A stretch of 64,000 bases of DNA, from NCBI GenBank assembly GCA_046563655.1, contig CM102288.1, positions 6,386,001-6,450,000 of the forward strand, written 5' to 3'. Both the position numbers and the translations under genes were made by a program. The DNA comes from Yuukianura sp. NJ FZ-2021. Its lineage: Eukaryota. The notes under the pieces are model-generated. The model did not search any database and was not told the origin of the DNA. It worked only from the letters and a program-made list of their open reading frames with translations. Below, piece after piece: positions 1 through 64,000 of the stretch (its first letter is position 1; each line of letters starts with the position of its first letter).

Positions 1-277
1 AAGTCGGCGTCTGTCGCTAGTGCAACCAGAGCTCCCCTGTCTCCGTCCACTTTCAATGTAAAATGCCGCCAGCGTAGTCAGCCACCAGCTAAAACTTCAC
101 AAACCAAAACCAATTCGGTGAGAATTCACAACATCCAAAGTTCATTCGGCGTTGACCCTCCAAAATTTGACCTTTGACCTGACTAAAATCTTGTTTTTTT
201 TAGGTTCGTGGTTCGTCCATAACTCAACCAAAGACTTCCACTCCCAGAGGAGGCTTCCTTCGAAATCTAAAGTTTGA
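1..277 (+). CDS. Possible 3' end (last two exons) of a gene entering from the left edge; product unknown
   Basis: Open Ser/Pro/Thr-rich frame from base 1 to a GTGAG donor (~118), a pyrimidine tract plus TAG acceptor (~203), then a short frame ending TGA at ~277. No recognisable domain. Confidence 0.3.
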
Positions 278-795
278 ATGAAAAAGTTCCACTTTTTGAA
301 GCCAACAAATCATCATCCTGTCTGGTCACGCTTCAAAACTGCATCTGATGCATGTTCTCAATTAATCATCTCAATTAGTTAATTAATAATTTTACTTAAC
401 CATCACAGTTCCTCCTACTTTGTAAAGTTCCGAATCCATTTTGTTAAAGCAATGTCAATTTTTTAAGGAATGCCACTTTTGCACTTTGAATTTGAAACTT
501 CTTTGTTTCTTGTTTTTTAAAACTTCTTTGTAAAATTACTTCAACTTCCCATGTCTTCCAACTTTAATTTGAATTTAATCAGCTTACTTTTTATTTTGAA
601 TACAATTGATTTTCTTTCTCAAATTCCGAAACACACTCTCCTGCCCTCCGATTGGTGAACTTTCAATTCAGAATTCTGAAAATCAATGTTCAACTTTTAA
701 ACTTTTTTGGCAACTTTACATTTTTCTGAGAATGAGAAAGTAAATTGGAGGCTTACTTTTGAATATGCTGCCAATGGTGTTGATTTTTGAATTTG

Positions 796-2646
796 CTAAG
801 ATACTTGACTTAGATTCTCCAAAAGATTAGCATAGATCTGCACACCGTCCAGAAAAACTTTCTCATTAAGAAACTCGTCATGGTCGTGCAGAAGTACAGG
901 CGTGTTGATCATCGGTGAGAAACCGAGAGCGGGAATTCCGATCTGCCGAATATAACGAATGTCAGTCGCTGCAGGGAAGATCTTCGTCTTTGCTTTCAGT
1001 TTACTAAAACAATTTAACACAAAAAACAAAGTTAAAAACTAAAAAGTCGAACCTGGCGGAGGAAGTTGGCGTCAGTTCTGGCCGGAAAAATCTTTGTAAT
1101 GGCCCTCTTCCCTCTGTGCAATCACAACAACTTCAAAGGCGGCAAAATTCAAAATGAGAGGTCAAAGGTCAACTTACAGTTTGTCCAGAGTGGCTTTGAA
1201 CGTGGTCCACCATATATTATCGTCTGTGAGTGCAGTTGGAGTCGTTGCGTCTGCGTAGTTGCTCCGGACAGAGGTGTAGGTCACTCCTGGACCAGCTTCT
1301 TCACAAAACCTGTTGAATCTCTGCCGAAGTTCTGCGAGATCCCAGGTAGGACACACACGCATGTCAAACACAACGGACAGTTCTGGAGGGACGATGTTCG
1401 CTTGCAGTCCACCCTGCAAAATTTAACAAATGTTTTGAATTTCTAGAATTTTGAAGTTCGGAATTCAAATTTTAACATTTTGAAATTCAGAATTTTGAAA
1501 TTTTGGAACTGACACTTAGCATGGTCATGTTAACGGAAGTGACATCGCCGAGGTCGACATTTGGTCCAGAGTTGAACAGCGCTTTTTGCTCAGCCCGAAT
1601 CGCCAACATGCGATTGATGATGTGGTGGATCTTCTCGGCAGCGGTGTTGTCCGGCAGTAAACTGGCATGTCCAGTTGCTCCGACAGCAGTGAACCGAATT
1701 TCTGGGAATTTAAAATTTTGAAATTGGATTGAAAATTTGATCAAAATTTTTGAAAAATCAAAAATCTTGAAAACTGAAACACTTACGCCAGAGCGTTCTT
1801 TCTCCGTAGTAGACGAGGTAGTTGTCGTCTGGACTGGCAATTCCTTCGTCCAGACCAAATCCAACGTTGAGAGCAGCGAATTCCGGAGTTTTCACGAAAC
1901 AAGCCATTCCCTTCTCACCACCAACCTCCTCATCTACTCAAACAGCCAAACATTAAAGTTATGTACATGATGTAAATTTCATGTTTTATGTAACTATGTA
2001 TTATGTTTAAGTAAGTTGTGTGTTATGTTTTATGTAAGGCAGTTTTTATGTAATGTGTGACTGACCTGGGACGAATGAGACGTGGATGGTGCGGAGAGGC
2101 GAAAATCCTTTGGCCTTCAGAATTCGAATGGCCTCCAAGTACTGAACTCCGACACATTTCATGTCCTGCGATCCCCGGGCGAAGATGTTGCCGTCAGCAT
2201 CTTTCTCTGCTCCAAACGGATCGTGTTTCCACTTGCTCTGCAATTTACATCATGAAACGTTTTAAAAACGAAACGACAGAACTCTAGTTACATCAACTGA
2301 GTTTATGTTTACTTACAACATCCACGGGAACAACGTCGATGTGTGAGTTGAGGAGAATGGAAGGCAGAGCGGGATTGGAGCCTTGCCAGCTGAGCCACAG
2401 TGCAAATTCATTGGGTTTCGGGAAGTGAACGATGTTGTAGGTAAGACCGATTTCAACTGCTTGACCTTTGAGCCACTCGATACATCCAGCTAACACCAAA
2501 ATCAACAATTAGTAATCTCAATTAGTAAATGTTTGACCTTTGACATTTAATGTTAAGTGTATCAGTGACTTACAGTAGTCTGGATTGGGGTGCACTGATG
2601 GAAACCTCAGATACTCCCTGAATCTCGTCACTGCTGGAGCCTCCAT
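796..2646 (-). CDS. ACY1: Aminoacylase-1 (M20A zinc peptidase), multi-exon
   Basis: Exons read [90 protein letters not shown], and [44 protein letters not shown] introns link them. Confidence 0.95.
1061..1134 (-). ncRNA. Candidate intronic box C/D snoRNA in the last ACY1 intron
   Basis: Minus strand reads GAAGTTG-tt-GTGATTG (C-box-like) ... CTGA (D box)-cgc-CAACTTC, giving a 7-bp terminal stem. It is a GC-richer island in an AT-rich intron, ~70 nt upstream of the 3' splice site. No target identified. Confidence 0.3.
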
Positions 2647-3287
2647 TGTTAGTTTACAAAGTAAACAGGGTGATACAATGTAAAGTTATAATTTGTAACT
2701 TTACGTTTCTGATCAAAGTACTTCGTGTAACTCTGTAACGCAGCTCGGCTGGAACTGAAATGTTGACTAATTTGACTTGAACAGCCTCCAACCCTGACCA
2801 GAGCAGAGGTCAAGTGACCGTTATCAAAAAGCTGTCACTTCAAAATTCCAGATAAACTTTTTCATGGAAAAGAACATTTTCATCTTCTTAATCTTGTTTA
2901 CCCTCCACTTTTCTGCCGCTACAAAGTCACAATCTCTCTCAACTTCTTCACCACTCTTTTCAATTTAAAAATAGGCTTACAAGAAACACTAAAACACTAA
3001 TATGTGATAGCCGCTGACACTAGACGCTGAAACACTAGACAAGCATTCTAAATCCCTATTTCAGAACGATCGGACGTTAAGCCATAAAATTGAGTTGATC
3101 AATCTCCGCTTTTCATTAACAAATTTTTTTTCAGTTCTGGGTAGGATTTCTTTAGATGAAGCTAAACTTAATCTAACTTAACAGGCGTAATTGATTTGTT
3201 CTAAGATTATTTCCAGTGGTGCATTTAGTTAATAAATAGGAGCCATCACAAAGTGTGTTAGAAAGAGCGTGACCTTGCATGACCTTA

Positions 3288-6200
3288 TTATAATTTGGAG
3301 TAAGTTGGAGGAGAGACCCACTTCCGAACGAACTTGGCCAAGTAGATCGGCAGACAGGACAGCGTCGTGATCAGCAACACCTTCCAGATGAACGGAAACG
3401 AAAAAATAAAAGTAGCATCTGAAACAATTTCAAAAAAAATGTCAAACTCAAATTCCAAAACCACACAAATCGAAAGAAAAGTCTCATTTTTTTAATCTTA
3501 CCAAAAAACTGGTAGAAAAGAAATAGCGTGCCGACGTAGAAGAGCAACGAAATAAACTCCGCCACCAGCATCACTGTCAACATAACATTGGTAATTAGCT
3601 GATTTCGAATCAAGTAACTAATTAACTTGGACTAATCGATTAATCATAGCTTTTCCTTACATTTGTGCATGTTTCTGATGGTGAGTGCGACCATGATGAG
3701 TTCCGTGAGGATGAGTGACGTGAATGAGATGGACACGATATGAATGAACTCATCTTGGAACAGAATGAGACTCCCATACATGATGACAGAACCTTGAAAA
3801 ACGGAGATGAGGACCCAGAGGAAGAACGTTTTGTAGGTCAAAGATCGACCTTTGCCCAGCTCAGAGTAAAGTTCAGGCAGACGCATCAAGTCAGCCTCCT
3901 TCACGTCCTGGTCCAACACAAGCGCAAACACAGGAAACATCGTGTACACTGTAGCATATCTGCAAAAACACAAAAAAAAAGTCAAAAACTGAAAATTATT
4001 CTACTTTTTTTTTCCAATTTTTTTGAAAAACTGACCCAATCATGAGGAATCCTTGGTAGAGCGCCACGGAAGAAAAGTAGAAGATGGAGGAGAAGACTGC
4101 TTGCATCACAGTGATTATGAGACCGCGATGCATCACAAACTGTGCAAGAGACGCTGATCGCTTGTAGCAGTATCGTCCATGCACCAACTAAAAAAAAACA
4201 AATAAAAAAATACATTATTAGTTTTCACAAGGATGTTACAGACGCGTGCTAGGGCTTGGCCTCAGACTAACTCAATCGTCATACTTTCTGAATCATGATT
4301 TTTTTCCCCTAAAAGCACTACTGTAGAAAGTTGGAAGGTGTAGTAGGATGGTGTTTTAAAAAACAATATGTATTTTGGAGCTTTTTAAATTTCTATAAAA
4401 AAGGAAAATGTACTTTAGTGAATTTGTTAGCCTAATCCTGACTTTATCCAAAAGTCCTTCTGTAGAAAGTTAGAAGGTGTGATAGTGTTTTTAACAACCC
4501 AATCCCCAGCAAATTTCAAACTTTCATAAATGAGGAAAACCTGCCATAAGCAGGTGATTGTGTTATTTTTCAGCATTAGGAAAATATTTTAGAAAGTTTA
4601 AACCCACACAACACTGACAACTTTTAAGTTGAAAAATTTGAGAGAAAAACAAAACAAATGAATTTAGTAACTTTGGAATTCCGGATTTACCTTACGCGTA
4701 GTTTCTCATTAGTATAAAGGATTTAGTTAATTACATTTATCCTTAGATTTTGATTTAAATTCATCGTATCTTACCAAAAGAGGAGCGATGAAGCTGAACT
4801 GCGTGATGGAGAAATCTGCTGCCAAACTGGCTTGTCTTCCCTCTTTCCCTTCCAGCCCAATTCCAGCGTCAGCAGCCTGGATCATGGCAACATCATTCCC
4901 TCCGTCTCCAATCGCTGCTGTCCTCTTCCCCGTAACTTCCTGGACCAATGTGACCACTTGTGCTTTTTGGGTCGGAGAGCATCTACAAACTAAACAAAAA
5001 CAACATTAGTTAGTTAATCATCTTCAGATTAGGATAGTTTTAGATTAAGGTAATGTTGACTCACCTACTACTGCTGGACTGGCACAAGCCAACTCCATAA
5101 ACTCCTTTTGGTAAGATTCTAAACAAACTTCCAGCGATTCTCCCTTGATGATCAGTGGAGAGGAGTCTGCCCGTCGCTTATAAGCGTTGAGCTGCGCAAA
5201 GGCCCACGCTCTCTCAGTCAACTCAGACTCTGGTGGTTTTTCCTCAAACACAAAAACTTCCTGCTGCGAACTGACCAGTTTGGAACTCTTGGCAATGCAA
5301 ATGGCAGTCTCCAGCTTATCTCCAGTCAACATCCAGATCTTGATCCCAGCATTCCGCAGAGTCTCCAGAGTAAACTTCACATCTACACACAAAATTCTGT
5401 CATTTAAATCCATTTTCGTAGGAATTGGTGCGAAATCAATTGGGCCGAAAGAATTGGATCATAAGTTCGAAAACTAGTTGGAAAGTACCTTTCTGCAGAG
5501 TGTCTTCTACTCCAGTGACTCCAATGAGGTCCATATCTTTCTCCAGAGAGTTCATGACCTCCGTCATGAGATTGGCTCGATCTGTTTTGCTCGTTTTGGC
5601 GGCAGCATATCGTCGTTCAAATTCTGTGTAAGTTGCCAAATCCAGTTTCCTCTTGGCCACAACGAGAGTGCGCAGACCTTCTCTGGCCATGTTCCCAACT
5701 GCCTCCTCCAACCAATCATTGTAACGCACAACACTCTTCATCACCACATCTGCCCCCTTCAGGTAGAAAGTCAACTCCTCCCCCTCCTACGAAATGCAAT
5801 AATATAAAATATATAAAACAGTAAAACATAATATAAATAATATAATTTAAATAATATAGTATAAATAATTACCTTGACGATGATGCCCATTCGCTTGAGA
5901 TCCGACGTGAAGGGGAAGATGTGCAGAATTGAAACGTGGACAGTGAGACCGAGGTCAGTTGCATGGAGAGTCATGCTGGTCTGGTCTCTCCTTCGCAGCG
6001 ACAATCCAGCATCCATCGCCCACTTCACAAGAGCAATCTAAACAGTGAAATATATTTCATATTTCATATTATATTATATTTATATTTTATATTATATTTT
6101 TTTAAGATTAAGTTACTTCGTCAGGACTGGAAGCCTGGTACATGACTGGCATTTCCACTCCGAATCCCATTTCTGGATCTTCTTCCATGGGATTTGGGCT

Positions 6201-8351
6201 GTCAGTGACCGGAGTGACATTGTGGCAGATTGCTAATGCTTTGATGGCTTCCGTGGCTCGAGTGACGTCGGTCGTGCGCTGAACAGCTTCCACCTTCGAC
6301 CCAACAAATCCTTCATTCAAGAGTGGACGAATGTCGATCGGAGAATCGTAGTTACTCGGACCAAGACACAGGCGACGGAAAACCATTTCTGGAAACAACA
6401 AAAGATGAGCATAAGTGAAGAAGTGAACTAATCGATTAATTGATGAAACTGTTTAGATTTTTACCGTTTTGTGTCAAAGTGCCGGTTTTATCTGTGAGGA
6501 GGTAGGAGATGCGTCCAAGGTCTTCGGGAATCGTGGTGCTCCGGACGACAGTTCCTTTCAGTTTCTCGTCATTCTGGATACTCCAGGAGTAAAACATCTT
6601 GGCCATATCCATGTTCACTCGGAGACTAAAACACACAATTAACTAAGCTAAGTTAACTAATTAACTAGTTAAGATTAATTAGTTATAGTTCCTTACCTGA
6701 TGGGGATGATGTATGAGAAGAGTAGGACGAATCTGAACATGTACCGAATCCAGGGTCCTTCGAACCCCTTCAAGCACATCATCAGAAAAGCCAACCCCAC
6801 CACAGCCACGAACAAAATCTAAAAAACACAAAAACAGAATGAAAAAAAATGAAAAACACAAAAACAAAAACAAAAACAAAGAGAAAGGTGGCAACAGTGC
6901 ATTTTCGGTCACTTCTGCGACAGAAATATGTTGAAATGAACCTTGGTGAGGTCGTTGATCTCGAGGTCAGTGAGGCCCACTTTGCTCCTTGGCATGGAGT
7001 TGTTCATGACACTTCTGGTCTCCCTTCCAGTGTAAACCACCACTCCAACTCCATTTCCAGCAGAAATGACACAATTGGCCCACAGAGTATTCTCCAGAGA
7101 AATTCCAGTCTCCTCGTGTACTGGGCGACCATGTTCATCATGACCCTCCTAAACAACAAATTGGAAAAAGTCAGCCTTAACATACTCAACTCATCAAATT
7201 CAACTTGCATTAATTTTTTCAGAACAACACAATATGATTTTGTAGTTGTGAGTAAAAATTAAAATTTTAGTTACCTTGCTGAGAGTTCCGATGAATGAGT
7301 GAATGTCCTTCTGTGGCTTCTCTGCGTAGATGGACACGTCTTGACGAAGAAGGTCTCTGTCGTTCTCAACATCCTGCAGCAATGGCAATCGCAACCTGAA
7401 AACATCATCAGTAGCAACATTTATACTTCCAAATGTTGGTCCAGCATCCAAAAGTATAAGTTGACTTACTTCCAGTCAGTCTCTCCGTCCAGCTGATCGG
7501 TTCGAATGAAGCATCGTCCATTCCTGTCACTGGAGCGAAGGAGAATCATGTCGGCGGGAACTCTCTGGTCTTTTTCAACGATAATCAAATCTCCCACCTA
7601 ACAAAATCAGAATTCTTACTTACCAGTACCACTGACAGTGTAAGATGGAATTGCAGATTTAGTTAGTTAAACGCACCTTGATTGCTGAAGACGGAATGTA
7701 ACACGGCTGAGAAGAAGTGATTCTCTGATACTTTTGACAGTTGATCTCCTTGTCTCTTTGCCTTCGACGAAAATCATCAACCGCCTCACGAATCAACGTC
7801 ACCAACAGCACAAACATCAGAGGACTATAAACACAAAATAAGCTGATTACAACTTTTCGAATGAACACAACAGCTTAGGGTAGACCAATTTTTCCTGACG
7901 TGACCTGACTTAGTGAAGTGAATTGTGAAATTGCTTACCCCCAGTAGGTGTACCAATAACCGATTTGAACGTCCTTGAAAAACTGACTTGTAGCCATGAC
8001 CAGGAAATACAGATTCAGGAAAAACTTGAACTGTTGATACAAAACCTAGAACGAAATTGAAAAAATCATGTTAACATTCACTCTTAATTTGAATAGTGAG
8101 CAAAAGTACACATTTTAGCCTTAACGTACAAGTGGGACGAAGGTGATGATGTTGTACTTTTGGTTCAGAATGACATTGGGTGCGAACTGTGTGCTCGGAG
8201 GGTGACCGAGTCGGAATTCCCTTGGCCTCAGTTCTCTCTCTCCACGAAACACTCTTCTGAACCATCCTCCGAATCCTTTGCTTTTACGTCGCCTCGCTCC
8301 TGCAGAAGGACCTGGAGAATCCACTTCCGTTACACTGCTAGGCTCAGCCAT
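3288..8351 (-). CDS. ATP9B: P4-ATPase phospholipid flippase, ATP9A/ATP9B (NEO1) class, multi-exon
   Basis: Motifs [102 protein letters not shown]-terminal SPPTYSKL*. Start uncertain: MAEPSS at 8351, with possible upstream exons at 8435-8680. Confidence 0.93.
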
Positions 8352-9018
8352 CCTTCGACGCAGCCCGCCCTGCAAATCAACAAAGTAGAGAAATCGATTT
8401 GAAATCCAACTTTTCATTGACGTTTAATTTGTTACCGGGTTAAGGAGGTGTGTGAGTTCACCACGAGGAGGACAACGACAGGCTGGGTTGGAAGTGGACT
8501 GTCTGTGGTCAGTAGCCTCCCAAACCTAGTTAAAATTCATCAAAGCATTAGGTCAACGAATCAGCTGTTTGATGTTTAGATCGTGACTTTAGATAGAACG
8601 AAATAGTGAGAAATTAAAAATTAGTCATACTGTCTATGTCAGGTACAGTCGGCCTCGGCAGTAAGCGTAGACACAAGCATTGAGTTAATTGACAAACAGT
8701 AACTTTATGAACGATTTAATTAATTGAATTTCTCAAAAGAAAAGAGGAAAACAAACACCCATCAGCAGCAGGTGACTCAGTGGTCAGCTGAAACTTGCAC
8801 TAATCCACGGTAACGTCTGACAAGGCGGCTCCCGGTAGAATTGTTACGATAATTGCGAAATGCGATATAATACGCACAGATTCTTAAAGTCAATGCGAAA
8901 AATGGCGTAATGTGTTTGAACTTGCTTACTTTTTCCGCCAATCAACTTTACTTTTAACATTTTTAAAAACCTTTCGTTTGATTGACTTTGAGCACTAAAA
9001 GTAAAAAAGGTATAATTC

Positions 9019-9612
9019 CACTATCGTGGGCAAGCACCGATTTTTTTCAAACTTTTTTGTAAGCACTCTATGGACCCCTGATCACGAAAACACAATTTTT
9101 TTTGAGGGGTCTCAAAAAATAATATTTTTCAAAATTTTGAAAAAAAAATCGAAATTTTTTTTGGCTCTGATTTGGCTGAAAATTTGTTTTCCTACTGATT
9201 CAAGTATGCTAAACACGAATCTGAAAGAATTTTTGTTCTAAAAAGTAATACAAAAAAGTTACGAATTTTTTAAACGGTGTAAGGTTTGGTTAGATTCGCA
9301 ATAGTGATTACTAATTTTAGTTCCAAGTTTTATGGCATCTTTGATGCCCTTACGCAAACCTAATTCCATAACTTTTTTGTCTTACCTTTTAAACAAAAAC
9401 TTCTTTCATATTCGTATTTAGCACCCTTGAATTAGTCTAAAAACCAAGGTTGATCCAAATCGGACACACAAAAAAATTTCGATCTTTTTCTTCAAAATTT
9501 TGAAAAATATTTTTTTTAGACCCCTCAAAAAAAATTGTGTTTTCGTGATCAGGGGTCCATAGAGTGTTTACAGAAAAAACTTGAAACAAATCGGTGCTTG
9601 CCCACGATAGTG
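9019..9612. mobile_element. Non-autonomous palindromic DNA element (MITE/foldback) with CAC...GTG termini
   Basis: CACTATCGTGGGCAAGCACCGA...ACTCTATGGACCCCTGATCACGAAAAC at 9019 is mirrored by its reverse complement ending ...TCGGTGCTTGCCCACGATAGTG at 9612. Arms pair over ~250 bp. No clean TSD. Confidence 0.8.
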
Positions 9613-12600
9613 AAATTTTTCCGTAAAATATTGACTTAGACGTTAATTGACTTTTCGCATAAAAAGTTAAAAATATTACGTTAATCGACATTGAGCGCAA
9701 CTGTTGTAAACCAAAACGGCACAGCACTAAACCAAAACTTTGCCTATTGCCGGTGCAATTCGACTTAAATCTTTATCCAGTTGCTGGGTTTAATATTGGG
9801 ATCATTTCTGTAAACTTTCATCCCCATGTACACGACAGGTCATGGGTAACTGCGGGTCGAATGTCACCATGCTATCCTATAACCACCCCATGCAAATAAC
9901 ATATCGTTGAAAGGATATCCTCTTCAATCCCTGATTCAGAAAATGTATATTTTGCTTTGTACGGTGTAACCCAAAGAAGTTGTGATTAATTCCGGAATTG
10001 AAACTTCCATTGCTACATGTCTCTAAGGATTGCAGCGATTAAATATTTACTTATTATAATATTTATTAATAACTGGTTAAAAACTTCACTCAAATCGCAC
10101 CGGCAAAGATTTACGGGGTTTTGTGCCAGCTCCTCTTGCAAGTTCATGTTCAGCAAAGGAGATAACCGGATATGCCCGGTGTTTTCGGCCGCGGACAGAC
10201 TTTGCTCTTACAAATAAAATGTACTGCTGAAGTTGTGTAACGGCGGCTTAATATGAAAACTGACCTGTTTGCTTGGAATTGCTCCATCCCCTGCCTCTCC
10301 ACCTGTTGTTGTGCGAGACATGAGATGACTTCAGAACTGACTTAAAAACTAGTCACTCATCATGAAACACCATAAATAAATCTCCGAAATGAATCCGAAA
10401 ACCTGATCTAGAATTAAAAATTTCTGTGTCAACCTTATGAATACAGTTGGAATGAATGCCGTGTGTGACTAGTAATGGTAAACGGTAACTGCGGACAGGG
10501 AGTACTTTGTTTCTTTGTGGTTTGAGGTTTCCTACACTTCCAAAGTGAAGCTTCCGCCCGAAGGAAGGAGCTGCGGACGTGATGATGACGAGAGATGCAA
10601 TACCCAGTCAACTATGCAGATCAACAAAAGATTTTGCAAGTAAAACAAATTCTTCAAAGTAGATGTTTGTAATAAGATCTTGTCCTTTTTGTTCCAAAGG
10701 CCACAAAACTCGAAAACTTTAACCTAACGTCCACACCAAAACGTTCCAGATATGAGGCATGACAGACGAGGATGTACCGATCCTCCACTGCGCTCAAATA
10801 AATGAACAAACCGACAACCGATGAGACAACGATTTAACGGCCAAGCTTCTAATCTAACAAAAGCCCATCCGGGGCGAAAGAATGGACCCTAAGGGCCTAA
10901 AAACTAAAGGTACCGAGGGAAAAAAACAGGGCAAGCCAGTACATGGCCTATAATCATTGTCTGGTCATTGCGACTTTTTAGAGGTAATTTTTTTTCGATT
11001 TCTCTCAAAAATGTACTTGACCTTGACCGTTGACACGGAAGTTGTCCAGTTCCGGTCAAACCGGAAACCAATTAATCATCTGCACACCATGTGCAATTTA
11101 TCTGTGAAGACAGACTGAAAATCGGTCCAGTGGTTCCAGGGGTAGCCTGACCACCAGACAGGCAGACAGATCCTGGTAAAAACATAAAGTAGCTCATACT
11201 TCCGCTACTTAATACACACCCATATATTTCTTGCTCCAGTTGAATAGTATCGTAGGCAACTCGCAACGGATAATTCCATAGAGGAGTTGCGGATAATTTT
11301 CCAAATGTGGGAATTTCGTCGAGCCTTGATAAAAATGAAAAAGTTTAAAGTGAACGATTCAATAGCTTTTGATTTTTAAATAACACAACGATAGCGTTAT
11401 CTCAAAATAAAAACGTTAAATTTCTCAAATTTGACGCGGTTTTCAATGCAACGAAAACTGCCGCTTAAAAAATTTTCTGCAAATTTATTTTTGGAAATTT
11501 ATTAATATAATGAACCACGACAAGATTGCTATAGCGACCATTTATACTAAAATGGTGTAAGAAATGGCGTAAAAATATAAGAAGAAATAAACAAAATTTT
11601 GAATTAAACAAGCTTGGAACCACGAAATTTACCAAACTAGTCAAACATTTTCAGAAACTGACAAATATGGATGTTAATAATTGACTACCGTTTCACTGCT
11701 ATTTCAAACATAAGCAACTGTTCTGCATCCTATACACACGTTTCGGACTAAAACTGAGTTTGAATACCATATTCGTATTTCTCATATTTTGAATTGTTTA
11801 AGCTTTTTGTGTTTAATTCAAACCCCGTGAACATAGTTCAGCCCCATTTTTTCCATTTGATATCTATTGGCGAATTCTCGAAAAAGTTGATTTCCGGTAA
11901 TACTGATGGTATCGAATGAACGTTGGTTTTAGTCCTACAGGTTACGAGGTTTTCAAGATTATTTGATGAGGTTTCCTAAATCCCACGAGTATTGAACAAA
12001 CTACTTCTCCTAAAAGCCGTGCTTATAGCTGAAGGTTTATTGTAGTATTATGTGATGTGTGCTCATCATTCATAATACTAAATTTCACATTAACTTATTT
12101 GTGCTAAAAATTTATTTAAATTTAGGTGTAACCTATAGGTACACCTAACGCTGTAAATATTAAACAACTCTCTCCTCCTTCTTATCACTTTCAATTGAAG
12201 TTACCGTAAAGTTAACATTTTGGAAGGGACAGATGTTTCCATTAGTAGATAAATTTTTTTTACTTCTTGTTGGTATTGTTATTTCCTGCTTGTGGTTAGA
12301 CATTTCCTTTTGTTTTGTCCGGTTTTCGCAGAAACACAAGTACTTAATAATCAGTGTGATTGGTAAAAGGCGATGACCAACTTTAACAAGAACTCTTACG
12401 GTACAGGGTGAGCAGCCTAATTTCGGTCCTCCAATTACCGCTTGTTTTTAATTTATAGCATCTACTGTATTGTGTTTTATTGTAAATCGTACGAGAATTA
12501 CTTTTGATTAGATCTCTATACATTTTTACTGATAGATCTCGAAAATTGGGAATGGTTTATTAGCTGTAAAAAAATATAATTTCTCATGCTTTGCTGAACA

Positions 12601-12613
12601 TTCAAAAAATAAG

Positions 12614-12642
12614 TATATAAGCACTGCACGTCGAGTTCAGTT
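12614..12642 (+). promoter_or_regulatory. TATA box + arthropod Inr, probable core promoter of the terpene synthase
   Basis: TATATAA at 12614 and TCAGTT at 12637. The same arrangement is conserved in the duplicate at 26605/26629, upstream of the terpene synthase pseudogene. Confidence 0.6.
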
Positions 12643-12743
12643 ATTAACTTATTCACACCGCACAGTGTCGTAGGATACAGTCAAAGTAGAAATTTTTTCT
12701 ATGCCCATTTTCTTTTTTTTTTATTTAAATATAAACGATTAGA

Positions 12744-13211
12744 AATGAACCAAATTGCTCCTAAACCCGAATTGGACAGAAACTTTCCACAAAACCGAAA
12801 ACTCGGAATTTCGGAATTTTCAAAGTTTTTGGGCATTATGGTAGGTTTTCTATGATTTTTTTTTTAACTTCAAACGGATATTTTTCAAAATCTGAGTTAG
12901 TGTGGATTTTTAACTTTTCTCCTCAACTCTCAATTTCCATAGGCATATTCGAAACATTTATACGGGATTACTTAGAATATGCTTTTGAGGCATCATCTCA
13001 AATTTGGCTCCGACGTTCCAATAAGTCACTGTAGCTCCAATCAATTTTGTTACCGATTGCGGACATCGAACCGTCTTCCGCAGTGAAATGTTGCATCCAG
13101 TAGTTAATATCTGAGCAATAATTCAAGAACCATAAAAACTTCCAATTTCAGAGTTTCCGTTTTTTCAAAAACGTCCGCACAATTCGGTTTTTGGGATCAA
13201 TTTGGTTCATT
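12744..13211. mobile_element. Degenerate inverted-repeat element in the probable 5'-UTR intron of the terpene synthase
   Basis: AATGAACCAAATTGCTCCTAAACCCGAATTG at the left pairs with CAATTCGGTTTTTGGGATCAATTTGGTTCATT at the right. Confidence 0.55.
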
Positions 13212-13321
13212 ACAAAATTTAATTAAATATTCAAGCAATTTGTAATAAAATATTCATTCCGACTTTGAGTAGATTTCACGAAACTGTTCCACATCTATTT
13301 TATTTAGCTTTTGAAATAAAA

Positions 13322-14520
13322 ATGGAAGGCGTCACTGACGAATGTAAGAGTAGAAAATTTGCTAGCCGGAGTCAGTAATTGTTTCAAAGTGAGCGATACC
13401 TTAACTTTTATTCAAAATGTTTTCAGTTGTTCATCAAGAAGGCAAGGTTGAATTCGACATAGCAATCTCTAACCAACCAAATGGTGATATTCGTCTCCGC
13501 GGGACTTTTCCTCGCATTAAACCGCGAAAGGAGCGACCTGAGGTGGATGGAGAAATTATCCAAAGCCTCCTGTCCAAACTTTTGAACTGGATTGGTGAAT
13601 ACTTTGACATCTCAAAACGACGAGAAGATTTCCAAAATCTCGCCACAACTTGTGTCGTGTTTGCGGTTTATATCGACCCTTGGTCATCTTTTGACAGTGA
13701 TGTGATGGAACTGGAACTCCAATTTACCTTTTGGTGTAGCGCAATTGACGACTTTATTGAGAGATCTCCACCTACGGCGGTGAAAATGATTCGAGATCAA
13801 AACGAATATTTTCAGCGAATATGGCACCAAGATGACACAGACCTTGAACCTCCAAAAGAAGTCTGCGACTTGTTTGTTCCATTGTGTAATTCTTTGGTGG
13901 CAATTCGTGACCGAATGCGATTATTCGCAGGATTCGAAGAGGCGTTGCCTAAAATACTTTATTATCGTAGGAAGTACGACAGGGCAGCAGAACTTGTTTG
14001 CTCAGTTCGGAATCAGGCATTTCTGAACGTAGACATGTTTAAATATTGGAGAAATATTGTATTCTTTATGGAGGGACTTGTCCTGACCTTTGCCGTTCTC
14101 CATGACATTGTTCCAGGCAAAATGGCATTGGAATCACCCTATATGGCCAGATTATTTTTTCTCGCGCAAGCTTATGGATTCTTAACCAATGATTTGTTAG
14201 GAGTCAAGAAGGATGTTCAAACAAAGGAGCAGAATTTTGTCTTGTTTATGCTGAAGGACAACCTGGAACAAATCGACCTCCAGAAGAAGGTGAATCTATG
14301 TGTAGAACAAATTTGTGAAGAACTAAAAGAACACGTTGAGGAATACATCGATCTTAGAGCCAGAGTTCTAAATGCCTATCCCTCAGACGCAAAATTAGAA
14401 AAGTTTTTAGATTTCTGTGACGCTGGTATGGACGGGCAATTACAGACATATGTGCAGGGTTCAAGGTACTTACTAACTCCTAGTGATTCAGTCATTATGA
14501 AACGTTATGTAAATGATTAG
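13322..14520 (+). CDS. Class I terpene synthase of microbial type (Terpene_syn_C_2-like), 2 coding exons
   Basis: ~370 aa. IDDFIE (DDxxD/E, ~13747), a conserved Arg (WRNIV), NDLLGVKKD (NSE/DTE variant, ~14188) followed by N-F-V, and C-terminal GSRY. Exon 1 (13322-13343, MEGVTDE) splices via GTAAG...TTTCAG in phase into the long ORF at 13427. Confidence 0.85.
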
Positions 14521-15160
14521 GAATACAAAAATACTAGAACATGAAACGAAGCAAGTACGTTGTAAGTTTGTTAGAAACAAAAATAGATTTGTAAAAACAG
14601 ATGACAATTTTGCATGTGGAATTCAATATACGCGGTCATGCACATCGTCCGAAACTATCCTGGGAGCCTATTTCTCGACTTTGTTGACGAACGAAAAAAA
14701 ATTCCTCCGTGGTGGTCTACCACATATAATTTTTTAAAAAATTTTTGGAGGGAACTTTTCCCTCCAAAAATTTTTTTTTCCTTATCTCTTTTTTGCTCCT
14801 TATCTCTAAAAAAACCCTTTTCCCTCCAAAATCGAGAACTACGACAAAGTCGAGAAATAGATACACACAGGGCATTGCTGTGTTAGGTATGGGAGGTTTC
14901 GGACGATGGTCATGCATAGCATTGAAAAGCTATATCTCCGAATTTAAGTTTCATTTATTTCAAATTGGTTGAATATATTAGAAATCGAACACTAATGTTG
15001 TGTTTAACATACTCGTACGATTCCAAGCTTGTTTAAATAGAAATTTTGTTTGTTTTTTCTTAACAACATATATCAGCTACTTTTTCTGTTTCTTTCCAAT
15101 TTTTTGAAACGCACATCTGGCGAAGTTACGTTGTGGTTGCAATTGGAACACAACCTATAA

Positions 15161-15256
15161 ATGATGAGGGCTGTAAGCCACTACTGCCCCCGCAAATCTC
15201 AAGTTGCCCCAGGTATTTATGACATGAAGTCAGTAGTGGCTTACAGCTCTCATCAT
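15161..15256. repeat. Short hairpin / mini inverted repeat
   Basis: ATGATGAGGGCTGTAAGCCACTACTG pairs with CAGTAGTGGCTTACAGCTCTCATCAT (26-bp arms, 1 mismatch). Confidence 0.7.
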
Positions 15257-16426
15257 ATATATCAGAACCGATAAATTATAGAACTTTAAGAGATTATTGT
15301 AAAAATCAACAAAATTGGTAAAAAAAGTTGTTTTTTTCTGAAGGTAAATAGAATGATACTAAGTAGTAATAGCAGAAACTTTGTTAGGGTACCGCGGCAT
15401 TTTTTCTATGCGTGACTCGTTAAAAATTCCTGTCATCGACATATAAAAATTCTAGCCAACACAAGCGCTATATGGGTTTCTTTAGGATACTATCATTACT
15501 CCCGGAGTTCTGGTGTTTTTTCAACGACTGATGTCACAAACAAAAACTGCATTGGCTGCTAAAAGAGACGGACACAGTGTGCTGGTTCTTTCTTGTTTTT
15601 TTTAGTCCAAAGTTATGTTATATCCTATTGCTGCATTTGTACAAATGGCCGCTACAGCAACCTTGTAGGATTCTGGGGCGGCAACTGCCCAGGTTTCTGA
15701 ACGAAATTGAACAGTTTTTAGCTACTGTTAGTTGACAATAGCCAAAAGCTAGATACCGCAACCGTGATTGTATAGTAAGCTTTAAGAAAATTAAGATCCA
15801 ATCAATTGTCAGAAATGGTAGTCTAACTAATTCCAATGGCACCACGTTACTTCAACTGCAATAACTGCCATTTAAAAATACGCCACAATTAAGTTGCGTT
15901 GAAAAATTTAAATTGATTGAAGCGCCGTCCTTTCACTTCCTAACCTTAACGAATTTATCCCTCCCGCGTTTTTGTCATTTAACTCAATGACAACAGAGAG
16001 AGTCTGGGGAGGAATTTGAAAGTTAGCAAATGACTACTCTGAGCGAGTGAGTTAGAATGAAAAGAAACCTAGTATTTAACTGCGCTGACTAGTATAGAAT
16101 TTCACTCACTTAAACACTAAATATAACCTGTCAGTTCTCAAATTTGTTCCACAAATTAGGACCCGAATGAAGCAAACTTTTACTATCAAACCATTACGAG
16201 AATTTTAAACATACTTTTTAGCTCTAACGTTAGTAATAGAATAAATTTTATAAACGCTTTTGACCAACTACTTCAAGTATTTCAACCCACTACGAGCAAA
16301 TTGGCAGGTATGTCCGGCAATTAAGAAAAGTCTTATTGTATGTTATTGGTGAAACTGCATCCGCAGACTGTTAATTCAAAGCCGTATATAAATAGCAGTG
16401 TTTACAGAAAAGCGATCTTAACGAAA

Positions 16427-18951
16427 ATGCTTTCAAAGAAGGAGTTTGACCATTGCCAGACTATCTTGAAATTCTTTTCAAAGGTTAAGTTTTGTGAATT
16501 TGGTTCCCAAAACAATTTATTATGTCGAAACGACTCAAAGTTAAAGAAGGTTTGGAATACTTTCGCAGTTGTGGCTTATGGCTTACAGTTGTGGCAACTG
16601 TATTACGCAATCCAGCGAACAGCTGCTGCTGGAAATCTTTTCCATAGCTTTTTTCAATGTGGAACATGCGGATATATTGTTGGAAGGTTGGGCGTCTGGG
16701 CAACTGTTCAGTTGTATGAAGGAGAGACGGTGCAACTATTCAACATGATTTTGCTGATGCAGAAGCAAGGTGGAATTGTGTTTATTGTGGCATAGCATGT
16801 AGTATGGCATGGTGGTATGGCCTGACATTGTCGCATGGTGGAGCCATGTTTTGTAAATGTATTAAAGTTTATTAGAATTAAATGTATCGGAAACCCCTTT
16901 TTATATCAACTTTGACTTGCTGACCTGCGGTTGACCGATGATCTCAGCAATGAATCAATATTTTCTGGATCAGATTTACTAGTGAACAACGGCAGAGTGG
17001 GTATTAACTAGTGAACATCAGCATGGTGAATCATATATAATTTCAGGCGAAAGGTCTAGCTCAGCAGGTTTTATCCCCGATATAAATGTTATGTATAAAA
17101 GTTGTTCATCTCTCATCTAGACAAACAACTTTTATGCAAGTTACCCTAGTTGAGCTACTTTGAAATCAAATGTAAACTTATAAATTTTTAGGTTGGGTAA
17201 CCTGGTAAAAATTTGGTTCAGTTTTGCCAGTGTGAATGTTATGTACCACCGTTTTTCACTAATTTTCACGGTTTACAACCGATAGATTGAGGGTGAGGCC
17301 ATTTTTAGAAAGGTTAAGGACGTGTGGTATGCGTCTAATAAACCATAATCGTTAAATTTAGTAACCACGATAACCGAGCTTTTGCAGTTAGTAAAAGATG
17401 CAGACATCGACAAAAAGAAACACCCTCGTGAGTGGTGAAAAAGGATCAGTGCAAAGGTGATCAAAAAAAAGTATGCACTTTCAAACAAACAAAATACTGA
17501 CACAAGTTCGGTTGCCGTCGTCTGGGTTTTGTCAACAACTTTTCTGAGGCTGCGACATTGAAATTGAAAAACGTTCTGGGTCAGCGTAGGAATGTACAGT
17601 GACCCACAATATATCAAACTTTAGCAAAAGACTTGATCTAGTACCCCGCTGAAGAAAAATTACAAAATTTTAGTTCTATCTGTGTAAATATGGAGGTGGA
17701 ATGTTTGGGTCAATTTTTTTCACAGTTAGAACGAAAATTTTGTAATTCTTCTTCAGCGGGGTACTAGATCAAGCTTTTTTCTAAAGTTTGATATATTGTG
17801 GGTCATTGTACGACCTTCCTACGTTGATCCAGACCATTTTTCATTTCATAAGTTACAGCCGCATGTTGACCCCCAGTTTCCAGGGATTTCGCGAGCCTTA
17901 AGTAAACAAACTGGTGCAAAGGTCGTAAGATTTAGGTTTAGGTCTAACCTCACACTTTTTTGTATGACTTACTGTAAATGTAACAGTTTAGAATTATAGT
18001 ATATTTTCTTGATTTTGTGGGTAAATCTTTTCATCTCAATGAGAATATGTTTTAATTTCCAGGGGTACGCTATTTTGGAAAAGAATACTCTGCTGACACA
18101 AATTTAACTAGCAGGGCTACGACGTGCCTCAAGTACATTTTGTATTTCATCTACACGTCTCATTTCATTCTACAGTTTTTTATTAGAAATGAAGTATCGA
18201 CTCTGTTTCTCGAAGTCAAAGAGCGTCTGGGTCTGGGCTACATCAGTAGCACCTTACTGTTCTTGATGGTACATGGAGCTTTACACATCGACTTGGCCAT
18301 CCATATACATTTCTATATCTGTCTGATCTACATGGCCCAATTTTGTCTTTACTTTTGGACTAAAGTTTCTTGGTGAGACAAAAACATAAATTATAAGCTC
18401 ACAAAAATTTCTTATTTTGTATTTCATTTAATATTTGTTTCTTTTAATATTTATTTATCATTTGTTTCAGCGTCACTTGGCCGATTGAGGCAAAGGATAG
18501 CGCTAGCATTGACAAAATATTGCATGTTTATAATCAAGTCAGAATTTTAAACGACATGAGCAATACAGTGATCGGAAAAATTGGTGGACTAATTTGGAAG
18601 ATTACTAGTTTATTGGCAGTTGGAATTTCCCTATACATTCTCATCCGGCTGAACGTCAAAATCAAAGACTTAGGGTTATTGATCACTTTGTTTATATTAT
18701 TAATCGGTGGTACCTTTGGGTCATTTGTCATTTGTTGGATTATGGCTAAGTTGTACAAAGTGTCATTGGACTTGAAGTGGAACATCTTTCGGAATGCGGA
18801 GCTGTCAAACAACAAGCTGAATAGAAAAATAATTTCGAGCCTTCCCGTAGTTCGTTGTAGTTTCGGCGGTGCCTACTACATAGAGGACAGAGCGAGACTA
18901 ACGGTATTGGACACAATCATTCAAATCGTGGTCTTTTTGTTGTTGGCATAG
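16427..18951 (+). CDS. Gustatory-receptor-like 7TM chemoreceptor, 3 exons
   Basis: Exons ~16427-16770, 18063-18372 and 18471-18951 join in frame via GT-AG (~380 aa). Multiple hydrophobic helices; YNQVRILND motif; GR-type C-terminus RCSFGGAYYIEDRARLTVLDTIIQIVVFLLLA. TATATAAA at ~16385. Confidence 0.75.
17548..17860. mobile_element. Palindromic non-autonomous element in intron 1 of the GR-like gene
   Basis: GTACAGTGACCCACAATATATCAAACTTTAG...CTTGATCTAGTACCCCGCTGAAGAA is mirrored by TTCTTCAGCGGGGTACTAGATCAAG...CTAAAGTTTGATATATTGTGGGTCATTGTAC; arms ~130 bp. Confidence 0.75.
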
Positions 18952-20684
18952 AGCATTTCGAGTTTCATTCAGAACCTTTCAACCGAAAGCAGAAAATTAT
19001 TGTAGTTCAAAGCGACTTGTAGCTTTGTAGTAGTACATTGCTTTATATGAAAGCTTGTTGCAAAGAATTTGGTTATATTGTATGCGATACAAGTATTTTC
19101 TTAACCCATAAGACCACAATTGCTGACAAAGTTTAACTTCAATATGATTCTTGGATGTGATACACTTGTTGTATTCGCGACAGCAACATTTAAGGCATTA
19201 AAAATTCATTAGATAGGTACCTTGGAAGTTTTGTTGGTATGCTTAAATATGCAGGTGACGCATGTAGAAAAATAAACGAATAAAGTACGAAGAATAAAGG
19301 TTTGAAACGACTTTGGGGCACGCAAGAACAAACAAGATAAAAAATCAAACGTTGGCAAACAAAAAATTTACTAGAAATCAAGAAAACTTTCAAGCCATGC
19401 AAAATTTAATAAATAAATCTTTACTCAAGTTCATTTGTTTTTTTATAAGTTGAAATATTGAAATTAAAGTTAAACAACTCATGTTCAATTGTGTGGTACA
19501 GCACACCTTTCAACAGTTACTAAAAAACCATCAGATAATTCCACTTTGAATCATTTTGCTACTGAATTTTTCTTCTTTGTTGTTGTCGCAACGTTTAAAG
19601 TTGCAAATGAAAATGTACTACATAATAGTACTATGATGTACTGTACATGTGCGTAGAACTCGGTTTTTTCTCAAAACCAGTTCACCGGTTTTTTTGATTG
19701 GTTGACATGGAAATGAAATTAACATGTATAGCGGTTTTTATTTCTATGAAAAACACATATATGTGTCATCCCAAAGCAACAACCGCTCGTGAGACTACCT
19801 TAGTAATGCGGTGTGTGGGTGTGTCTTTTTTCTGTTTCCGTGTGTCATCTTGGGGCTGTACTCGGGTCAGGGGGTGGCAAAAATGCCTTAGCGACCAAAA
19901 CCGATTCTTGAGTTGTTTACAATTTCACTCGCAATGACGTCACTCCAAGTGAAAATACAGGTTCATCCGAGTTTTTAAGCTATTTTTATGTTTGCGGCGA
20001 AGGTATTGAGACTAAAATGATGAAAATGTTGAACAGCACTGTAAATGAGTGAACTCGGACTGAAAAAAATCTCATAGCAACTCAGTATTGAAAAAGGTTT
20101 TTCATTTGCCGAAGGCAATTGTTTTCACAGATGAACTTCACATGGTCCAGGGGTGAACAAGCGGTATGCCGTTTAACCGGAAGCGACCAACTTCCGAGGT
20201 CAAGTACATTTTTTCACGGAAATGAAAAAAATGATCCTTACAGAAAGTGTTCATCATGAGACAACAACTCCGCCACCTATGACCTGGTGATTCAAATGTA
20301 TTAATCATGGTCACAAACCCTTATCTACAATTCGATACTTAGTTACGGCGTTTACAACGGTTTATTACCTTTAAATGCATACCTGTAACGACATACATTT
20401 AGGAGAAATTGTCTTATGTATTATTTTAACTATTATTCTAGGTACTATTGCTTTTGGTTTAACTGAACATTTTACCCCAGCGCAGAACCCTCTTGTAACA
20501 CCTGCTCGTATTAAACCTGAATGATACTCTTGAAGCTACTACTTAGGGTTATTTTCTCATTAGAAGAATTTTCTACAAACGTTTACAACATATTAGAAAC
20601 TGTTTTTATGAGCCAAAGCCACGGATTAGTTTTATTTACTAAATTAGCGGAATAAAATAATCGCATTGGCACCCTTTAACATTT

Positions 20685-22096
20685 ATAATTGAACGGAAAA
20701 AGGGGCAAACTGAAAATTGCAATTTGGGTTCCTATGGGTAACGATTTGCGTATTTCTGGTGAAATCGGACAAAACAAGGTAGGGCGATGCTCAAGGGTTT
20801 GATCATAGGTCTTCTGGAGGGAATTGACAATTGATACGACATTTAGACTGCCCTACCGCAAAACTGTAGACAAACTGAGAAACAGTTTTCATGGAATTAA
20901 AGCTCTAAAACGTCGCTGAAAATTTTCAGTGGGAATATGAGATCCTATTTTATGTATGAGTTGCACCAAAATTGTCTTGGCAATTTTACCGTTTAATTGA
21001 ACCAAAATCATGTTAAAGTTTTGAGGCCTAAAATATCTGCATTGAATTGATGTTGTTAATTTGGTGTGCACAAAATGCACAAAATTGAAAACCACCTTAA
21101 AAAGAAGGTGGTCGAATATCGTTCTTGATTCATGTTCTTCATTTGTTGAGGAAGATGCACATAATGTATTGTCAATGTTGTCATGGCAATGCTCACGGTA
21201 GTTCTCAAACCTGCACAAACCTTCAATTATGTGCATCATGCACAAAATTGTACGTTGTGGGGTAGGAGTCCAATATCGTTTCTTTAAAATCAAAATTATA
21301 AAAATTTCTTGCAAAAGCAAATTTGAACCCTGCCATGCACTGTTTACATGTTACAGAATTTAAGCCAGAATTTGTACCCCCTGACAAGGTTTAATTTAAC
21401 AACGTAATTAAACATACTGCCAGAAAAAGACCAGATCAAAACTCCGTTGTTTATAAATGGTTTGAGTGCAATCGAAACCAAAACAGTTTCGCGAAGCCAC
21501 GATACTGCGGGTACGTAAAGTAGCCGCCCACTTGTACGTTGTTAATGTACGACTTTGAGTGCAATGTAGACGTACTGAAAACTCTTGAGCCATACATAAC
21601 CCTCCGTCAATAATGGGGCTAATGTTTCAGTGAAAAGGGTACTAAAAAAGGTTACAGACGGACGGACGGACAAAGTCGTATCAATAGTCTTCTTCAGCAC
21701 GTCGTAGACGTGCGTCTCCAGAAGACTAAAAATGTCGGGATACGACAACACTGCGTGTGCGTAAAGTGGCCGCTCACTTCGACGCTGTTAATTCTAGAAT
21801 TTTAGTACACTGTAGACCTACTGAAAACTCTTGAGCCACATGATATAACCCCCCGACTGCGATGGGGCTAATGTTTCAGTGGAAAGGGTCCTAAAAAGTG
21901 TGACGGACGGACGGACAAAGTCGTATCAATAGTCTTTTTCAGCACGTCGTAGACGTGCGTCTCCAGAAGACTAAAACTCTAAATCGATGTGAAAAACCGT
22001 TTTTTCGCCTGGCTTTGTTTGTTTGAGAAGTGAAAAAGAAAACCTCAAAACAACGTTTTTCAGTTTGCCCCTTTTTCCGCGAAGGCATTCAATTAT
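20685..22096. mobile_element. ~1.4 kb non-autonomous TIR element with an internal ~230-bp direct duplication
   Basis: TIR CGGAAAAAGGGGCAAACTGAAAA at 20694 and its reverse complement ending at 22079. Internal direct repeats at ~21505-21735 and ~21750-21977 (GACGGACAAAGTCGTATCAATAGTC...CTCCAGAAGACTAAAA). Confidence 0.65.
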
Positions 22097-22597
22097 GTAG
22101 CATAGTTGATTTCGGCAATTTGACCTAACTGCGACGTTTCTACGGCTCGCTGACATTGATATCTTAGTAAAACTTCTTTTGGTTTAAGTCCAGCATGCTA
22201 AATCAAATTCTTAATAAAAAGTTGTTTTCAAAAATAAAGCCTTGAAAACATGGCTAAAGAAATTACTTAAAGAGTTGAGTCACTTGATTCTAAACTCTAG
22301 CAGTTGTTGGTTGTTTTTAATTATATCACGTTATGAATGGTTCCCTACACAAATATAAGATTCGTCTATATCTTATGTGGATTTTTTGTCAATTGCTGCG
22401 TGGTGAACCACAATCAGGCAACTGTCAGTTAAAATCCTCCGCCCAAATACTAACGTCCATGGTATCAATTTTGCTTTTTAGCATAGAATTGTTTTAAGTA
22501 AAACTAGTTTCCACATTATATCTTTGAACACTTACTGTACTGGTAGAGGTCAGGCAGGACGCTGCTCGTAAGAAACTACGAAAAACACCAGTAAAAA

Positions 22598-24668
22598 ATG
22601 GCAGTTGCTTTTGTTGTGATTAGTGGAATTGCATTTGTTCTTGCGATTGTATTGCTAGCTATTGCTAAAATTCAAAGGCCAAAAGGATTTCCTTCGGGTA
22701 AGTGCAACTCTTAATTAAGTTACAGTTAAACGAGAACATTATAAAATAAATTCAAAATTCTCGTTAGGAATTGCCTATGAAAGTTAAATTCTTAAAAACA
22801 AATTGTGTATTAAGGTCCTCTGTCTTTCCCAATTATTGGAAATTTGCTGCATATTGGATGGGAAGAACCATGGAAAAGTTTTGTTGAAATGGGTCACAAC
22901 TATGGTGGGATTTTTACTATCGACTATGGATCATACCGTTCCATTGTAGTCGATGATCTTAAACTGCTCAAACAGTGTCTGAATGAACCATCGTTGGCGG
23001 GAAGACCCAGATTTCCAGTATTCTTAGAAAGAACTAATCCGGGAGGAACTTATTCCCGAGGAATTCTTACAAGTGAATTACAACACTGGAGCGAGCAGCG
23101 TCGATTTGTGCTTAAAAATTTGCGAGATTTTGGTTTTGGGAAAACGTCAATGGAGGGATTAATCCAGGATGAATTGCAAGAGTTTTTGAGAAGAATGCGT
23201 AAGCGAACAGGAGTACCTGTCAAAACTCTTGGACTCTTCAACGCAGGTAAGTCAAAACAAATATAATTGAGAAGTAGAAATTGGAACCAATTTTATTCAA
23301 TTTTGCGTTTTTTTTTATACAATTTTTAAACCAAGCGGTGGTTAATTCGTTCTGGAGAATTTGTACGGGATCTCGCGTTTCACAGAATGATCCAAAGCTT
23401 GCAAAGCTCATCGCGGCACTGATCGAGTAAAATTTTGAAAAAAAAAGGCAAAATCAAATTGACGTTTGTTAGCTTGAATTTTTTTTTGCTTATCGCCACA
23501 CAGTGGATTTTCGGCTGCAAGTCCATTAGTATTCTTTTTTCCGAAGTTGATCAAATGGTTTCCGGCCCTTGTTGGATACAACGACGTTTTGGTTACAAAT
23601 AAAATTTTGTGCGCATTTGTCACTTCCGAGTACAAGGCTCATAAGGCATCCTATGTTCCTGGACAGCCACGCGACCTTCTGGACGTCATGATAGAAGAAG
23701 TAACTGCAACCACTGACCCGGAGTCTTCTTTTTACAAGGACGAAGGAGGTAACAGGTCGAGGTCAAAACCATTTTATTCTTAGGATCATTAAATTTTTTT
23801 AATTCTAGAAGCAACTGTCATCATAACTTTGGAAGATCTGTTCGCTGCAGGATCTGAAACAGTAAGTTTCTTTATGATGTTTCAATGAATAGCACGTGAC
23901 TTTTGACCTTTGCCTCAACAGACCAGCACCACTTTAACTTGGATTTGTCTCCACATGGCTCTATTTCCTGATGTACAAGAAAAAATGGCTGAAGAAATTT
24001 CCAAGGTCATCGGGCCAACCAAAATGCCTGAATTAAGTGACCGCACGATGATGCCGTATACGGAGTGTGTGATCATGGAAGTACTTCGATCGGTTGCGGT
24101 TTTCCCACTTGGTGTAATGCACAGCGCAACAGCAGACACTACTATCGCTGGATATCTTATACCCAAGGACACCGTTTTCACGCCCAACCTTTACAAAGTG
24201 TTGCACGACCCTGCAATTTGGGGCGATCCAGAAATTTTTCGGCCTGAGAGATTCTTGGACTCAAACGGTAGAGCTAACAAGTCACATGAAGCCTTCATTC
24301 CATTTTCCTATGGAAGAAGAGTTTGCATTGGTAACGACAAAGGATGGAATTTTTAAATTGAAAAGTTTTAAATTTAAATTAAGTTCAGAATTTTGTTTTT
24401 CAAAAAAATAATTTTTGTCCGAATTTTAGGTGAAAAATTGGCAAAAGATGAACTGTTTCTTTTCACTACCGGGTAATTGAATACAACTAGTATGAGTTAA
24501 AACTGAATCTCATTTTTTTTTCTAAATTGTGTTTCAAATGTTGTCAGTGTTTTCCAAAATTTCCGTGTCACTACAAATCCAAAAGCGCCGAAGCCAAGTT
24601 TGAAACCAAAGCCCACGATTGTCCTCAGTCCAAAACCCCACGAACTCATTTTTCACGAAAGGGCATAA
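22598..24668 (+). CDS. Cytochrome P450, CYP2 clan, multi-exon, apparently intact
   Basis: N-terminal anchor plus FPSGPLSFPIIGNL hinge, WSEQRRF C-helix with LRDFGFGK, I-helix DLFAAGSETTSTTL, EVLR (ExxR), FRPERFL, heme motif FSYGRRVCIGEKLA; ends HELIFHERA*. Confidence 0.95.
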
Positions 24669-25339
24669 ATAACACAAACTCCAAGCTAATTAAAATGAAA
24701 AAAGTTTTAAATAAATTGACACAAACCTGTTATCCTTCGATTCCAACTTAGATAATTGTTTAAACAAGTAAAATAATACATAATAAATCACGAAATTTCA
24801 GTATGTAAATGTTGTTTTTCTTCCCTACCATTATTTTTTTTTCTTTGAAGTTTCTAAAATCTTGTTTCTTTTTTTTCCAAAGGTTTCAGTTTTGGATAAA
24901 AAAATAATTCAAGAAAATTGCAAAATCCATTGCTTAACTTTTACACTTATATCTTTATGTCCTAGTTTAGTTCTTTTAAAGATAATGAGATTGATCTGCT
25001 CCTTCTCCTTATGTAAATCACTCCAAACAACTATCAGAATTCGACAGGCTCAAAATAAAATTAGAAATTGATTGGGAGGAAAAAAAACTAACTGACATTG
25101 ATTATTATTTTCTAAACGGCGTCGTGTTCGACAGATTAAAAGCTGGCTCGGTTGTTAGACAAGTTGTCAGAATTGTTAAAAATTGAACGTTTGAGTTAAG
25201 AAACGACAAAAGAGAAAAGAAAACGTCTGCAAAAAGATTAAGGTCGTCCTTAAGTATTGAGAATGGGTCTGTGACAATTGATCTGATAGCTTTTCTTAGG
25301 TTAGGTTCTTAAGTATCACAACACTGAGGTGTATACGAT

Positions 25340-25650
25340 CGTTGCAGGTCATAGCCGACAATCCAAAAGCCGACAATCCAATAGCCGACAATCAAAAGCC
25401 GAGAATTCCAAAGCCGACAATCCTCAAGCCGACAAGTGAATAGCCGACAACGGCTAAAGCCGACAAAATTAAAAACGGTTATACTATAGCCTGATTAGCG
25501 TAGGTTAGGTTTGGTTAGGTTAAAGTAAGGTGAATTACGACGTAAGTTTCTGATTATTTTTAAGTTTAACGCGTATCTAATTTTGTCGCCTTTAGCCGTT
25601 GTCGGCTATTGGATTGTCGGCTTATGGATTGTCGCCTATGACCTAGAACC
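25340..25650. mobile_element. MULE/foldback-type non-autonomous element with 9-bp TSD and GCCGACAA subterminal arrays
   Basis: TSD GTATACGAT at 25331-25339 and 25651-25659. Ends CGTTGCAGGTCATA...TATGACCTAGAACC. Tandem AGCCGACAA units on the left, TTGTCGGCT on the right; internal TTAGG motifs. Confidence 0.85.
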
Positions 25651-26604
25651 GTATACGATTTGCATATACCGCGGTTATACAGCGTTCCGAATGCACAGAA
25701 ATTTTGTTTCCCCTCTTGCACCGTCCATTCTCCATATCCTAAAATACAAATTTTTGGAGTTGTACTATTATGGTCGATTGTTGTGGTTGAAAATTAGGTT
25801 AGCTTGATTCAACAACGTCTTTTGTAAGTTTTATTTCAAAAACTTTGGAAACTTGAAACGAAAAAAAGGTTAAGCTTACTGTCCTTGTGATTTTGATCGC
25901 AGATTATATAACTATTTTAAAATGAAATGTAGGAAAAGAAATTTCAGGAATCGAGGGTTATGAGAACTTAGAAATGAACCGTGGAAAATTGGAAACCACC
26001 AAATAAATCAAGAGGATGGAAACGCAGTTCCATAGAGATCGGACAGCTGTAGGAAAAGCGTTTGTTCCCTATTTCTAAATTTCTAAGTCACCAATCAAGC
26101 CTATGTTAGGTCAACCTACGTTAGAACAAACATAATTTTTGAAGTTATATGATTTGTGAGTGCAAATTGTATGTTTTCTCATTCCAAACCTTTCACATCA
26201 TTTGCCCTCTTGTTTGAAATTTATTTTTAACTAGGCAACTACGTCGTCAATGAATTAAGTCACATTAACAAATTAAGTTCGTCTTTTCTAAACGGCAGTT
26301 TAACTAGTGACCAAGGTCGTAATGATCCTGAACTGGGCATGTTCCAGAGCATGCTCCACTAAACGCACAGTCAAGATTACCACAGTCGCAACAGTCTAGA
26401 ATTTGACGTTGACTAGAATCTAATTGATTACAACTAGACGGACTTTCACCACGATTTGGCTGGCGTTCACAAGGATTTGACTGACTTTGAATAGCATTTG
26501 GGTGACCTTAACGAGATGGGTGATAGGCCTCCTAAATTACAAATGGTTCGTTAGCATGAGAAAAAATTATTCCTTTTTACACGCATTGTTAGTGAAAAGC
26601 TAAG

Positions 26605-26634
26605 TATATAAAGCAGAGCGTTTCGGGTTCAGTT
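26605..26634 (+). promoter_or_regulatory. Duplicated TATA + Inr core promoter upstream of the terpene synthase pseudogene
   Basis: AAGTATATAAAGCAG...GTTCAGTTATTATCTTCTTCACACCACACAG closely matches AAGTATATAAGCAC...GTTCAGTTATTAACTTATTCACACCGCACAG at 12611-12665. Confidence 0.6.
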
Positions 26635-26675
26635 ATTATCTTCTTCACACCACACAGATCCACTCAAAGCAGCAA

Positions 26676-26798
26676 TTTTAAATTTCAGCCCAATCGGTAG
26701 AAAAATGGCGGACTTATAACGAATCACCGCTTTAACTGCTCGCTATAGAATTCGCTATAACACGGCCATTTTGCAACCGATTGGGCTGAAATTTAAAA
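26676..26798. repeat. Short inverted repeat (hairpin)
   Basis: TTTTAAATTTCAGCCCAATCGGT pairs with ACCGATTGGGCTGAAATTTAAAA. Confidence 0.7.
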
Positions 26799-27040
26799 AA
26801 CTTTTGTGTGGTAAGCTATTGCTTCCAGTGGAGCAAATGTGAGAATAAACTCAAGAACAACAAAGACTCCGAATGTCGGATTTTTCTCTTCTTTTTTTTT
26901 AAATTTTGATCCAATTCGGTTCTTGGTACAATTTTGCTCACTACCGAACAGTTTTTAATTAAATTCAAGAAAAAATAATTTCCACTTTGAGTGGATCTCG
27001 AGAAGCATCTCATTTTAGCTAATATTTATCAGCAGAAGGG

Positions 27041-27800
27041 ATGCAAACCATCTCTGATGTATGGTAGAGTACCAAATTTCTTAGTACAAATCATAATTGC
27101 TTTGCACATCGAAACTAGCTCGTCGAAAAAGTTTTCCGGCGTCTATCAAAAAAACCACAAACGGAACGGCCTGGCTCGGATGTAAAATAACTCCAAACCA
27201 CGTTTGAATACGTTGACGTTTCCAAGCGACGCCACTTCCAGAATCTCGCCACAGTTACTATTGTCGAGTAGTTTACACAAAGCCTTGGACAGCTTTGGAC
27301 AATGACGTTATCGACCTCAACATCAAGTTTATCTTTTGGAGCCAGAGAGTACTTCATGAGTATGTTGAAAGATATCTGTCTAACGTCATGATATATTTGC
27401 GTAATTTTTCATTCTAAAATTCGTTCCCACTGGTAAAACAGTGACAACGAAAGATTGTTGTCAGGTATATGCTTTAATATGCAGGTCACTTATGTCAAAG
27501 AACTAAAAATGTGTTTAGTAACACAACAATTTTAAGTTTATTTCTCTTTAAGCATTTAGTTACACAGGTTCAATGTTGTCCTATGTCACTATATACTCAA
27601 ATAACGTCAACGGGATCCCTCCCGAAAAAAATGTACACAAGATACATTATTTTTTAGATTCTTTTACCCAAGGTATTGAATATTTACGTACAAATGGACT
27701 TTTATTTAGTGTACCGAGATATTTGGTCATAAATTTCTGGAAAGCATATTCGCGACCATATACGACACGAACTTGGTTATAGTTTCAAAGTAAAGCATAG
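27041..27800 (+). pseudogene. Decayed terpene synthase paralogue
   Basis: Manual translation of ~27150-27350 gives KPQTERP ... EYVDVSKRRHFQNLAT ... VYTKPWTALDNDVIDLNIKFIFWS, versus KPRKERP ... EYFDISKRREDFQNLAT ... VYIDPWSSFDSDVMELELQFTFWC in the intact gene. Frameshifts and deletions are present, and the upstream non-coding DNA is also homologous. The 3' extent is less certain. Confidence 0.8.
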
Positions 27801-28734
27801 CTGTAAACTCTTGTCTTGTCATATACAAATCAGCGTATAGAAACTGATATCCACCTTGTAAATAAAATTTAAATGAAAATAGTGCCATAATAAATACTTA
27901 TGATACTCTATTATCCTTTGGTCCAAAGTAACAGTTGGAAAACTACTAATCGCGCAACTAACTCTACCACAGAAGTATGCAGGCCCTCTTCCGGTGTCGG
28001 AAGCAAAAAAAAAGATGATCTACTTAAAATGTCAGTTATATTAAAGAAAATAAGGCAATTTAATAAAAATTAATACTTTCCGAAATTCTTAGAAATAAAA
28101 ACTGGTATTGCGACGAAAAAATCCTTTGACTTTTATCACCTCTAGCAACTAAACTTAATTGGACTTGGAATTCTAATTGCATACTTTTCCAAGAAACCCT
28201 TCAATTATTTCAGGGTCTATTATTTGAATAACAAATTTAGGTACAAGATTTCGTTTCCGCTTTTTGAAACTTTCAGAAATAACGATTTTGGTTTTCAAAA
28301 TTTTTGCCCCATAATTTCTTACAAAGAAATGAATTTCCCAGCGTCCACTTTTACGTGCCACACCCTGTATAATTCATTGCATGTATTTATGCGCAAACGG
28401 TCACATCCAACAAAACCAGTAAAAAAAAATTCTAATAATTGAAAAAGTTGTCAGTGTTCTATTCACACAAGACACGATTGTCGTTTCTTTTGCGCCAGAA
28501 AGCTACGGTGAGAATTTGATTTTTATTTCTATTATTATTATCAAAGTAAATTGCTTAGAGTAACCGCTGTTTCGAAATAACTCGAGGAGCACTGCCACCA
28601 GTATTTTAAAAATGGCGGGCATATCCTGCTATTAGGAATAGTGTTACATCGTGTAATTAGTAAAATTGTTTCAGGAGGCTTACTTAAAAACTGTAAATAA
28701 ATAACTTTTTCAACTTTCAAAGAACCCATCCAAA

Positions 28735-29046
28735 ATGCTCTCAAAAAAAGAATTTGACCACTATCAAAGTACTTTCAAGTTCTTTTCAAGGATAAAGTTC
28801 TTTCCATATCGTTCCAAAAACAATTTGCTATGCCGAAACAAGTCAAAGGTCAAAAAAGCGTGGAACTACTTTTTTTGTTGTGGCTTCAGGCTTATAGTTG
28901 TGGCAACTGTTTTATGCCGTTCAGAAAACAGCGAAGACGGACAATTATTTTATACTACGTTTCAAACTGGAACATTCCTATATGTTGTTACAAGATTTGC
29001 TATCTGGGCTACCCTTCAGGTCTACGAAGGAGAGACGATCCAACTA
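28735..29046 (+). pseudogene. Truncated copy of exon 1 of the GR-like gene at 16427
   Basis: MLSKKEFDHYQSTFKFFSRIKF...NNLLCRN...WATLQVYEGETIQL versus MLSKKEFDHCQTILKFFSKVKF...NNLLCRN...WATVQLYEGETVQL. The middle is frameshifted and restored; the copy is then cut off by repeat DNA. Confidence 0.85.
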
Positions 29047-29304
29047 GACCTAACCTAAAATGTGTTACAGGTTACTAGGTTTATGAAGCACGTCTTGCAT
29101 CGAGGTTGCCTATTTTTCACTCTAAACTGACAATTATCCGGGAAACGGTTCGATATTTCCCGAATCTATTTTCAATATTGCACTCCTAGCAAACCGGGAA
29201 GTTCACTATTGATTGTCATCCCGGTGACTCAACTCCAGCTGGGTCACAGGTTAACGTCAATCGCTTTTATGCCCTGCAGCATGAAAAATGACCTATGCAA
29301 AAGC

Positions 29305-29887
29305 CGTAGCAGGTCATAAGGGCTAAACCAAAAAGGGCTACTCCAATAAGGGCTACTCAATAAGGGCTAAAAAAAATAAGGGCTACTCCAATAAAGGCTA
29401 CTCCAATAAGGGCTACTGTCAATAAGGGCTACTGTCAATAAGGGCTACTTTTAATAAGGGCTACTTAATTAAAGCGTATTTACTTATTTTCCCGCGCCGA
29501 AGGCGCGGCGTTAGGTTATTTAATTTACAGTAGTGATTAGTTTTTAAAATGAAAGCCTAACCTAACCCCGGGCATCAACGAGGCCTGATGCAAATTACGA
29601 AGAAGTCTTGATTTTTAATTTGATATATTTTCTACAGCGATTAGGTATAAAATGCGGGAAGATAACACTGGAAGTTAATTCAGCAGGTAATTGAATTAGC
29701 GGTTATTTAAACTAGCCCTTATTAAAAGTAGCCCTTATTAAAAGTAGCCTTTATTGACAGTAGCCCTTATTGACAGTAGCCCTTATTGGAGTAGCCTTTA
29801 TTGGAGTAGCCCTTATTTTTTTTAGCCCTTATTGAGTAGCCCTTATTGGAGTAGCCCTTTTTGGTTTAGCCCTTATGACCTGGAACC
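29305..29887. mobile_element. MULE/foldback-type non-autonomous element with 9-bp TSD and AAGGGCTA subterminal arrays
   Basis: TSD TGCAAAAGC at 29296-29304 and 29888-29896. Ends CGTAGCAGGTCATA...TATGACCTGGAACC. ~160-bp near-perfect inverted arms made of AATAAGGGCTACT units. Confidence 0.9.
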
Positions 29888-30604
29888 TGCAAAAGCTGTT
29901 CACCTTGTCGATGTTAACAGCTTTTGTGAATCGTGTGAGCCCAAGTGACCTCACCCCGGGTCAAAGGTCAAATTTTTGAATTCGGAATAAAATGTTATCT
30001 GATTCTTTCAAAACAAGAGTGTACTAAAACCCAAAGCTAATCAATTCTTAATGAACTCAAGAATCTTCGTATGACTAAGTTTAAGTATAACTAATATTGA
30101 ATTTGAGTTTTGAGTTAAATATATTCCAATGCCCTTATCACGGGCGACTAGAGCATGTCTCCATTCTACCTTGACATTGGACGGGCGCGATTCGGAGTCC
30201 CGGGTTCAACGACACGAACGTGTCATGCCGTGACGTGGTTCTCGGAAAATAGGTCAGTTTGCGACTATGTGGGTGCGTGTGAAGATGTCGGTAAATGCAG
30301 TTGTAGAAGGGGATTTAAGCCGGTATGCGTACGAAACTTTTTCTGTCTCAGTTGCCAGCGACGCTGATACTAGTGAACCCCTAGTCATTCTTTTGTGTCA
30401 ATGTCTTTTGTGTCGATATCTTTTTTTCGATGTAATGGCGTGCTTCGAGTCCGTTCAGCTCACCAGAGGACAAGCAAGGTTGGAAGTGGAAAATAATGAA
30501 ATTTAAATTTACCTTTGATGACCCTTAGGGGTCAATGTGTTGCACGAAAGTTGATAAAAGTCAATACAAATTATTATATAAATAGGTTGTAAGTCATTTA
30601 AGCC

Positions 30605-30755
30605 GAAGAGCCTTTTTAACAAAGAATCCCATTGTGTCAGGTTCATCCACAAAGAGTGGGTAGAACTCTTGTAAGAAGTGGAGAATGATGTCACCTTTAC
30701 GCTCAAAAACTTTTACAACTCCATCCTCAAAGCCCACAAAAACCACACAAGCAGC
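30605..30755 (-). pseudogene. Fragment of an ionotropic receptor paralogue (S2 region)
   Basis: Minus-strand translation VFVGFEDGVVKVFERKGDIILHFLQEFYPLFVDEPDTMGFFVKK matches AFVGFEDGFMTVFERVGGSTLHFCQEFYSLPVAEPDTVGFCVKK of the IR at ~33080-33220. Other exons are not evident. Confidence 0.8.
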
Positions 30756-32709
30756 TTTTCTTCCAGTTTACTACCAACTTGTTTATTTCGCTTTCAAAAG
30801 GTTCCAGTTTTGAATCATAAATTTCTTAAAAAAAAAAAGAATGTAAAATCCATCCTTGATCTTTTACATTTATCGCTTTATGTACTAGTTTGAAATTGAT
30901 CAGCTCCTCTCCGTGTGCAAATTACTTCAAACAACTTCCACAATTCGACAGACACAATAAAACGTGAAATTTATTGGTGGAGAGAAAAGCTAACTGACAC
31001 TAATTGTTTTCTAAACGGCGTCATGCTGGACAGGGGGAACACGTTTGAAATGTCGAAAATTCAAGTGTTAAAAACAGGATAATAACTCAACGGCAATAGT
31101 GGCCACTACAGTTTTTCTTTTATTTTTGTTTTGTAATATGTTTTCATGAAACTCAATAGGTATTTGTCTGTGTGGTATCATAATTACGTTTTAACAAATA
31201 CGGCAAAATTCAAATTGTCAAATCCTTGCCTCTTAAACTTCATCTTTGACTTCAATAATCAAAATTTGGAAAAACCACGAACCACCGAAGAAAATTTGGT
31301 TGACCTAGCTGTACTTGTACAATATTTGTACTTGGGGAATTCATTTTACATTTGCTAGGTTAGTTTAACCTAACCTATGATTTAGCGGTTCCGAATCTCT
31401 CGAATCTTGCGAATGTGCGGACTAGGTGGTATCTACATTTTAAAAATCTTAAATGAAATTTAAATCCAACTTCCAAAAATATTATAAATTTTGTATGTGG
31501 TGGATATACCCATAGCACTCTGTAGTCCTCTGAATCTGTGCCAGATTCGTTCCATTGCCGAACCAATTTGGAAATTCTTTTGAAATGTTGTAAAAGTATA
31601 AATTATATACACGCCATATAAAAAATATATTTTATACGAATGTTACCTGCGCTTGAACTTTCGCCATTTTGCGAGCATATTTGGAGGCATTATTTTTTGG
31701 TCGAAAGAAATCTGGATGAGAAATGGTAAAGTAGTCAAAAATTAGTGGAATCGGTGTTAATAAAACTCAAGGTTCGTAAACAAAAAAAAACTTTTTCTAC
31801 ACCAGGTTGTCCAGTAACTTATTGTTTGATGAAAAAATTCCGCATTTCTATGGTAATTTTTCGCATGTAATGTGAATGGGATTGGTGCAAAAGTGGCGCA
31901 GAAATTTGTTTGAAGTGAGGTTTTTGTAAACCCCGAGGTACTGGACAACCTCTTGTAGACTGGTTGCTATAGCAACGTTGATAAAACTAATTCAGGAGTA
32001 CTAAAAATGTAAATACAAAAATACCTACAACATAGGTCCAGCCTATTCAATTTCGAAAAGATCCACCGGTGGCACAAAACGTGGACTTTATATATCTCGG
32101 AAAAGTTTCCAAAGTTTGGAAAACACTTTCGCATTTCCTACCTTCATAATCTTTAAATTCACTTATGATCTCATTCTCAATCAGACACACAGTTTCTTTG
32201 TAGTAACGTTTGTTTAATTTTCAAATTTTGAAATTTAATAATTCAAGAATCAGTTAGACATGCAAGTGTCTTTAAATTAAGGTTCAGAAATAAAAAATTG
32301 CAGAATCGTTAGACACTGCAATTTTTATTAATTTGGATAATGTGCCATTGTTTCCCTCACACACCATCTTTCCGCTCTCATTTATTCTTGAAAAACTATA
32401 CTCGATCTATGTGTGATTTTCAGACTATTAAACTTCACCTAACTTTAAGAATTTGGAAATTTCAAACAAACGAAAAATTCTTGCAAAAGAAAACCTATTT
32501 CTGAGTGGCAAAATTCAAAAACTACACGCGGTTCACATTTTGGTTTCCGTATGAAACCTGCCATTCATTCTCACGGATTTCTGCTGCAACAAAACAAGTT
32601 CAATTTTTTCCTTTTAATTGAAAACGAATTCAACTGGCTAACTAAATACTCAACTAATTAATTACTCAGCTAAATACCTCGAAGAAATTAAGTTGATCTC
32701 TTCTAGAAG

Positions 32710-35476
32710 TCAGTTCAAGTAGTAACCAAGTGAACTCCTGATGATCCTTAGCTTAACCTGTTCCAGAATATGTTCCACCAGAAGAAAAAACAACGCTGCC
32801 AAAGTTCCGCACAAAAGTACGACGAACGCCGTGAAAACGTCCAGAAACTCCAGTGCTTCTCCGCCGCGATTTTTGATCTTTAAAATGCACTGTGGAGAGG
32901 TCTGAATATGGTACATGCGCATACTCCTATCCGTAACGCCTCTCTCCTGCATCAACAGAATCCTACAACTCAAATGAAATAAATATATAAAATAAATAAT
33001 TAAATATAATAATAATTTTATGAATGATTTTGTAAGTTATTGACTTGTGGTTGAAGAGTTCTTTATATGGAGATCCCTTCTTAACACAGAATCCCACTGT
33101 GTCTGGTTCAGCTACAGGCAGAGAGTAGAACTCTTGACAGAAATGGAGAGTGCTGCCACCTACACGCTCAAAAACTGTCATAAATCCATCTTCAAACCCC
33201 ACAAATGCCACGGCCCCACGAACCACCAATGGCATTGCTTCTTCCACCCCCATCTTCTCCAACTTCTCATTGGTCCTCGCTCCTAGAGACTCCAACTCCT
33301 GCGCATAGTTAAACTCCCATGTAAAAATTCGTTCTAGTGTAGCATAAACAGAAGATTTTGCTGACTTTTGAAAAAGAATTGATTAGAATTTGACTGATTT
33401 TGACCCGAATTTCTAGATTTTGACTAGAGTTTGCCTTACTTTGACTGGAATTTGACTGATTTTGACCGGAATTTCTAGATTTTGACTAGAATTTGAGTGA
33501 CTTTGACTAGTTAGATGAATTGTACTGACCTTGACGTAAGTTTCTACATGTGGTAAGTCCACATCTCCTATGACCGTGAATCCACTGGCCCCCAACTGTG
33601 CCTTGTTTTTGATGGGCGTTGTTTCCATGGTGAGGATTGGAATAAGTGCAGCGGAGAAGGCGACGTAGATGACATAGCCAAAGACAGAGGTGGAGAGGAA
33701 GATGACCTTGAGTGCTGGTGACCTGGGGAAGAAGTACCACCCTTGCTGGCAGAAAGTGGACAAGACCCAGAGTAGAGAGGACTCCACCAGTTCAGAGTCA
33801 TAGCGAGACTCTCCCATCCAGTGTACACGCAAGAAGTGCTCCAAGGTCATCGAAGTCACTACCAAACTCCACATTCCAAGCATAGCCAACCAAGTATTCG
33901 GAGACAACGGGTTGATCAGGATGTTCCGAATTGTACTGGCCTCAAAATTTAAAAAACAAAAAAAAAGTAGAAAATTTAAAAACTAGCTTGAGGTTGAATT
34001 TTGAATTCTCAGGGTCAAGTTGATCTCTGACCTGGGGGTTTTTGAAGAATGCTTGGACGCTGATCCTAGTGAGGGGATGGAGGTAGTCGATTCCTCGCAA
34101 GCGATATGTTAAAAATGTTGCCAAGTTTAGTGTGATGTCCACTTCGTCATTACGCAACTGAGCAGCCAATCCAGTCCAACTTCCGTTTGCCTCTTGGTAA
34201 ATCTTCCCTCTGCCCACCACTGCTTTAGTCCTGAAAATAAATTCTGAGAAACTTTTAAAAGTTTCAATACTAATGAAATGTTGAGATTGTGTGTCCGTCT
34301 GTTCCTCAATACTAAAGATATGTTGAAATTGCGGGTCCGTGTGTCCTTTTTCGCCTAATAGATCGTCACTACATTATACCTCGCTGAAATATATCTCAAC
34401 GACTTTATATAATAGTTTGAGATAAGTATGAGATAAATCTTCGACATATTTTGGTTGAGATATAATTACGAAGATATTTTTGAATTTGAATTGTATCTCT
34501 TACGTAAAGTTGAGACTGAATTGAAGCGCTTTGAAGACCATGAGACAGACACCGCTGCCCAGTTCGAGTTGTCCATTCAGTTGTCTTTTGAACGTCACTT
34601 GTCGACCGTAGTTTAGATGCTCCTGCGCAGTAAAACAAAGTAGATCTGCTTAGTCACTACGCATCACAGTTAAAATAATGCAAGTTATGAATTAAACAAC
34701 TGAAAAACTTACAACAGCTGAAGGCCGAATGACACTTTGCTGCAGATTTTGTCGCCGTACAGCTTTACGTAGGAAGTTTGAAAATACAGTGATTTCCAGT
34801 TCGCCAAATTCAAGTTTCTGGAAAATGCGTTCCTTTGCAAGTGAATAAAGTTCGAATACTTCCAAGTAGCCAGTAGTTGTGTTTTGAAAGAAGATGTAGA
34901 CGTCGCTGTCAGCAGAAAATCGACCTTTGACCTCACCAATACAATTTCGCAATTTAGTTACGCTGAAATCCACAAGATCTGAATCATTTGAATTTTGTGG
35001 CCAACCGACAAAAAACAGAGGTCGCCAAGAAAGCCAGGGGTCAATGACGTTCTCCAAAAGTTCAGCAATCTGGGAATCACAACGTTACATGAACGTTCAT
35101 TTATGTAAATTTATACTTACATAAAATTTACATAAAATACATAAATTTGTGTTACTTTATTCAAGATGTGGACGAATTCTGTTTTGTTTTGAGGCCAGAT
35201 TTCAATGACTTGTGGAACAGCAAACGATGTCGTTGCAGAAACGTTGATCCGCCATGAAATGGAAGCCAGCATTGGTGCTGGCTGTTGACGTAAACGTAAG
35301 TCAAACGTTTCGTCGTCATGGTTCCACAACGTTGTGATGTCGTATGCTCCATTTTGAGTGTCTGACAACAGCATTCCCAATGGAGACAGTAGCTGACCTG
35401 CGACCTGTGACCTGTGACCTGCGACCCAACTGCAGGTCAACACAAAAAGCAGTATTTGCAACAATTGCTCAGCCAT
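32710..35476 (-). CDS. Ionotropic receptor (divergent iGluR-family chemoreceptor), multi-exon
   Basis: Signal peptide; S1 NGSWTGLAAQLRNDEVDI; M1 SPNTWLAML; pore region STFCQQG; M3 YVAFSAALIPILT; S2 KKGSPYKELFN and MQERG; M4 FLDVFTAFVVLLCGTLAALFFLLVE. Confidence 0.9.
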
Positions 35477-35763
35477 ACTTCAACTGACGCCTCAACTCAA
35501 AGAAGTAAAGTGGAAGATTTCGAAATTTTGTGAAATCTTTGTAAAAATTGTCTCGTTTTCCACTTGGCTGCAAATTGTTTACATGTCATTTCAAAAATTT
35601 GTGTTCTTTCACTTACGTCAGTATTGACAAATCAACGAGTATTCAAAAAAATTAAGCATTTTTTGAAATTTAGTATTTTATTACACTATTTGGTTTTTTC
35701 GTGATCAAATTAATTTTTTTTTCGTTTGGAATTAATGTAACTTATACGTAGTTTCGTGCCGTT

Positions 35764-36086
35764 TCAGCCCCAGCCGCCTCCCCACCTTCCTCCTCCCCAT
35801 CCTCCTCCCCACCTTCCTCCACCCCACCCTCCTCCTCCCCATCCTCCTCCACCCCAGCGACCCCTCCACCCTCCTCCATATCCTCCTCCCCACCCTCCTC
35901 CGTATCCAAAGCCAGGATATCCAAATCCAATTAGAAACTGAGCATTGTCCAGCGGCAGAACAACCAAAATCACTGCCAATATTCCCAAAATCTAAAATCA
36001 AAGTAAAAGGCAAAAGTTTATGTTAAAACCTCATTTTGAACAGAATTTTGAAATTATGCAGTACTCACGCTTTTTAGGGTCAACAT
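35764..36086 (-). CDS. Small secreted Gly/Trp-rich peptide (cuticular or antimicrobial-like), 2 exons
   Basis: Exon 1 MLTLKS|GTGAG splices to ILGILAVILVVLPLDNA-QFLIGFGYPGFGYGGGWGGGYGGGWRGRWGGGGW...GWG*. A signal peptide is present, with TATAAA ~105 nt upstream. Confidence 0.75.
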
Positions 36087-36639
36087 TTTGAAATTTTTTG
36101 AGTTCAAATTCCAAATTAGAAAAAACTATTTCTGCTGATCCACTTTCTTTTTTTTTAGTTTTTTCTTTGCAAGGAAATGAACTGGATTGGTTTTATACTT
36201 TGGTTCAAGTGAGCCAGTTCCAAGAAAAGAATTGGCAAATTATGAAAATCTGCAATTTGCACATCGACGCCAAAATTCGCAAATTGGCTCCTTCCAGGAA
36301 AATCTTTTATTCATCAACACTTTACGCAATTTGAATCTCAACAGACCAATCATCACCCTCATCATCTTCCAAAGTAACTAAAATTATTTGCAAAACAACA
36401 CATCTCCATTATACTCAAAATTTCATTTGCTATGACTAGATTAGGTCAGACTAAACTTTCGATTTGCGAAGCTTCTCAATTTAAAAGTTAAACAAGTTTA
36501 AAAGACAAGAAAAACAAAGTTTAAAAAAATTCATTTGTAGCCGACGAGTTTTAGAACGAAAAAGGTCAAAGGTCAGACAAATTTTTATTAATCCAAACTT
36601 TTTCAATTTTGTGCAAAATTTTGAAAGTTTTTTTTGTTT

Positions 36640-36879
36640 TTATTTGCCGACTCCACTGCATCCTCGTTCGTCACAAGTGATTTGAGGCGGAGTAGCGCAT
36701 GAGCAGTAGGTTTTCCAGCCGTGCCCTAAAGCGATACAGTCAGTCTGCGTCGCTCCGTCGCTGCTACACGCAGACGCACATTGCCCGCAGTCCTCAACCA
36801 CCTTCTGATAAATGGCACCCTCCACGTTCACCAATAGCAGAGCTCCAACCACCAACAAAACAGACAAGGTAAACTGCAT
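36640..36879 (-). CDS. Secreted 8-cysteine peptide, CS-alpha/beta defensin-like
   Basis: Signal MQFTLSVLLVVGALLLVNVEG; mature AIYQKVVEDCGQCASACSSDGATQTDCIALGHGWKTYCSCATPPQITCDERGCSGVGK with CxxxC and CxC spacing; single exon. Confidence 0.75.
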   Translation of the reverse strand: MQFTLSVLLVVGALLLVNVEGAIYQKVVEDCGQCASACSSDGATQTDCIALGHGWKTYCSCATPPQITCDERGCSGVGK

Positions 36880-37526
36880 TTTCAAATTCAAAACGTTTTT
36901 TGAAAAATTTTGAAGAAAAAGAAACTCTTTTCAAAAACCTTGAACAATTGTTTCAGTATTTTTCTTGAATTGGGTTATAAAGTGAAAGTGGAGTGAAATT
37001 TAAGGAAAAAATTTCATAAGGATTTTAATTACTTCAATTTTAGTTAATGAAGTCAATTAACTAAATTTAGCCTAATTTAAACTCAGAAGTTGTGAAGAAT
37101 TGGAGTAATTTGGTCCGCTTGGCTGAAATTAGATTTGACCTGGATGTGAGCCAAGGTTCGTCAACAAGCAAAAAATTCTTTCTACACCAGGTTGTTCAAT
37201 ACCTCCTTGGACAGAAAAATACTGGATTATTTACACATGTAATAAATGGGAAGGGGTATGCAGTATGTAATTTTTGGTTTCTTGCTTCCGATACTTGCGA
37301 TGATTTTGACAAAACCTAGATTTGAAAAAAATCAATAAAAGCAGTTGAAAAGTTTTAGTCGTCCGATTCCACCCGACTTGAGCTCATTTTCACTACAATT
37401 ACGCTAAAATAACTTAATTAACGTAATTTTACTTGAACTAACGTAATTACAAAGTTAACTTTTAGAAAGTTAGTGGGATTAAAGTACTTTCACCAGTTGA
37501 AAGTTTTGGAAAGAAAGTATTTTGGA

Positions 37527-39096
37527 ATGTATAAAACAGAAGTGTATGTGTTGTTAGTTGTGTTTGGATGTGTAAAAGCCAACTACTGGATTCGTCAACC
37601 TCAGGTCACGAGAGGTCAAGGGTCAAACCAACTTTCAGCAACTGCTTCAACTCCAGATTCTACTGAAGTTTATGCAACTGCCCTACTTGCACATCTACAA
37701 CCAGGCTTTGTGACAGAAGTTTTGGAATCTTACGACAGAATGTGCAGAAGACGAGGATTCACACTTGACCTCCGCCAAACGGTAAGTCAAGGTCATTGAC
37801 CTTTCACTTTTACGATCATTCCTATGATTAACAAGTTTAAAAGTGGAGGGAGTAACTAACTTTTAGTGCAGCTACTTTTTCTGTATTTCTGAGATAGTTA
37901 CTCCCTCCGTTTTTAAAAACTCCCAATTTTGGTTTTGATGGATCATTGATTGAAGTTGAAAAGTGGTGGGAGTAACAAGCGTTTAGTTTAAATACTGTTT
38001 TTGTGTTTCTGAGGTATAGTTACTCCCTCCATTTTTAAGAACTGTCTTTTACCCTCATTTCATTAATCACTGAAGTAAAGTGGAGGGAGTAACCAACTTC
38101 AGACTTAGCCAACTTGTGTTCTCTGTGTTTCTGGGGTAGTTACTCCCTCCATTTTTAATAGCTTTGACTTTTTGTGCAGAAGCGCCAAGTTGAAGTTTGT
38201 TCTGAGACGTATGTGCGGGAGTTTGTGGATGTTTTGACGTCGTTTCCGGACAAGGAGAGACAGATGACGAAGTTTGCTCTGTACAAAATCACCAATGGAA
38301 TCACAGAGTTTGTCTCTCTGTCTCCCAGGTGACTAAAAGTAATTAGAGGTAATTACAAGTAATTACATGTAATTATTAATGTAATTACCAGGGAGGCGCA
38401 TGCGCTGAAGGCTCAACTCGTGACGCCCCTCTGCACATTCCTGGATCAGTTTGTGTCCTGCATTACTCCGCAGGACGAAGACGACGTTGCTGAGTGCATT
38501 TCTGAAGTGGATAGGAAAGGAATAGAGTACGTCAACCAGGCCCTCAAGTCTACTTGTGCCAGTGATGGAATGCGCATAGTCGGTAATCACAAATTACATC
38601 ATTTATGTACGAAATACATCATTTATGTACGAAATACATCATTTATGTACGCAATACATAAATATGCTAACAATACATGAAATTGAATGTATTTGTTCTT
38701 TTTTGTGTAAGAGTTCCTGGGTTCTGGTGGTTTCGGCTGTATGGAGCACTACAACCAGGAGTGGGCAGAATGCCATAGGCTAGAACTCACCGATGTACAG
38801 ACGATGGAACAACTCTGTCGGTAAAAACCCACTATATTCTATTATATATTATATTATGTTTTATATTTTATATTATATTTTATAGTATTTTGTATGTGGA
38901 GCATGCCTGTGCAAGACAAATGATCAAGGCTTGTCCTGATCCCAGACCCTCAGCCATTTTGACGACTGTCCTCAAGGAAGTAGACAAGTGGACAAATGAG
39001 ACATGCGCTCAACAGTTCTTAAATTGGCCAAATGCAGGCGCCAACTTGGACCACAACTTGATGCTCCTCTTCATGTCCTTCCTTTTCCTAATTTGA
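37527..39096 (+). CDS. Secreted, probably GPI-anchored cysteine-rich protein of unknown function, multi-exon
   Basis: Signal-like MYKTEVYVLLVVFGCVKA, regularly spaced Cys in helical-looking exons, hydrophobic C-terminus LMLLFMSFLFLI*. Internal splice sites partly uncertain. Confidence 0.6.
37839..38155. repeat. Three tandem hairpin units (AAGTGGAGGGAGTAAC...GTTACTCCCTCC) in an intron
   Basis: Three ~120-bp units, each with a ~13-bp inverted arm. The same motif recurs at 56030-56330. Confidence 0.75.
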
Positions 39097-39345
39097 ATCT
39101 CCTTACCGTCTTTCCAACTTCTCAAAAAACGGAGTCTTCCTTAATTAAACTAATTAGTTTAATTAACTAATTTTAACTAATTTAATTTACTGCAATGATG
39201 TGATAGTGGGACAATAATACAAAAAGTGGTGCTGGCATTCTCTACTCTCAGTATAATAAACAAATTTCCTAACTGACTCAACATTTACGTTTTTGCATAA
39301 ATTTTACATGAAGTTACATAAATTTACATCAATTACATAAATATG

Positions 39346-41869
39346 TTAAGGCGCTGCTGGGCATGTGCAGTTGCCAGTTGGAGCTGAACTTTTCGTTTGG
39401 TTGAACTGGATGATGACGATGGAAAATGTGAAGACCAGACCCAGGATCTACCAGAACCACAGTTTTTCAAAAAACAACGAAAAAAACGAATTTCAGTTTC
39501 GAAATTTTGAAATTAAACTTTTTACCGCCCCCAAGAAGTCTGGAGTGAGTTTGACCAGTCCAAGAGTGGTGATGCTGATTTCCCTCTGAGACATGCTGTA
39601 CAAAAATACTGCCACTTGATTCTCACTCATCTCCTCAAATTTCCTGCCCAGTATGAGCCAATCTTCAAAAATTGCAGTACTCTACAAAAAAAAACAAATA
39701 CATTAAAAATTAGTTATATATTTTTATGTATTTATGTAAGTAAGTTTGATGTCATGATGTAACCTTGGTGACGACGAGTGAAGCTATGGTCAAGTAGCCC
39801 ATCCCAACCGTCCCGTGCATCAAGTTGATGAGAAATGTGAAGGGCGTCTCTGGCTGGAAAATGGAGGGAACGCTGAATGCCAAGGCCAAAATTTGGCCAA
39901 ACACGCCGCCAAAAGTGGCCAAATTGAGAGCTGTGTCATGGAGGCCACAGACATGCTTCAATCTACCGTAGTAGTCAATTCCCTCAAAAAATTAAACACA
40001 AATTAGAAAAACTATTAAAATAAACTAAGTTATGTAAAGTAGGTGCTTACTTCGTGGACAGATCGATGCTGAAGTTTGCGTTGCATTTCGCCTAGTAGGG
40101 TCATAATTACCATCGCTGCAATTTGCAATAAAATTAGTGAATTGCAAGAAAACACAAATTATGTAGTAACAATAATTATACAGACCGGCAGACAGACAGA
40201 CACAAAAGAAATCACACAGTAGCTTTTGTTACTTAAAATTTCCGACAGACAGGCAGACAGACAGAAATGAATGAAATCATACAGTAGCTTTTGTTACTTA
40301 AAATTTCCGACAGACAGGCAGACAGACAGAAATGAATGAAATCATACAGTAGCTTTTGTTACTTAAAATTTCCGACAGACAGGCAGACAGACAGAAATGA
40401 ATGAAATCATACAGTAGCTTTTGTTACTTAAAATTTCCGACAGACAGGCAGACAGACAGAAATGAATGAAATCATACAGTAGCTTTTGTTACTTAAAATT
40501 TCCGACAGACAGGCAGACAGACAGAAATGAATGAAATCATACAGTAGCTTTTGTTACTTAAAATTTCCGACAGACAGGCAGACAGACAGAAATGAATGAA
40601 ATCATACAGTAGCTTTTGTTACTTAAAATTTCCGACAGACAGGCAGACAGACAGAAATGAATGAAATCATACAGTAGCTTTTGTTACTTAAAATTTCCGA
40701 CAGACAGGCAGACAGACAGAAATGAATGAAATCATACAGTAGCTTTTGTTACTTAAAATTTCCGACAGACAGGCAGACAGACAGAAATGAATGAAATCAT
40801 ACAGTAGCTTTTGCTGCTTAAAATTTTAGACGGACGGGCAGGCAGACAGACAAAGATGAATGAAATGACACAGTAGCTTTCTCAACTTAAAATTTGTAAA
40901 TGTGTGTAATTTGAGTGGTGACCTGCCGTGATAATGAGTGATTGAGATGCTACGTATACTGCAAAGTACTGCAACTCCGTGCAGATCAGAATGAGTATCT
41001 TGATCATCCTGGCTGTATCTGAGTTGAAACTGATGAAAGGTATGAGATCAAGGAAGAGCAAGTAGTGGATGTCTTCGTAGTGCAGATGCCAAATCTCCTC
41101 CAAGTTATAGCCAACAGTCACTACTCCGCAAGCAATCATCGCAATTCCATACAGCACAGTCACCATTCCTCCCGCCTACAAAAATAGAACGCAGTCTAAA
41201 AGTCTACTTTTTTCAAAAAAGTTAGCATACATTTCAAAAGTGAGTCACATGTTTGTTGAAGTTGGTTCTTTTGATGTTGAACGTAGTGAGTTGGTTGTAG
41301 TAGTAGTTGATGAGTGTTTGGAATTCATTGGCGTAGAACCAAGACGTCACTAAATAGGACATTCCGAGCACAAGTTCCCCAAAGGACAGCCCGATGCTGA
41401 AATAAAGCAGCTCCGTCTTTTTTGCTTCAGTGCTCGGAACGCGTGCTCCCCCGCCAGCATAAAAACGCAAGTACGAAAACAAGTTCAGCACAACACACAC
41501 GTTCATCACCACGCAACATCCCTACGAACAAAAAAAATGGAGGAAGTAACTATTGCACAGACCCATACACGAATTAATATGAAATGATTTTCAGCCAAAA
41601 TTTTTATAACTTTTTTTTTGAAAAGACTGTTTAGTTTTTGAATAAAAGTTTGGCAAATGCCGTACCTGCTGGAGGATATTTGTGTGAACGGTGTAGCGAC
41701 GAGTTTGTTCGTTGAAAGTGAATTTGAAGGGGCAGAGGGCGGTGTAGTAGAAAAAACGAAAGTACTTGACTAGCGCAAACCCAGGGTTCAGAAACTCCTG
41801 TTTCGACATGCACCTTTGCTCAAAATCTTTGCTTGACGCTTGCAGAAATGATAGCCCCTTGGAATTCAT
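39346..41869 (-). CDS. Gustatory-receptor-like 7TM chemoreceptor, multi-exon (one junction unresolved)
   Basis: N-terminal FFYYTALCPFKF, several TM helices, GIDYYGRLKHVC, and GR C-terminal signature ...ELTPDFLGA-ILGLVFTFSIVIIQF. The start and the acceptor near 40160 are uncertain. Confidence 0.75.
40180..40880. repeat. 65-bp minisatellite, ~11 copies, intronic
   Basis: Unit ACAGACAGGCAGACAGACAGAAATGAATGAAATCATACAGTAGCTTTTGTTACTTAAAATTTCCG starts at 40245, 40310, 40375 ... 40765; edge copies are degenerate. Confidence 0.95.
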
Positions 41870-42475
41870 GTCGAAAGTTAGTAAGAAGGTTAGCATAACA
41901 TAATAGTCGAAACGTAGTTACATAAGTTATGTAAATAAGTTATGTACCGGACGCTTCCCACTTTCTAATGCTGCTCTGGAAGGCTGTCCCAGCACCTTCC
42001 GATTTCTGTAACCAACTAAACATTTACAGCTCCTTCGCCATCACTTTATAAGAAAAACGAAGTTGCCAAACAGCGTTTTTGAGCTGACCTTGGAAATTTG
42101 TTTCAACAGAACATTCATATTTTATTTGTGTTTTAGATATTCCATGTTTCTGTTCAAATATTGTTGTAAATCCAAGCCAAAGTGAAAGGAAATGCATCAA
42201 TCACTCAACTTTCTCTTTTTTTAGGTTTGGAGTTTTGAATTTTGAGGACAATTGGCGCGTTCTGTGATTGATTGGCCCTTATTTAAAGGATGTTCCAGGA
42301 AAAACTATTTTTTTGTGTAGTGATATGACGTGAGGGGATTTTGGCCTCAATTTCCAGTGGAAGTGGTTTGTAAACTTCCCTTTCAATAGCATTATTCTTC
42401 TAATTCCAGAGTTCCATGTCTTCATAATTCCGTTTGCTTAGTAAGTCCTCCTGGAACCTCTTCAATTTGTGCCAA

Positions 42476-45400
42476 ATGAGGGAGTCCCTTTGTCTCGTAT
42501 GGCTTTTACTTGGTGAATTGTTTGCCCAGAGGTGTGGTGACACTCCATTGTTACGCATGTCAACTGCTACTTCAGCAAATGGCAACACAAATGGCAACGC
42601 AAACGGCAACAGGACGGACTTTGGAGTGGCTACAGAGGACGGGCAACACTTGTACTTTAGAAAACCCACTGCCGTCTACCTCCATTGCACAGCAAACAGA
42701 CCAATTCAATTCAAAGTTACAACGGTCGTAGTAAGTAAAACAAAAAACGCCACAAAAACTAAAAACAAAACAGTCCACAAAAAACTGAAAAAAGGCAGAA
42801 GAATTAAAAAAAACAGGCAGAAAAAAACTAAAAAAAAAAAACAGAAGAATTAAAGAAAACACACACAAAAAACTGAAAAAGAGGCCAAAACAAAAAATGC
42901 CACAAAAACTAAGACCGAAACAAAAAAGGCCAAATATTTTACGTTTTGATTGAATTGATTTCAGGCGAGTCCAGTGGATGAGGTGTATTTTTCTAGAGAT
43001 GTGGTGGATTTGTTTAACAGCGACACCTATTGCTACAACGCCACTTTCAGAGCAGGACCTTCATTCGAGGTTACTGGCAAATACACTTGCTCAATCATCC
43101 AGGACACAACAGTCTCCACTTCAGTCTTTCTGTTCATCAACAGTAACCAAACATAAAATTACATCAACTTACATAAACTTACATCAAAGCATTTTGGCGC
43201 TATTTTTGAAAATGTTAGGTGAGAACGGCACTGTTTTGCTGAACGACGGTCTGCAGACGCTTGTGCCTGGAGTTCCAGACGACAGTGGGTGGATCACCGT
43301 CCCTTGCGTTGCCACCTCTCCTGCAGCCACCCCAATCATCTCAGCTGCCAATCTACTCAGACATTCTTTCGTAAATAACATAAAAACCGTTTTACATCAT
43401 TACATAAATTACATAATGTAATTTCGACCATGAATGAACTTTTATGTAAGCCTAGGCGGCGAAGGCGCTGGAGCTGAAAGACGATGCCGTTGCGTACGTG
43501 CCAGGAATTGGATTTCGACTCAAAGCACTTGCACCTTCACCACATTGCTGCTCACAGCAGTACATTTGCGAACTCAAGAAAAATGGAGACGACACTCTAC
43601 AGGACTCATCCACCACCATCATCCTGGACAAAACACAAGGTATTCATCTAATACTTACATCAATTATATCCAGCAAGGTTCCTTTAGAAACGAATAGTTT
43701 TTCTTTAACAGGTTAGGCAATAAGTCCCCTTTTTCCAAAAATTTTTGCTGCAAACATTTTCTTCCCCTTGTTTACCGCTTTTTTTCTGCGAAAATTTAAA
43801 AGGTTGCACCAACCGGAACGTTTGAAATGAAGAAGAAAAAATAAGTTGGGAGAAAAAACTTGTAGGGAAACGAGAGTTGCCGATATGCGTTTTAATTTTT
43901 AGAATTTCGAAGAGGAAAAAATTAAAAAAGGCGACTTATTGCCTAACCTTCTAAGGGAAGACTATTTTCTTGTTTCCAAACCTTGATATCATATCATGTA
44001 AACTGACTCATGTGACGTTTGTTTTGATGTAGCCGTGAGTGGAAAAGTGTTTTCCCGCGTGGATCCGTCTGACTACGTCTTAGGCCATAACGCAGGAACG
44101 GAAACTAAGCGAAGAGTGCTCCAGTCCAGCCATGTCACTCTTTCGTGCGAATCCAACGTCCCAGTGACATTAGAAGTCAAAGACAAACACAGATTTGAGC
44201 ATTTCAAACAATTTAGCACAATTCACAACTCTTTCTACGAACACAAAGTAATCCTGTCCGGAACTGCGAGGGAAGTACGACAGATGGAGGTGAGCTGCGA
44301 AACAGTGGCTACACCGCAACTAATACTCCACAAGTGGAGTCTCACCACTGTTTCTATGCGAGGTTAACATTTTTACATAAGTTACATAACATTACATAAT
44401 TATGTAAGTTATGTAAGTTGCATAAATGTGTCACTTTACCCCAGAGTTCTTCCCGACGGCGGGAATTCATTTTGTGCATGGGAAGCGCTACCGCCCCATC
44501 ACTTGCTACTCTTCAACTGAAAAAGGGCCGTCCATCGCCATCATCCGGTGCGATGACGTCATCAACTGCGCAATCGCTCAGTCTTTTGCTCACGACATTC
44601 TCAAAGTAAGAAATTATCAGTACCGTAAAACTTCCAATACAAGCCGGGTCTACCGAAAACTAAACAAAAATCAGAAATAAAAGATAGATTAAGAGGGAAA
44701 TATACACGCCCCGGCATCTATTAGAAGTTTTACGGTATTTCAGTCGTTTGGTAAATGTTTTGTGTTTTGTTTGTAGCCTGTTGAGGGTGACCAGCGGAAG
44801 TTCCCTTACCAGATCATTTCAGGGCCTCCGTTCTGCGTCAAGGACAGAGCAGACCCCTCCACTCTCGGATGTGCAGAACTCTCTCCTCTTCCGTAAAAAA
44901 TGACACTTTTTTACGTTTTACGTTTTTACGTTTTTTACGTCAAGATTCGGTGTGTCCTAAACCTCTGATTTTGCAGATGGAGCAGACGCGGAATCGTCAC
45001 CTGCTACGAGGAACAGAGCGGTCAAAAAATTGTTTACGCCCCAAAAAGCTTCATGACTGGCGTCAACGACACTATTGGTAGGTCAGTTTTTGTTGAAGGT
45101 ACAGTCCAGGTCAAAGTGTTTCGGTTAAAGGCAGGATTTGAGTTCTAACTATCATCAAGAAAATTTTTTTAGCAATTCCCCAATGATAGATTTCACAAAG
45201 ATGATTCAGAATTTTGATCATTTCAGTGGAACTTCCGGCGCATGCGTGGGAGGAGGCTGGACGGGGCACGAACGATACTTCTGTGCTGGAACTTTCTACT
45301 GGAAGTGATGTTTTGTATGTAGACGAAGTGCTGACTGTAGGCTGCAACGCTTCTTATGGAGTGTTCAGTATGGGCATTCAGCTCATGTTCCAACTCAAGA

Positions 45401-47048
45401 ACCACACCAATCTCACCATCCTAGACTGTAAGCAACTTTGACCTTTGACCTTTTGACCTCAGTTTACAACTTGTCTCATTTCTTTTGAAAAGTTGGGAGC
45501 TTAGGGTTCGTTGAGCACTTGGAGAAGGACGTCATCACGTACAAAGGTCAAGTGAAGATTGAGGACGAGCAGATTCAAAGGATTTGGTGTTTTGCACCGA
45601 TTTGGAATTCGGGCAACTGGAGGAGGGTCTACCGCGATATCACTGTCCAAGGTTACACAAATTTCAAAAATATGAGAAATTTCAAAATTCTTAGAATTTT
45701 GAAGTATGTTTTGAAATTGAGATGTTTTCGGACAGTGGGCCATCGGAGTGTGATTACAAACGAGTCAGTGGTAGATCATATCCACTTGTCAATAGGAGAG
45801 GAAGGACGTTTTCTAACGTGCGAAGTGATCGGAGGTGAACCTGATCCGGTGATTAGGTGGACGAAAGATGGCGAAGTAAGTATTTTTTTAAGCAAACCGC
45901 AGCTGAATCCGCATTCAGCTTTTTAGGCAGAGCCACTTACAGTTTTCATGAATAAGTAGAGAAAGCTACTTTGTGAAACTTTGTATGTCTGTCTGTCTGT
46001 CTTCTGTCGTTTGCTTTTTCCTGCTAGTTTGTATTCGGCTGAATTGAATTTCGCAGGATTTGTTTGTTTTTTTGTATAGGAAGTGACAAAGGCCAACCAC
46101 AAAGTGAAGTTGATTGAGCAGAATGCAACGACTACTGGAAATATTACTGTGTTGTGGTTTTCTGACATTGTTGGAGCGCATGCGGGAAACTACAGTTGCG
46201 AAGCGTTCAACGTCAAAGGTCTGGCTGTGAAGCAGTTTAAAGTTGAGGTTGCAGGAGGACAATGTAAGCATAACAATTAAACTAGTTTCAACTACGTTAA
46301 TATGTTAAACCAATTTCAACTAAGGTTAAAATGTTAAAAGTTTCAACTCCTGTATTGCCTTTAGATTCAGACTGGATTTACTGGGCGGGTGGAGGTGGTG
46401 CAATTTTGGTGATTTCAGGAATTATCATCTGCATCCTCTTGAAGCTGCTTAGAAATCGAAGAGTACGTTTCAAGGAAAAACAGAAACTTTCTTTTAAAAA
46501 AATCGTTTTTCAACAAGTTTTTCTTTTCTTGAAAAATCGTTATAAAAATCATTAAACATTTCTTGTATTTCTTTTGGGTAGCACATAATTGAGAAATTGT
46601 CGGATTTGGAAATCCACGAGTTTCAGTACGGAAACCAGAGTTTGGCTACGAAATTCGCAGAACTGAACGAAAACGCTCGATACTTGCCTTACAAAGAGGA
46701 TTTTGAAATCCCAAAAGCCAAACTGGAATTCAGTGAGTAAATTTTATATTTTTTCATTTTTCATGTTTCATTTATTCTGCTGTTTCTGGCAGGCTTTTCA
46801 GAATAAGTATTAATGATAGTTTTAATAGCTTGTAATTAATATTAGCCAATATATTTAGCGTATATGTATCAGTTGTAATTTAAAGAAAGGTGCGTATATT
46901 AACCGTTACTAGGATTATTGTTGAGAAGTGGAGTTTTTAAATGGTATTTTTAAAAATGTTGTAAAATTATGTTTTGTTTTTTTAAATTTGTGATATATTA
47001 TGACTTACTTATTATATTATATTATATTATAAAAATATATATTTAAAT

Positions 47049-47080
<32 letters not shown>

Positions 47081-48797
47081 CCAAAGTTACGTAAACTAGC
47101 TCTCACTAATTAATCAAAACTTTTGGTGAGGCCTATCTAAAACGCTGATTGCGGATTCCGCTGACGTTTAGAAATAACGTATTTAAATATGTAGATTTGA
47201 ATAACTTTTAAATATGTAATTATATAAATATATAATTATATAAATATATAAATATGTAAATATGTAAATATATATTTTGTTTAGGGGAGGATGAAGTTCT
47301 GGGTGCCGGGGCGTTTGGATTGGTGATCAAAGGTTACTTTACGAAGCATTCTGAGCGAATTCCGGTGGCAATCAAGACAGTGCGATCCAATGCTGATATT
47401 GGGCAACTGAGGAATTTACTTTCTGAGATCAAGATCCTCATGTACATTGGTCAGCATCCCAACATCATTGGTCTGCTAGGGGCACTTACAAGGGACCTCC
47501 GAGATGGTACTTACAAAAATTTCACACAAAAAAATGAAATGTTTTGAAAATTTAAAATTTTGATTTTTGAAAAATTTTGAAAATTTTTTACAACAGGAAA
47601 ACTGCATGTGGTGGTTGAGTACTGCGCTCACGGGAATTTGCTTTCTTTTTTACGCGAGTCTCGTCAAACTTTTGTCAATCAAATTTCCAGTGGCGGAAAA
47701 TTTGATTTTAGAAAAACGTCAACTCCAAGCACAAAGTAAAAAGTTTAAAATTTTGAAAATTTTGGAAATTTTAAAGTTTAAACTTTTTAGACTTCGACCT
47801 GCAAGTAACTTTTCCACGACATCGTGGAAACTGGATGATTTTCTGCCAGAATCTCAGGAGCGCAGAAGCAGCTCTTCGTCGGTCAAAAGTCAAGACCTCA
47901 TTACGTGGGCTATGCAAATTGCAGACGGCATGATGTACCTCGGATCAAAAAATGTGAGAAAATCAGTTTTCGAAAAAAAAATGAAAACACACTTTTTGAA
48001 ATTCTTTAGAACTTTGAAATTTTGAAAAGTTTTTGAGTAGAGAGTTAGACTAATCCTCTGATTTTCAGATTCTGATTCTCGGCGACATTTTTTTCTAACT
48101 CTTTTTTTTTCGCTTTTTTCATGTAGGTTATACATGGCGACTTGGCAACTCGGAATCTACTGCTGACGAAGAGTTTTGTGGTAAAAATCACAGATTTCGG
48201 ATTGTCCACTCACCTGTACGATTACACCAACTACATCAAGAAACAAAGGGTAACGATTACTCGATTAAAATGGATTTCCATCGATTTTTAACAGACTTTT
48301 GTTGTAGGATGAGCCAGTGCCGTGGCGGTGGTTGTCGATAGAGGCAATTCGTGACTCTAAATTCTCCATAGCAACGGACGTGTGGGCTTACGGAGTGACA
48401 CTCTGGGAAATCTTCACTCTGGCGGAAGTTCCATACCAAGGATTTTCCTGGGGCAAGGAATTCGTAGACAAACTGTTTTCTGGACTTCGATTGTCACTTC
48501 CGCAATATGCAACGGAAGACATGTAAAGCCTATTTAATTGTAGAAAGTAAAATGTTTTATACTCAAGGGACTTAGCAAGGTCGCTCAAACTGTCGGTTGC
48601 TATACAATCCCGGAATGACAGGAGCACATTAGTATATAATATTTGTTTAACTATCTGTTAATTAACTACTCACTTTACTAATTTGTAGTTTCAGGCAAAT
48701 GGAAAAGTGCTGGGAGCAGGATCCAAGAGACAGAACGTCGTTCAAGGACTGCAGAGACTTCTTCTCCAGTTTGCTCAACTCAACTACTTCCAAGTGA
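42476..48797 (+). CDS. PDGF/VEGF-receptor-like (Pvr family) receptor tyrosine kinase, multi-exon
   Basis: Signal peptide, several Ig-like exons (LTCEVIGGEPDPVIRWTKDG, HAGNYSCEAFN), TM helix, juxtamembrane LPYKEDFEIP, kinase LGAGAFG, VAIK, HPNIIGLLGA, EYCAHGNL, kinase insert, IHGDLATRN, DFG, PWRWLSIE, DVWAYG. Confidence 0.9.
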
Positions 48798-49221
48798 CCT
48801 TTGACCTCTGACTTCAGTGCAACAAGTGTTGCTCAATTGAATCATGTTAAGTTATGGCACGCTAACGTGAACAATCAAGATCAATTTCATAACTGATATG
48901 CCTAAATACAAGTGGAATTGCATTGTGTAGCGATCAAGTACCAAAGCTAAAACGAGATAAACCAACTACAAGGTTAAAAATAAAGTTGAACATGGTGAAA
49001 TTTAACTATAATTTAACATTAGTTATAACAAATGACAAACAAATATCAAAAAAGGCAAATGATTTTGAATTTTTCCAGGGAAATGTGTGGATTTGTAGCT
49101 GATTCATTTCAAATCTATTTTTCGAGGGTCGAAAGTTAGAATTCGAATGACTTACTTTTTTCACTTTTTTTAATTTATTTTTCAGAAGTTTTTTTTTGAA
49201 AATTTTGAAATTTGACATAGG

Positions 49222-49843
49222 TCAAAAGAGTTTAGTTAAAAGTGGGATCATAGCGAGTGTAATGGCTGAGGTCAATGACCCTGCTGAGTTGCATTTGTAT
49301 CCAAAGCAGAAGCATGTTTCCTGGATGAGGTTCCCATCCTCCAGCACAGTCTTCTCACAAACGTCTTCTCTTTTGTCCTCGCAGTTCGCATAGCAGTTTC
49401 TGCTAACTTGCACGTTACGACTAATCGTAATTTTAGACTTCTGACATCCAAATCTGTACTTGGCTACAAAATAAATCAAATTGTTAGATTTTTTCAATTT
49501 TTCAAAATTTTGAAAAAATTCGAAATTTTGGAGTGATATAGCGTACGTTGTACGGTTGAGTCTGGACATGCCAAGTTGTAGTCTATGCCGCAAGTGAGGA
49601 GATGACTTTGATTACGACTGTAACCATCTTTGCAGTCAAAAGTATCCGCAGCTGAGTTACATGAGTAGCACTCCAATTCTACATAAAAATGACATCAAAT
49701 TACATAAAAAAAATTATGTAACTTTGACAAATTTAAGTCAATTTTAAGAGATTTCAGAAAAGTAGGTATGACTAACCTTGACCTTTGACCAGAAGTGGGG
49801 AAGCGGCGAGTACAAAAGCAAAGATTGCGAATACTTTGTTCAT
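49222..49843 (-). CDS. Ly6/three-finger (quiver/sleepless-like) GPI-anchored protein, 3 exons
   Basis: Signal MNKVFAIFAFVLAASPLLVKG, then LECYSC at the mature N-terminus, CFCFGYKCNSA, and a hydrophobic GPI-type tail. Confidence 0.85.
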
Positions 49844-50141
49844 TTTTGGATATTTGAAACCGGTGGCCACGCGGAGACTGGGCAGTAGTGGATTCTTAGT
49901 TGCGGAAAAGTTGCAGCGGCAGTAGCGGAATGCTGCAATTTCCAACTTATCTTATCACCAAAATCACACTTATGCTCAATCTAATCTTCCTCCAGCTCCA
50001 GAACAGCGTTTTTGCAAAAAATCATGTTGTTTTTTTTTTTAAAACAGGGATGCTGAAATCGGTTTGAGCTGCACCTTTGCTAGCATTGCTTGCCAACTGC
50101 TGAGAAGCTACTAATTATTAGTTATTATTAACAATAGTGAA

Positions 50142-50396
50142 ATGAGTTCGGAGTATGAGCGATGGGTTTCCTTCCTTACAATCCTAACTCAGGCTTCCTT
50201 ACTCATCATTTTCCTGACAGTACTGACCAAACTGATTACAACACTGACCAAATTCCTGAATGTGCTGCTCAAATTCATTACGACATTGGGCAAATTCCTG
50301 ACCGTACTGATCAAATTCATGGCCGTATTGATTGTGTTGCTGAGCCTACTGATGACCTTCCTCACACGCATCAACTTCTCCATTAACATCCACTAG
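50142..50396 (+). other. 21-nt periodic low-complexity ORF (heptad repeat); coding frame uncertain
   Basis: Frame 50142 reads LTVLTKL-ITTLTKF-LNVLLKF-ITTLGKF-LTVLIKF. Overlapping frames are also open; AATAAA at ~50513. Confidence 0.35.
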
Positions 50397-50945
50397 ACTT
50401 TAAGTTCAATTTAGCCGCTAATTCCCATGTTTAAAAATTCATTTTCATGCTACTTTTACTTTCTGCTGTTTCAAATTCTTGTTTGCTACCCAAACTTCTG
50501 AGCAATTTATTCAATAAAATAAATATAATTAATTTGTAATTGAGGGGATTAGCTGAAGTGGTTTGTTTCGCAATTGGATTTCAACAAAATCCAATCTAAA
50601 ATGCTAAAATAATCGTTCGTTTTCATCACAACTTTGGAAATGTTGGCACTTGAAGTGTCCATCACCTGACATCACCTGGAATTCTGGAAATCCTGGAAAC
50701 TACTCAATCAATGCCAAGTTTAAAACTACAATTGAGTGACATGTTAACGCAGTTGACAAACTATGTTCAAAATCTGCTAAAAAAACACACTTGAACTTAA
50801 TCAAAATGACGTCAATCAGGGGGAATTTTAGGCTGATTTTATCAATTCATCGTAGCTCACGTACACGTACTGGCACAATTTCAATAAATACTTTTCACCA
50901 CCACAAATCAAGACACACAGTCGCAAAAGTGAAAAAGTCACCAAA

Positions 50946-52364
50946 ATGCAAAGAATCGGCTCCATTTTTGTTCTGGCTTTGGCGGTCGCCGCTGTTGTCG
51001 CTCGACCATCCGACATTGAGAAACGACTCATCAAGACAAGCGAAGATGGACAGGCACAGTGGATGTCTTACGAACAAATCATCAACCTCAAGAAGTCACA
51101 TATCTCCTTCAGAGACATCACCGATTTGTCAGCTAGCCCCAGGCCAATCAAAACTCTAAACGAAGATCGTAAGTCTCATTTTTCAAATTTTTCAATTTTT
51201 TAGAATTTGAACAAGAATCAGTGTAATTCTTGCTGAGGCGTCGCCCAGAACCCGTTTTAGAATTTTTTTTTAATTTGAACCAGAATGCTTCATGTTCCTG
51301 CTGGGCCTTCGCCACAGACAGTCTTATATTTTTCCATTTTTTATTTCATTTTGAACAAGAATGCTTCACATTCTGGCTGGGGTGGCGTCCAAAATTTTTC
51401 CAACCCATTTTTATTAAGAAGTTCCTTGAGAATTTGTTTAAGCTGATTCTTTTTTTTTTAAACTATTAAATTTGAATTTTTTGAAACAGGAATTCCCGAG
51501 GAAGTTGTGTACCAAGATTCCGTGAACAGCGTCTTGTCTCACTTGAACGGTGCCAGGCAAGAGGCCTTCCTGAGGACGTTCTCTTCCTACTTCAACCGCT
51601 ACTACCGGGACCAAACTGGCTATGATTCTGCGCACTGGCTCCTCTCAGAAATCCAAGCATCAATTGCCGATTCCAAATACAATGGAACTGCCACTGCCGA
51701 GACATTCGAACATGATCGGTGGATCCAACCCAGCATCATTGCTAGACTGGAAGGTGCCGATCCATCGCTCAGCCCAGAAGTTGTGGTCCTCGGAGCTCAT
51801 TTAGACTCATTGAATTTCATCCAGAATCGACCAGCTCCGGGAGCAGATGACAACGGTTCAGGATCGGCATCTCTGCTCGAAGCACTCCGTGCTCTCCTGT
51901 ATGCCGATTTCATTCCAAAGAGGACCGTTGAATTCCAGTGGTACGCTGCAGAGGAAGTGGGTTTGCTCGGATCGGGGGCGATTGCTGAAGAGTATGTCGC
52001 CACTGGAGTGGATGTCGTGAGTATGATGAACTTTGATGTCACTGGCTACAATCCATCAGGAAACCCGACAGTGGGTGTGACCACTGACTTTGTCAATGCT
52101 AAATTGACTGATTTCCTTCGGCTGGTGATCGACGCCTACTTGGATTATGGCTGGGACAACGTTAGCTGTGGCTACGCATGCTCTGATCATGCTTCCTTTT
52201 ACTACAATGGCTTCATTTCAGCATTTCCAGTAGAACTTGAGTTCTCCCCACACATGCACACAGAAAGAGACACAATGGACACAGTGTCGATGGAACAAGT
52301 ACTGGAATTCAGCAAACTCGCTATTGGTTACACAATCGAAATCGCACAACCGCACGCACAGTAA
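50946..52364 (+). CDS. Secreted leucyl aminopeptidase, family M28 (bacterial/fungal-type), 2 exons
   Basis: Signal peptide and propeptide in exon 1 (50946-51168), in-phase splice to 51490. Zinc-ligand motifs GAHLDS, PGADDNGSG, AAEEVGLLGS, NFD, CGYACSDHAS. Confidence 0.92.
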
Positions 52365-53344
52365 TTACCGGAATTTTTTAGTTACGAAACATTAGATTTT
52401 AAATTAAAAGGAAATTTGAACACAGATTTACTAAAACTCAATAGTAAAAACTGAAAACAAATAAAACATTTTTGTTTCTGTGCAAAATCCGAGGCATGAA
52501 TTTCATTTGGCAGGCATTTTATTAATTGTGCTAAAACATAAGAATGCACCACAAAATAGACAAAAATTGGACAAATGAAAAGTAAGTAGGTCGGCTGTTA
52601 ATTATTTCTTAGTGAAGTAGACCAAGAATTTAAAATTTGATGTGGTTAGCAGTTAATTGAAGTCTAAGTTCTAAATGAATTTGAAGACGGAGATTAAAAA
52701 TGTGAACCTTTTTCAAAATTTTGCTTTTTTGAAAATAATTTCAGAATTTGTCCTTGAAATCTCGCCTTCCCTTGAAATCGGAAGAAAAAAAAAAGAATAA
52801 AAAATTGTAGGATTGCGAGACTAGAATGATGGCTATTTGCGTTTTAATTTGGAGATTAAATTGTTATTTTGGGAACGAGCAAATTTCATAAAATTGAGCA
52901 AGCATGCTACTTAAAAAACATTAAAAAAAAGTTGTTAGAGCGAAGTAGTTTGAAGTGTGAATTTGTTTGTTCTGATTGTGATGGACAATGGAACCTACGC
53001 AGGCTGTGGACTCTGATTTGGACTTGTCACTCACCACAAACAATTAGTCAACGGACACCCCGATTCACACTCCGATTGACGTCAATTACACGCAGTTTGT
53101 TCCTGTCCACCTTCCTCAGTCACCAAAAATATCTCATGTCACTCCAACTTTAAAAGCTTAAAACCAAATCCGAAACGCAACTCACAACTTTCACGACACA
53201 CAAATCGCAACATCTCACAAACAAAAATCAAAAACCGCAAGAAACGCGAAAAAAAACACTCAAACTTCAAGCAGAACCAGAAAACAGAAACGACGAAAAA
53301 CGTAAATTGAGCATAAACCGGAAACGTCACTCAAACGTGAGGAA

Positions 53345-53656
53345 ATGAGTAAGAAGGTGTGGCTTTTCGTCGGAATTTCGTATTTGCTGACATTCGCCTC
53401 GGCAGCTCCACTTGGCGATGCTCCATCTTCGGTGTCTCTGCAGCCGAGTATCGTGTATTCGGACATTCCGGAAGATGACGAACTGTTCCGGAAGTTTGAC
53501 TCGGACGGAAGTGGAGCTCTGACGAAGGAAGAGTACGCAGAGGGACTGCAGGACTCTGATTTGCCGCCCTTTGTCGTCACCGAAGTGCTCGGCAACTTTG
53601 GGAACATGGACAAAAACAAGTCAGGCGTCATCGAACCAATTGAGTTCAGACGCTGA
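53345..53656 (+). CDS. Small secreted two-EF-hand calcium-binding protein
   Basis: Signal peptide, then EF loops DSDGSGALTKEE and DKNKSGVIEPIE. Confidence 0.85.
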   Translation: MSKKVWLFVGISYLLTFASAAPLGDAPSSVSLQPSIVYSDIPEDDELFRKFDSDGSGALTKEEYAEGLQDSDLPPFVVTEVLGNFGNMDKNKSGVIEPIEFRR

Positions 53657-54848
53657 ACTCTCGAGTGGTTTCACAAGATTCAGTTTCAGAGTTTCAGAAA
53701 TTTCAGAAATTCAGAATTGGAAGAAGAAAAGTAGAAAGTAAACGGAAAGTAGAGTAAAGCATCAAATAATTTTTGTACTTTATTAAATTAACTTTGTAAA
53801 TTAACTTTAAATTTCCAAAGTACAACGTCAGCGTGACCTCATTTTGTAAACTAAAAACGAAATCTTAAGATTTTTGTGAAGTCAGTAAAAGAAGTGGGCG
53901 TACTTTTTATTTTTAACAGTGTTACAATTTTTGAAAAAATAAAACTGGCTGTGACTTTTCGCAAAATAAAAGTCCCTAAATAGCAACATTTTCTGAGTGT
54001 GGAGCTGGAAATGTAAAATTTCACTAAAACATTTTAAACTTTTTGTTAGGTTTTTGATTGATGTTGTAAGAGTCATAGCTTAAAATAGAAGCGTGGGTTA
54101 ACTTTTAATGAATTTCAAAATACAAATTAAAACGAGTGTTTTTACCACAAGACTAGTTTTTTTTTGCAACTTCTTTAACAATTGAGTTAAAAGATTGTTA
54201 AATTTTGCAAATGAACCCGGACCCGTTCATTTGAAATTGGCATCTTTGCAAAAATGTGCAAATTTTGCATCCCCAAGCCTTATCTAACCTTGCAAATTTC
54301 GTAGTTGAGCGTATGTTGCTAATGACCCTGACAGATGAGGAACGAGAAGAGCTCAAAACAGGACTTGAACACACCCACAGTGCTCAATCTGCACTTTAAA
54401 ACTTTTGATTAAATGCACAAATTTGTCGCTTCAAAACCAGTTTGCAGAAATGATCAAGTTTTCCGCAATTAGGAAATTTGTGAAGTTGTCGCCAAACAGT
54501 CGGTGTTTGACCTCCAGTTGAATACTTTCTTTGGTTTTGCATCTGCAGATTAACGTAACATTGTTAACATCACCTAACGCAAAAGTAGCCTACATTCCTC
54601 AAACATGTCGGTAAGTGAAAAACAGAACCTTTTCACTTAAACATGAGTTGTACTTTAGTGTATGACCTTGGTCGTACTTGTACATCATTACATAAGTTGC
54701 ATAAAAGTTACACTAAAACGTGAAAATGCATCAATTACATAACTCACAAACTTTTCCAGGTTAAGTTGAACTTTGACTTGGATAATTTAGTAACAGCAAC
54801 TTTTTGGAATTGAATTTATGTAATTTATGAATTGATGTAATTTTATGT

Positions 54849-55370
54849 ATGCCAATTTTGCAGTGGGTTTGGCTGGGGGTGTGTTTGATGTTTGGAGTTG
54901 GAATGGAGGCTCTTCCGAGAGGTCACCGCAGCATTTGCAGAGCGACGCAGCAGTCGCCCGGAGTTTGGAACTTCACTTGCCCGCCGCCGGCAGACGAAAA
55001 AATCACTTTGAACTTGGAGCATGTCGTGCAGTTCAAGAATTCTGACCTCACAGGTCAACTGGTGCCACAGCAAATCAACGTTGACGTTCCGAACTACAAG
55101 ATCAGACAGGTCATTCGGCCGCAGATCGTGGACGACGACGGGGTCAACGCAACTGCTCTCGAGGTCAACATCCAACTCCTCAGTCCAGAAGTGCAGACAG
55201 ACAGGCAGGAGGAACTGCCGTCAACTCTGCGTGGACCACCCCTCCCCCCACCCATCGTCAATGTCAAGTACCCCCTCGTGTCACCCCTTCAAGGGGACAC
55301 TCAGCACAACTTCAGAGAACCAAAGACAGGAGAGGACAAGGACGAAGAGGCACCAGTCGAATCATCATGA
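54849..55370 (+). CDS. Secreted protein of unknown function (173 aa)
   Basis: GC-richer ORF with hydrophobic N-terminus, two Cys, beta-rich core and Pro-rich/acidic tail. The true start may lie in an upstream exon. Confidence 0.65.
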   Translation: MPILQWVWLGVCLMFGVGMEALPRGHRSICRATQQSPGVWNFTCPPPADEKITLNLEHVVQFKNSDLTGQLVPQQINVDVPNYKIRQVIRPQIVDDDGVNATALEVNIQLLSPEVQTDRQEELPSTLRGPPLPPPIVNVKYPLVSPLQGDTQHNFREPKTGEDKDEEAPVESS

Positions 55371-55844
55371 GGTCATTTCAGACCATAAGACCATCTCAGA
55401 CCATCAGACCATTCTTAACCATACGACCATTTTGGATCATAAGAGTATTTTTGATCCGACGACCATTTGGAGCTCATGCGTCTGCTGGTCGCTTTTGAAC
55501 GGCTAAAAACTTACCGTATTTTCTCGCTAATAATGTGCAATTATTTTTAAAAATTACTTAGATAAAATTTCTCCCTCGTAAAATTTAGCGAAATAAATTT
55601 TTGAATGAAAATTTGTTCAAAATAAGAATTTTGCATTTAAAAAATTCAATTTTGAAAGAAGAGTAAGCGGAGGTATTTTGAAGATAGTTCTATTGCAGTT
55701 GTGTAACAGAAATGTGGTTTGGATGCTGCGTGTGGTGCAATAATTGAGTCTCTCCAGGTCAAAGATTATCCGGTGACCACATGTCAAAAGAGTTTTAGTT
55801 TTGTTAATCTTAATTTCCATGTTCATTTCCACTTTGGGCACACA

Positions 55845-58001
55845 ATGGTTCGGACTCTCGTGTCCATCGACGCTACGAAGTGTGCTGAGGACCAGGCAGT
55901 GCCTGGACATGTCCACAACCGATGGCACCCCGACATCCCAGCTATAGCCACTGTCGCACAGGACGAAGTGTTTCGACTAGAGTGCTTCGACTGGACAGGT
56001 AACCCTGTTTTCCAATCTCAAAAGTTTTGTCAATTGGAGGGAGTAACTATCTTTCCTCTGGGGTTACAGAAAAAAGCTATGATTTGTGAAATAGTTACTC
56101 CCTCCACTATTTGGAACTTTACAGAAAATTCCCATTTGTAAAATAGTTACTCCATCCACTTTTTGGAACTTTACAGAAAATTCCCATTTGTAAAATAGTT
56201 ACTCCCTCCACTTCGTCGAACATTTGTAGAAAATTTCTATTTCTGAAATAATTTGAAACTGTTACTCCCTCCACTTTCTAGAACCTCTAGAGAAAACTTC
56301 CTTTTCTGAAATAGTTACTCCCTCCACTATTTGCAACTTGTATTTTCAGGAGGTCAGATCAAGAATGACGACGATGCCCGTGACGTGCTTGAGGTTGACT
56401 TGAGTAGGATCCACGTGTTGAGTGGTCCAGTGGGAGTTGAGGGGGCGGAGCCAGGAGATGCTGTTGCCGTGGAGATCCTGGACATCCAGCCCCTTCAGGG
56501 CTCCGACTGGGGCTACACCGGAATCTTCGACAAGCAAACAGGATGCTTCCTCTCCGACAAATTCCCAACAGCCACCAAAGCCATTTGGGACTTCCAAGGA
56601 ATATTCGCCACTTCCAGGTCTAACATAATTAACACTTTCAGGTTTACGTGTAAAATGATGTTCATGTAACACTACACGCAAAATGATGTAATTACATCAT
56701 CTGTTATGTATTTTATGTGATTTGAATTTTGTGCGAAGCTAGACACATTCCGGGAGTTAAATTTCCGGGAATAATTCACCCGGGAATTATCGGGACTGCG
56801 CCGTCGCAGGAGCTGCTGGACCAATGGAATGTACGGGAACAGAAACTGATCACTGATACAAAGGGAAACACTGCACCAGGTTACCAATTTTCAAAATTTT
56901 GAAAAGTTTTTCAAAATTTTGACGCCTTTTTACCGTGTAAATTATTTTGATAGTTGCTTATGGGCCGAACCCAGTGGGTGCCTTGGTGGGTCAACTGGAG
57001 GGAACCCCGCTGGGTGAAAAGGTGAAGCAGGAGGGGGCTCGAACAATTCCACCAAGAGGTCAGTCTGTTCACTTCAATTAACTAGACAGCCAATAGAAAT
57101 GCAGCATTCAAACTATAGAGCCAATAGGAATGGGGAATTCAAAAAATAGAGAGCCAATAAGAATGCTGGATTCAAAAAGTAGAGAGCCAATAGGAATCCT
57201 CTATTTTTTTGCAGAAAACGGCGGGAATTGCGACATCAAAAACTTGTCGCGTGGTTCAAAAGTGTGGCTGCCAGTTTTTGTTCCTGGAGCGAACATCAGC
57301 TTGGGTGACATCCACTTTTCTCAAGGCGATGGAGAAATTGCGGTAACGAAATATATAAATAATAATTATTTTTTAAATATATGTTATTAAATTTGATATT
57401 ATTAATATGTTTTAATAGTTTTGCGGTGGAATTGAAATGTTTGGGGCTGTGACGTTGAGAGTTCGTGTGATTAAGGATGGGGTGAAGAAGATGGGGTTGA
57501 AAAACCCGATTTTCATGCCAGGCCCAGTTGAGCCCCACTTTTCAAAATACTTGACCTTCGAGGGCATCAGTGTCACTGAAGACGGGAAACAGCACTACTT
57601 AGACTCCAACTTAGTAAACTAACTTATATTTTATATCTATTTATTATTATATACATTTATTTATATTTATAAACTTTTTCAGTCTTTCAGAAACGCCTGT
57701 CTCAACTGCATCGAATATTTCAAGAAATTTGGTTACACGGGAGAACAAATTTACACGCTGCTTTCTGCCTGCCCCTGCGAAGGCAGAATCAACTCCATCG
57801 TCGATGGTAACTTCAAAATATTTTCAAAATTTATCAAATTTTTATTCATTTTTTGATGTTTTCCAATTTTTTTTTTCAGTTCCTAATGCTTGTTGCTCCG
57901 TTGCTGTTCCAGTTGACGTTTTTGATTTTGACATTACCCCAAAGGACGCTCCTTTCCAGAACGTCTGCCGCGGAAACGTGGCTCTCGTCAAACCAAAGTA
58001 A
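55845..58001 (+). CDS. Formamidase/acetamidase (FmdA_AmdA family), about 8 exons
   Basis: HNRWHPDIP, ECFDWTGGQIKNDD, HVLSGPVGVEGAEPGD, HPGIIGTAPS, ARTIPPRENGGNCDIKNLSRGS, GDIHFSQGDGEI, FCGGIEM, VDVPNAC, FDFDI; GT-AG introns. Confidence 0.93.
56030..56330. repeat. Intronic tandem array of the TAGTTACTCCCTCCACT motif
   Basis: Five ~55-bp spaced copies plus one inverted copy (GGAGGGAGTAACTA) in formamidase intron 1. Confidence 0.7.
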
Positions 58002-58627
58002 AAAGTGAACCAGTGAGGTCAAAGGTCACGAAATTAGAAATTTCATAAAACTCGAATTTCTATAATCAGTTGAAATTGAAAATAAAAAGCAGCGAGTGAC
58101 TGAGATTCAGAAAAACGGGATTTCAGAATAGCAAAAACTTCTTGCGATGCGATAACGTGCGACTTTTGCGATTTTTTAGAATTCAGGTGTTTCCGAGTAT
58201 TCCGAGAATTAGCGTCGCCCGCTCTTGTTTATCACTTGATTCATTTCTTTGAGTCTGCTCTGTTCTCTTCTCTGTTATCGTTAATCGACACGTTAATTAA
58301 CATTTAGCACTAAACAGTTTCCAAATTCAATTAGCAAACTAATCGTCGATTAGTTCATTTAAACTGTCAACGTTGCACTGTCGTTTCGCCATTTACGATC
58401 AGCTGACAGGGTCAAGTGCCCCGGTCAATCATGCGTTGATCCAAGACTAAGGAATCAGTACTTGTCAATTCAATTATCAATTGGTAGTTAACAAATCTAA
58501 CCTTAATTGTAGTGAACTTTATGGATGTTCTATCTCTAAGCTTCCTAATTTATCAAATTCTCTTTTTTTAGATACTTGGATCTGGACGAAACTAATTGAT
58601 TCTTAAATCGAATGCGCCATAGGAACA

Positions 58628-60165
58628 ATGGGCACCTCCCGTCATCTCTTTTTGTCCATCGCCTTTACCTTCATGTGCCTATGGCTACTGCATCCAGCAC
58701 ATGCTGCTCCAGTTGAAAAATGTGCTTATCCAGTACTCAATAGCTGTGATTCAAAGTCAGACACAAACGTTTGGTGTTCGTTGGCTCTGGAGCTGCGGAA
58801 TCGCATCTGTGCCGTGGACAACCTTCCTGGAATCATAGTCACCAGAAACTTATCTTATCCTGAGATAAACACTATCCTACCATTGGATACTCCCAACATC
58901 ACAGCCTTTTGTAACGATGTCACACTTATCCAGAAACTGATCGATGTATCTCAGCAGTTAGAGAAGAAAGTGGAACTTCACAAGAACAAGGAGTGTGAAG
59001 CAGAGTGCTCTGAGAGTGCTGCTTGTGCTGCCACTCTGACCAACTTGAGGTTTTATCTCACCGTAACTCAGTTCAGAAATACTTCTTGGATGGACTATCC
59101 GCTGGGATCAACTTCAGTTCAAAATTCAAAAGAAGTCAAAGGTGGGTGATTCAATGTCAATCAATTAATTATGTTTAATGAGTTAATTAGGTTTGATTAA
59201 TTAGTGGATTACTTTTCTGTTTTAGATTCAGTAAAAACTTCAAGTAGCACCGTCAATAAAGTTAACTCCACGGCTGTTCCTGAGCTGGCCCAAGCAGAAA
59301 TCAAGCTAGCAAATGATGATGATTTGGTGCAGAATTCCACGGTAGCCAGTACGAGTGAAGCTGGAGGCAGTATTCAAAAGAAAACTTCCGAAAGTGGGAA
59401 GGTTTCGGAGAAACCAGCCTCTGGAACTAGCAGCGGAGCCACCAAGAAGTCTGATTCCAACTTATCATCTACAGCAGTTGCCCCACCACAACCACAGCCA
59501 CCGCTGAGCCAATCCTCAACTACTTCGACTTCTACTGTCGCTGCTTTGGTCCCACCACTGGATAAAGGCGATAACGAAGATTCTTTCCCGGCCCCACCGG
59601 AAGAAGAAAAAGATTCTCCAAAAACAAAGGAAAAGGCCCCACCCAAAGTGGATCCTGACATGGATCTCGGAGTGGAAAATCAAGAAGACAGGATTGATGA
59701 AGGAGAATTGAACTTGGCAGAAGATGTGGGAGTTGATGAAGATGACGGTGGGGCAGACACTAAGAAAATAAAGTCTGGAGGCGGTGGTTCGATTCCTGAC
59801 GTCCGAAGACAAAACGAAGTTGTGGACTTGAGCCACTCGGCTAATCGCATCTCCAAACTTCCGGATAGTGAAGAGCCTTACATGATTTCAGATGTTGAGC
59901 AGGACAGTGGCTACTTCCAGTACTTTCTCACCATCACGGCACTCTTGTTCCTTGGATTTTTCTTGTTCATGAATAAGAAACGGGTAACTTCAATTACATA
60001 ACTTACATAAAACATAACTTACATCATTTAATGTTTTATGTTTCGTTTTAGTTGATTGCACTTTTGGTGGAAGGACGACGTCCGAGCAGTCACGGTCGCC
60101 GCGGGAGACGGAGCAGTTCCAGCGGAGGATCAGCGTATCGAAAACTAGAAAATAACTTCGAATGA
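58628..60165 (+). CDS. Type I membrane protein, TGN38/TGN46-KCT2-like, 3 exons
   Basis: Signal peptide, Cys-rich N-domain, Ser/Thr/acidic low-complexity stalk, TM YFQYFLTITALLFLGFFLFM, then NKKRLIALLVEGRR and a YRKL (YxxL) sorting motif near the C-terminus. Confidence 0.8.
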
Positions 60166-60528
60166 ACTACGGTGATACAACACAAACGCCAAAAATTTAA
60201 ACTGCACTCCTACAAATATTTTACTTAATCTGTTATGGTTTGATCTGACTCTAATTTAGTAGCACAAAGAAGTAGGTCATGAGTCGATTAAATTTTCTCA
60301 ACCAATCATACAGCACCGGGCGACTCTTTTCTCAGCCTATCATTGTGCCAGAAATATTTTCTCAGTAAATCACTGACTTCCGGATAACTCTTTTCTGGAC
60401 CAATAGAAAACTTGCTCGGAATTCGAATTGAATGTGAAGCAACTGCCAACTGCTGAAGAGAAATCACAGATATTTGGACCAAAGCGATCTTTGACCTTTG
60501 AAAAAAGCGTGAGACGTGAGGCCAAAGG

Positions 60529-63903
<3,375 letters not shown>

Positions 63904-64000
63904 TTTGAATTAGAGGAGAACAATTGATAAGATAAGACTTTCCAAATTGGTTATAAAAAGATGAGTAGCCAAAAGAGAAAGTAGACTCATTTGTTTATGC

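Follow-up and report, generated by a model that had tools for sequence, protein, structure and literature searches.

A predicted microbial-type terpene synthase gene and its clan-2 P450 neighbour in an old, partly decayed tandem duplication of probable springtail DNA

Three genes follow one another on the + strand of the window (the whole 64-kb stretch of DNA analysed here): a terpene synthase (TPS) gene, one that encodes a multi-pass membrane protein, and a third for a cytochrome P450. Such a trio had been proposed at this location in the original prediction, and it is borne out by an open reading frame for the TPS and by models of three and eight exons for its two neighbours. The same prediction took the locus to be of animal origin, which is supported by a Fes/Fer-type kinase, Ig receptor kinase pieces and iGluR pieces found elsewhere in the window.

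The TPS is covered by an open frame of 371 codons (13405-14520, + strand) in DNA of 39% GC. The uninterrupted ORF from the first ATG to the stop (13417-14520; P0001) encodes 367 aa, and the main exon was placed at 13427-14520 (+ strand) on the basis of the ORF translation, the Pfam match, the motifs and the predicted fold. This exon is probably preceded by an 83-nt intron and a short candidate 5' coding exon (13322-13343, + strand, ATG at 13322), which reads in frame (phase 1) into the main exon. A contig of run X4 covers the gene at 13427-14672, its collinear match stopping at 13427, directly after an AG acceptor; the donor (GT at 13344), which no read crosses, we infer from the sequence. The TPS relatives L002-L005 likewise appear to have a short 5' exon followed by an intron.

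The TPS translation matches the Pfam profile PF19086 (Terpene_syn_C_2) with 26.8 bits, above the gathering score of 23.7, over P0001 residues 103-304 and profile positions 2-198 of 199; the gathering score was also reached by all 13 TPS relatives scanned. Its Asp-rich DDxxE motif reads DDFIE (residues 111-115), the second metal-binding triad NDLLGVKKD (residues 258-266; NDxxGxxxD), and an RY pair is located at residues 350-351. D111, D112, N258, D259 and R350 are invariant across 13 aligned TPS sequences. The triad adopts a variant form, in which Gly stands where Ser/Thr is usual and Asp where Glu is usual. This form is common to the family: 10 of 13 members have Gly at the Ser/Thr position, and the last place is Asp or Glu in 12 of 13. 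R212 lies 46 residues N-terminal of N258, and the role that we assign to it leans on a spacing rule relative to N258 which we assume to hold here.

The structure predicted for the TPS is confident (pLDDT 87.0, pTM 0.88). Foldseek returned 222 PDB matches at E<=1e-3, with class I synthases throughout the matches listed and pentalenene synthase (E 3.5e-8), BcBOT2 and CyS at the top, while a profile of 13 family members compared with solved structures matched 7zrn best (E 6e-25), as well as T-muurolol and pentalenene synthases. The bacterial and fungal enzymes used for comparison (pentalenene synthase 1ps1, 10-epi-cubebol synthase 7zrn, BcBOT2 8h6q and CyS 7y50) share the alpha-helical fold of the model, with TM scores of 0.62-0.70 on the query and 0.71-0.81 on the target, together with the Asp-rich motif, an NSE-type triad and the C-terminal RY. 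The window TPS differs from them in its low identity (12-18%), its Gly/Asp triad, an additional N-terminal beta hairpin (residues 8-34, with a conserved PRIKP) and a C-terminal strand, and in being a eukaryotic gene with a putative 5' intron. By profile score, motifs and modelled fold, it is a class I, microbial-type synthase with an intact ORF, as had been foreseen.

The P450 gene (22598-24668, + strand) was modelled by hand in eight exons (22598-22697, 22815-23246, 23336-23426, 23504-23748, 23809-23861, 23922-24330, 24430-24472 and 24548-24668), every intron being GT..AG, and the spliced product comprises 497 aa without an internal stop. Two of the exons match the Pfam p450 family (72.3 and 176.1 bits), and the translation contains PSGP, AGSETT (I-helix), EVLR (ExxR), PERF and the Cys-heme loop FSYGRRVCIG. 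Names among the 120 matches listed, all automatic annotations, include CYP2U1/2J/2C/2G, '17-alpha-hydroxylase-like' and 'methyl farnesoate epoxidase'; we take the CYP2, CYP17/21 and CYP15 families to belong to clan 2. Two unnamed proteins lead the full-length ranking; proteins of Orchesella dallaii (352 bits) and O. cincta (342 bits) come after them, and then the next named matches at about 280 bits. Pfam, motifs and named relatives thus agree with the predicted assignment, and sequence evidence indicates an intact clan-2 gene, whose predicted end at 24668 is the exact stop codon.

Between these two genes lies the membrane-protein gene (16427-18951, + strand), with exons at 16427-16769, 18063-18372 and 18471-18951 supported by the gene model and hydropathy. 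Its spliced model is stop-free and encodes 377 aa, with five strong hydrophobic segments towards the C-terminus, in the second half of the protein, and weaker ones before these. It had been labelled a GR-like 7TM receptor, a label that the comparisons do not confirm: the protein has no Pfam, PDB or homologue match, and 7tm_7 and Trehalose_recp were not detected up to E 10 in scans of the single exons (114, 102 and 159 aa). A weak Atlas language-model lead (score 0.90, recognition under the tool's threshold) points to clusters of arthropod proteins with 7tm_7 in 16-40% of their members, and T..L...IQ in the last helix partially resembles TYhhhhhQF, which we take to be the GR TM7 motif. Exon 3 modelled alone gave a pLDDT of 61.7, with no Foldseek match and, in VIA-align, only generic helical hairpins (Z<=6.8). 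We therefore treat this lineage-specific multi-pass protein as no more than a candidate GR-like chemoreceptor.

The spacers proved to be repeat-rich, as anticipated. Contig depth reaches tens to thousands of times the run-X2 baseline of ~50 in bins at 14.4-15.5, 17.2-18.4, 19.5-20.1 and 20.6-22.3 kb. A 245-bp tandem repeat (1.9 copies, 21504-21976), detected by self-comparison, occupies the highest-depth bins in the spacer before the P450, and a MITE-like inverted repeat with 95-nt arms that are 92% complementary (17594-17811) is situated in intron 1 of the membrane-protein gene, in a region of very high contig depth (bin 17237-17803). Among the 20 ORFs scanned between 11 and 30.5 kb, the 17 intergenic or flanking ones revealed no further protein families.

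We consider the TPS a resident gene rather than a contaminant, because its GC3 resembles that of the P450 (0.40 versus 0.39), run X1 includes a DNA contig that matches 11526-14671 with zero differences, and the gene appears to possess a 5' intron. Introns 5 and 7 of the P450 gene are precisely absent, at GT..AG borders, from contigs of X4 but not from those of X1-X3; this, together with the stop of the X4 match at the TPS acceptor, suggests that both genes are transcribed. Their transcription is no more than probable, as the type of X4 is only guessed ('DNA?') and no run is recorded as RNA. Further X4 contigs map to the membrane-protein gene region (16332-16559 and 18737-19161). As regards this run in general, its contigs on the TPS and P450 record presence only, and spliced ones could in principle come from a retrocopy.

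Only 23 TPS relatives were retrieved at E<=1e-3 among 1.84 billion (1.84e9) proteins. Two of the ten clusters looked up were organism-named, both Folsomia candida, and no mite or gnat sequence was present among the named relatives in these ten. Identity amounts to 22-26% with the retrieved Folsomia proteins and to at most 31% with any known protein. A 16-row tree, built exclusively from P0001's own match list and containing no mite, gnat or microbial sequence, places the window TPS and two metagenome proteins in a 100/99 clade nested among Folsomia branches, the terminal branch of the TPS being long (1.57). Taken together, the TPS and the P450 indicate that the genome is most likely that of a springtail, through relatives at only 22-42% identity.

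Collembola, mites and sciarid flies are already known to carry canonical TPS genes (PMC11665903), and 277 TS genes have been counted across 21 of 26 springtail genomes (PMC13638087). As springtail canonical TPSs were published in 2024 and 2026, the window TPS represents a further member of a known family, namely a very divergent and probably transcribed addition to it, and the premise of the original prediction that microbial-type TPSs are unusual in arthropods is outdated. The collembolan enzymes (FcTPS2/5 and AfTPS2, PMC11665903; ScTC1-5, PMC13638087) have the same class I fold and motifs, and are likewise encoded by multi-copy animal nuclear genes with or without introns that undergo tandem duplication; the likeness to ScTC and FcTPS is one of description, the identity values above referring to the retrieved Folsomia proteins. 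Acariform mites and sciarid flies (PMC6275457, PMC11665903) also have TPS genes that are nuclear, of microbial type and members of expanded families, and springtail TSs form a clade of their own, apart from mite and gnat genes (PMC11665903, PMC13638087).

The architecture of the region, as far as self-comparison can tell, is that of an old tandem duplication whose second copy has decayed. Collinear blastn matches of about 70% identity link block A (12.5-25.1 kb) with block B (26.5-31.0 kb). The latter contains a TPS pseudogene fragment (27152-27405, + strand; tblastn E 8e-10), which aligns, split over two reading frames, with residues 35-127 of P0001, has lost the Asp-rich motif and is also seen in the blastn self-match of 13596-13734 with 27205-27339. 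It is followed by a paralogue of membrane-protein exon 1 (28735-29046, + strand; 51% identity over 104 aa, E 1.4e-28), after which exons 2-3 are absent. The right edge of block A (24839-25134), which begins 171 bases past the P450 stop, matches 30756-31033 in block B with 70% identity, and no P450 remnant was found in block B even at E<=5. Since homology resumes so close to this stop, the P450 was perhaps already inside the ancestral block, in which case the three genes may have been together for long.

Based on these observations, we lean towards the view that the locus, in DNA of a springtail or of a closely related animal, holds a resident, working-looking TPS of the springtail microbial type, whose neighbours are most likely adjacent to it by descent and not as dedicated partners. 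By analogy with its family, the enzyme would bind FPP, GGPP or GFPP via an Mg2+ cluster on DDFIE and NDLLGVKKD, Arg212 and the R350-Y351 pair would clamp the substrate diphosphate, and the substrate would be ionised and its carbocation cyclised in a class I pocket built of helices only. Its product would go into terpenoids of the cuticle, of defence or of pheromones. The three genes would stand side by side through the duplicated block; we favour adjacency by descent because block B retains the TPS remnant and the exon-1 paralogue, without a P450.

Neighbouring members of two expanded families may also be expected occasionally by chance. For springtail genomes we assume some 100-250 P450 genes. 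With genome sizes of 109-582 Mb, about 13 TS genes per species and proximity defined as a P450 within 10 kb of a TPS, we roughly estimate that one such pair would arise in one of every five genomes. Chance adjacency is plausible, and the original caveat to this effect stands.

The strongest competing explanation, which we nevertheless consider unlikely, is that of a true biosynthetic pair, in which the TPS scaffold would be hydroxylated or epoxidised by the clan-2 P450 and selection would have kept the genes together, an arrangement with parallels in the terpenoid clusters of octocorals, fungi and plants. Both are intact and co-oriented, with ~8 kb between the TPS stop (14520) and the P450 start (22598) and the membrane-protein gene as the sole recognisable gene between them, and contigs of the transcript-like run X4 cover both. 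Those P450 relatives that are closest among the named ones bear, in name only, the automatic label of a sesquiterpenoid oxidase (methyl farnesoate epoxidase). Some springtail terpenoids are oxygenated (sclareol, drimanediol and curvisetone are given in PMC13638087), so a tailoring oxidase is required somewhere. Moreover, the TPS of metagenome contig L004 adjoins a homologue of GPP C-methyltransferase, which indicates that TPS genes of this family can be physically paired with other genes of the pathway and hints that physical linkage of terpenoid-pathway genes may be a wider habit of it in animals.

On the other hand, no P450 (E<=0.01) and no relative of the membrane protein was found in the flanks of eight related metagenome TPS loci (0/8 in each case). 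As these flanks are short (0.2-6.6 kb; beyond the TPS, only L001 and L003 extend downstream by over 3 kb, whereas the window P450 starts at 8 kb), the synteny comparison is a weak test. The missing P450 remnant in block B, the chance expectation given above and the fact that the window was chosen for showing this very pair also speak against selection. No report of TPS-P450 clustering in springtails was found in the literature searched, including PMC11665903 and PMC13638087 with its supplement, and the accessible portions of these two mention neither a P450 neighbour nor a tailoring enzyme. The predicted defence or pheromone module that would cyclise, oxidise and sense thus gains no support from either the related loci or the duplicate block.

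A bolder version of the pair, to which we give somewhat less credence still, would have it predate the duplication and make an oxygenated springtail terpenoid, serving in defence or as a pheromone, as the first arthropod terpenoid cluster. The homology that brackets the P450 (from 12530 onwards and at 24839-25134) implies that the arrangement is probably older than the duplication, whose copies have by now diverged by about 30%. The nearest animal parallel would be the clusters of cyclase and P450 genes that Scesa et al. and Burkhardt et al. are said to have described from octocorals in 2022, which are reportedly conserved across species and have known products. In both cases an animal genome has a class I cyclase of microbial-like type lying close to a P450 gene, whereas the window is a single locus, known from its genes alone, with no conserved synteny seen among the eight short-flank loci.

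It is rather improbable that the TPS only looks intact and is a relic, catalytically dead or not expressed, which belongs to a large, fast-turnover family and is on its way to a pseudogene, as its long terminal branch, its low identity to known proteins and the decayed paralogue 13 kb downstream might suggest. Inactivity in vitro has precedents, described for one of five Sinella enzymes (PMC13638087) and for BcTPS4 (PMC11665903). Against this, the long frame stays open despite the base composition of the DNA, all metal- and diphosphate-binding residues are retained, the predicted structure is confident and a transcript-like X4 contig covers the gene. Hardly credible is a module that would make, modify and sense, with the membrane protein as chemoreceptor for the product of its own locus: that gene was duplicated along with the TPS, and the Atlas lead and the last helix recall gustatory receptors, but any segmental duplication co-duplicates neighbours, no receptor family was matched by its exons, related TPS loci lack a detectable homologue in their flanks, terpenoid biosynthesis and perception normally take place in different cells, and we know of no terpenoid cluster that contains its own receptor.

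The locus illustrates how the TPS family turns over, through tandem duplication and the later decay of a copy. The terpenoids of springtails have unusual structures, and access to their biosynthesis has been gained only lately. If the P450 acts on the TPS product, the locus would lead directly to an oxygenated terpenoid of springtails, and the range of animal terpenoid gene clusters would widen from octocorals to arthropods.

The original prediction placed three plus-strand genes at 12600..24668, namely a class I terpene synthase (TPS), a GR-like receptor and a clan-2 P450, and read them as a possible defence or pheromone module that cyclises, oxidises and perhaps senses a terpenoid. All three genes are present in this span, and the window is animal DNA (GC 0.39, no N). 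It also contains parts of an ionotropic glutamate-receptor-like gene, of an Ig-bearing kinase and of a Fes/Fer-type tyrosine kinase, the last with FCH and kinase domains. A P4-ATPase-like gene lies upstream of the block, and the iGluR-like gene lies downstream. An Rfam scan of the whole window gave 0 matches.

The TPS occupies an open frame of 371 codons (13405-14520), and the protein read from its first ATG at 13417 (P0001) has 367 amino acids. P0001 passes Pfam Terpene_syn_C_2 (26.8 bits versus a gathering threshold of 23.7), and both its family profile and its structural model match solved class I synthases, as expected for the microbial-type enzyme that had been proposed. Its relatives were detectable by exhaustive search and family profile only: a word-index homologue search found no relatives and single-sequence phmmer against the PDB gave no matches. 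Exhaustive phmmer of 1.84 billion representatives returned 23 proteins at E<=1e-3, with a top identity of 31%. Two of the ten relative clusters looked up carry an organism name, in both cases Folsomia candida, and one member among these two clusters is annotated as '(+)-germacrene D synthase'. PF19086 was passed by all of the relatives scanned (13/13).

D111, D112, N258, D259 and R350 are invariant in a 13-sequence alignment of the TPS family and fall in the motifs DDFIE, NDLLGVKKD and a C-terminal RY. R212 lies 46 residues N-terminal of N258, the spacing at which bacterial cyclases carry their diphosphate-sensor arginine. Among the solved class I synthases, 10-epi-cubebol synthase (7zrn) was matched by the family profile with E 6e-25. 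An AlphaFold model built on the same alignment (pLDDT 87.0, pTM 0.88) gave 222 Foldseek matches at E<=1e-3, including pentalenene synthase, BcBOT2 and CyS. Beyond the helical cyclase core, and outside these alignments to solved microbial synthases, the model has an N-terminal beta hairpin (residues 8-34, about 13438-13518), bearing a conserved PRIKP in which P32, R33 and P36 are family-invariant, and a C-terminal strand (residues 358-363, about 14488-14505).

The P450 was modelled by hand as 8 exons at 22598-24668, with introns of 60-117 nt, all GT..AG. Its product of 497 aa contains PSGP, AGSETT, EVLR, PERF and FSYGRRVCIG. In the ranking of full-length relatives, the top two are unnamed proteins (42% and 40% identity), followed by proteins of two Orchesella springtails, O. 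dallaii (42% identity and 352 bits) and O. cincta (40% and 342 bits); below them, named matches score about 280 bits at most. The names among the relatives are CYP2U1/2J/2C/2G-like, 17-alpha-hydroxylase-like and, for Orchesella, 'methyl farnesoate epoxidase'.

The sequencing data comprise 4 runs (X1-X4) from one sample and one study, none on record as RNA, with X4 listed as 'DNA?'. Contigs of X4, alone among the runs, skip 23862-23921 and 24473-24547, which have GT..AG ends and correspond exactly to P450 introns 5 and 7. Despite its listing, X4 thus resembles a transcript library, having zero depth between genes together with exact splice joints.

Several features mark the TPS as resident in this genome and eukaryotic. 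A run-X1 DNA contig covers 11526-14671 with zero differences, and GC3 of the TPS (0.40) is close to that of the P450 (0.39). An X4 contig of 1332 nt matches 13427-14672 exactly and then diverges; its boundary at 13427 directly follows an AG acceptor and falls 10 bases within the ORF as read from its first ATG. With a predicted GT donor at 13344, the intron would measure 83 nt and the coding exon 22 nt, in frame from an ATG at 13322. In four metagenome contigs with related loci (L002-L005), the same short 5' coding exon and GT..AG intron (~70-85 nt, the window included) lie just ahead of the point where the conserved enzyme body begins, therefore the metagenome gene calls for these relatives (P0002-P0005) probably have wrong N-termini. 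The TPS is probably transcribed.

The middle gene of the block has three stop-free exons (16427-16769, 18063-18372 and 18471-18951), with a 95-nt inverted repeat within intron 1, and encodes a protein of 377 aa with several hydrophobic helices. The membrane-protein gene is real, and no homologue, Pfam family or PDB relative places it in the GR family. Searches among longer proteins found no homologues, Pfam searches with single exons up to E 10 gave weak unrelated matches below the cut-offs only, and the PDB sequence search returned only chance antibody matches (E>=0.26). A weak single-exon model yielded 0 Foldseek matches and only generic helical hairpins with VIA-align, and two membrane-like ORFs on the related metagenome contig L001 showed no significant similarity to the protein (E 0.046 and 0.069). 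Only two pointers suggest a candidate gustatory receptor: a lead from Atlas (score 0.90, recognition below the tool's bar) to clusters with 7tm_7 in 16-40% of their members, and a partial likeness of the last helix to the GR TM7 motif.

The three-gene block is one copy (A) of an old tandem duplication, with collinear matches of about 70% identity to a second copy (B): 12530-12696 with 26521-26679, 13596-13734 with 27205-27339, 16298-16738 with 28609-29046, and 24839-25134 with 30756-31033. Block B retains a TPS fragment at 27152-27405, which is frameshifted and lacks the Asp-rich motif, and a paralogue of membrane-gene exon 1 (51% identity over 104 aa); a search of this block for a P450 remnant or membrane-gene exons 2-3 found none, even at E<=5. 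As homology between the copies restarts 171 bases past the P450 stop, their history is most simply explained by one deletion that took membrane-gene exons 2-3 and a P450 out of block B. If so, the three-gene order predates the duplication, which speaks of persistent linkage, not of function.

Exactly where block B is without these exons and the P450 lies an inverted repeat (29310-29466 and 29726-29882; 157 nt, 99% identity) made of 15-bp tandem units, which could be a trace of the deletion or of a mobile element. An unspliced X4 contig of 1283 nt spans 26700-27982, over the TPS pseudogene, and may reflect transcription of that remnant or of an unannotated RNA; two ORFs of this interval (27115-27408 on the minus strand and 27552-27782 on the plus strand) matched no protein families.

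Eight related TPS loci were found on metagenome contigs with a 5-sequence alignment (A2). None of them (0/8) has a P450 or membrane-protein relative at E<=0.01, which is a weak test of synteny because their flanks are short. For genomes of 109-582 Mb with about 13 terpene synthase (TS) genes per species and an assumed 100-250 P450 genes, chance would, by rough estimate, place a TPS and a P450 within 10 kb of each other about once in every few genomes. The literature text searched gave no account of such clustering in springtails. On these grounds we read the adjacency of the TPS and the P450 as probably incidental. A real pair is possible though less probable, and the extension of the module to sensing is unlikely. 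The cluster idea itself stands, unrefuted, as a possible hypothesis.

The same duplicated neighbourhood includes a divergent iGluR-like gene at 32963-35479 (minus strand; Lig_chan and Lig_chan-Glu_bd matches, both below gathering), which may be a chemosensory IR, and a fragment copy at 30594-30767 (minus strand), 80% identical and 2.4 kb apart. Further along are a tandem array at 40180-40895 (65-bp period, ~11 copies, adjacent copies ~96% identical in self-comparison), an M28 aminopeptidase in a single plus-strand ORF at 51462-52364 (300 aa, 114.7 bits) and a plus-strand exon at 55707-56141 matching acetamidase/formamidase (FmdA_AmdA, 45.7 bits). The last two are enzyme types commoner in microbes, found here within animal DNA, and may be additional cases of horizontal acquisition.

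On contig L004, a 345-aa ORF with a hydrophobic N-terminal extension (542-1576, minus strand) and the TPS relative at 3072-4172 (plus strand) point away from each other, 1.5 kb apart. Residues 93-344 of the 345-aa ORF match geranyl diphosphate 2-C-methyltransferase structures (3vc1, 4f84) with E 4.5e-72. The contig looks eukaryotic, judging by its GC of 0.385 and a 5' GT..AG intron in its TPS, common to L005, and the arrangement suggests that a soil animal makes methylated (C11-type) terpenoids. The parts of the literature searched, PMC6275457 included, yielded no description of a GPP methyltransferase from an arthropod.

Canonical TPS genes were reported in 2024 from Collembola, mites and sciarid flies (PMC11665903). 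Of the 277 TS genes that a 2026 report describes from 21/26 springtail genomes, 55% have introns; the genes form a separate clade, and four Sinella enzymes accepted FPP to GFPP (PMC13638087). In our tree the window TPS groups with two metagenome proteins (support 100/99), and this clade is nested among Folsomia branches; as the 16 rows of the tree all come from the hit list of P0001 and none is from a mite, gnat or microbe, membership of the springtail TS clade is likely, not proven. The TPS of Yuukianura sp. is a new enzyme of this known kind, very divergent in sequence and probably transcribed.

Follow-up and report, generated by a model that had tools for sequence, protein, structure and literature searches.

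A spliced gene for a probable microbial-type class I terpene synthase in a springtail genome, with a decayed tandem paralogue and a Gly/Asp form of the second metal-binding motif

The stretch of DNA analysed here (64,000 nucleotides, hereafter the window) carries an open frame of 371 codons from stop to stop on its forward strand (13405-14520), the longest ORF in the window and one with a chance of staying open of about 1e-9 at the window's stop frequency of 0.054. The spliced coding sequence (13322-13343 joined to 13427-14520) is 1116 nt long, encodes 371 aa and ends with the stop TAG at 14518-14520, in agreement with the initial annotation, which had proposed a single-domain protein of about 370 aa with DDFIE, NDLLGVKKD and RY motifs, all of which were located (Table 1). 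The predicted splice across 13343/13427 was looked for in public sequencing runs and found in one contig of run X4 (1332 nt), which joins 13343 to 13427, skips 83 nt and has 86 letters on the short side of the joint, at least 31 being needed for acceptance. This is evidence from one contig of one run, whose library type is not recorded and was guessed as 'DNA?'; runs X1-X4 all stem from one sample and one study, none is listed as RNA, and X4 shows little or zero cover in certain flanking bins. Contigs from X1, X2 and X3 carry the 83-nt intron unspliced. A further joint in X1 (13533 to 16424, skipping 2890) was discarded as unreliable, its short side of 24 letters lying below the threshold.

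The intron has the donor GAAT|GTAAGA at 13343/13344 and the acceptor TTTTCAG| at 13426/13427, and its exact removal in the X4 contig confirms the spliceosomal intron that had been placed after codon 7, except that it lies in phase 1 and splits codon 8, so that this position is not strictly correct; the frame is kept. The start codon at 13322 is the sole ATG within 13258-13343, and the alternative in-frame ATG at 13417 lies inside the intron. In a chance control for the upstream exon, 222 of 5000 shuffles yielded an ATG..GTAAG exon ahead of the acceptor and in the correct phase; in the window itself, the pattern was present at one of 92 acceptor-like sites. Introns of the neighbouring FER gene measure 39-151 nt, with GTAAG donors in four of the seven gaps read and CAG or TAG acceptors.

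The promoter previously read as TATA plus Inr was not borne out. Neither TATAAA nor TATAWAW occurs in 13100-13330, no TATA-like hexamer with at most one mismatch is found at -34 to -26 of the single Inr-like TCATTC, and this site itself is at chance level, given a density of 2.05 such sites per kb in the window. The spliced contig extends back to about 13258, inside the Inr-like site, although contigs cannot show transcript starts. At the other end, a high-copy repeat starts just beyond the last position of the contig, and AATATA at 14625 is the sole hexamer resembling a polyA signal near the transcript end.

Table 1 Features of the synthase locus and of its duplicate, in window coordinates. 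Residues are numbered as in P0001, the open-frame version of the window protein; add 4 for the spliced protein.
Feature	Position	Strand	Basis
Old tandem segmental duplication, copy 1 (synthase and next downstream gene)	12530..16738	+	blastn
Inr-like TCATTC, possible transcription start region (weak)	13254..13259	+	sole TCAKTY in 13100-13330
Exon 1, minimum extent	13258..13343	+	86 letters of the X4 contig upstream of the joint
5' UTR; start codon at 13322, followed by 7 codons and the first base of codon 8	13258..13321	+	
Spliceosomal intron, 83 nt, GT..AG, phase 1	13344..13426	+	X4 contig joint 13343 to 13427
Exon 2, remaining coding sequence to the stop	13427..14520	+	ORF, PF19086 match
First metal-binding motif DDFIE, residues 111-115	13747..13761	+	sequence
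Arg212, candidate pyrophosphate sensor	14050..14052	+	exactly 46 residues before Asn258
Second metal-binding motif NDLLGVKKD (N258, G262, D266), Gly/Asp variant of the NSE triad	14188..14214	+	sequence
RY pair R350-Y351, preceded by Y345 (Y-x4-RY)	14464..14469	+	sequence
3' UTR, minimum extent	14521..14672	+	end of the X4 contig
Old tandem segmental duplication, copy 2	26521..29046		blastn
Decayed synthase paralogue, residues ~35-127 only, frameshifted	27152..27405	+	tblastn with P0001

The genomic context places the gene in a springtail nuclear genome. Animal genes in the window comprise a FER kinase, a P450, an iGluR-like gene, a receptor kinase and a Ly6/Quiver gene. The three top-ranked of 120 listed matches of a FER kinase exon are springtails, with 58% for Folsomia candida, 60% for Allacma fusca and 59% for Orchesella dallaii; insects and crustaceans come next, at 50-55%. 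In a FER tree of 17 rows, which include no proturan or dipluran, the window FER and three springtails were grouped at 100/100. Two further genes of microbial type, an M28 leucyl aminopeptidase and a formamidase, also lie in the window. The view that the synthase is embedded among animal genes, which argues against contamination, is upheld by these five animal neighbours and by contigs of X2 (11526-14671) and X1 (11533-13525) that join the gene to 1.9 kb of unique upstream DNA. High-copy repeats flank it at 10.8-11.7 kb and 14.4-15.6 kb, with depths in the hundreds to thousands from about 14.4 to 15.6 kb in all runs. The synthase has a GC content of 0.41 and a GC3 of 0.40, host exons having a GC3 of 0.33-0.58.

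About 14 kb downstream of the intact synthase lies a decayed copy, detected by tblastn (E 8e-10) as two HSPs that differ in frame and have 45% and 30% identity, in which the Asp-rich motif is lost and reads LHEYVE. It belongs to an old tandem segmental duplication, recognised by blastn as three collinear matches of 69-70% identity (12530-12696/26521-26679, 13596-13734/27205-27339 and 16298-16738/28609-29046), with a local alignment score of 137 as compared with 29.5 +/- 4.2 (maximum 46) for 50 shuffles. In the decayed copy the mini-exon keeps its ATG with a shifted donor, and its identity, close to that of the flanking non-coding DNA, is uninformative on conservation. The gene had also been described as host-adapted, a reading which holds because of the spliced intron, the GC3 within the host exon range and the decayed paralogue in a segmental duplication.

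HMM search and structure prediction both led to the terpene synthase family and fold that had been proposed. The protein scores 26.8 bits with Pfam PF19086 (Terpene_syn_C_2), above the cut-off of 23.7 (E 5e-6); the match spans residues 103-304 and positions 2-198 of the 199 in the profile. All 13 aligned family members match PF19086 and no other Pfam family (best 2.3e-22). At E<=10, where the HMMER filters drop most matches above 0.1, the Pfam search returned PF19086 and three weak unrelated families, with no polyprenyl synthase family and neither PF03936 nor PF01397. Searched against PDB, the single protein gave only a chance-level match (phmmer, E 2.4), and the family profile matched 110 chains at E<=1, of which the best 60 are all microbial class I terpene synthases, among them 10-epi-cubebol synthase (6.2e-25), T-muurolol synthase (1.5e-22) and pentalenene synthase (about 4e-17). 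The AlphaFold2 model (pLDDT 87.0, pTM 0.88) is a single alpha domain of 371 aa. Pentalenene synthase ranked first in Foldseek (E 3.5e-8, TM 0.66/0.76, probability 1.00, 222 matches at E<=1e-3), VIA-align superposed the model on selinadiene synthase 4okm_A with a Z of 30.6 and an rmsd of 2.9 A over 316 aligned residues, and all nearest clusters in the ESM Atlas are PF19086. The first approximately 35 residues are predicted to form a beta-hairpin, which holds a family-conserved PR(I/V)KP motif and pairs with the C-terminal strand in the model.

A best match to isoprenyl diphosphate synthases or to a non-TPS fold, named beforehand as the outcome that would speak against a terpene synthase, is not what the profile and structure searches gave. 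No isoprenyl diphosphate synthase appears in the best 60 PDB profile rows or the best 50 structural rows, and the protein has only one Asp-rich motif, as opposed to the two DDxxD motifs expected of that type. The plant-type layout, a C-terminal metal-binding domain with an N-terminal beta domain, does not apply to a single alpha domain either. Profile and model together thus support the assignment to the microbial-type (PF19086) class I terpene synthases rather than to the isoprenyl diphosphate synthases.

All seven family-invariant residues are kept, and D111, D112, N258, D259 and R350 are invariant in the 13 aligned members, whereas the fifth residue of DDxx(D/E) is E in seven of them and D in six; Y351 and Y345 are present in at least 90% of the 13. 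In the profile alignment, Arg212 falls opposite an Arg of 10-epi-cubebol synthase 7zrn. As Baer and colleagues reportedly found in 2014, the pyrophosphate-sensor Arg of bacterial enzymes sits 46 residues upstream of the NSE triad, the same spacing as in the candidate listed here. The two departures from the usual motifs, NDxxGxxxD and Y-x4-RY, had been pointed out before and are both present in the protein. At the second metal site the strict bacterial NDxxSxxxE is not matched, the last ligand being Asp266 instead of Glu, a conservative carboxylate change. This variant is not peculiar to the gene but, in alignment and tree, a trait of a well-separated subclade to which the two named Folsomia candida proteins also belong: Asp occupies the last-ligand position in six of the 13 aligned members (the window protein and five of the 12 others, the two nearest relatives included), and Gly the middle one in 11 of the 15 rows of the tree. 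The tree of 15 rows omits fragments (P0008, P0009, P0011-P0014, P0019, P0020 and P0023) and near-identical Folsomia isoforms (P0025-P0028), and the Ser type occurs in relative P0016, which reads NDTLSLPKE. N258, D259 and G262 agree with the plant consensus (N/D)DXX(T/S/G)XXXE, which permits Gly at the middle position, as given in the portion of PMC5333544 consulted.

The relatives of the protein are few and distant. An exhaustive phmmer search of 1,835,955,588 representatives gave 23 matches at E<=1e-3, the best with 31% identity. Organism names were obtained for two of the 20 clusters looked up, both of them Folsomia candida (at most 24% identical to the window protein) and one carrying the deposited name '(+)-germacrene D synthase'. 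At this threshold the matches included no identified bacterial or fungal protein, and no mite or gnat name occurred in the clusters looked up. A word-indexed homologue search returned zero matches with the protein and P0017 alone with the family alignment, and metagenome contigs searched with P0001 yielded 11 pattern-matching stretches and no relatives. The locus search with relative P0002 found its own contig, L001, on which a synthase fragment lies upstream of P0002, and L002, which holds a frameshifted relative of 59%.

Microbial-type terpene synthases of springtails have already been published (PMC11665903, 2024; PMC13638087, 2026), and the window gene is a further, uncharacterised member. 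According to the available text of these papers, 26 springtail genomes were surveyed and 21 of these contain such genes, 277 in all, of which 55% have introns; four enzymes of Sinella curviseta are active on FPP-GFPP (PMC13638087). AfTPS2, FcTPS2 and FcTPS5 are active as well (PMC11665903). The same portions place springtail enzymes in a separate clade, distinct from those of mites and gnats (PMC13638087, PMC11665903), and describe them as an ancient acquisition of unresolved origin (PMC13638087).

Together, these data probably describe a resident, transcribed springtail nuclear gene that encodes a 371-aa single-alpha-domain, microbial-type class I synthase of a springtail-specific family, acquired long ago and locally duplicated, with one copy since decayed. 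The assignment to a springtail-specific family draws on the phmmer ranking and the names for two of the 20 clusters. Here, an old acquisition common to springtails, not a recent one, would have been followed by local duplication and the decay of one copy. From what is known of the family, DDFIE on helix D and N258/G262/D266 on helix H would hold a trinuclear Mg2+ cluster, to which the diphosphate group of the substrate binds; this substrate would be an all-trans prenyl diphosphate, namely FPP, GGPP or GFPP as in the characterised springtail enzymes. Arg212 and Arg350/Tyr351 would clamp the diphosphate. At G262 a water molecule may replace the missing Ser hydroxyl, as in plant enzymes with Gly there. 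Ionisation would then give an allylic cation to be cyclised or quenched in the hydrophobic pocket.

An intact frame and transcript might also belong to a catalytically dead or very weak protein, either a decaying relic or one in non-catalytic use. The decay of the sister copy 14 kb away is in line with this, as is the decay at related loci on L001 and L002, and where the NSE triad normally ends in Glu this protein has Asp, a change which in mutants of other synthases (Glu to Asp or Glu to Gln) cost much activity or altered the products according to the part of PMC5333544 at hand. Furthermore, springtail ScTC4 (PMC13638087) and fungus-gnat BcTPS4 (PMC11665903) are described, in the sections available, as inactive in vitro with all motifs present. 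However, a frame of 371 codons open by chance at about 1e-9, the existence of a spliced contig and the retention of all seven family-invariant residues speak against this, and the natural occurrence of Asp in six of 13 members, including the two nearest relatives, argues for a tolerated, selected state; we therefore regard loss of catalysis as unlikely.

The synthase fold could also serve other prenyl chemistry, such as N- or O-prenyl transfer as in the kainoid enzymes DabA and KabA. In VIA-align, DsKabA 9m1w_A (Z 29.4, 326 aligned, model 7-358) and DabA 6vkz (Z 29.3, 324 aligned, model 7-360) come within about one Z unit of the best cyclases; their aligned stretches are the longest and extend into the N-terminal hairpin. 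Yet both are absent from the best 60 of 110 PDB profile rows, which are all terpene synthases, none of the canonical elements DDxxE, Arg sensor and RY is missing, and the characterised springtail relatives are terpene synthases in the published accounts as far as consulted, which makes prenyl transfer quite improbable.

Slightly less probable still is that this species acquired the gene recently and privately, by horizontal transfer from a bacterium or fungus. The microbial-type family itself would fit such a transfer, and so would the two other microbial-type genes in the window, but no bacterial or fungal protein was identified at E 1e-3 among the 1.84 billion representatives searched, the nearest relatives (at most 31% identity) fall in a family whose sole named members are springtail proteins, and host-like composition, the intron and an old duplicate of about 70% DNA identity all speak against it. 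Of the horizontal acquisition put forward earlier, the part that stands is a microbial-type family in an animal genome; its strong form, a recent private transfer, does not, the nearest relatives lying in the same small family. Microbial contamination or an assembly chimera, conceivable for a PF19086 synthase of the kind typical of soil bacteria and fungi and flanked by high-copy repeats that could in principle mis-join contigs, is hardly credible in view of the X1 and X2 contigs that bridge the gene and the unique upstream DNA, the GT..AG intron spliced in one contig, the host-like GC, the collinear duplicate of gene and flanks 14 kb away and the similar X1 contig depths of gene and flanks (50.8, 52.4 and 48.4, depth not being equal to copy number).

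Within the reading of a resident, old springtail synthase, a more far-reaching variant would see the protein as an uncharacterised deep springtail branch, marked by NDxxGxxxD, DDxxE, Y-x4-RY and the predicted PR(I/V)KP hairpin, paired with the C-terminal strand. An unseen scaffold or substrate length could result from the branch's altered Mg2+-B site and extra lid-like sheet, and the product may be tailored by the P450 at 22.8-24.4 kb, 8.3 kb downstream. We consider this rather doubtful. A conserved synthase-P450 linkage was not seen, L001 and L002 both lacking a P450 match (best E 0.048); full-text searching, judged by titles and abstracts, found no paper on a springtail synthase-P450 cluster, and PMC13638087 does not mention P450. 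If such tailoring were true, the locus would be an animal synthase-P450 mini-cluster.

Springtail synthases are a recently recognised source of new terpene skeletons, such as sinellene ether and sestersinellene in the available part of PMC13638087, and the window gene adds a well-documented member of a branch in which no characterised enzyme was identified here. The splice junction confirms the gene model, so expression and assay can start directly from the 371-aa coding sequence. Moreover, the intron, the segmental duplicate and the decayed paralogue make the locus a clean case in the continuing debate over whether genes of this kind reside and evolve within the animal. It leaves unchanged the current understanding of how terpene synthesis arose in animals.

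The closest known systems are the springtail synthases ScTC1-5 of Sinella curviseta, FcTPS2 and FcTPS5 of Folsomia candida and AfTPS2 of Allacma fusca, which, as described in the portions of PMC13638087 and PMC11665903 consulted, share with the window gene the Pfam family, the springtail host, the kind of catalytic motifs, the layout as one alpha domain (about 330-400 aa), local duplication and the frequent presence of introns. The window protein differs in belonging to the Gly-type NDxxGxxx[D/E] subclade, whereas NDXXSXXXE is stated for the five ScTC enzymes in the same portion of PMC13638087. The solved bacterial and fungal cyclases (4okm, pentalenene synthase 1ps1, 7zrn, BcBOT2 8h6q and CyS 7y50) resemble the model in fold (Z about 28-31, rmsd about 2.9 A, approximately 300-317 residues) and share with it DDxx(D/E), RY and an Arg sensor lying 46 residues ahead of the second motif, but are just 11-17% identical to the protein in the structural alignments shown. 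They carry Ser and Glu in the second motif in place of Gly and Asp, and the bacterial ones a Trp before RY where the window protein has a Tyr one position closer; unlike them, the window gene is eukaryotic with an intron, and its protein has a predicted N-terminal hairpin. The isoprenyl diphosphate synthase-derived synthases of insects such as flea beetles and stink bugs are likewise animal enzymes producing terpenes from prenyl diphosphates, but of different ancestry. The synthases of mites (Acariformes) and fungus gnats (Sciaridae) are, like the window gene, microbial-type and arthropod-resident, with introns and family expansions, as reported in the available parts of PMC11665903 and PMC6275457.

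The longest open reading frame of the window gives, read from its internal ATG at 13417, a protein of 367 aa (P0001), and the chance of a frame this long staying open is about 1e-9 at the window's stop-codon frequency of 0.054. In Pfam, the microbial 'terpene synthase family 2' metal-binding domain PF19086 was the sole family above its curated cut-off (26.8 bits, cut-off 23.7, E 5e-6, profile positions 2-198 of 199); up to E 10 there were otherwise just three weak unrelated families, with no polyprenyl synthase and no plant terpene synthase. PF19086, and no other family, was matched by all 13 full-length sequences of the alignment of P0001 with its relatives (A1). A word-indexed homologue search returned no relatives; exhaustive phmmer among 1,835,955,588 representatives yielded only 23 proteins that reached E<=1e-3, of which 10 reached 1e-10 and 2 reached 1e-30; the best was at 31% identity. 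Folsomia candida was the only organism name among the 20 of these looked up, represented by two clusters (XP_035702665.1 / OXA63589.1 and XP_021959800.1, OXA63589.1 being deposited as '(+)-germacrene D synthase'), the remaining ones stemming from JGI metagenomes or Logan assemblies, including one JGI protein with an evidently automatic 'YacL' label.

The initial annotation had proposed a start at ATG 13322 and, after seven codons, an intron at 13344-13426. Contigs of four public runs (X1-X4, all from one sample, library kind not on record) were placed on 10500-19500, and one 1332-nt contig of X4 on 13427-14672 joins 13343 to 13427, skipping 83 nt with GT..AG ends and carrying 86 letters on the upstream side. 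This shows that the intron is removed exactly at the predicted site, regardless of whether X4 is RNA-derived or the contig a processed DNA copy, although the intron proved to be of phase 1, exon 1 ending on the first base of codon 8. It is unspliced in contigs of X1 (11533-13525), X2 (11526-14671) and X3 (13195-13766). ATG 13322 is the sole ATG in 13258-13343, ATG 13417 falls within the intron, and the spliced coding sequence of 1116 nt encodes 371 aa; the gene model is correct to the base. As chance controls, 222 of 5000 shuffles produced an ATG..GTAAG in compatible phase ahead of the acceptor, and across the window one of 92 acceptor-like sites has it. Introns in the window's FER kinase gene measure 39-151 nt; four of the seven gaps read start with a GTAAG donor, and the acceptors are CAG or TAG. 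The TATA box claimed upstream was not found: 13100-13330 contains neither TATAAA nor TATAWAW, and its only Inr-like site, TCATTC at 13254 (motif density 2.05 per kb), lacks a suitably spaced TATA-like hexamer. That the spliced X4 contig extends back to about 13258, within this TCATTC, is suggestive only. High-copy repeats lie on either side of the synthase and interrupt the contigs of the individual runs; their summed contig depths range from hundreds to tens of thousands, compared with about 50 (X1), 16 (X2) and 25-35 (X3) in unique DNA. The Folsomia candida RefSeq isoforms P0006 and P0026 are identical from about 17 residues ahead of the conserved VKFD onward and diverge before that point; the first coding segment of one of them has 3 residues, a hint that this species has a similarly small initial coding exon.

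Searched against the PDB, the A1 profile matched 110 chains at E<=1, the best 60 of which were without exception bacterial and fungal class I terpene synthases, among them 10-epi-cubebol synthase (6.2e-25), T-muurolol synthase (1.5e-22), presilphiperfolanol synthase (8e-21) and pentalenene synthase (about 4e-17). An AlphaFold2 model of P0001, with A1 as alignment, reached a mean pLDDT of 87.0 and a pTM of 0.88; Foldseek ranked pentalenene synthase, BcBOT2 and CyS at the top (probability 1.00, TM 0.61-0.70 by query and 0.69-0.81 by target), in VIA-align 316 residues of the model superposed on selinadiene synthase 4okm_A with Z 30.6 and an rmsd of 2.9 A, and the ESM Atlas look-alikes were fungal and bacterial PF19086 clusters. 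The terpene synthase identity put forward initially thus withstood a search for best hits to isoprenyl diphosphate synthases or a different fold, and in the predicted structure P0001 adopts the fold of class I terpene synthases, its sequence carrying the full set of candidate diphosphate- and metal-binding residues.

Features of the synthase locus, its surroundings and related contigs (residues are numbered as in P0001; numbers in the spliced protein are higher by 4)
Feature	Position	Strand	Details
Synthase open frame	13405-14520	+	371 codons, stop to stop
First metal motif	residues 111-115		DDFIE
Arg212	residue 212		exactly 46 residues ahead of Asn258
Second metal motif	residues 258-266		NDLLGVKKD
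RY pair	Arg350-Tyr351
Predicted N-terminal beta-hairpin	residues 8-34 (about 13438-13518)		block pLDDT about 88-90; holds PR(I/V)KP
Predicted C-terminal strand	residues 358-363 (about 14488-14505)		pairs with the hairpin
High-copy repeats	10800-11700, 14400-15600, 17100-18000
Adjoining gene	16298-18951	+	ORFs 16325-16795, 18448-18951; hydrophobic, no Pfam family
Copy of adjoining gene	28609-29058	+	about 51% protein identity over 16298-16738/28609-29046
Cytochrome P450	22814-24356	+	two exons matched (4.5e-20, 1.5e-51)
Synthase remnant	27152-27405		two frames; residues ~35-127 only; Asp-rich motif gone
Duplicate match 1	12530-12696/26521-26679
Duplicate match 2	13596-13734/27205-27339
Duplicate match 3	16298-16738/28609-29046		about 70% DNA identity (adjoining gene)
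Ionotropic glutamate receptor-like gene	33.4-34.4 kb
Receptor kinase	47.5-48.5 kb
Ly6/Quiver domain	49.2-49.6 kb
M28 leucyl aminopeptidase	51462-52364	+	single 300-aa open frame; PF04389, 5.8e-33
Acetamidase/formamidase exon	55707-56141	+	PF03069, 5.6e-12; PDB formamidase 2wkn, 6.6e-8
FER tyrosine kinase	60.5-63.9 kb
Extra synthase fragment, contig L001	5622-5762		just upstream of intact gene; 57% to P0002 residues 61-107
Frameshifted relative, contig L002	1719-2391		59%

Seven A1 columns are invariant (P88, D111, D112, N258, D259, D339, R350) and Y351, Y345, G340 and A291 are conserved at 90% or more. When the profile is aligned with the bacterial 7zrn, its ND, RY and DD positions and the Arg of 'YWRN' match their counterparts; the Trp before RY in 7zrn lies one position ahead of the family's Tyr. 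Both variants noted initially, NDxxGxxxD and the Tyr before RY, are present; neither is private to P0001. Across the 13 A1 sequences the middle ligand is Gly in ten and Ser in three, and the last is Asp in six, Glu in six and Ser in one. In a maximum-likelihood tree of 15 sequences, from which short fragments (P0008, P0009, P0011-P0014, P0019, P0020, P0023) and the near-identical Folsomia isoforms P0025-P0028 were left out, P0001 grouped with P0002 and P0003 at 100/99, all three with NDxxGxxxD, inside an all-Gly group of ten that includes both Folsomia proteins and is split at 99/96 from four Ser-type sequences and the long-branched Gly-type P0021. Judged from these sequences, the Gly/Asp second motif is a subclade trait. 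The plant consensus (N/D)DXX(T/S/G)XXXE allows Gly at the middle position, and Glu-to-Asp or Glu-to-Gln mutants of other synthases lost activity or changed products (PMC5333544).

By analogy with the family, DDFIE together with N258, D266 and a water at G262 would hold three Mg2+, Arg212 and Arg350/Tyr351 would clamp the diphosphate, and FPP, GGPP or GFPP would be ionised and enter a carbocation cascade. The product is not predictable, because any other sequence is at most 31% identical and none is known as characterised. An active terpene synthase of the springtail family is the probable reading. An intact but inactive protein is unlikely, and other prenyl chemistry is more improbable still. 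The best 50 VIA-align entries (Z 27.5-30.6) were terpene synthases save the terpene-synthase-fold N-prenyltransferases DabA and KabA, which also gave the structural alignments reaching furthest into the N-terminal hairpin (from model residue 7).

The genes flanking the synthase confirm that it is embedded among animal genes. Among the best 120 of 764 matches at E<=1e-10, the FER exon was closest to Folsomia candida (58%), Allacma fusca (60%) and Orchesella dallaii (59%), with insects and crustaceans behind at 50-55%, and a 17-row tree grouped the window's FER with these three species at 100/100, on a branch whose length owes something to crude exon extraction. The synthase has a GC of 0.41 and a GC3 of 0.40, within the range of host exons (GC3 0.33-0.58). 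A second synthase remnant lies within a collinear duplicate of the whole neighbourhood (about 70% DNA identity; local alignment score 137 vs 29.5 +/- 4.2 in shuffles). The gene was duplicated with its neighbour and one copy decayed; the synthase has therefore long been resident in the genome, and recent transfer or contamination is highly implausible. The synthase is shown to be a springtail gene that is spliced, if not also expressed. Members of the family seem commonly to duplicate and decay, as on L001, the metagenome contig of the closest relative, P0002 (GC 0.39, ORFs sparse), and on a second contig, L002. Separately, the M28 leucyl aminopeptidase, which is matched best in the PDB by leucine aminopeptidase A of a fungus (7oez, 2.3e-55) and by leucyl aminopeptidases of bacteria, is a second microbial-type gene and possibly another old transfer, and the acetamidase/formamidase exon marks a third microbial-type enzyme in 64 kb. 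The P450 follows the synthase on its strand at a distance of 8.3 kb downstream, the two being separated by one unidentified multi-pass membrane gene; no P450 was found on L001 or L002.

Taken together, the terpene synthase finding is real and well supported. Two points go further than the literature consulted, and as leads only: this downstream P450, and the predicted N-terminal hairpin, whose PR(I/V)KP motif is conserved across the family and which precedes the PDB profile matches, these beginning at about residue 44-62 where the N-terminal part is covered. PMC13638087 makes no mention of P450s, transcripts or N-terminal features. In 21 of the 26 springtail genomes it covers, this 2026 study describes 277 genes of microbial type, 55% with introns, forming their own clade of unresolved origin, and it characterises ScTC1-5 of Sinella curviseta. 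Canonical collembolan terpene synthase genes had been reported in 2024 from Allacma fusca and Folsomia candida, three of the enzymes being active (PMC11665903); the Yuukianura gene is a new member of a kind already published.
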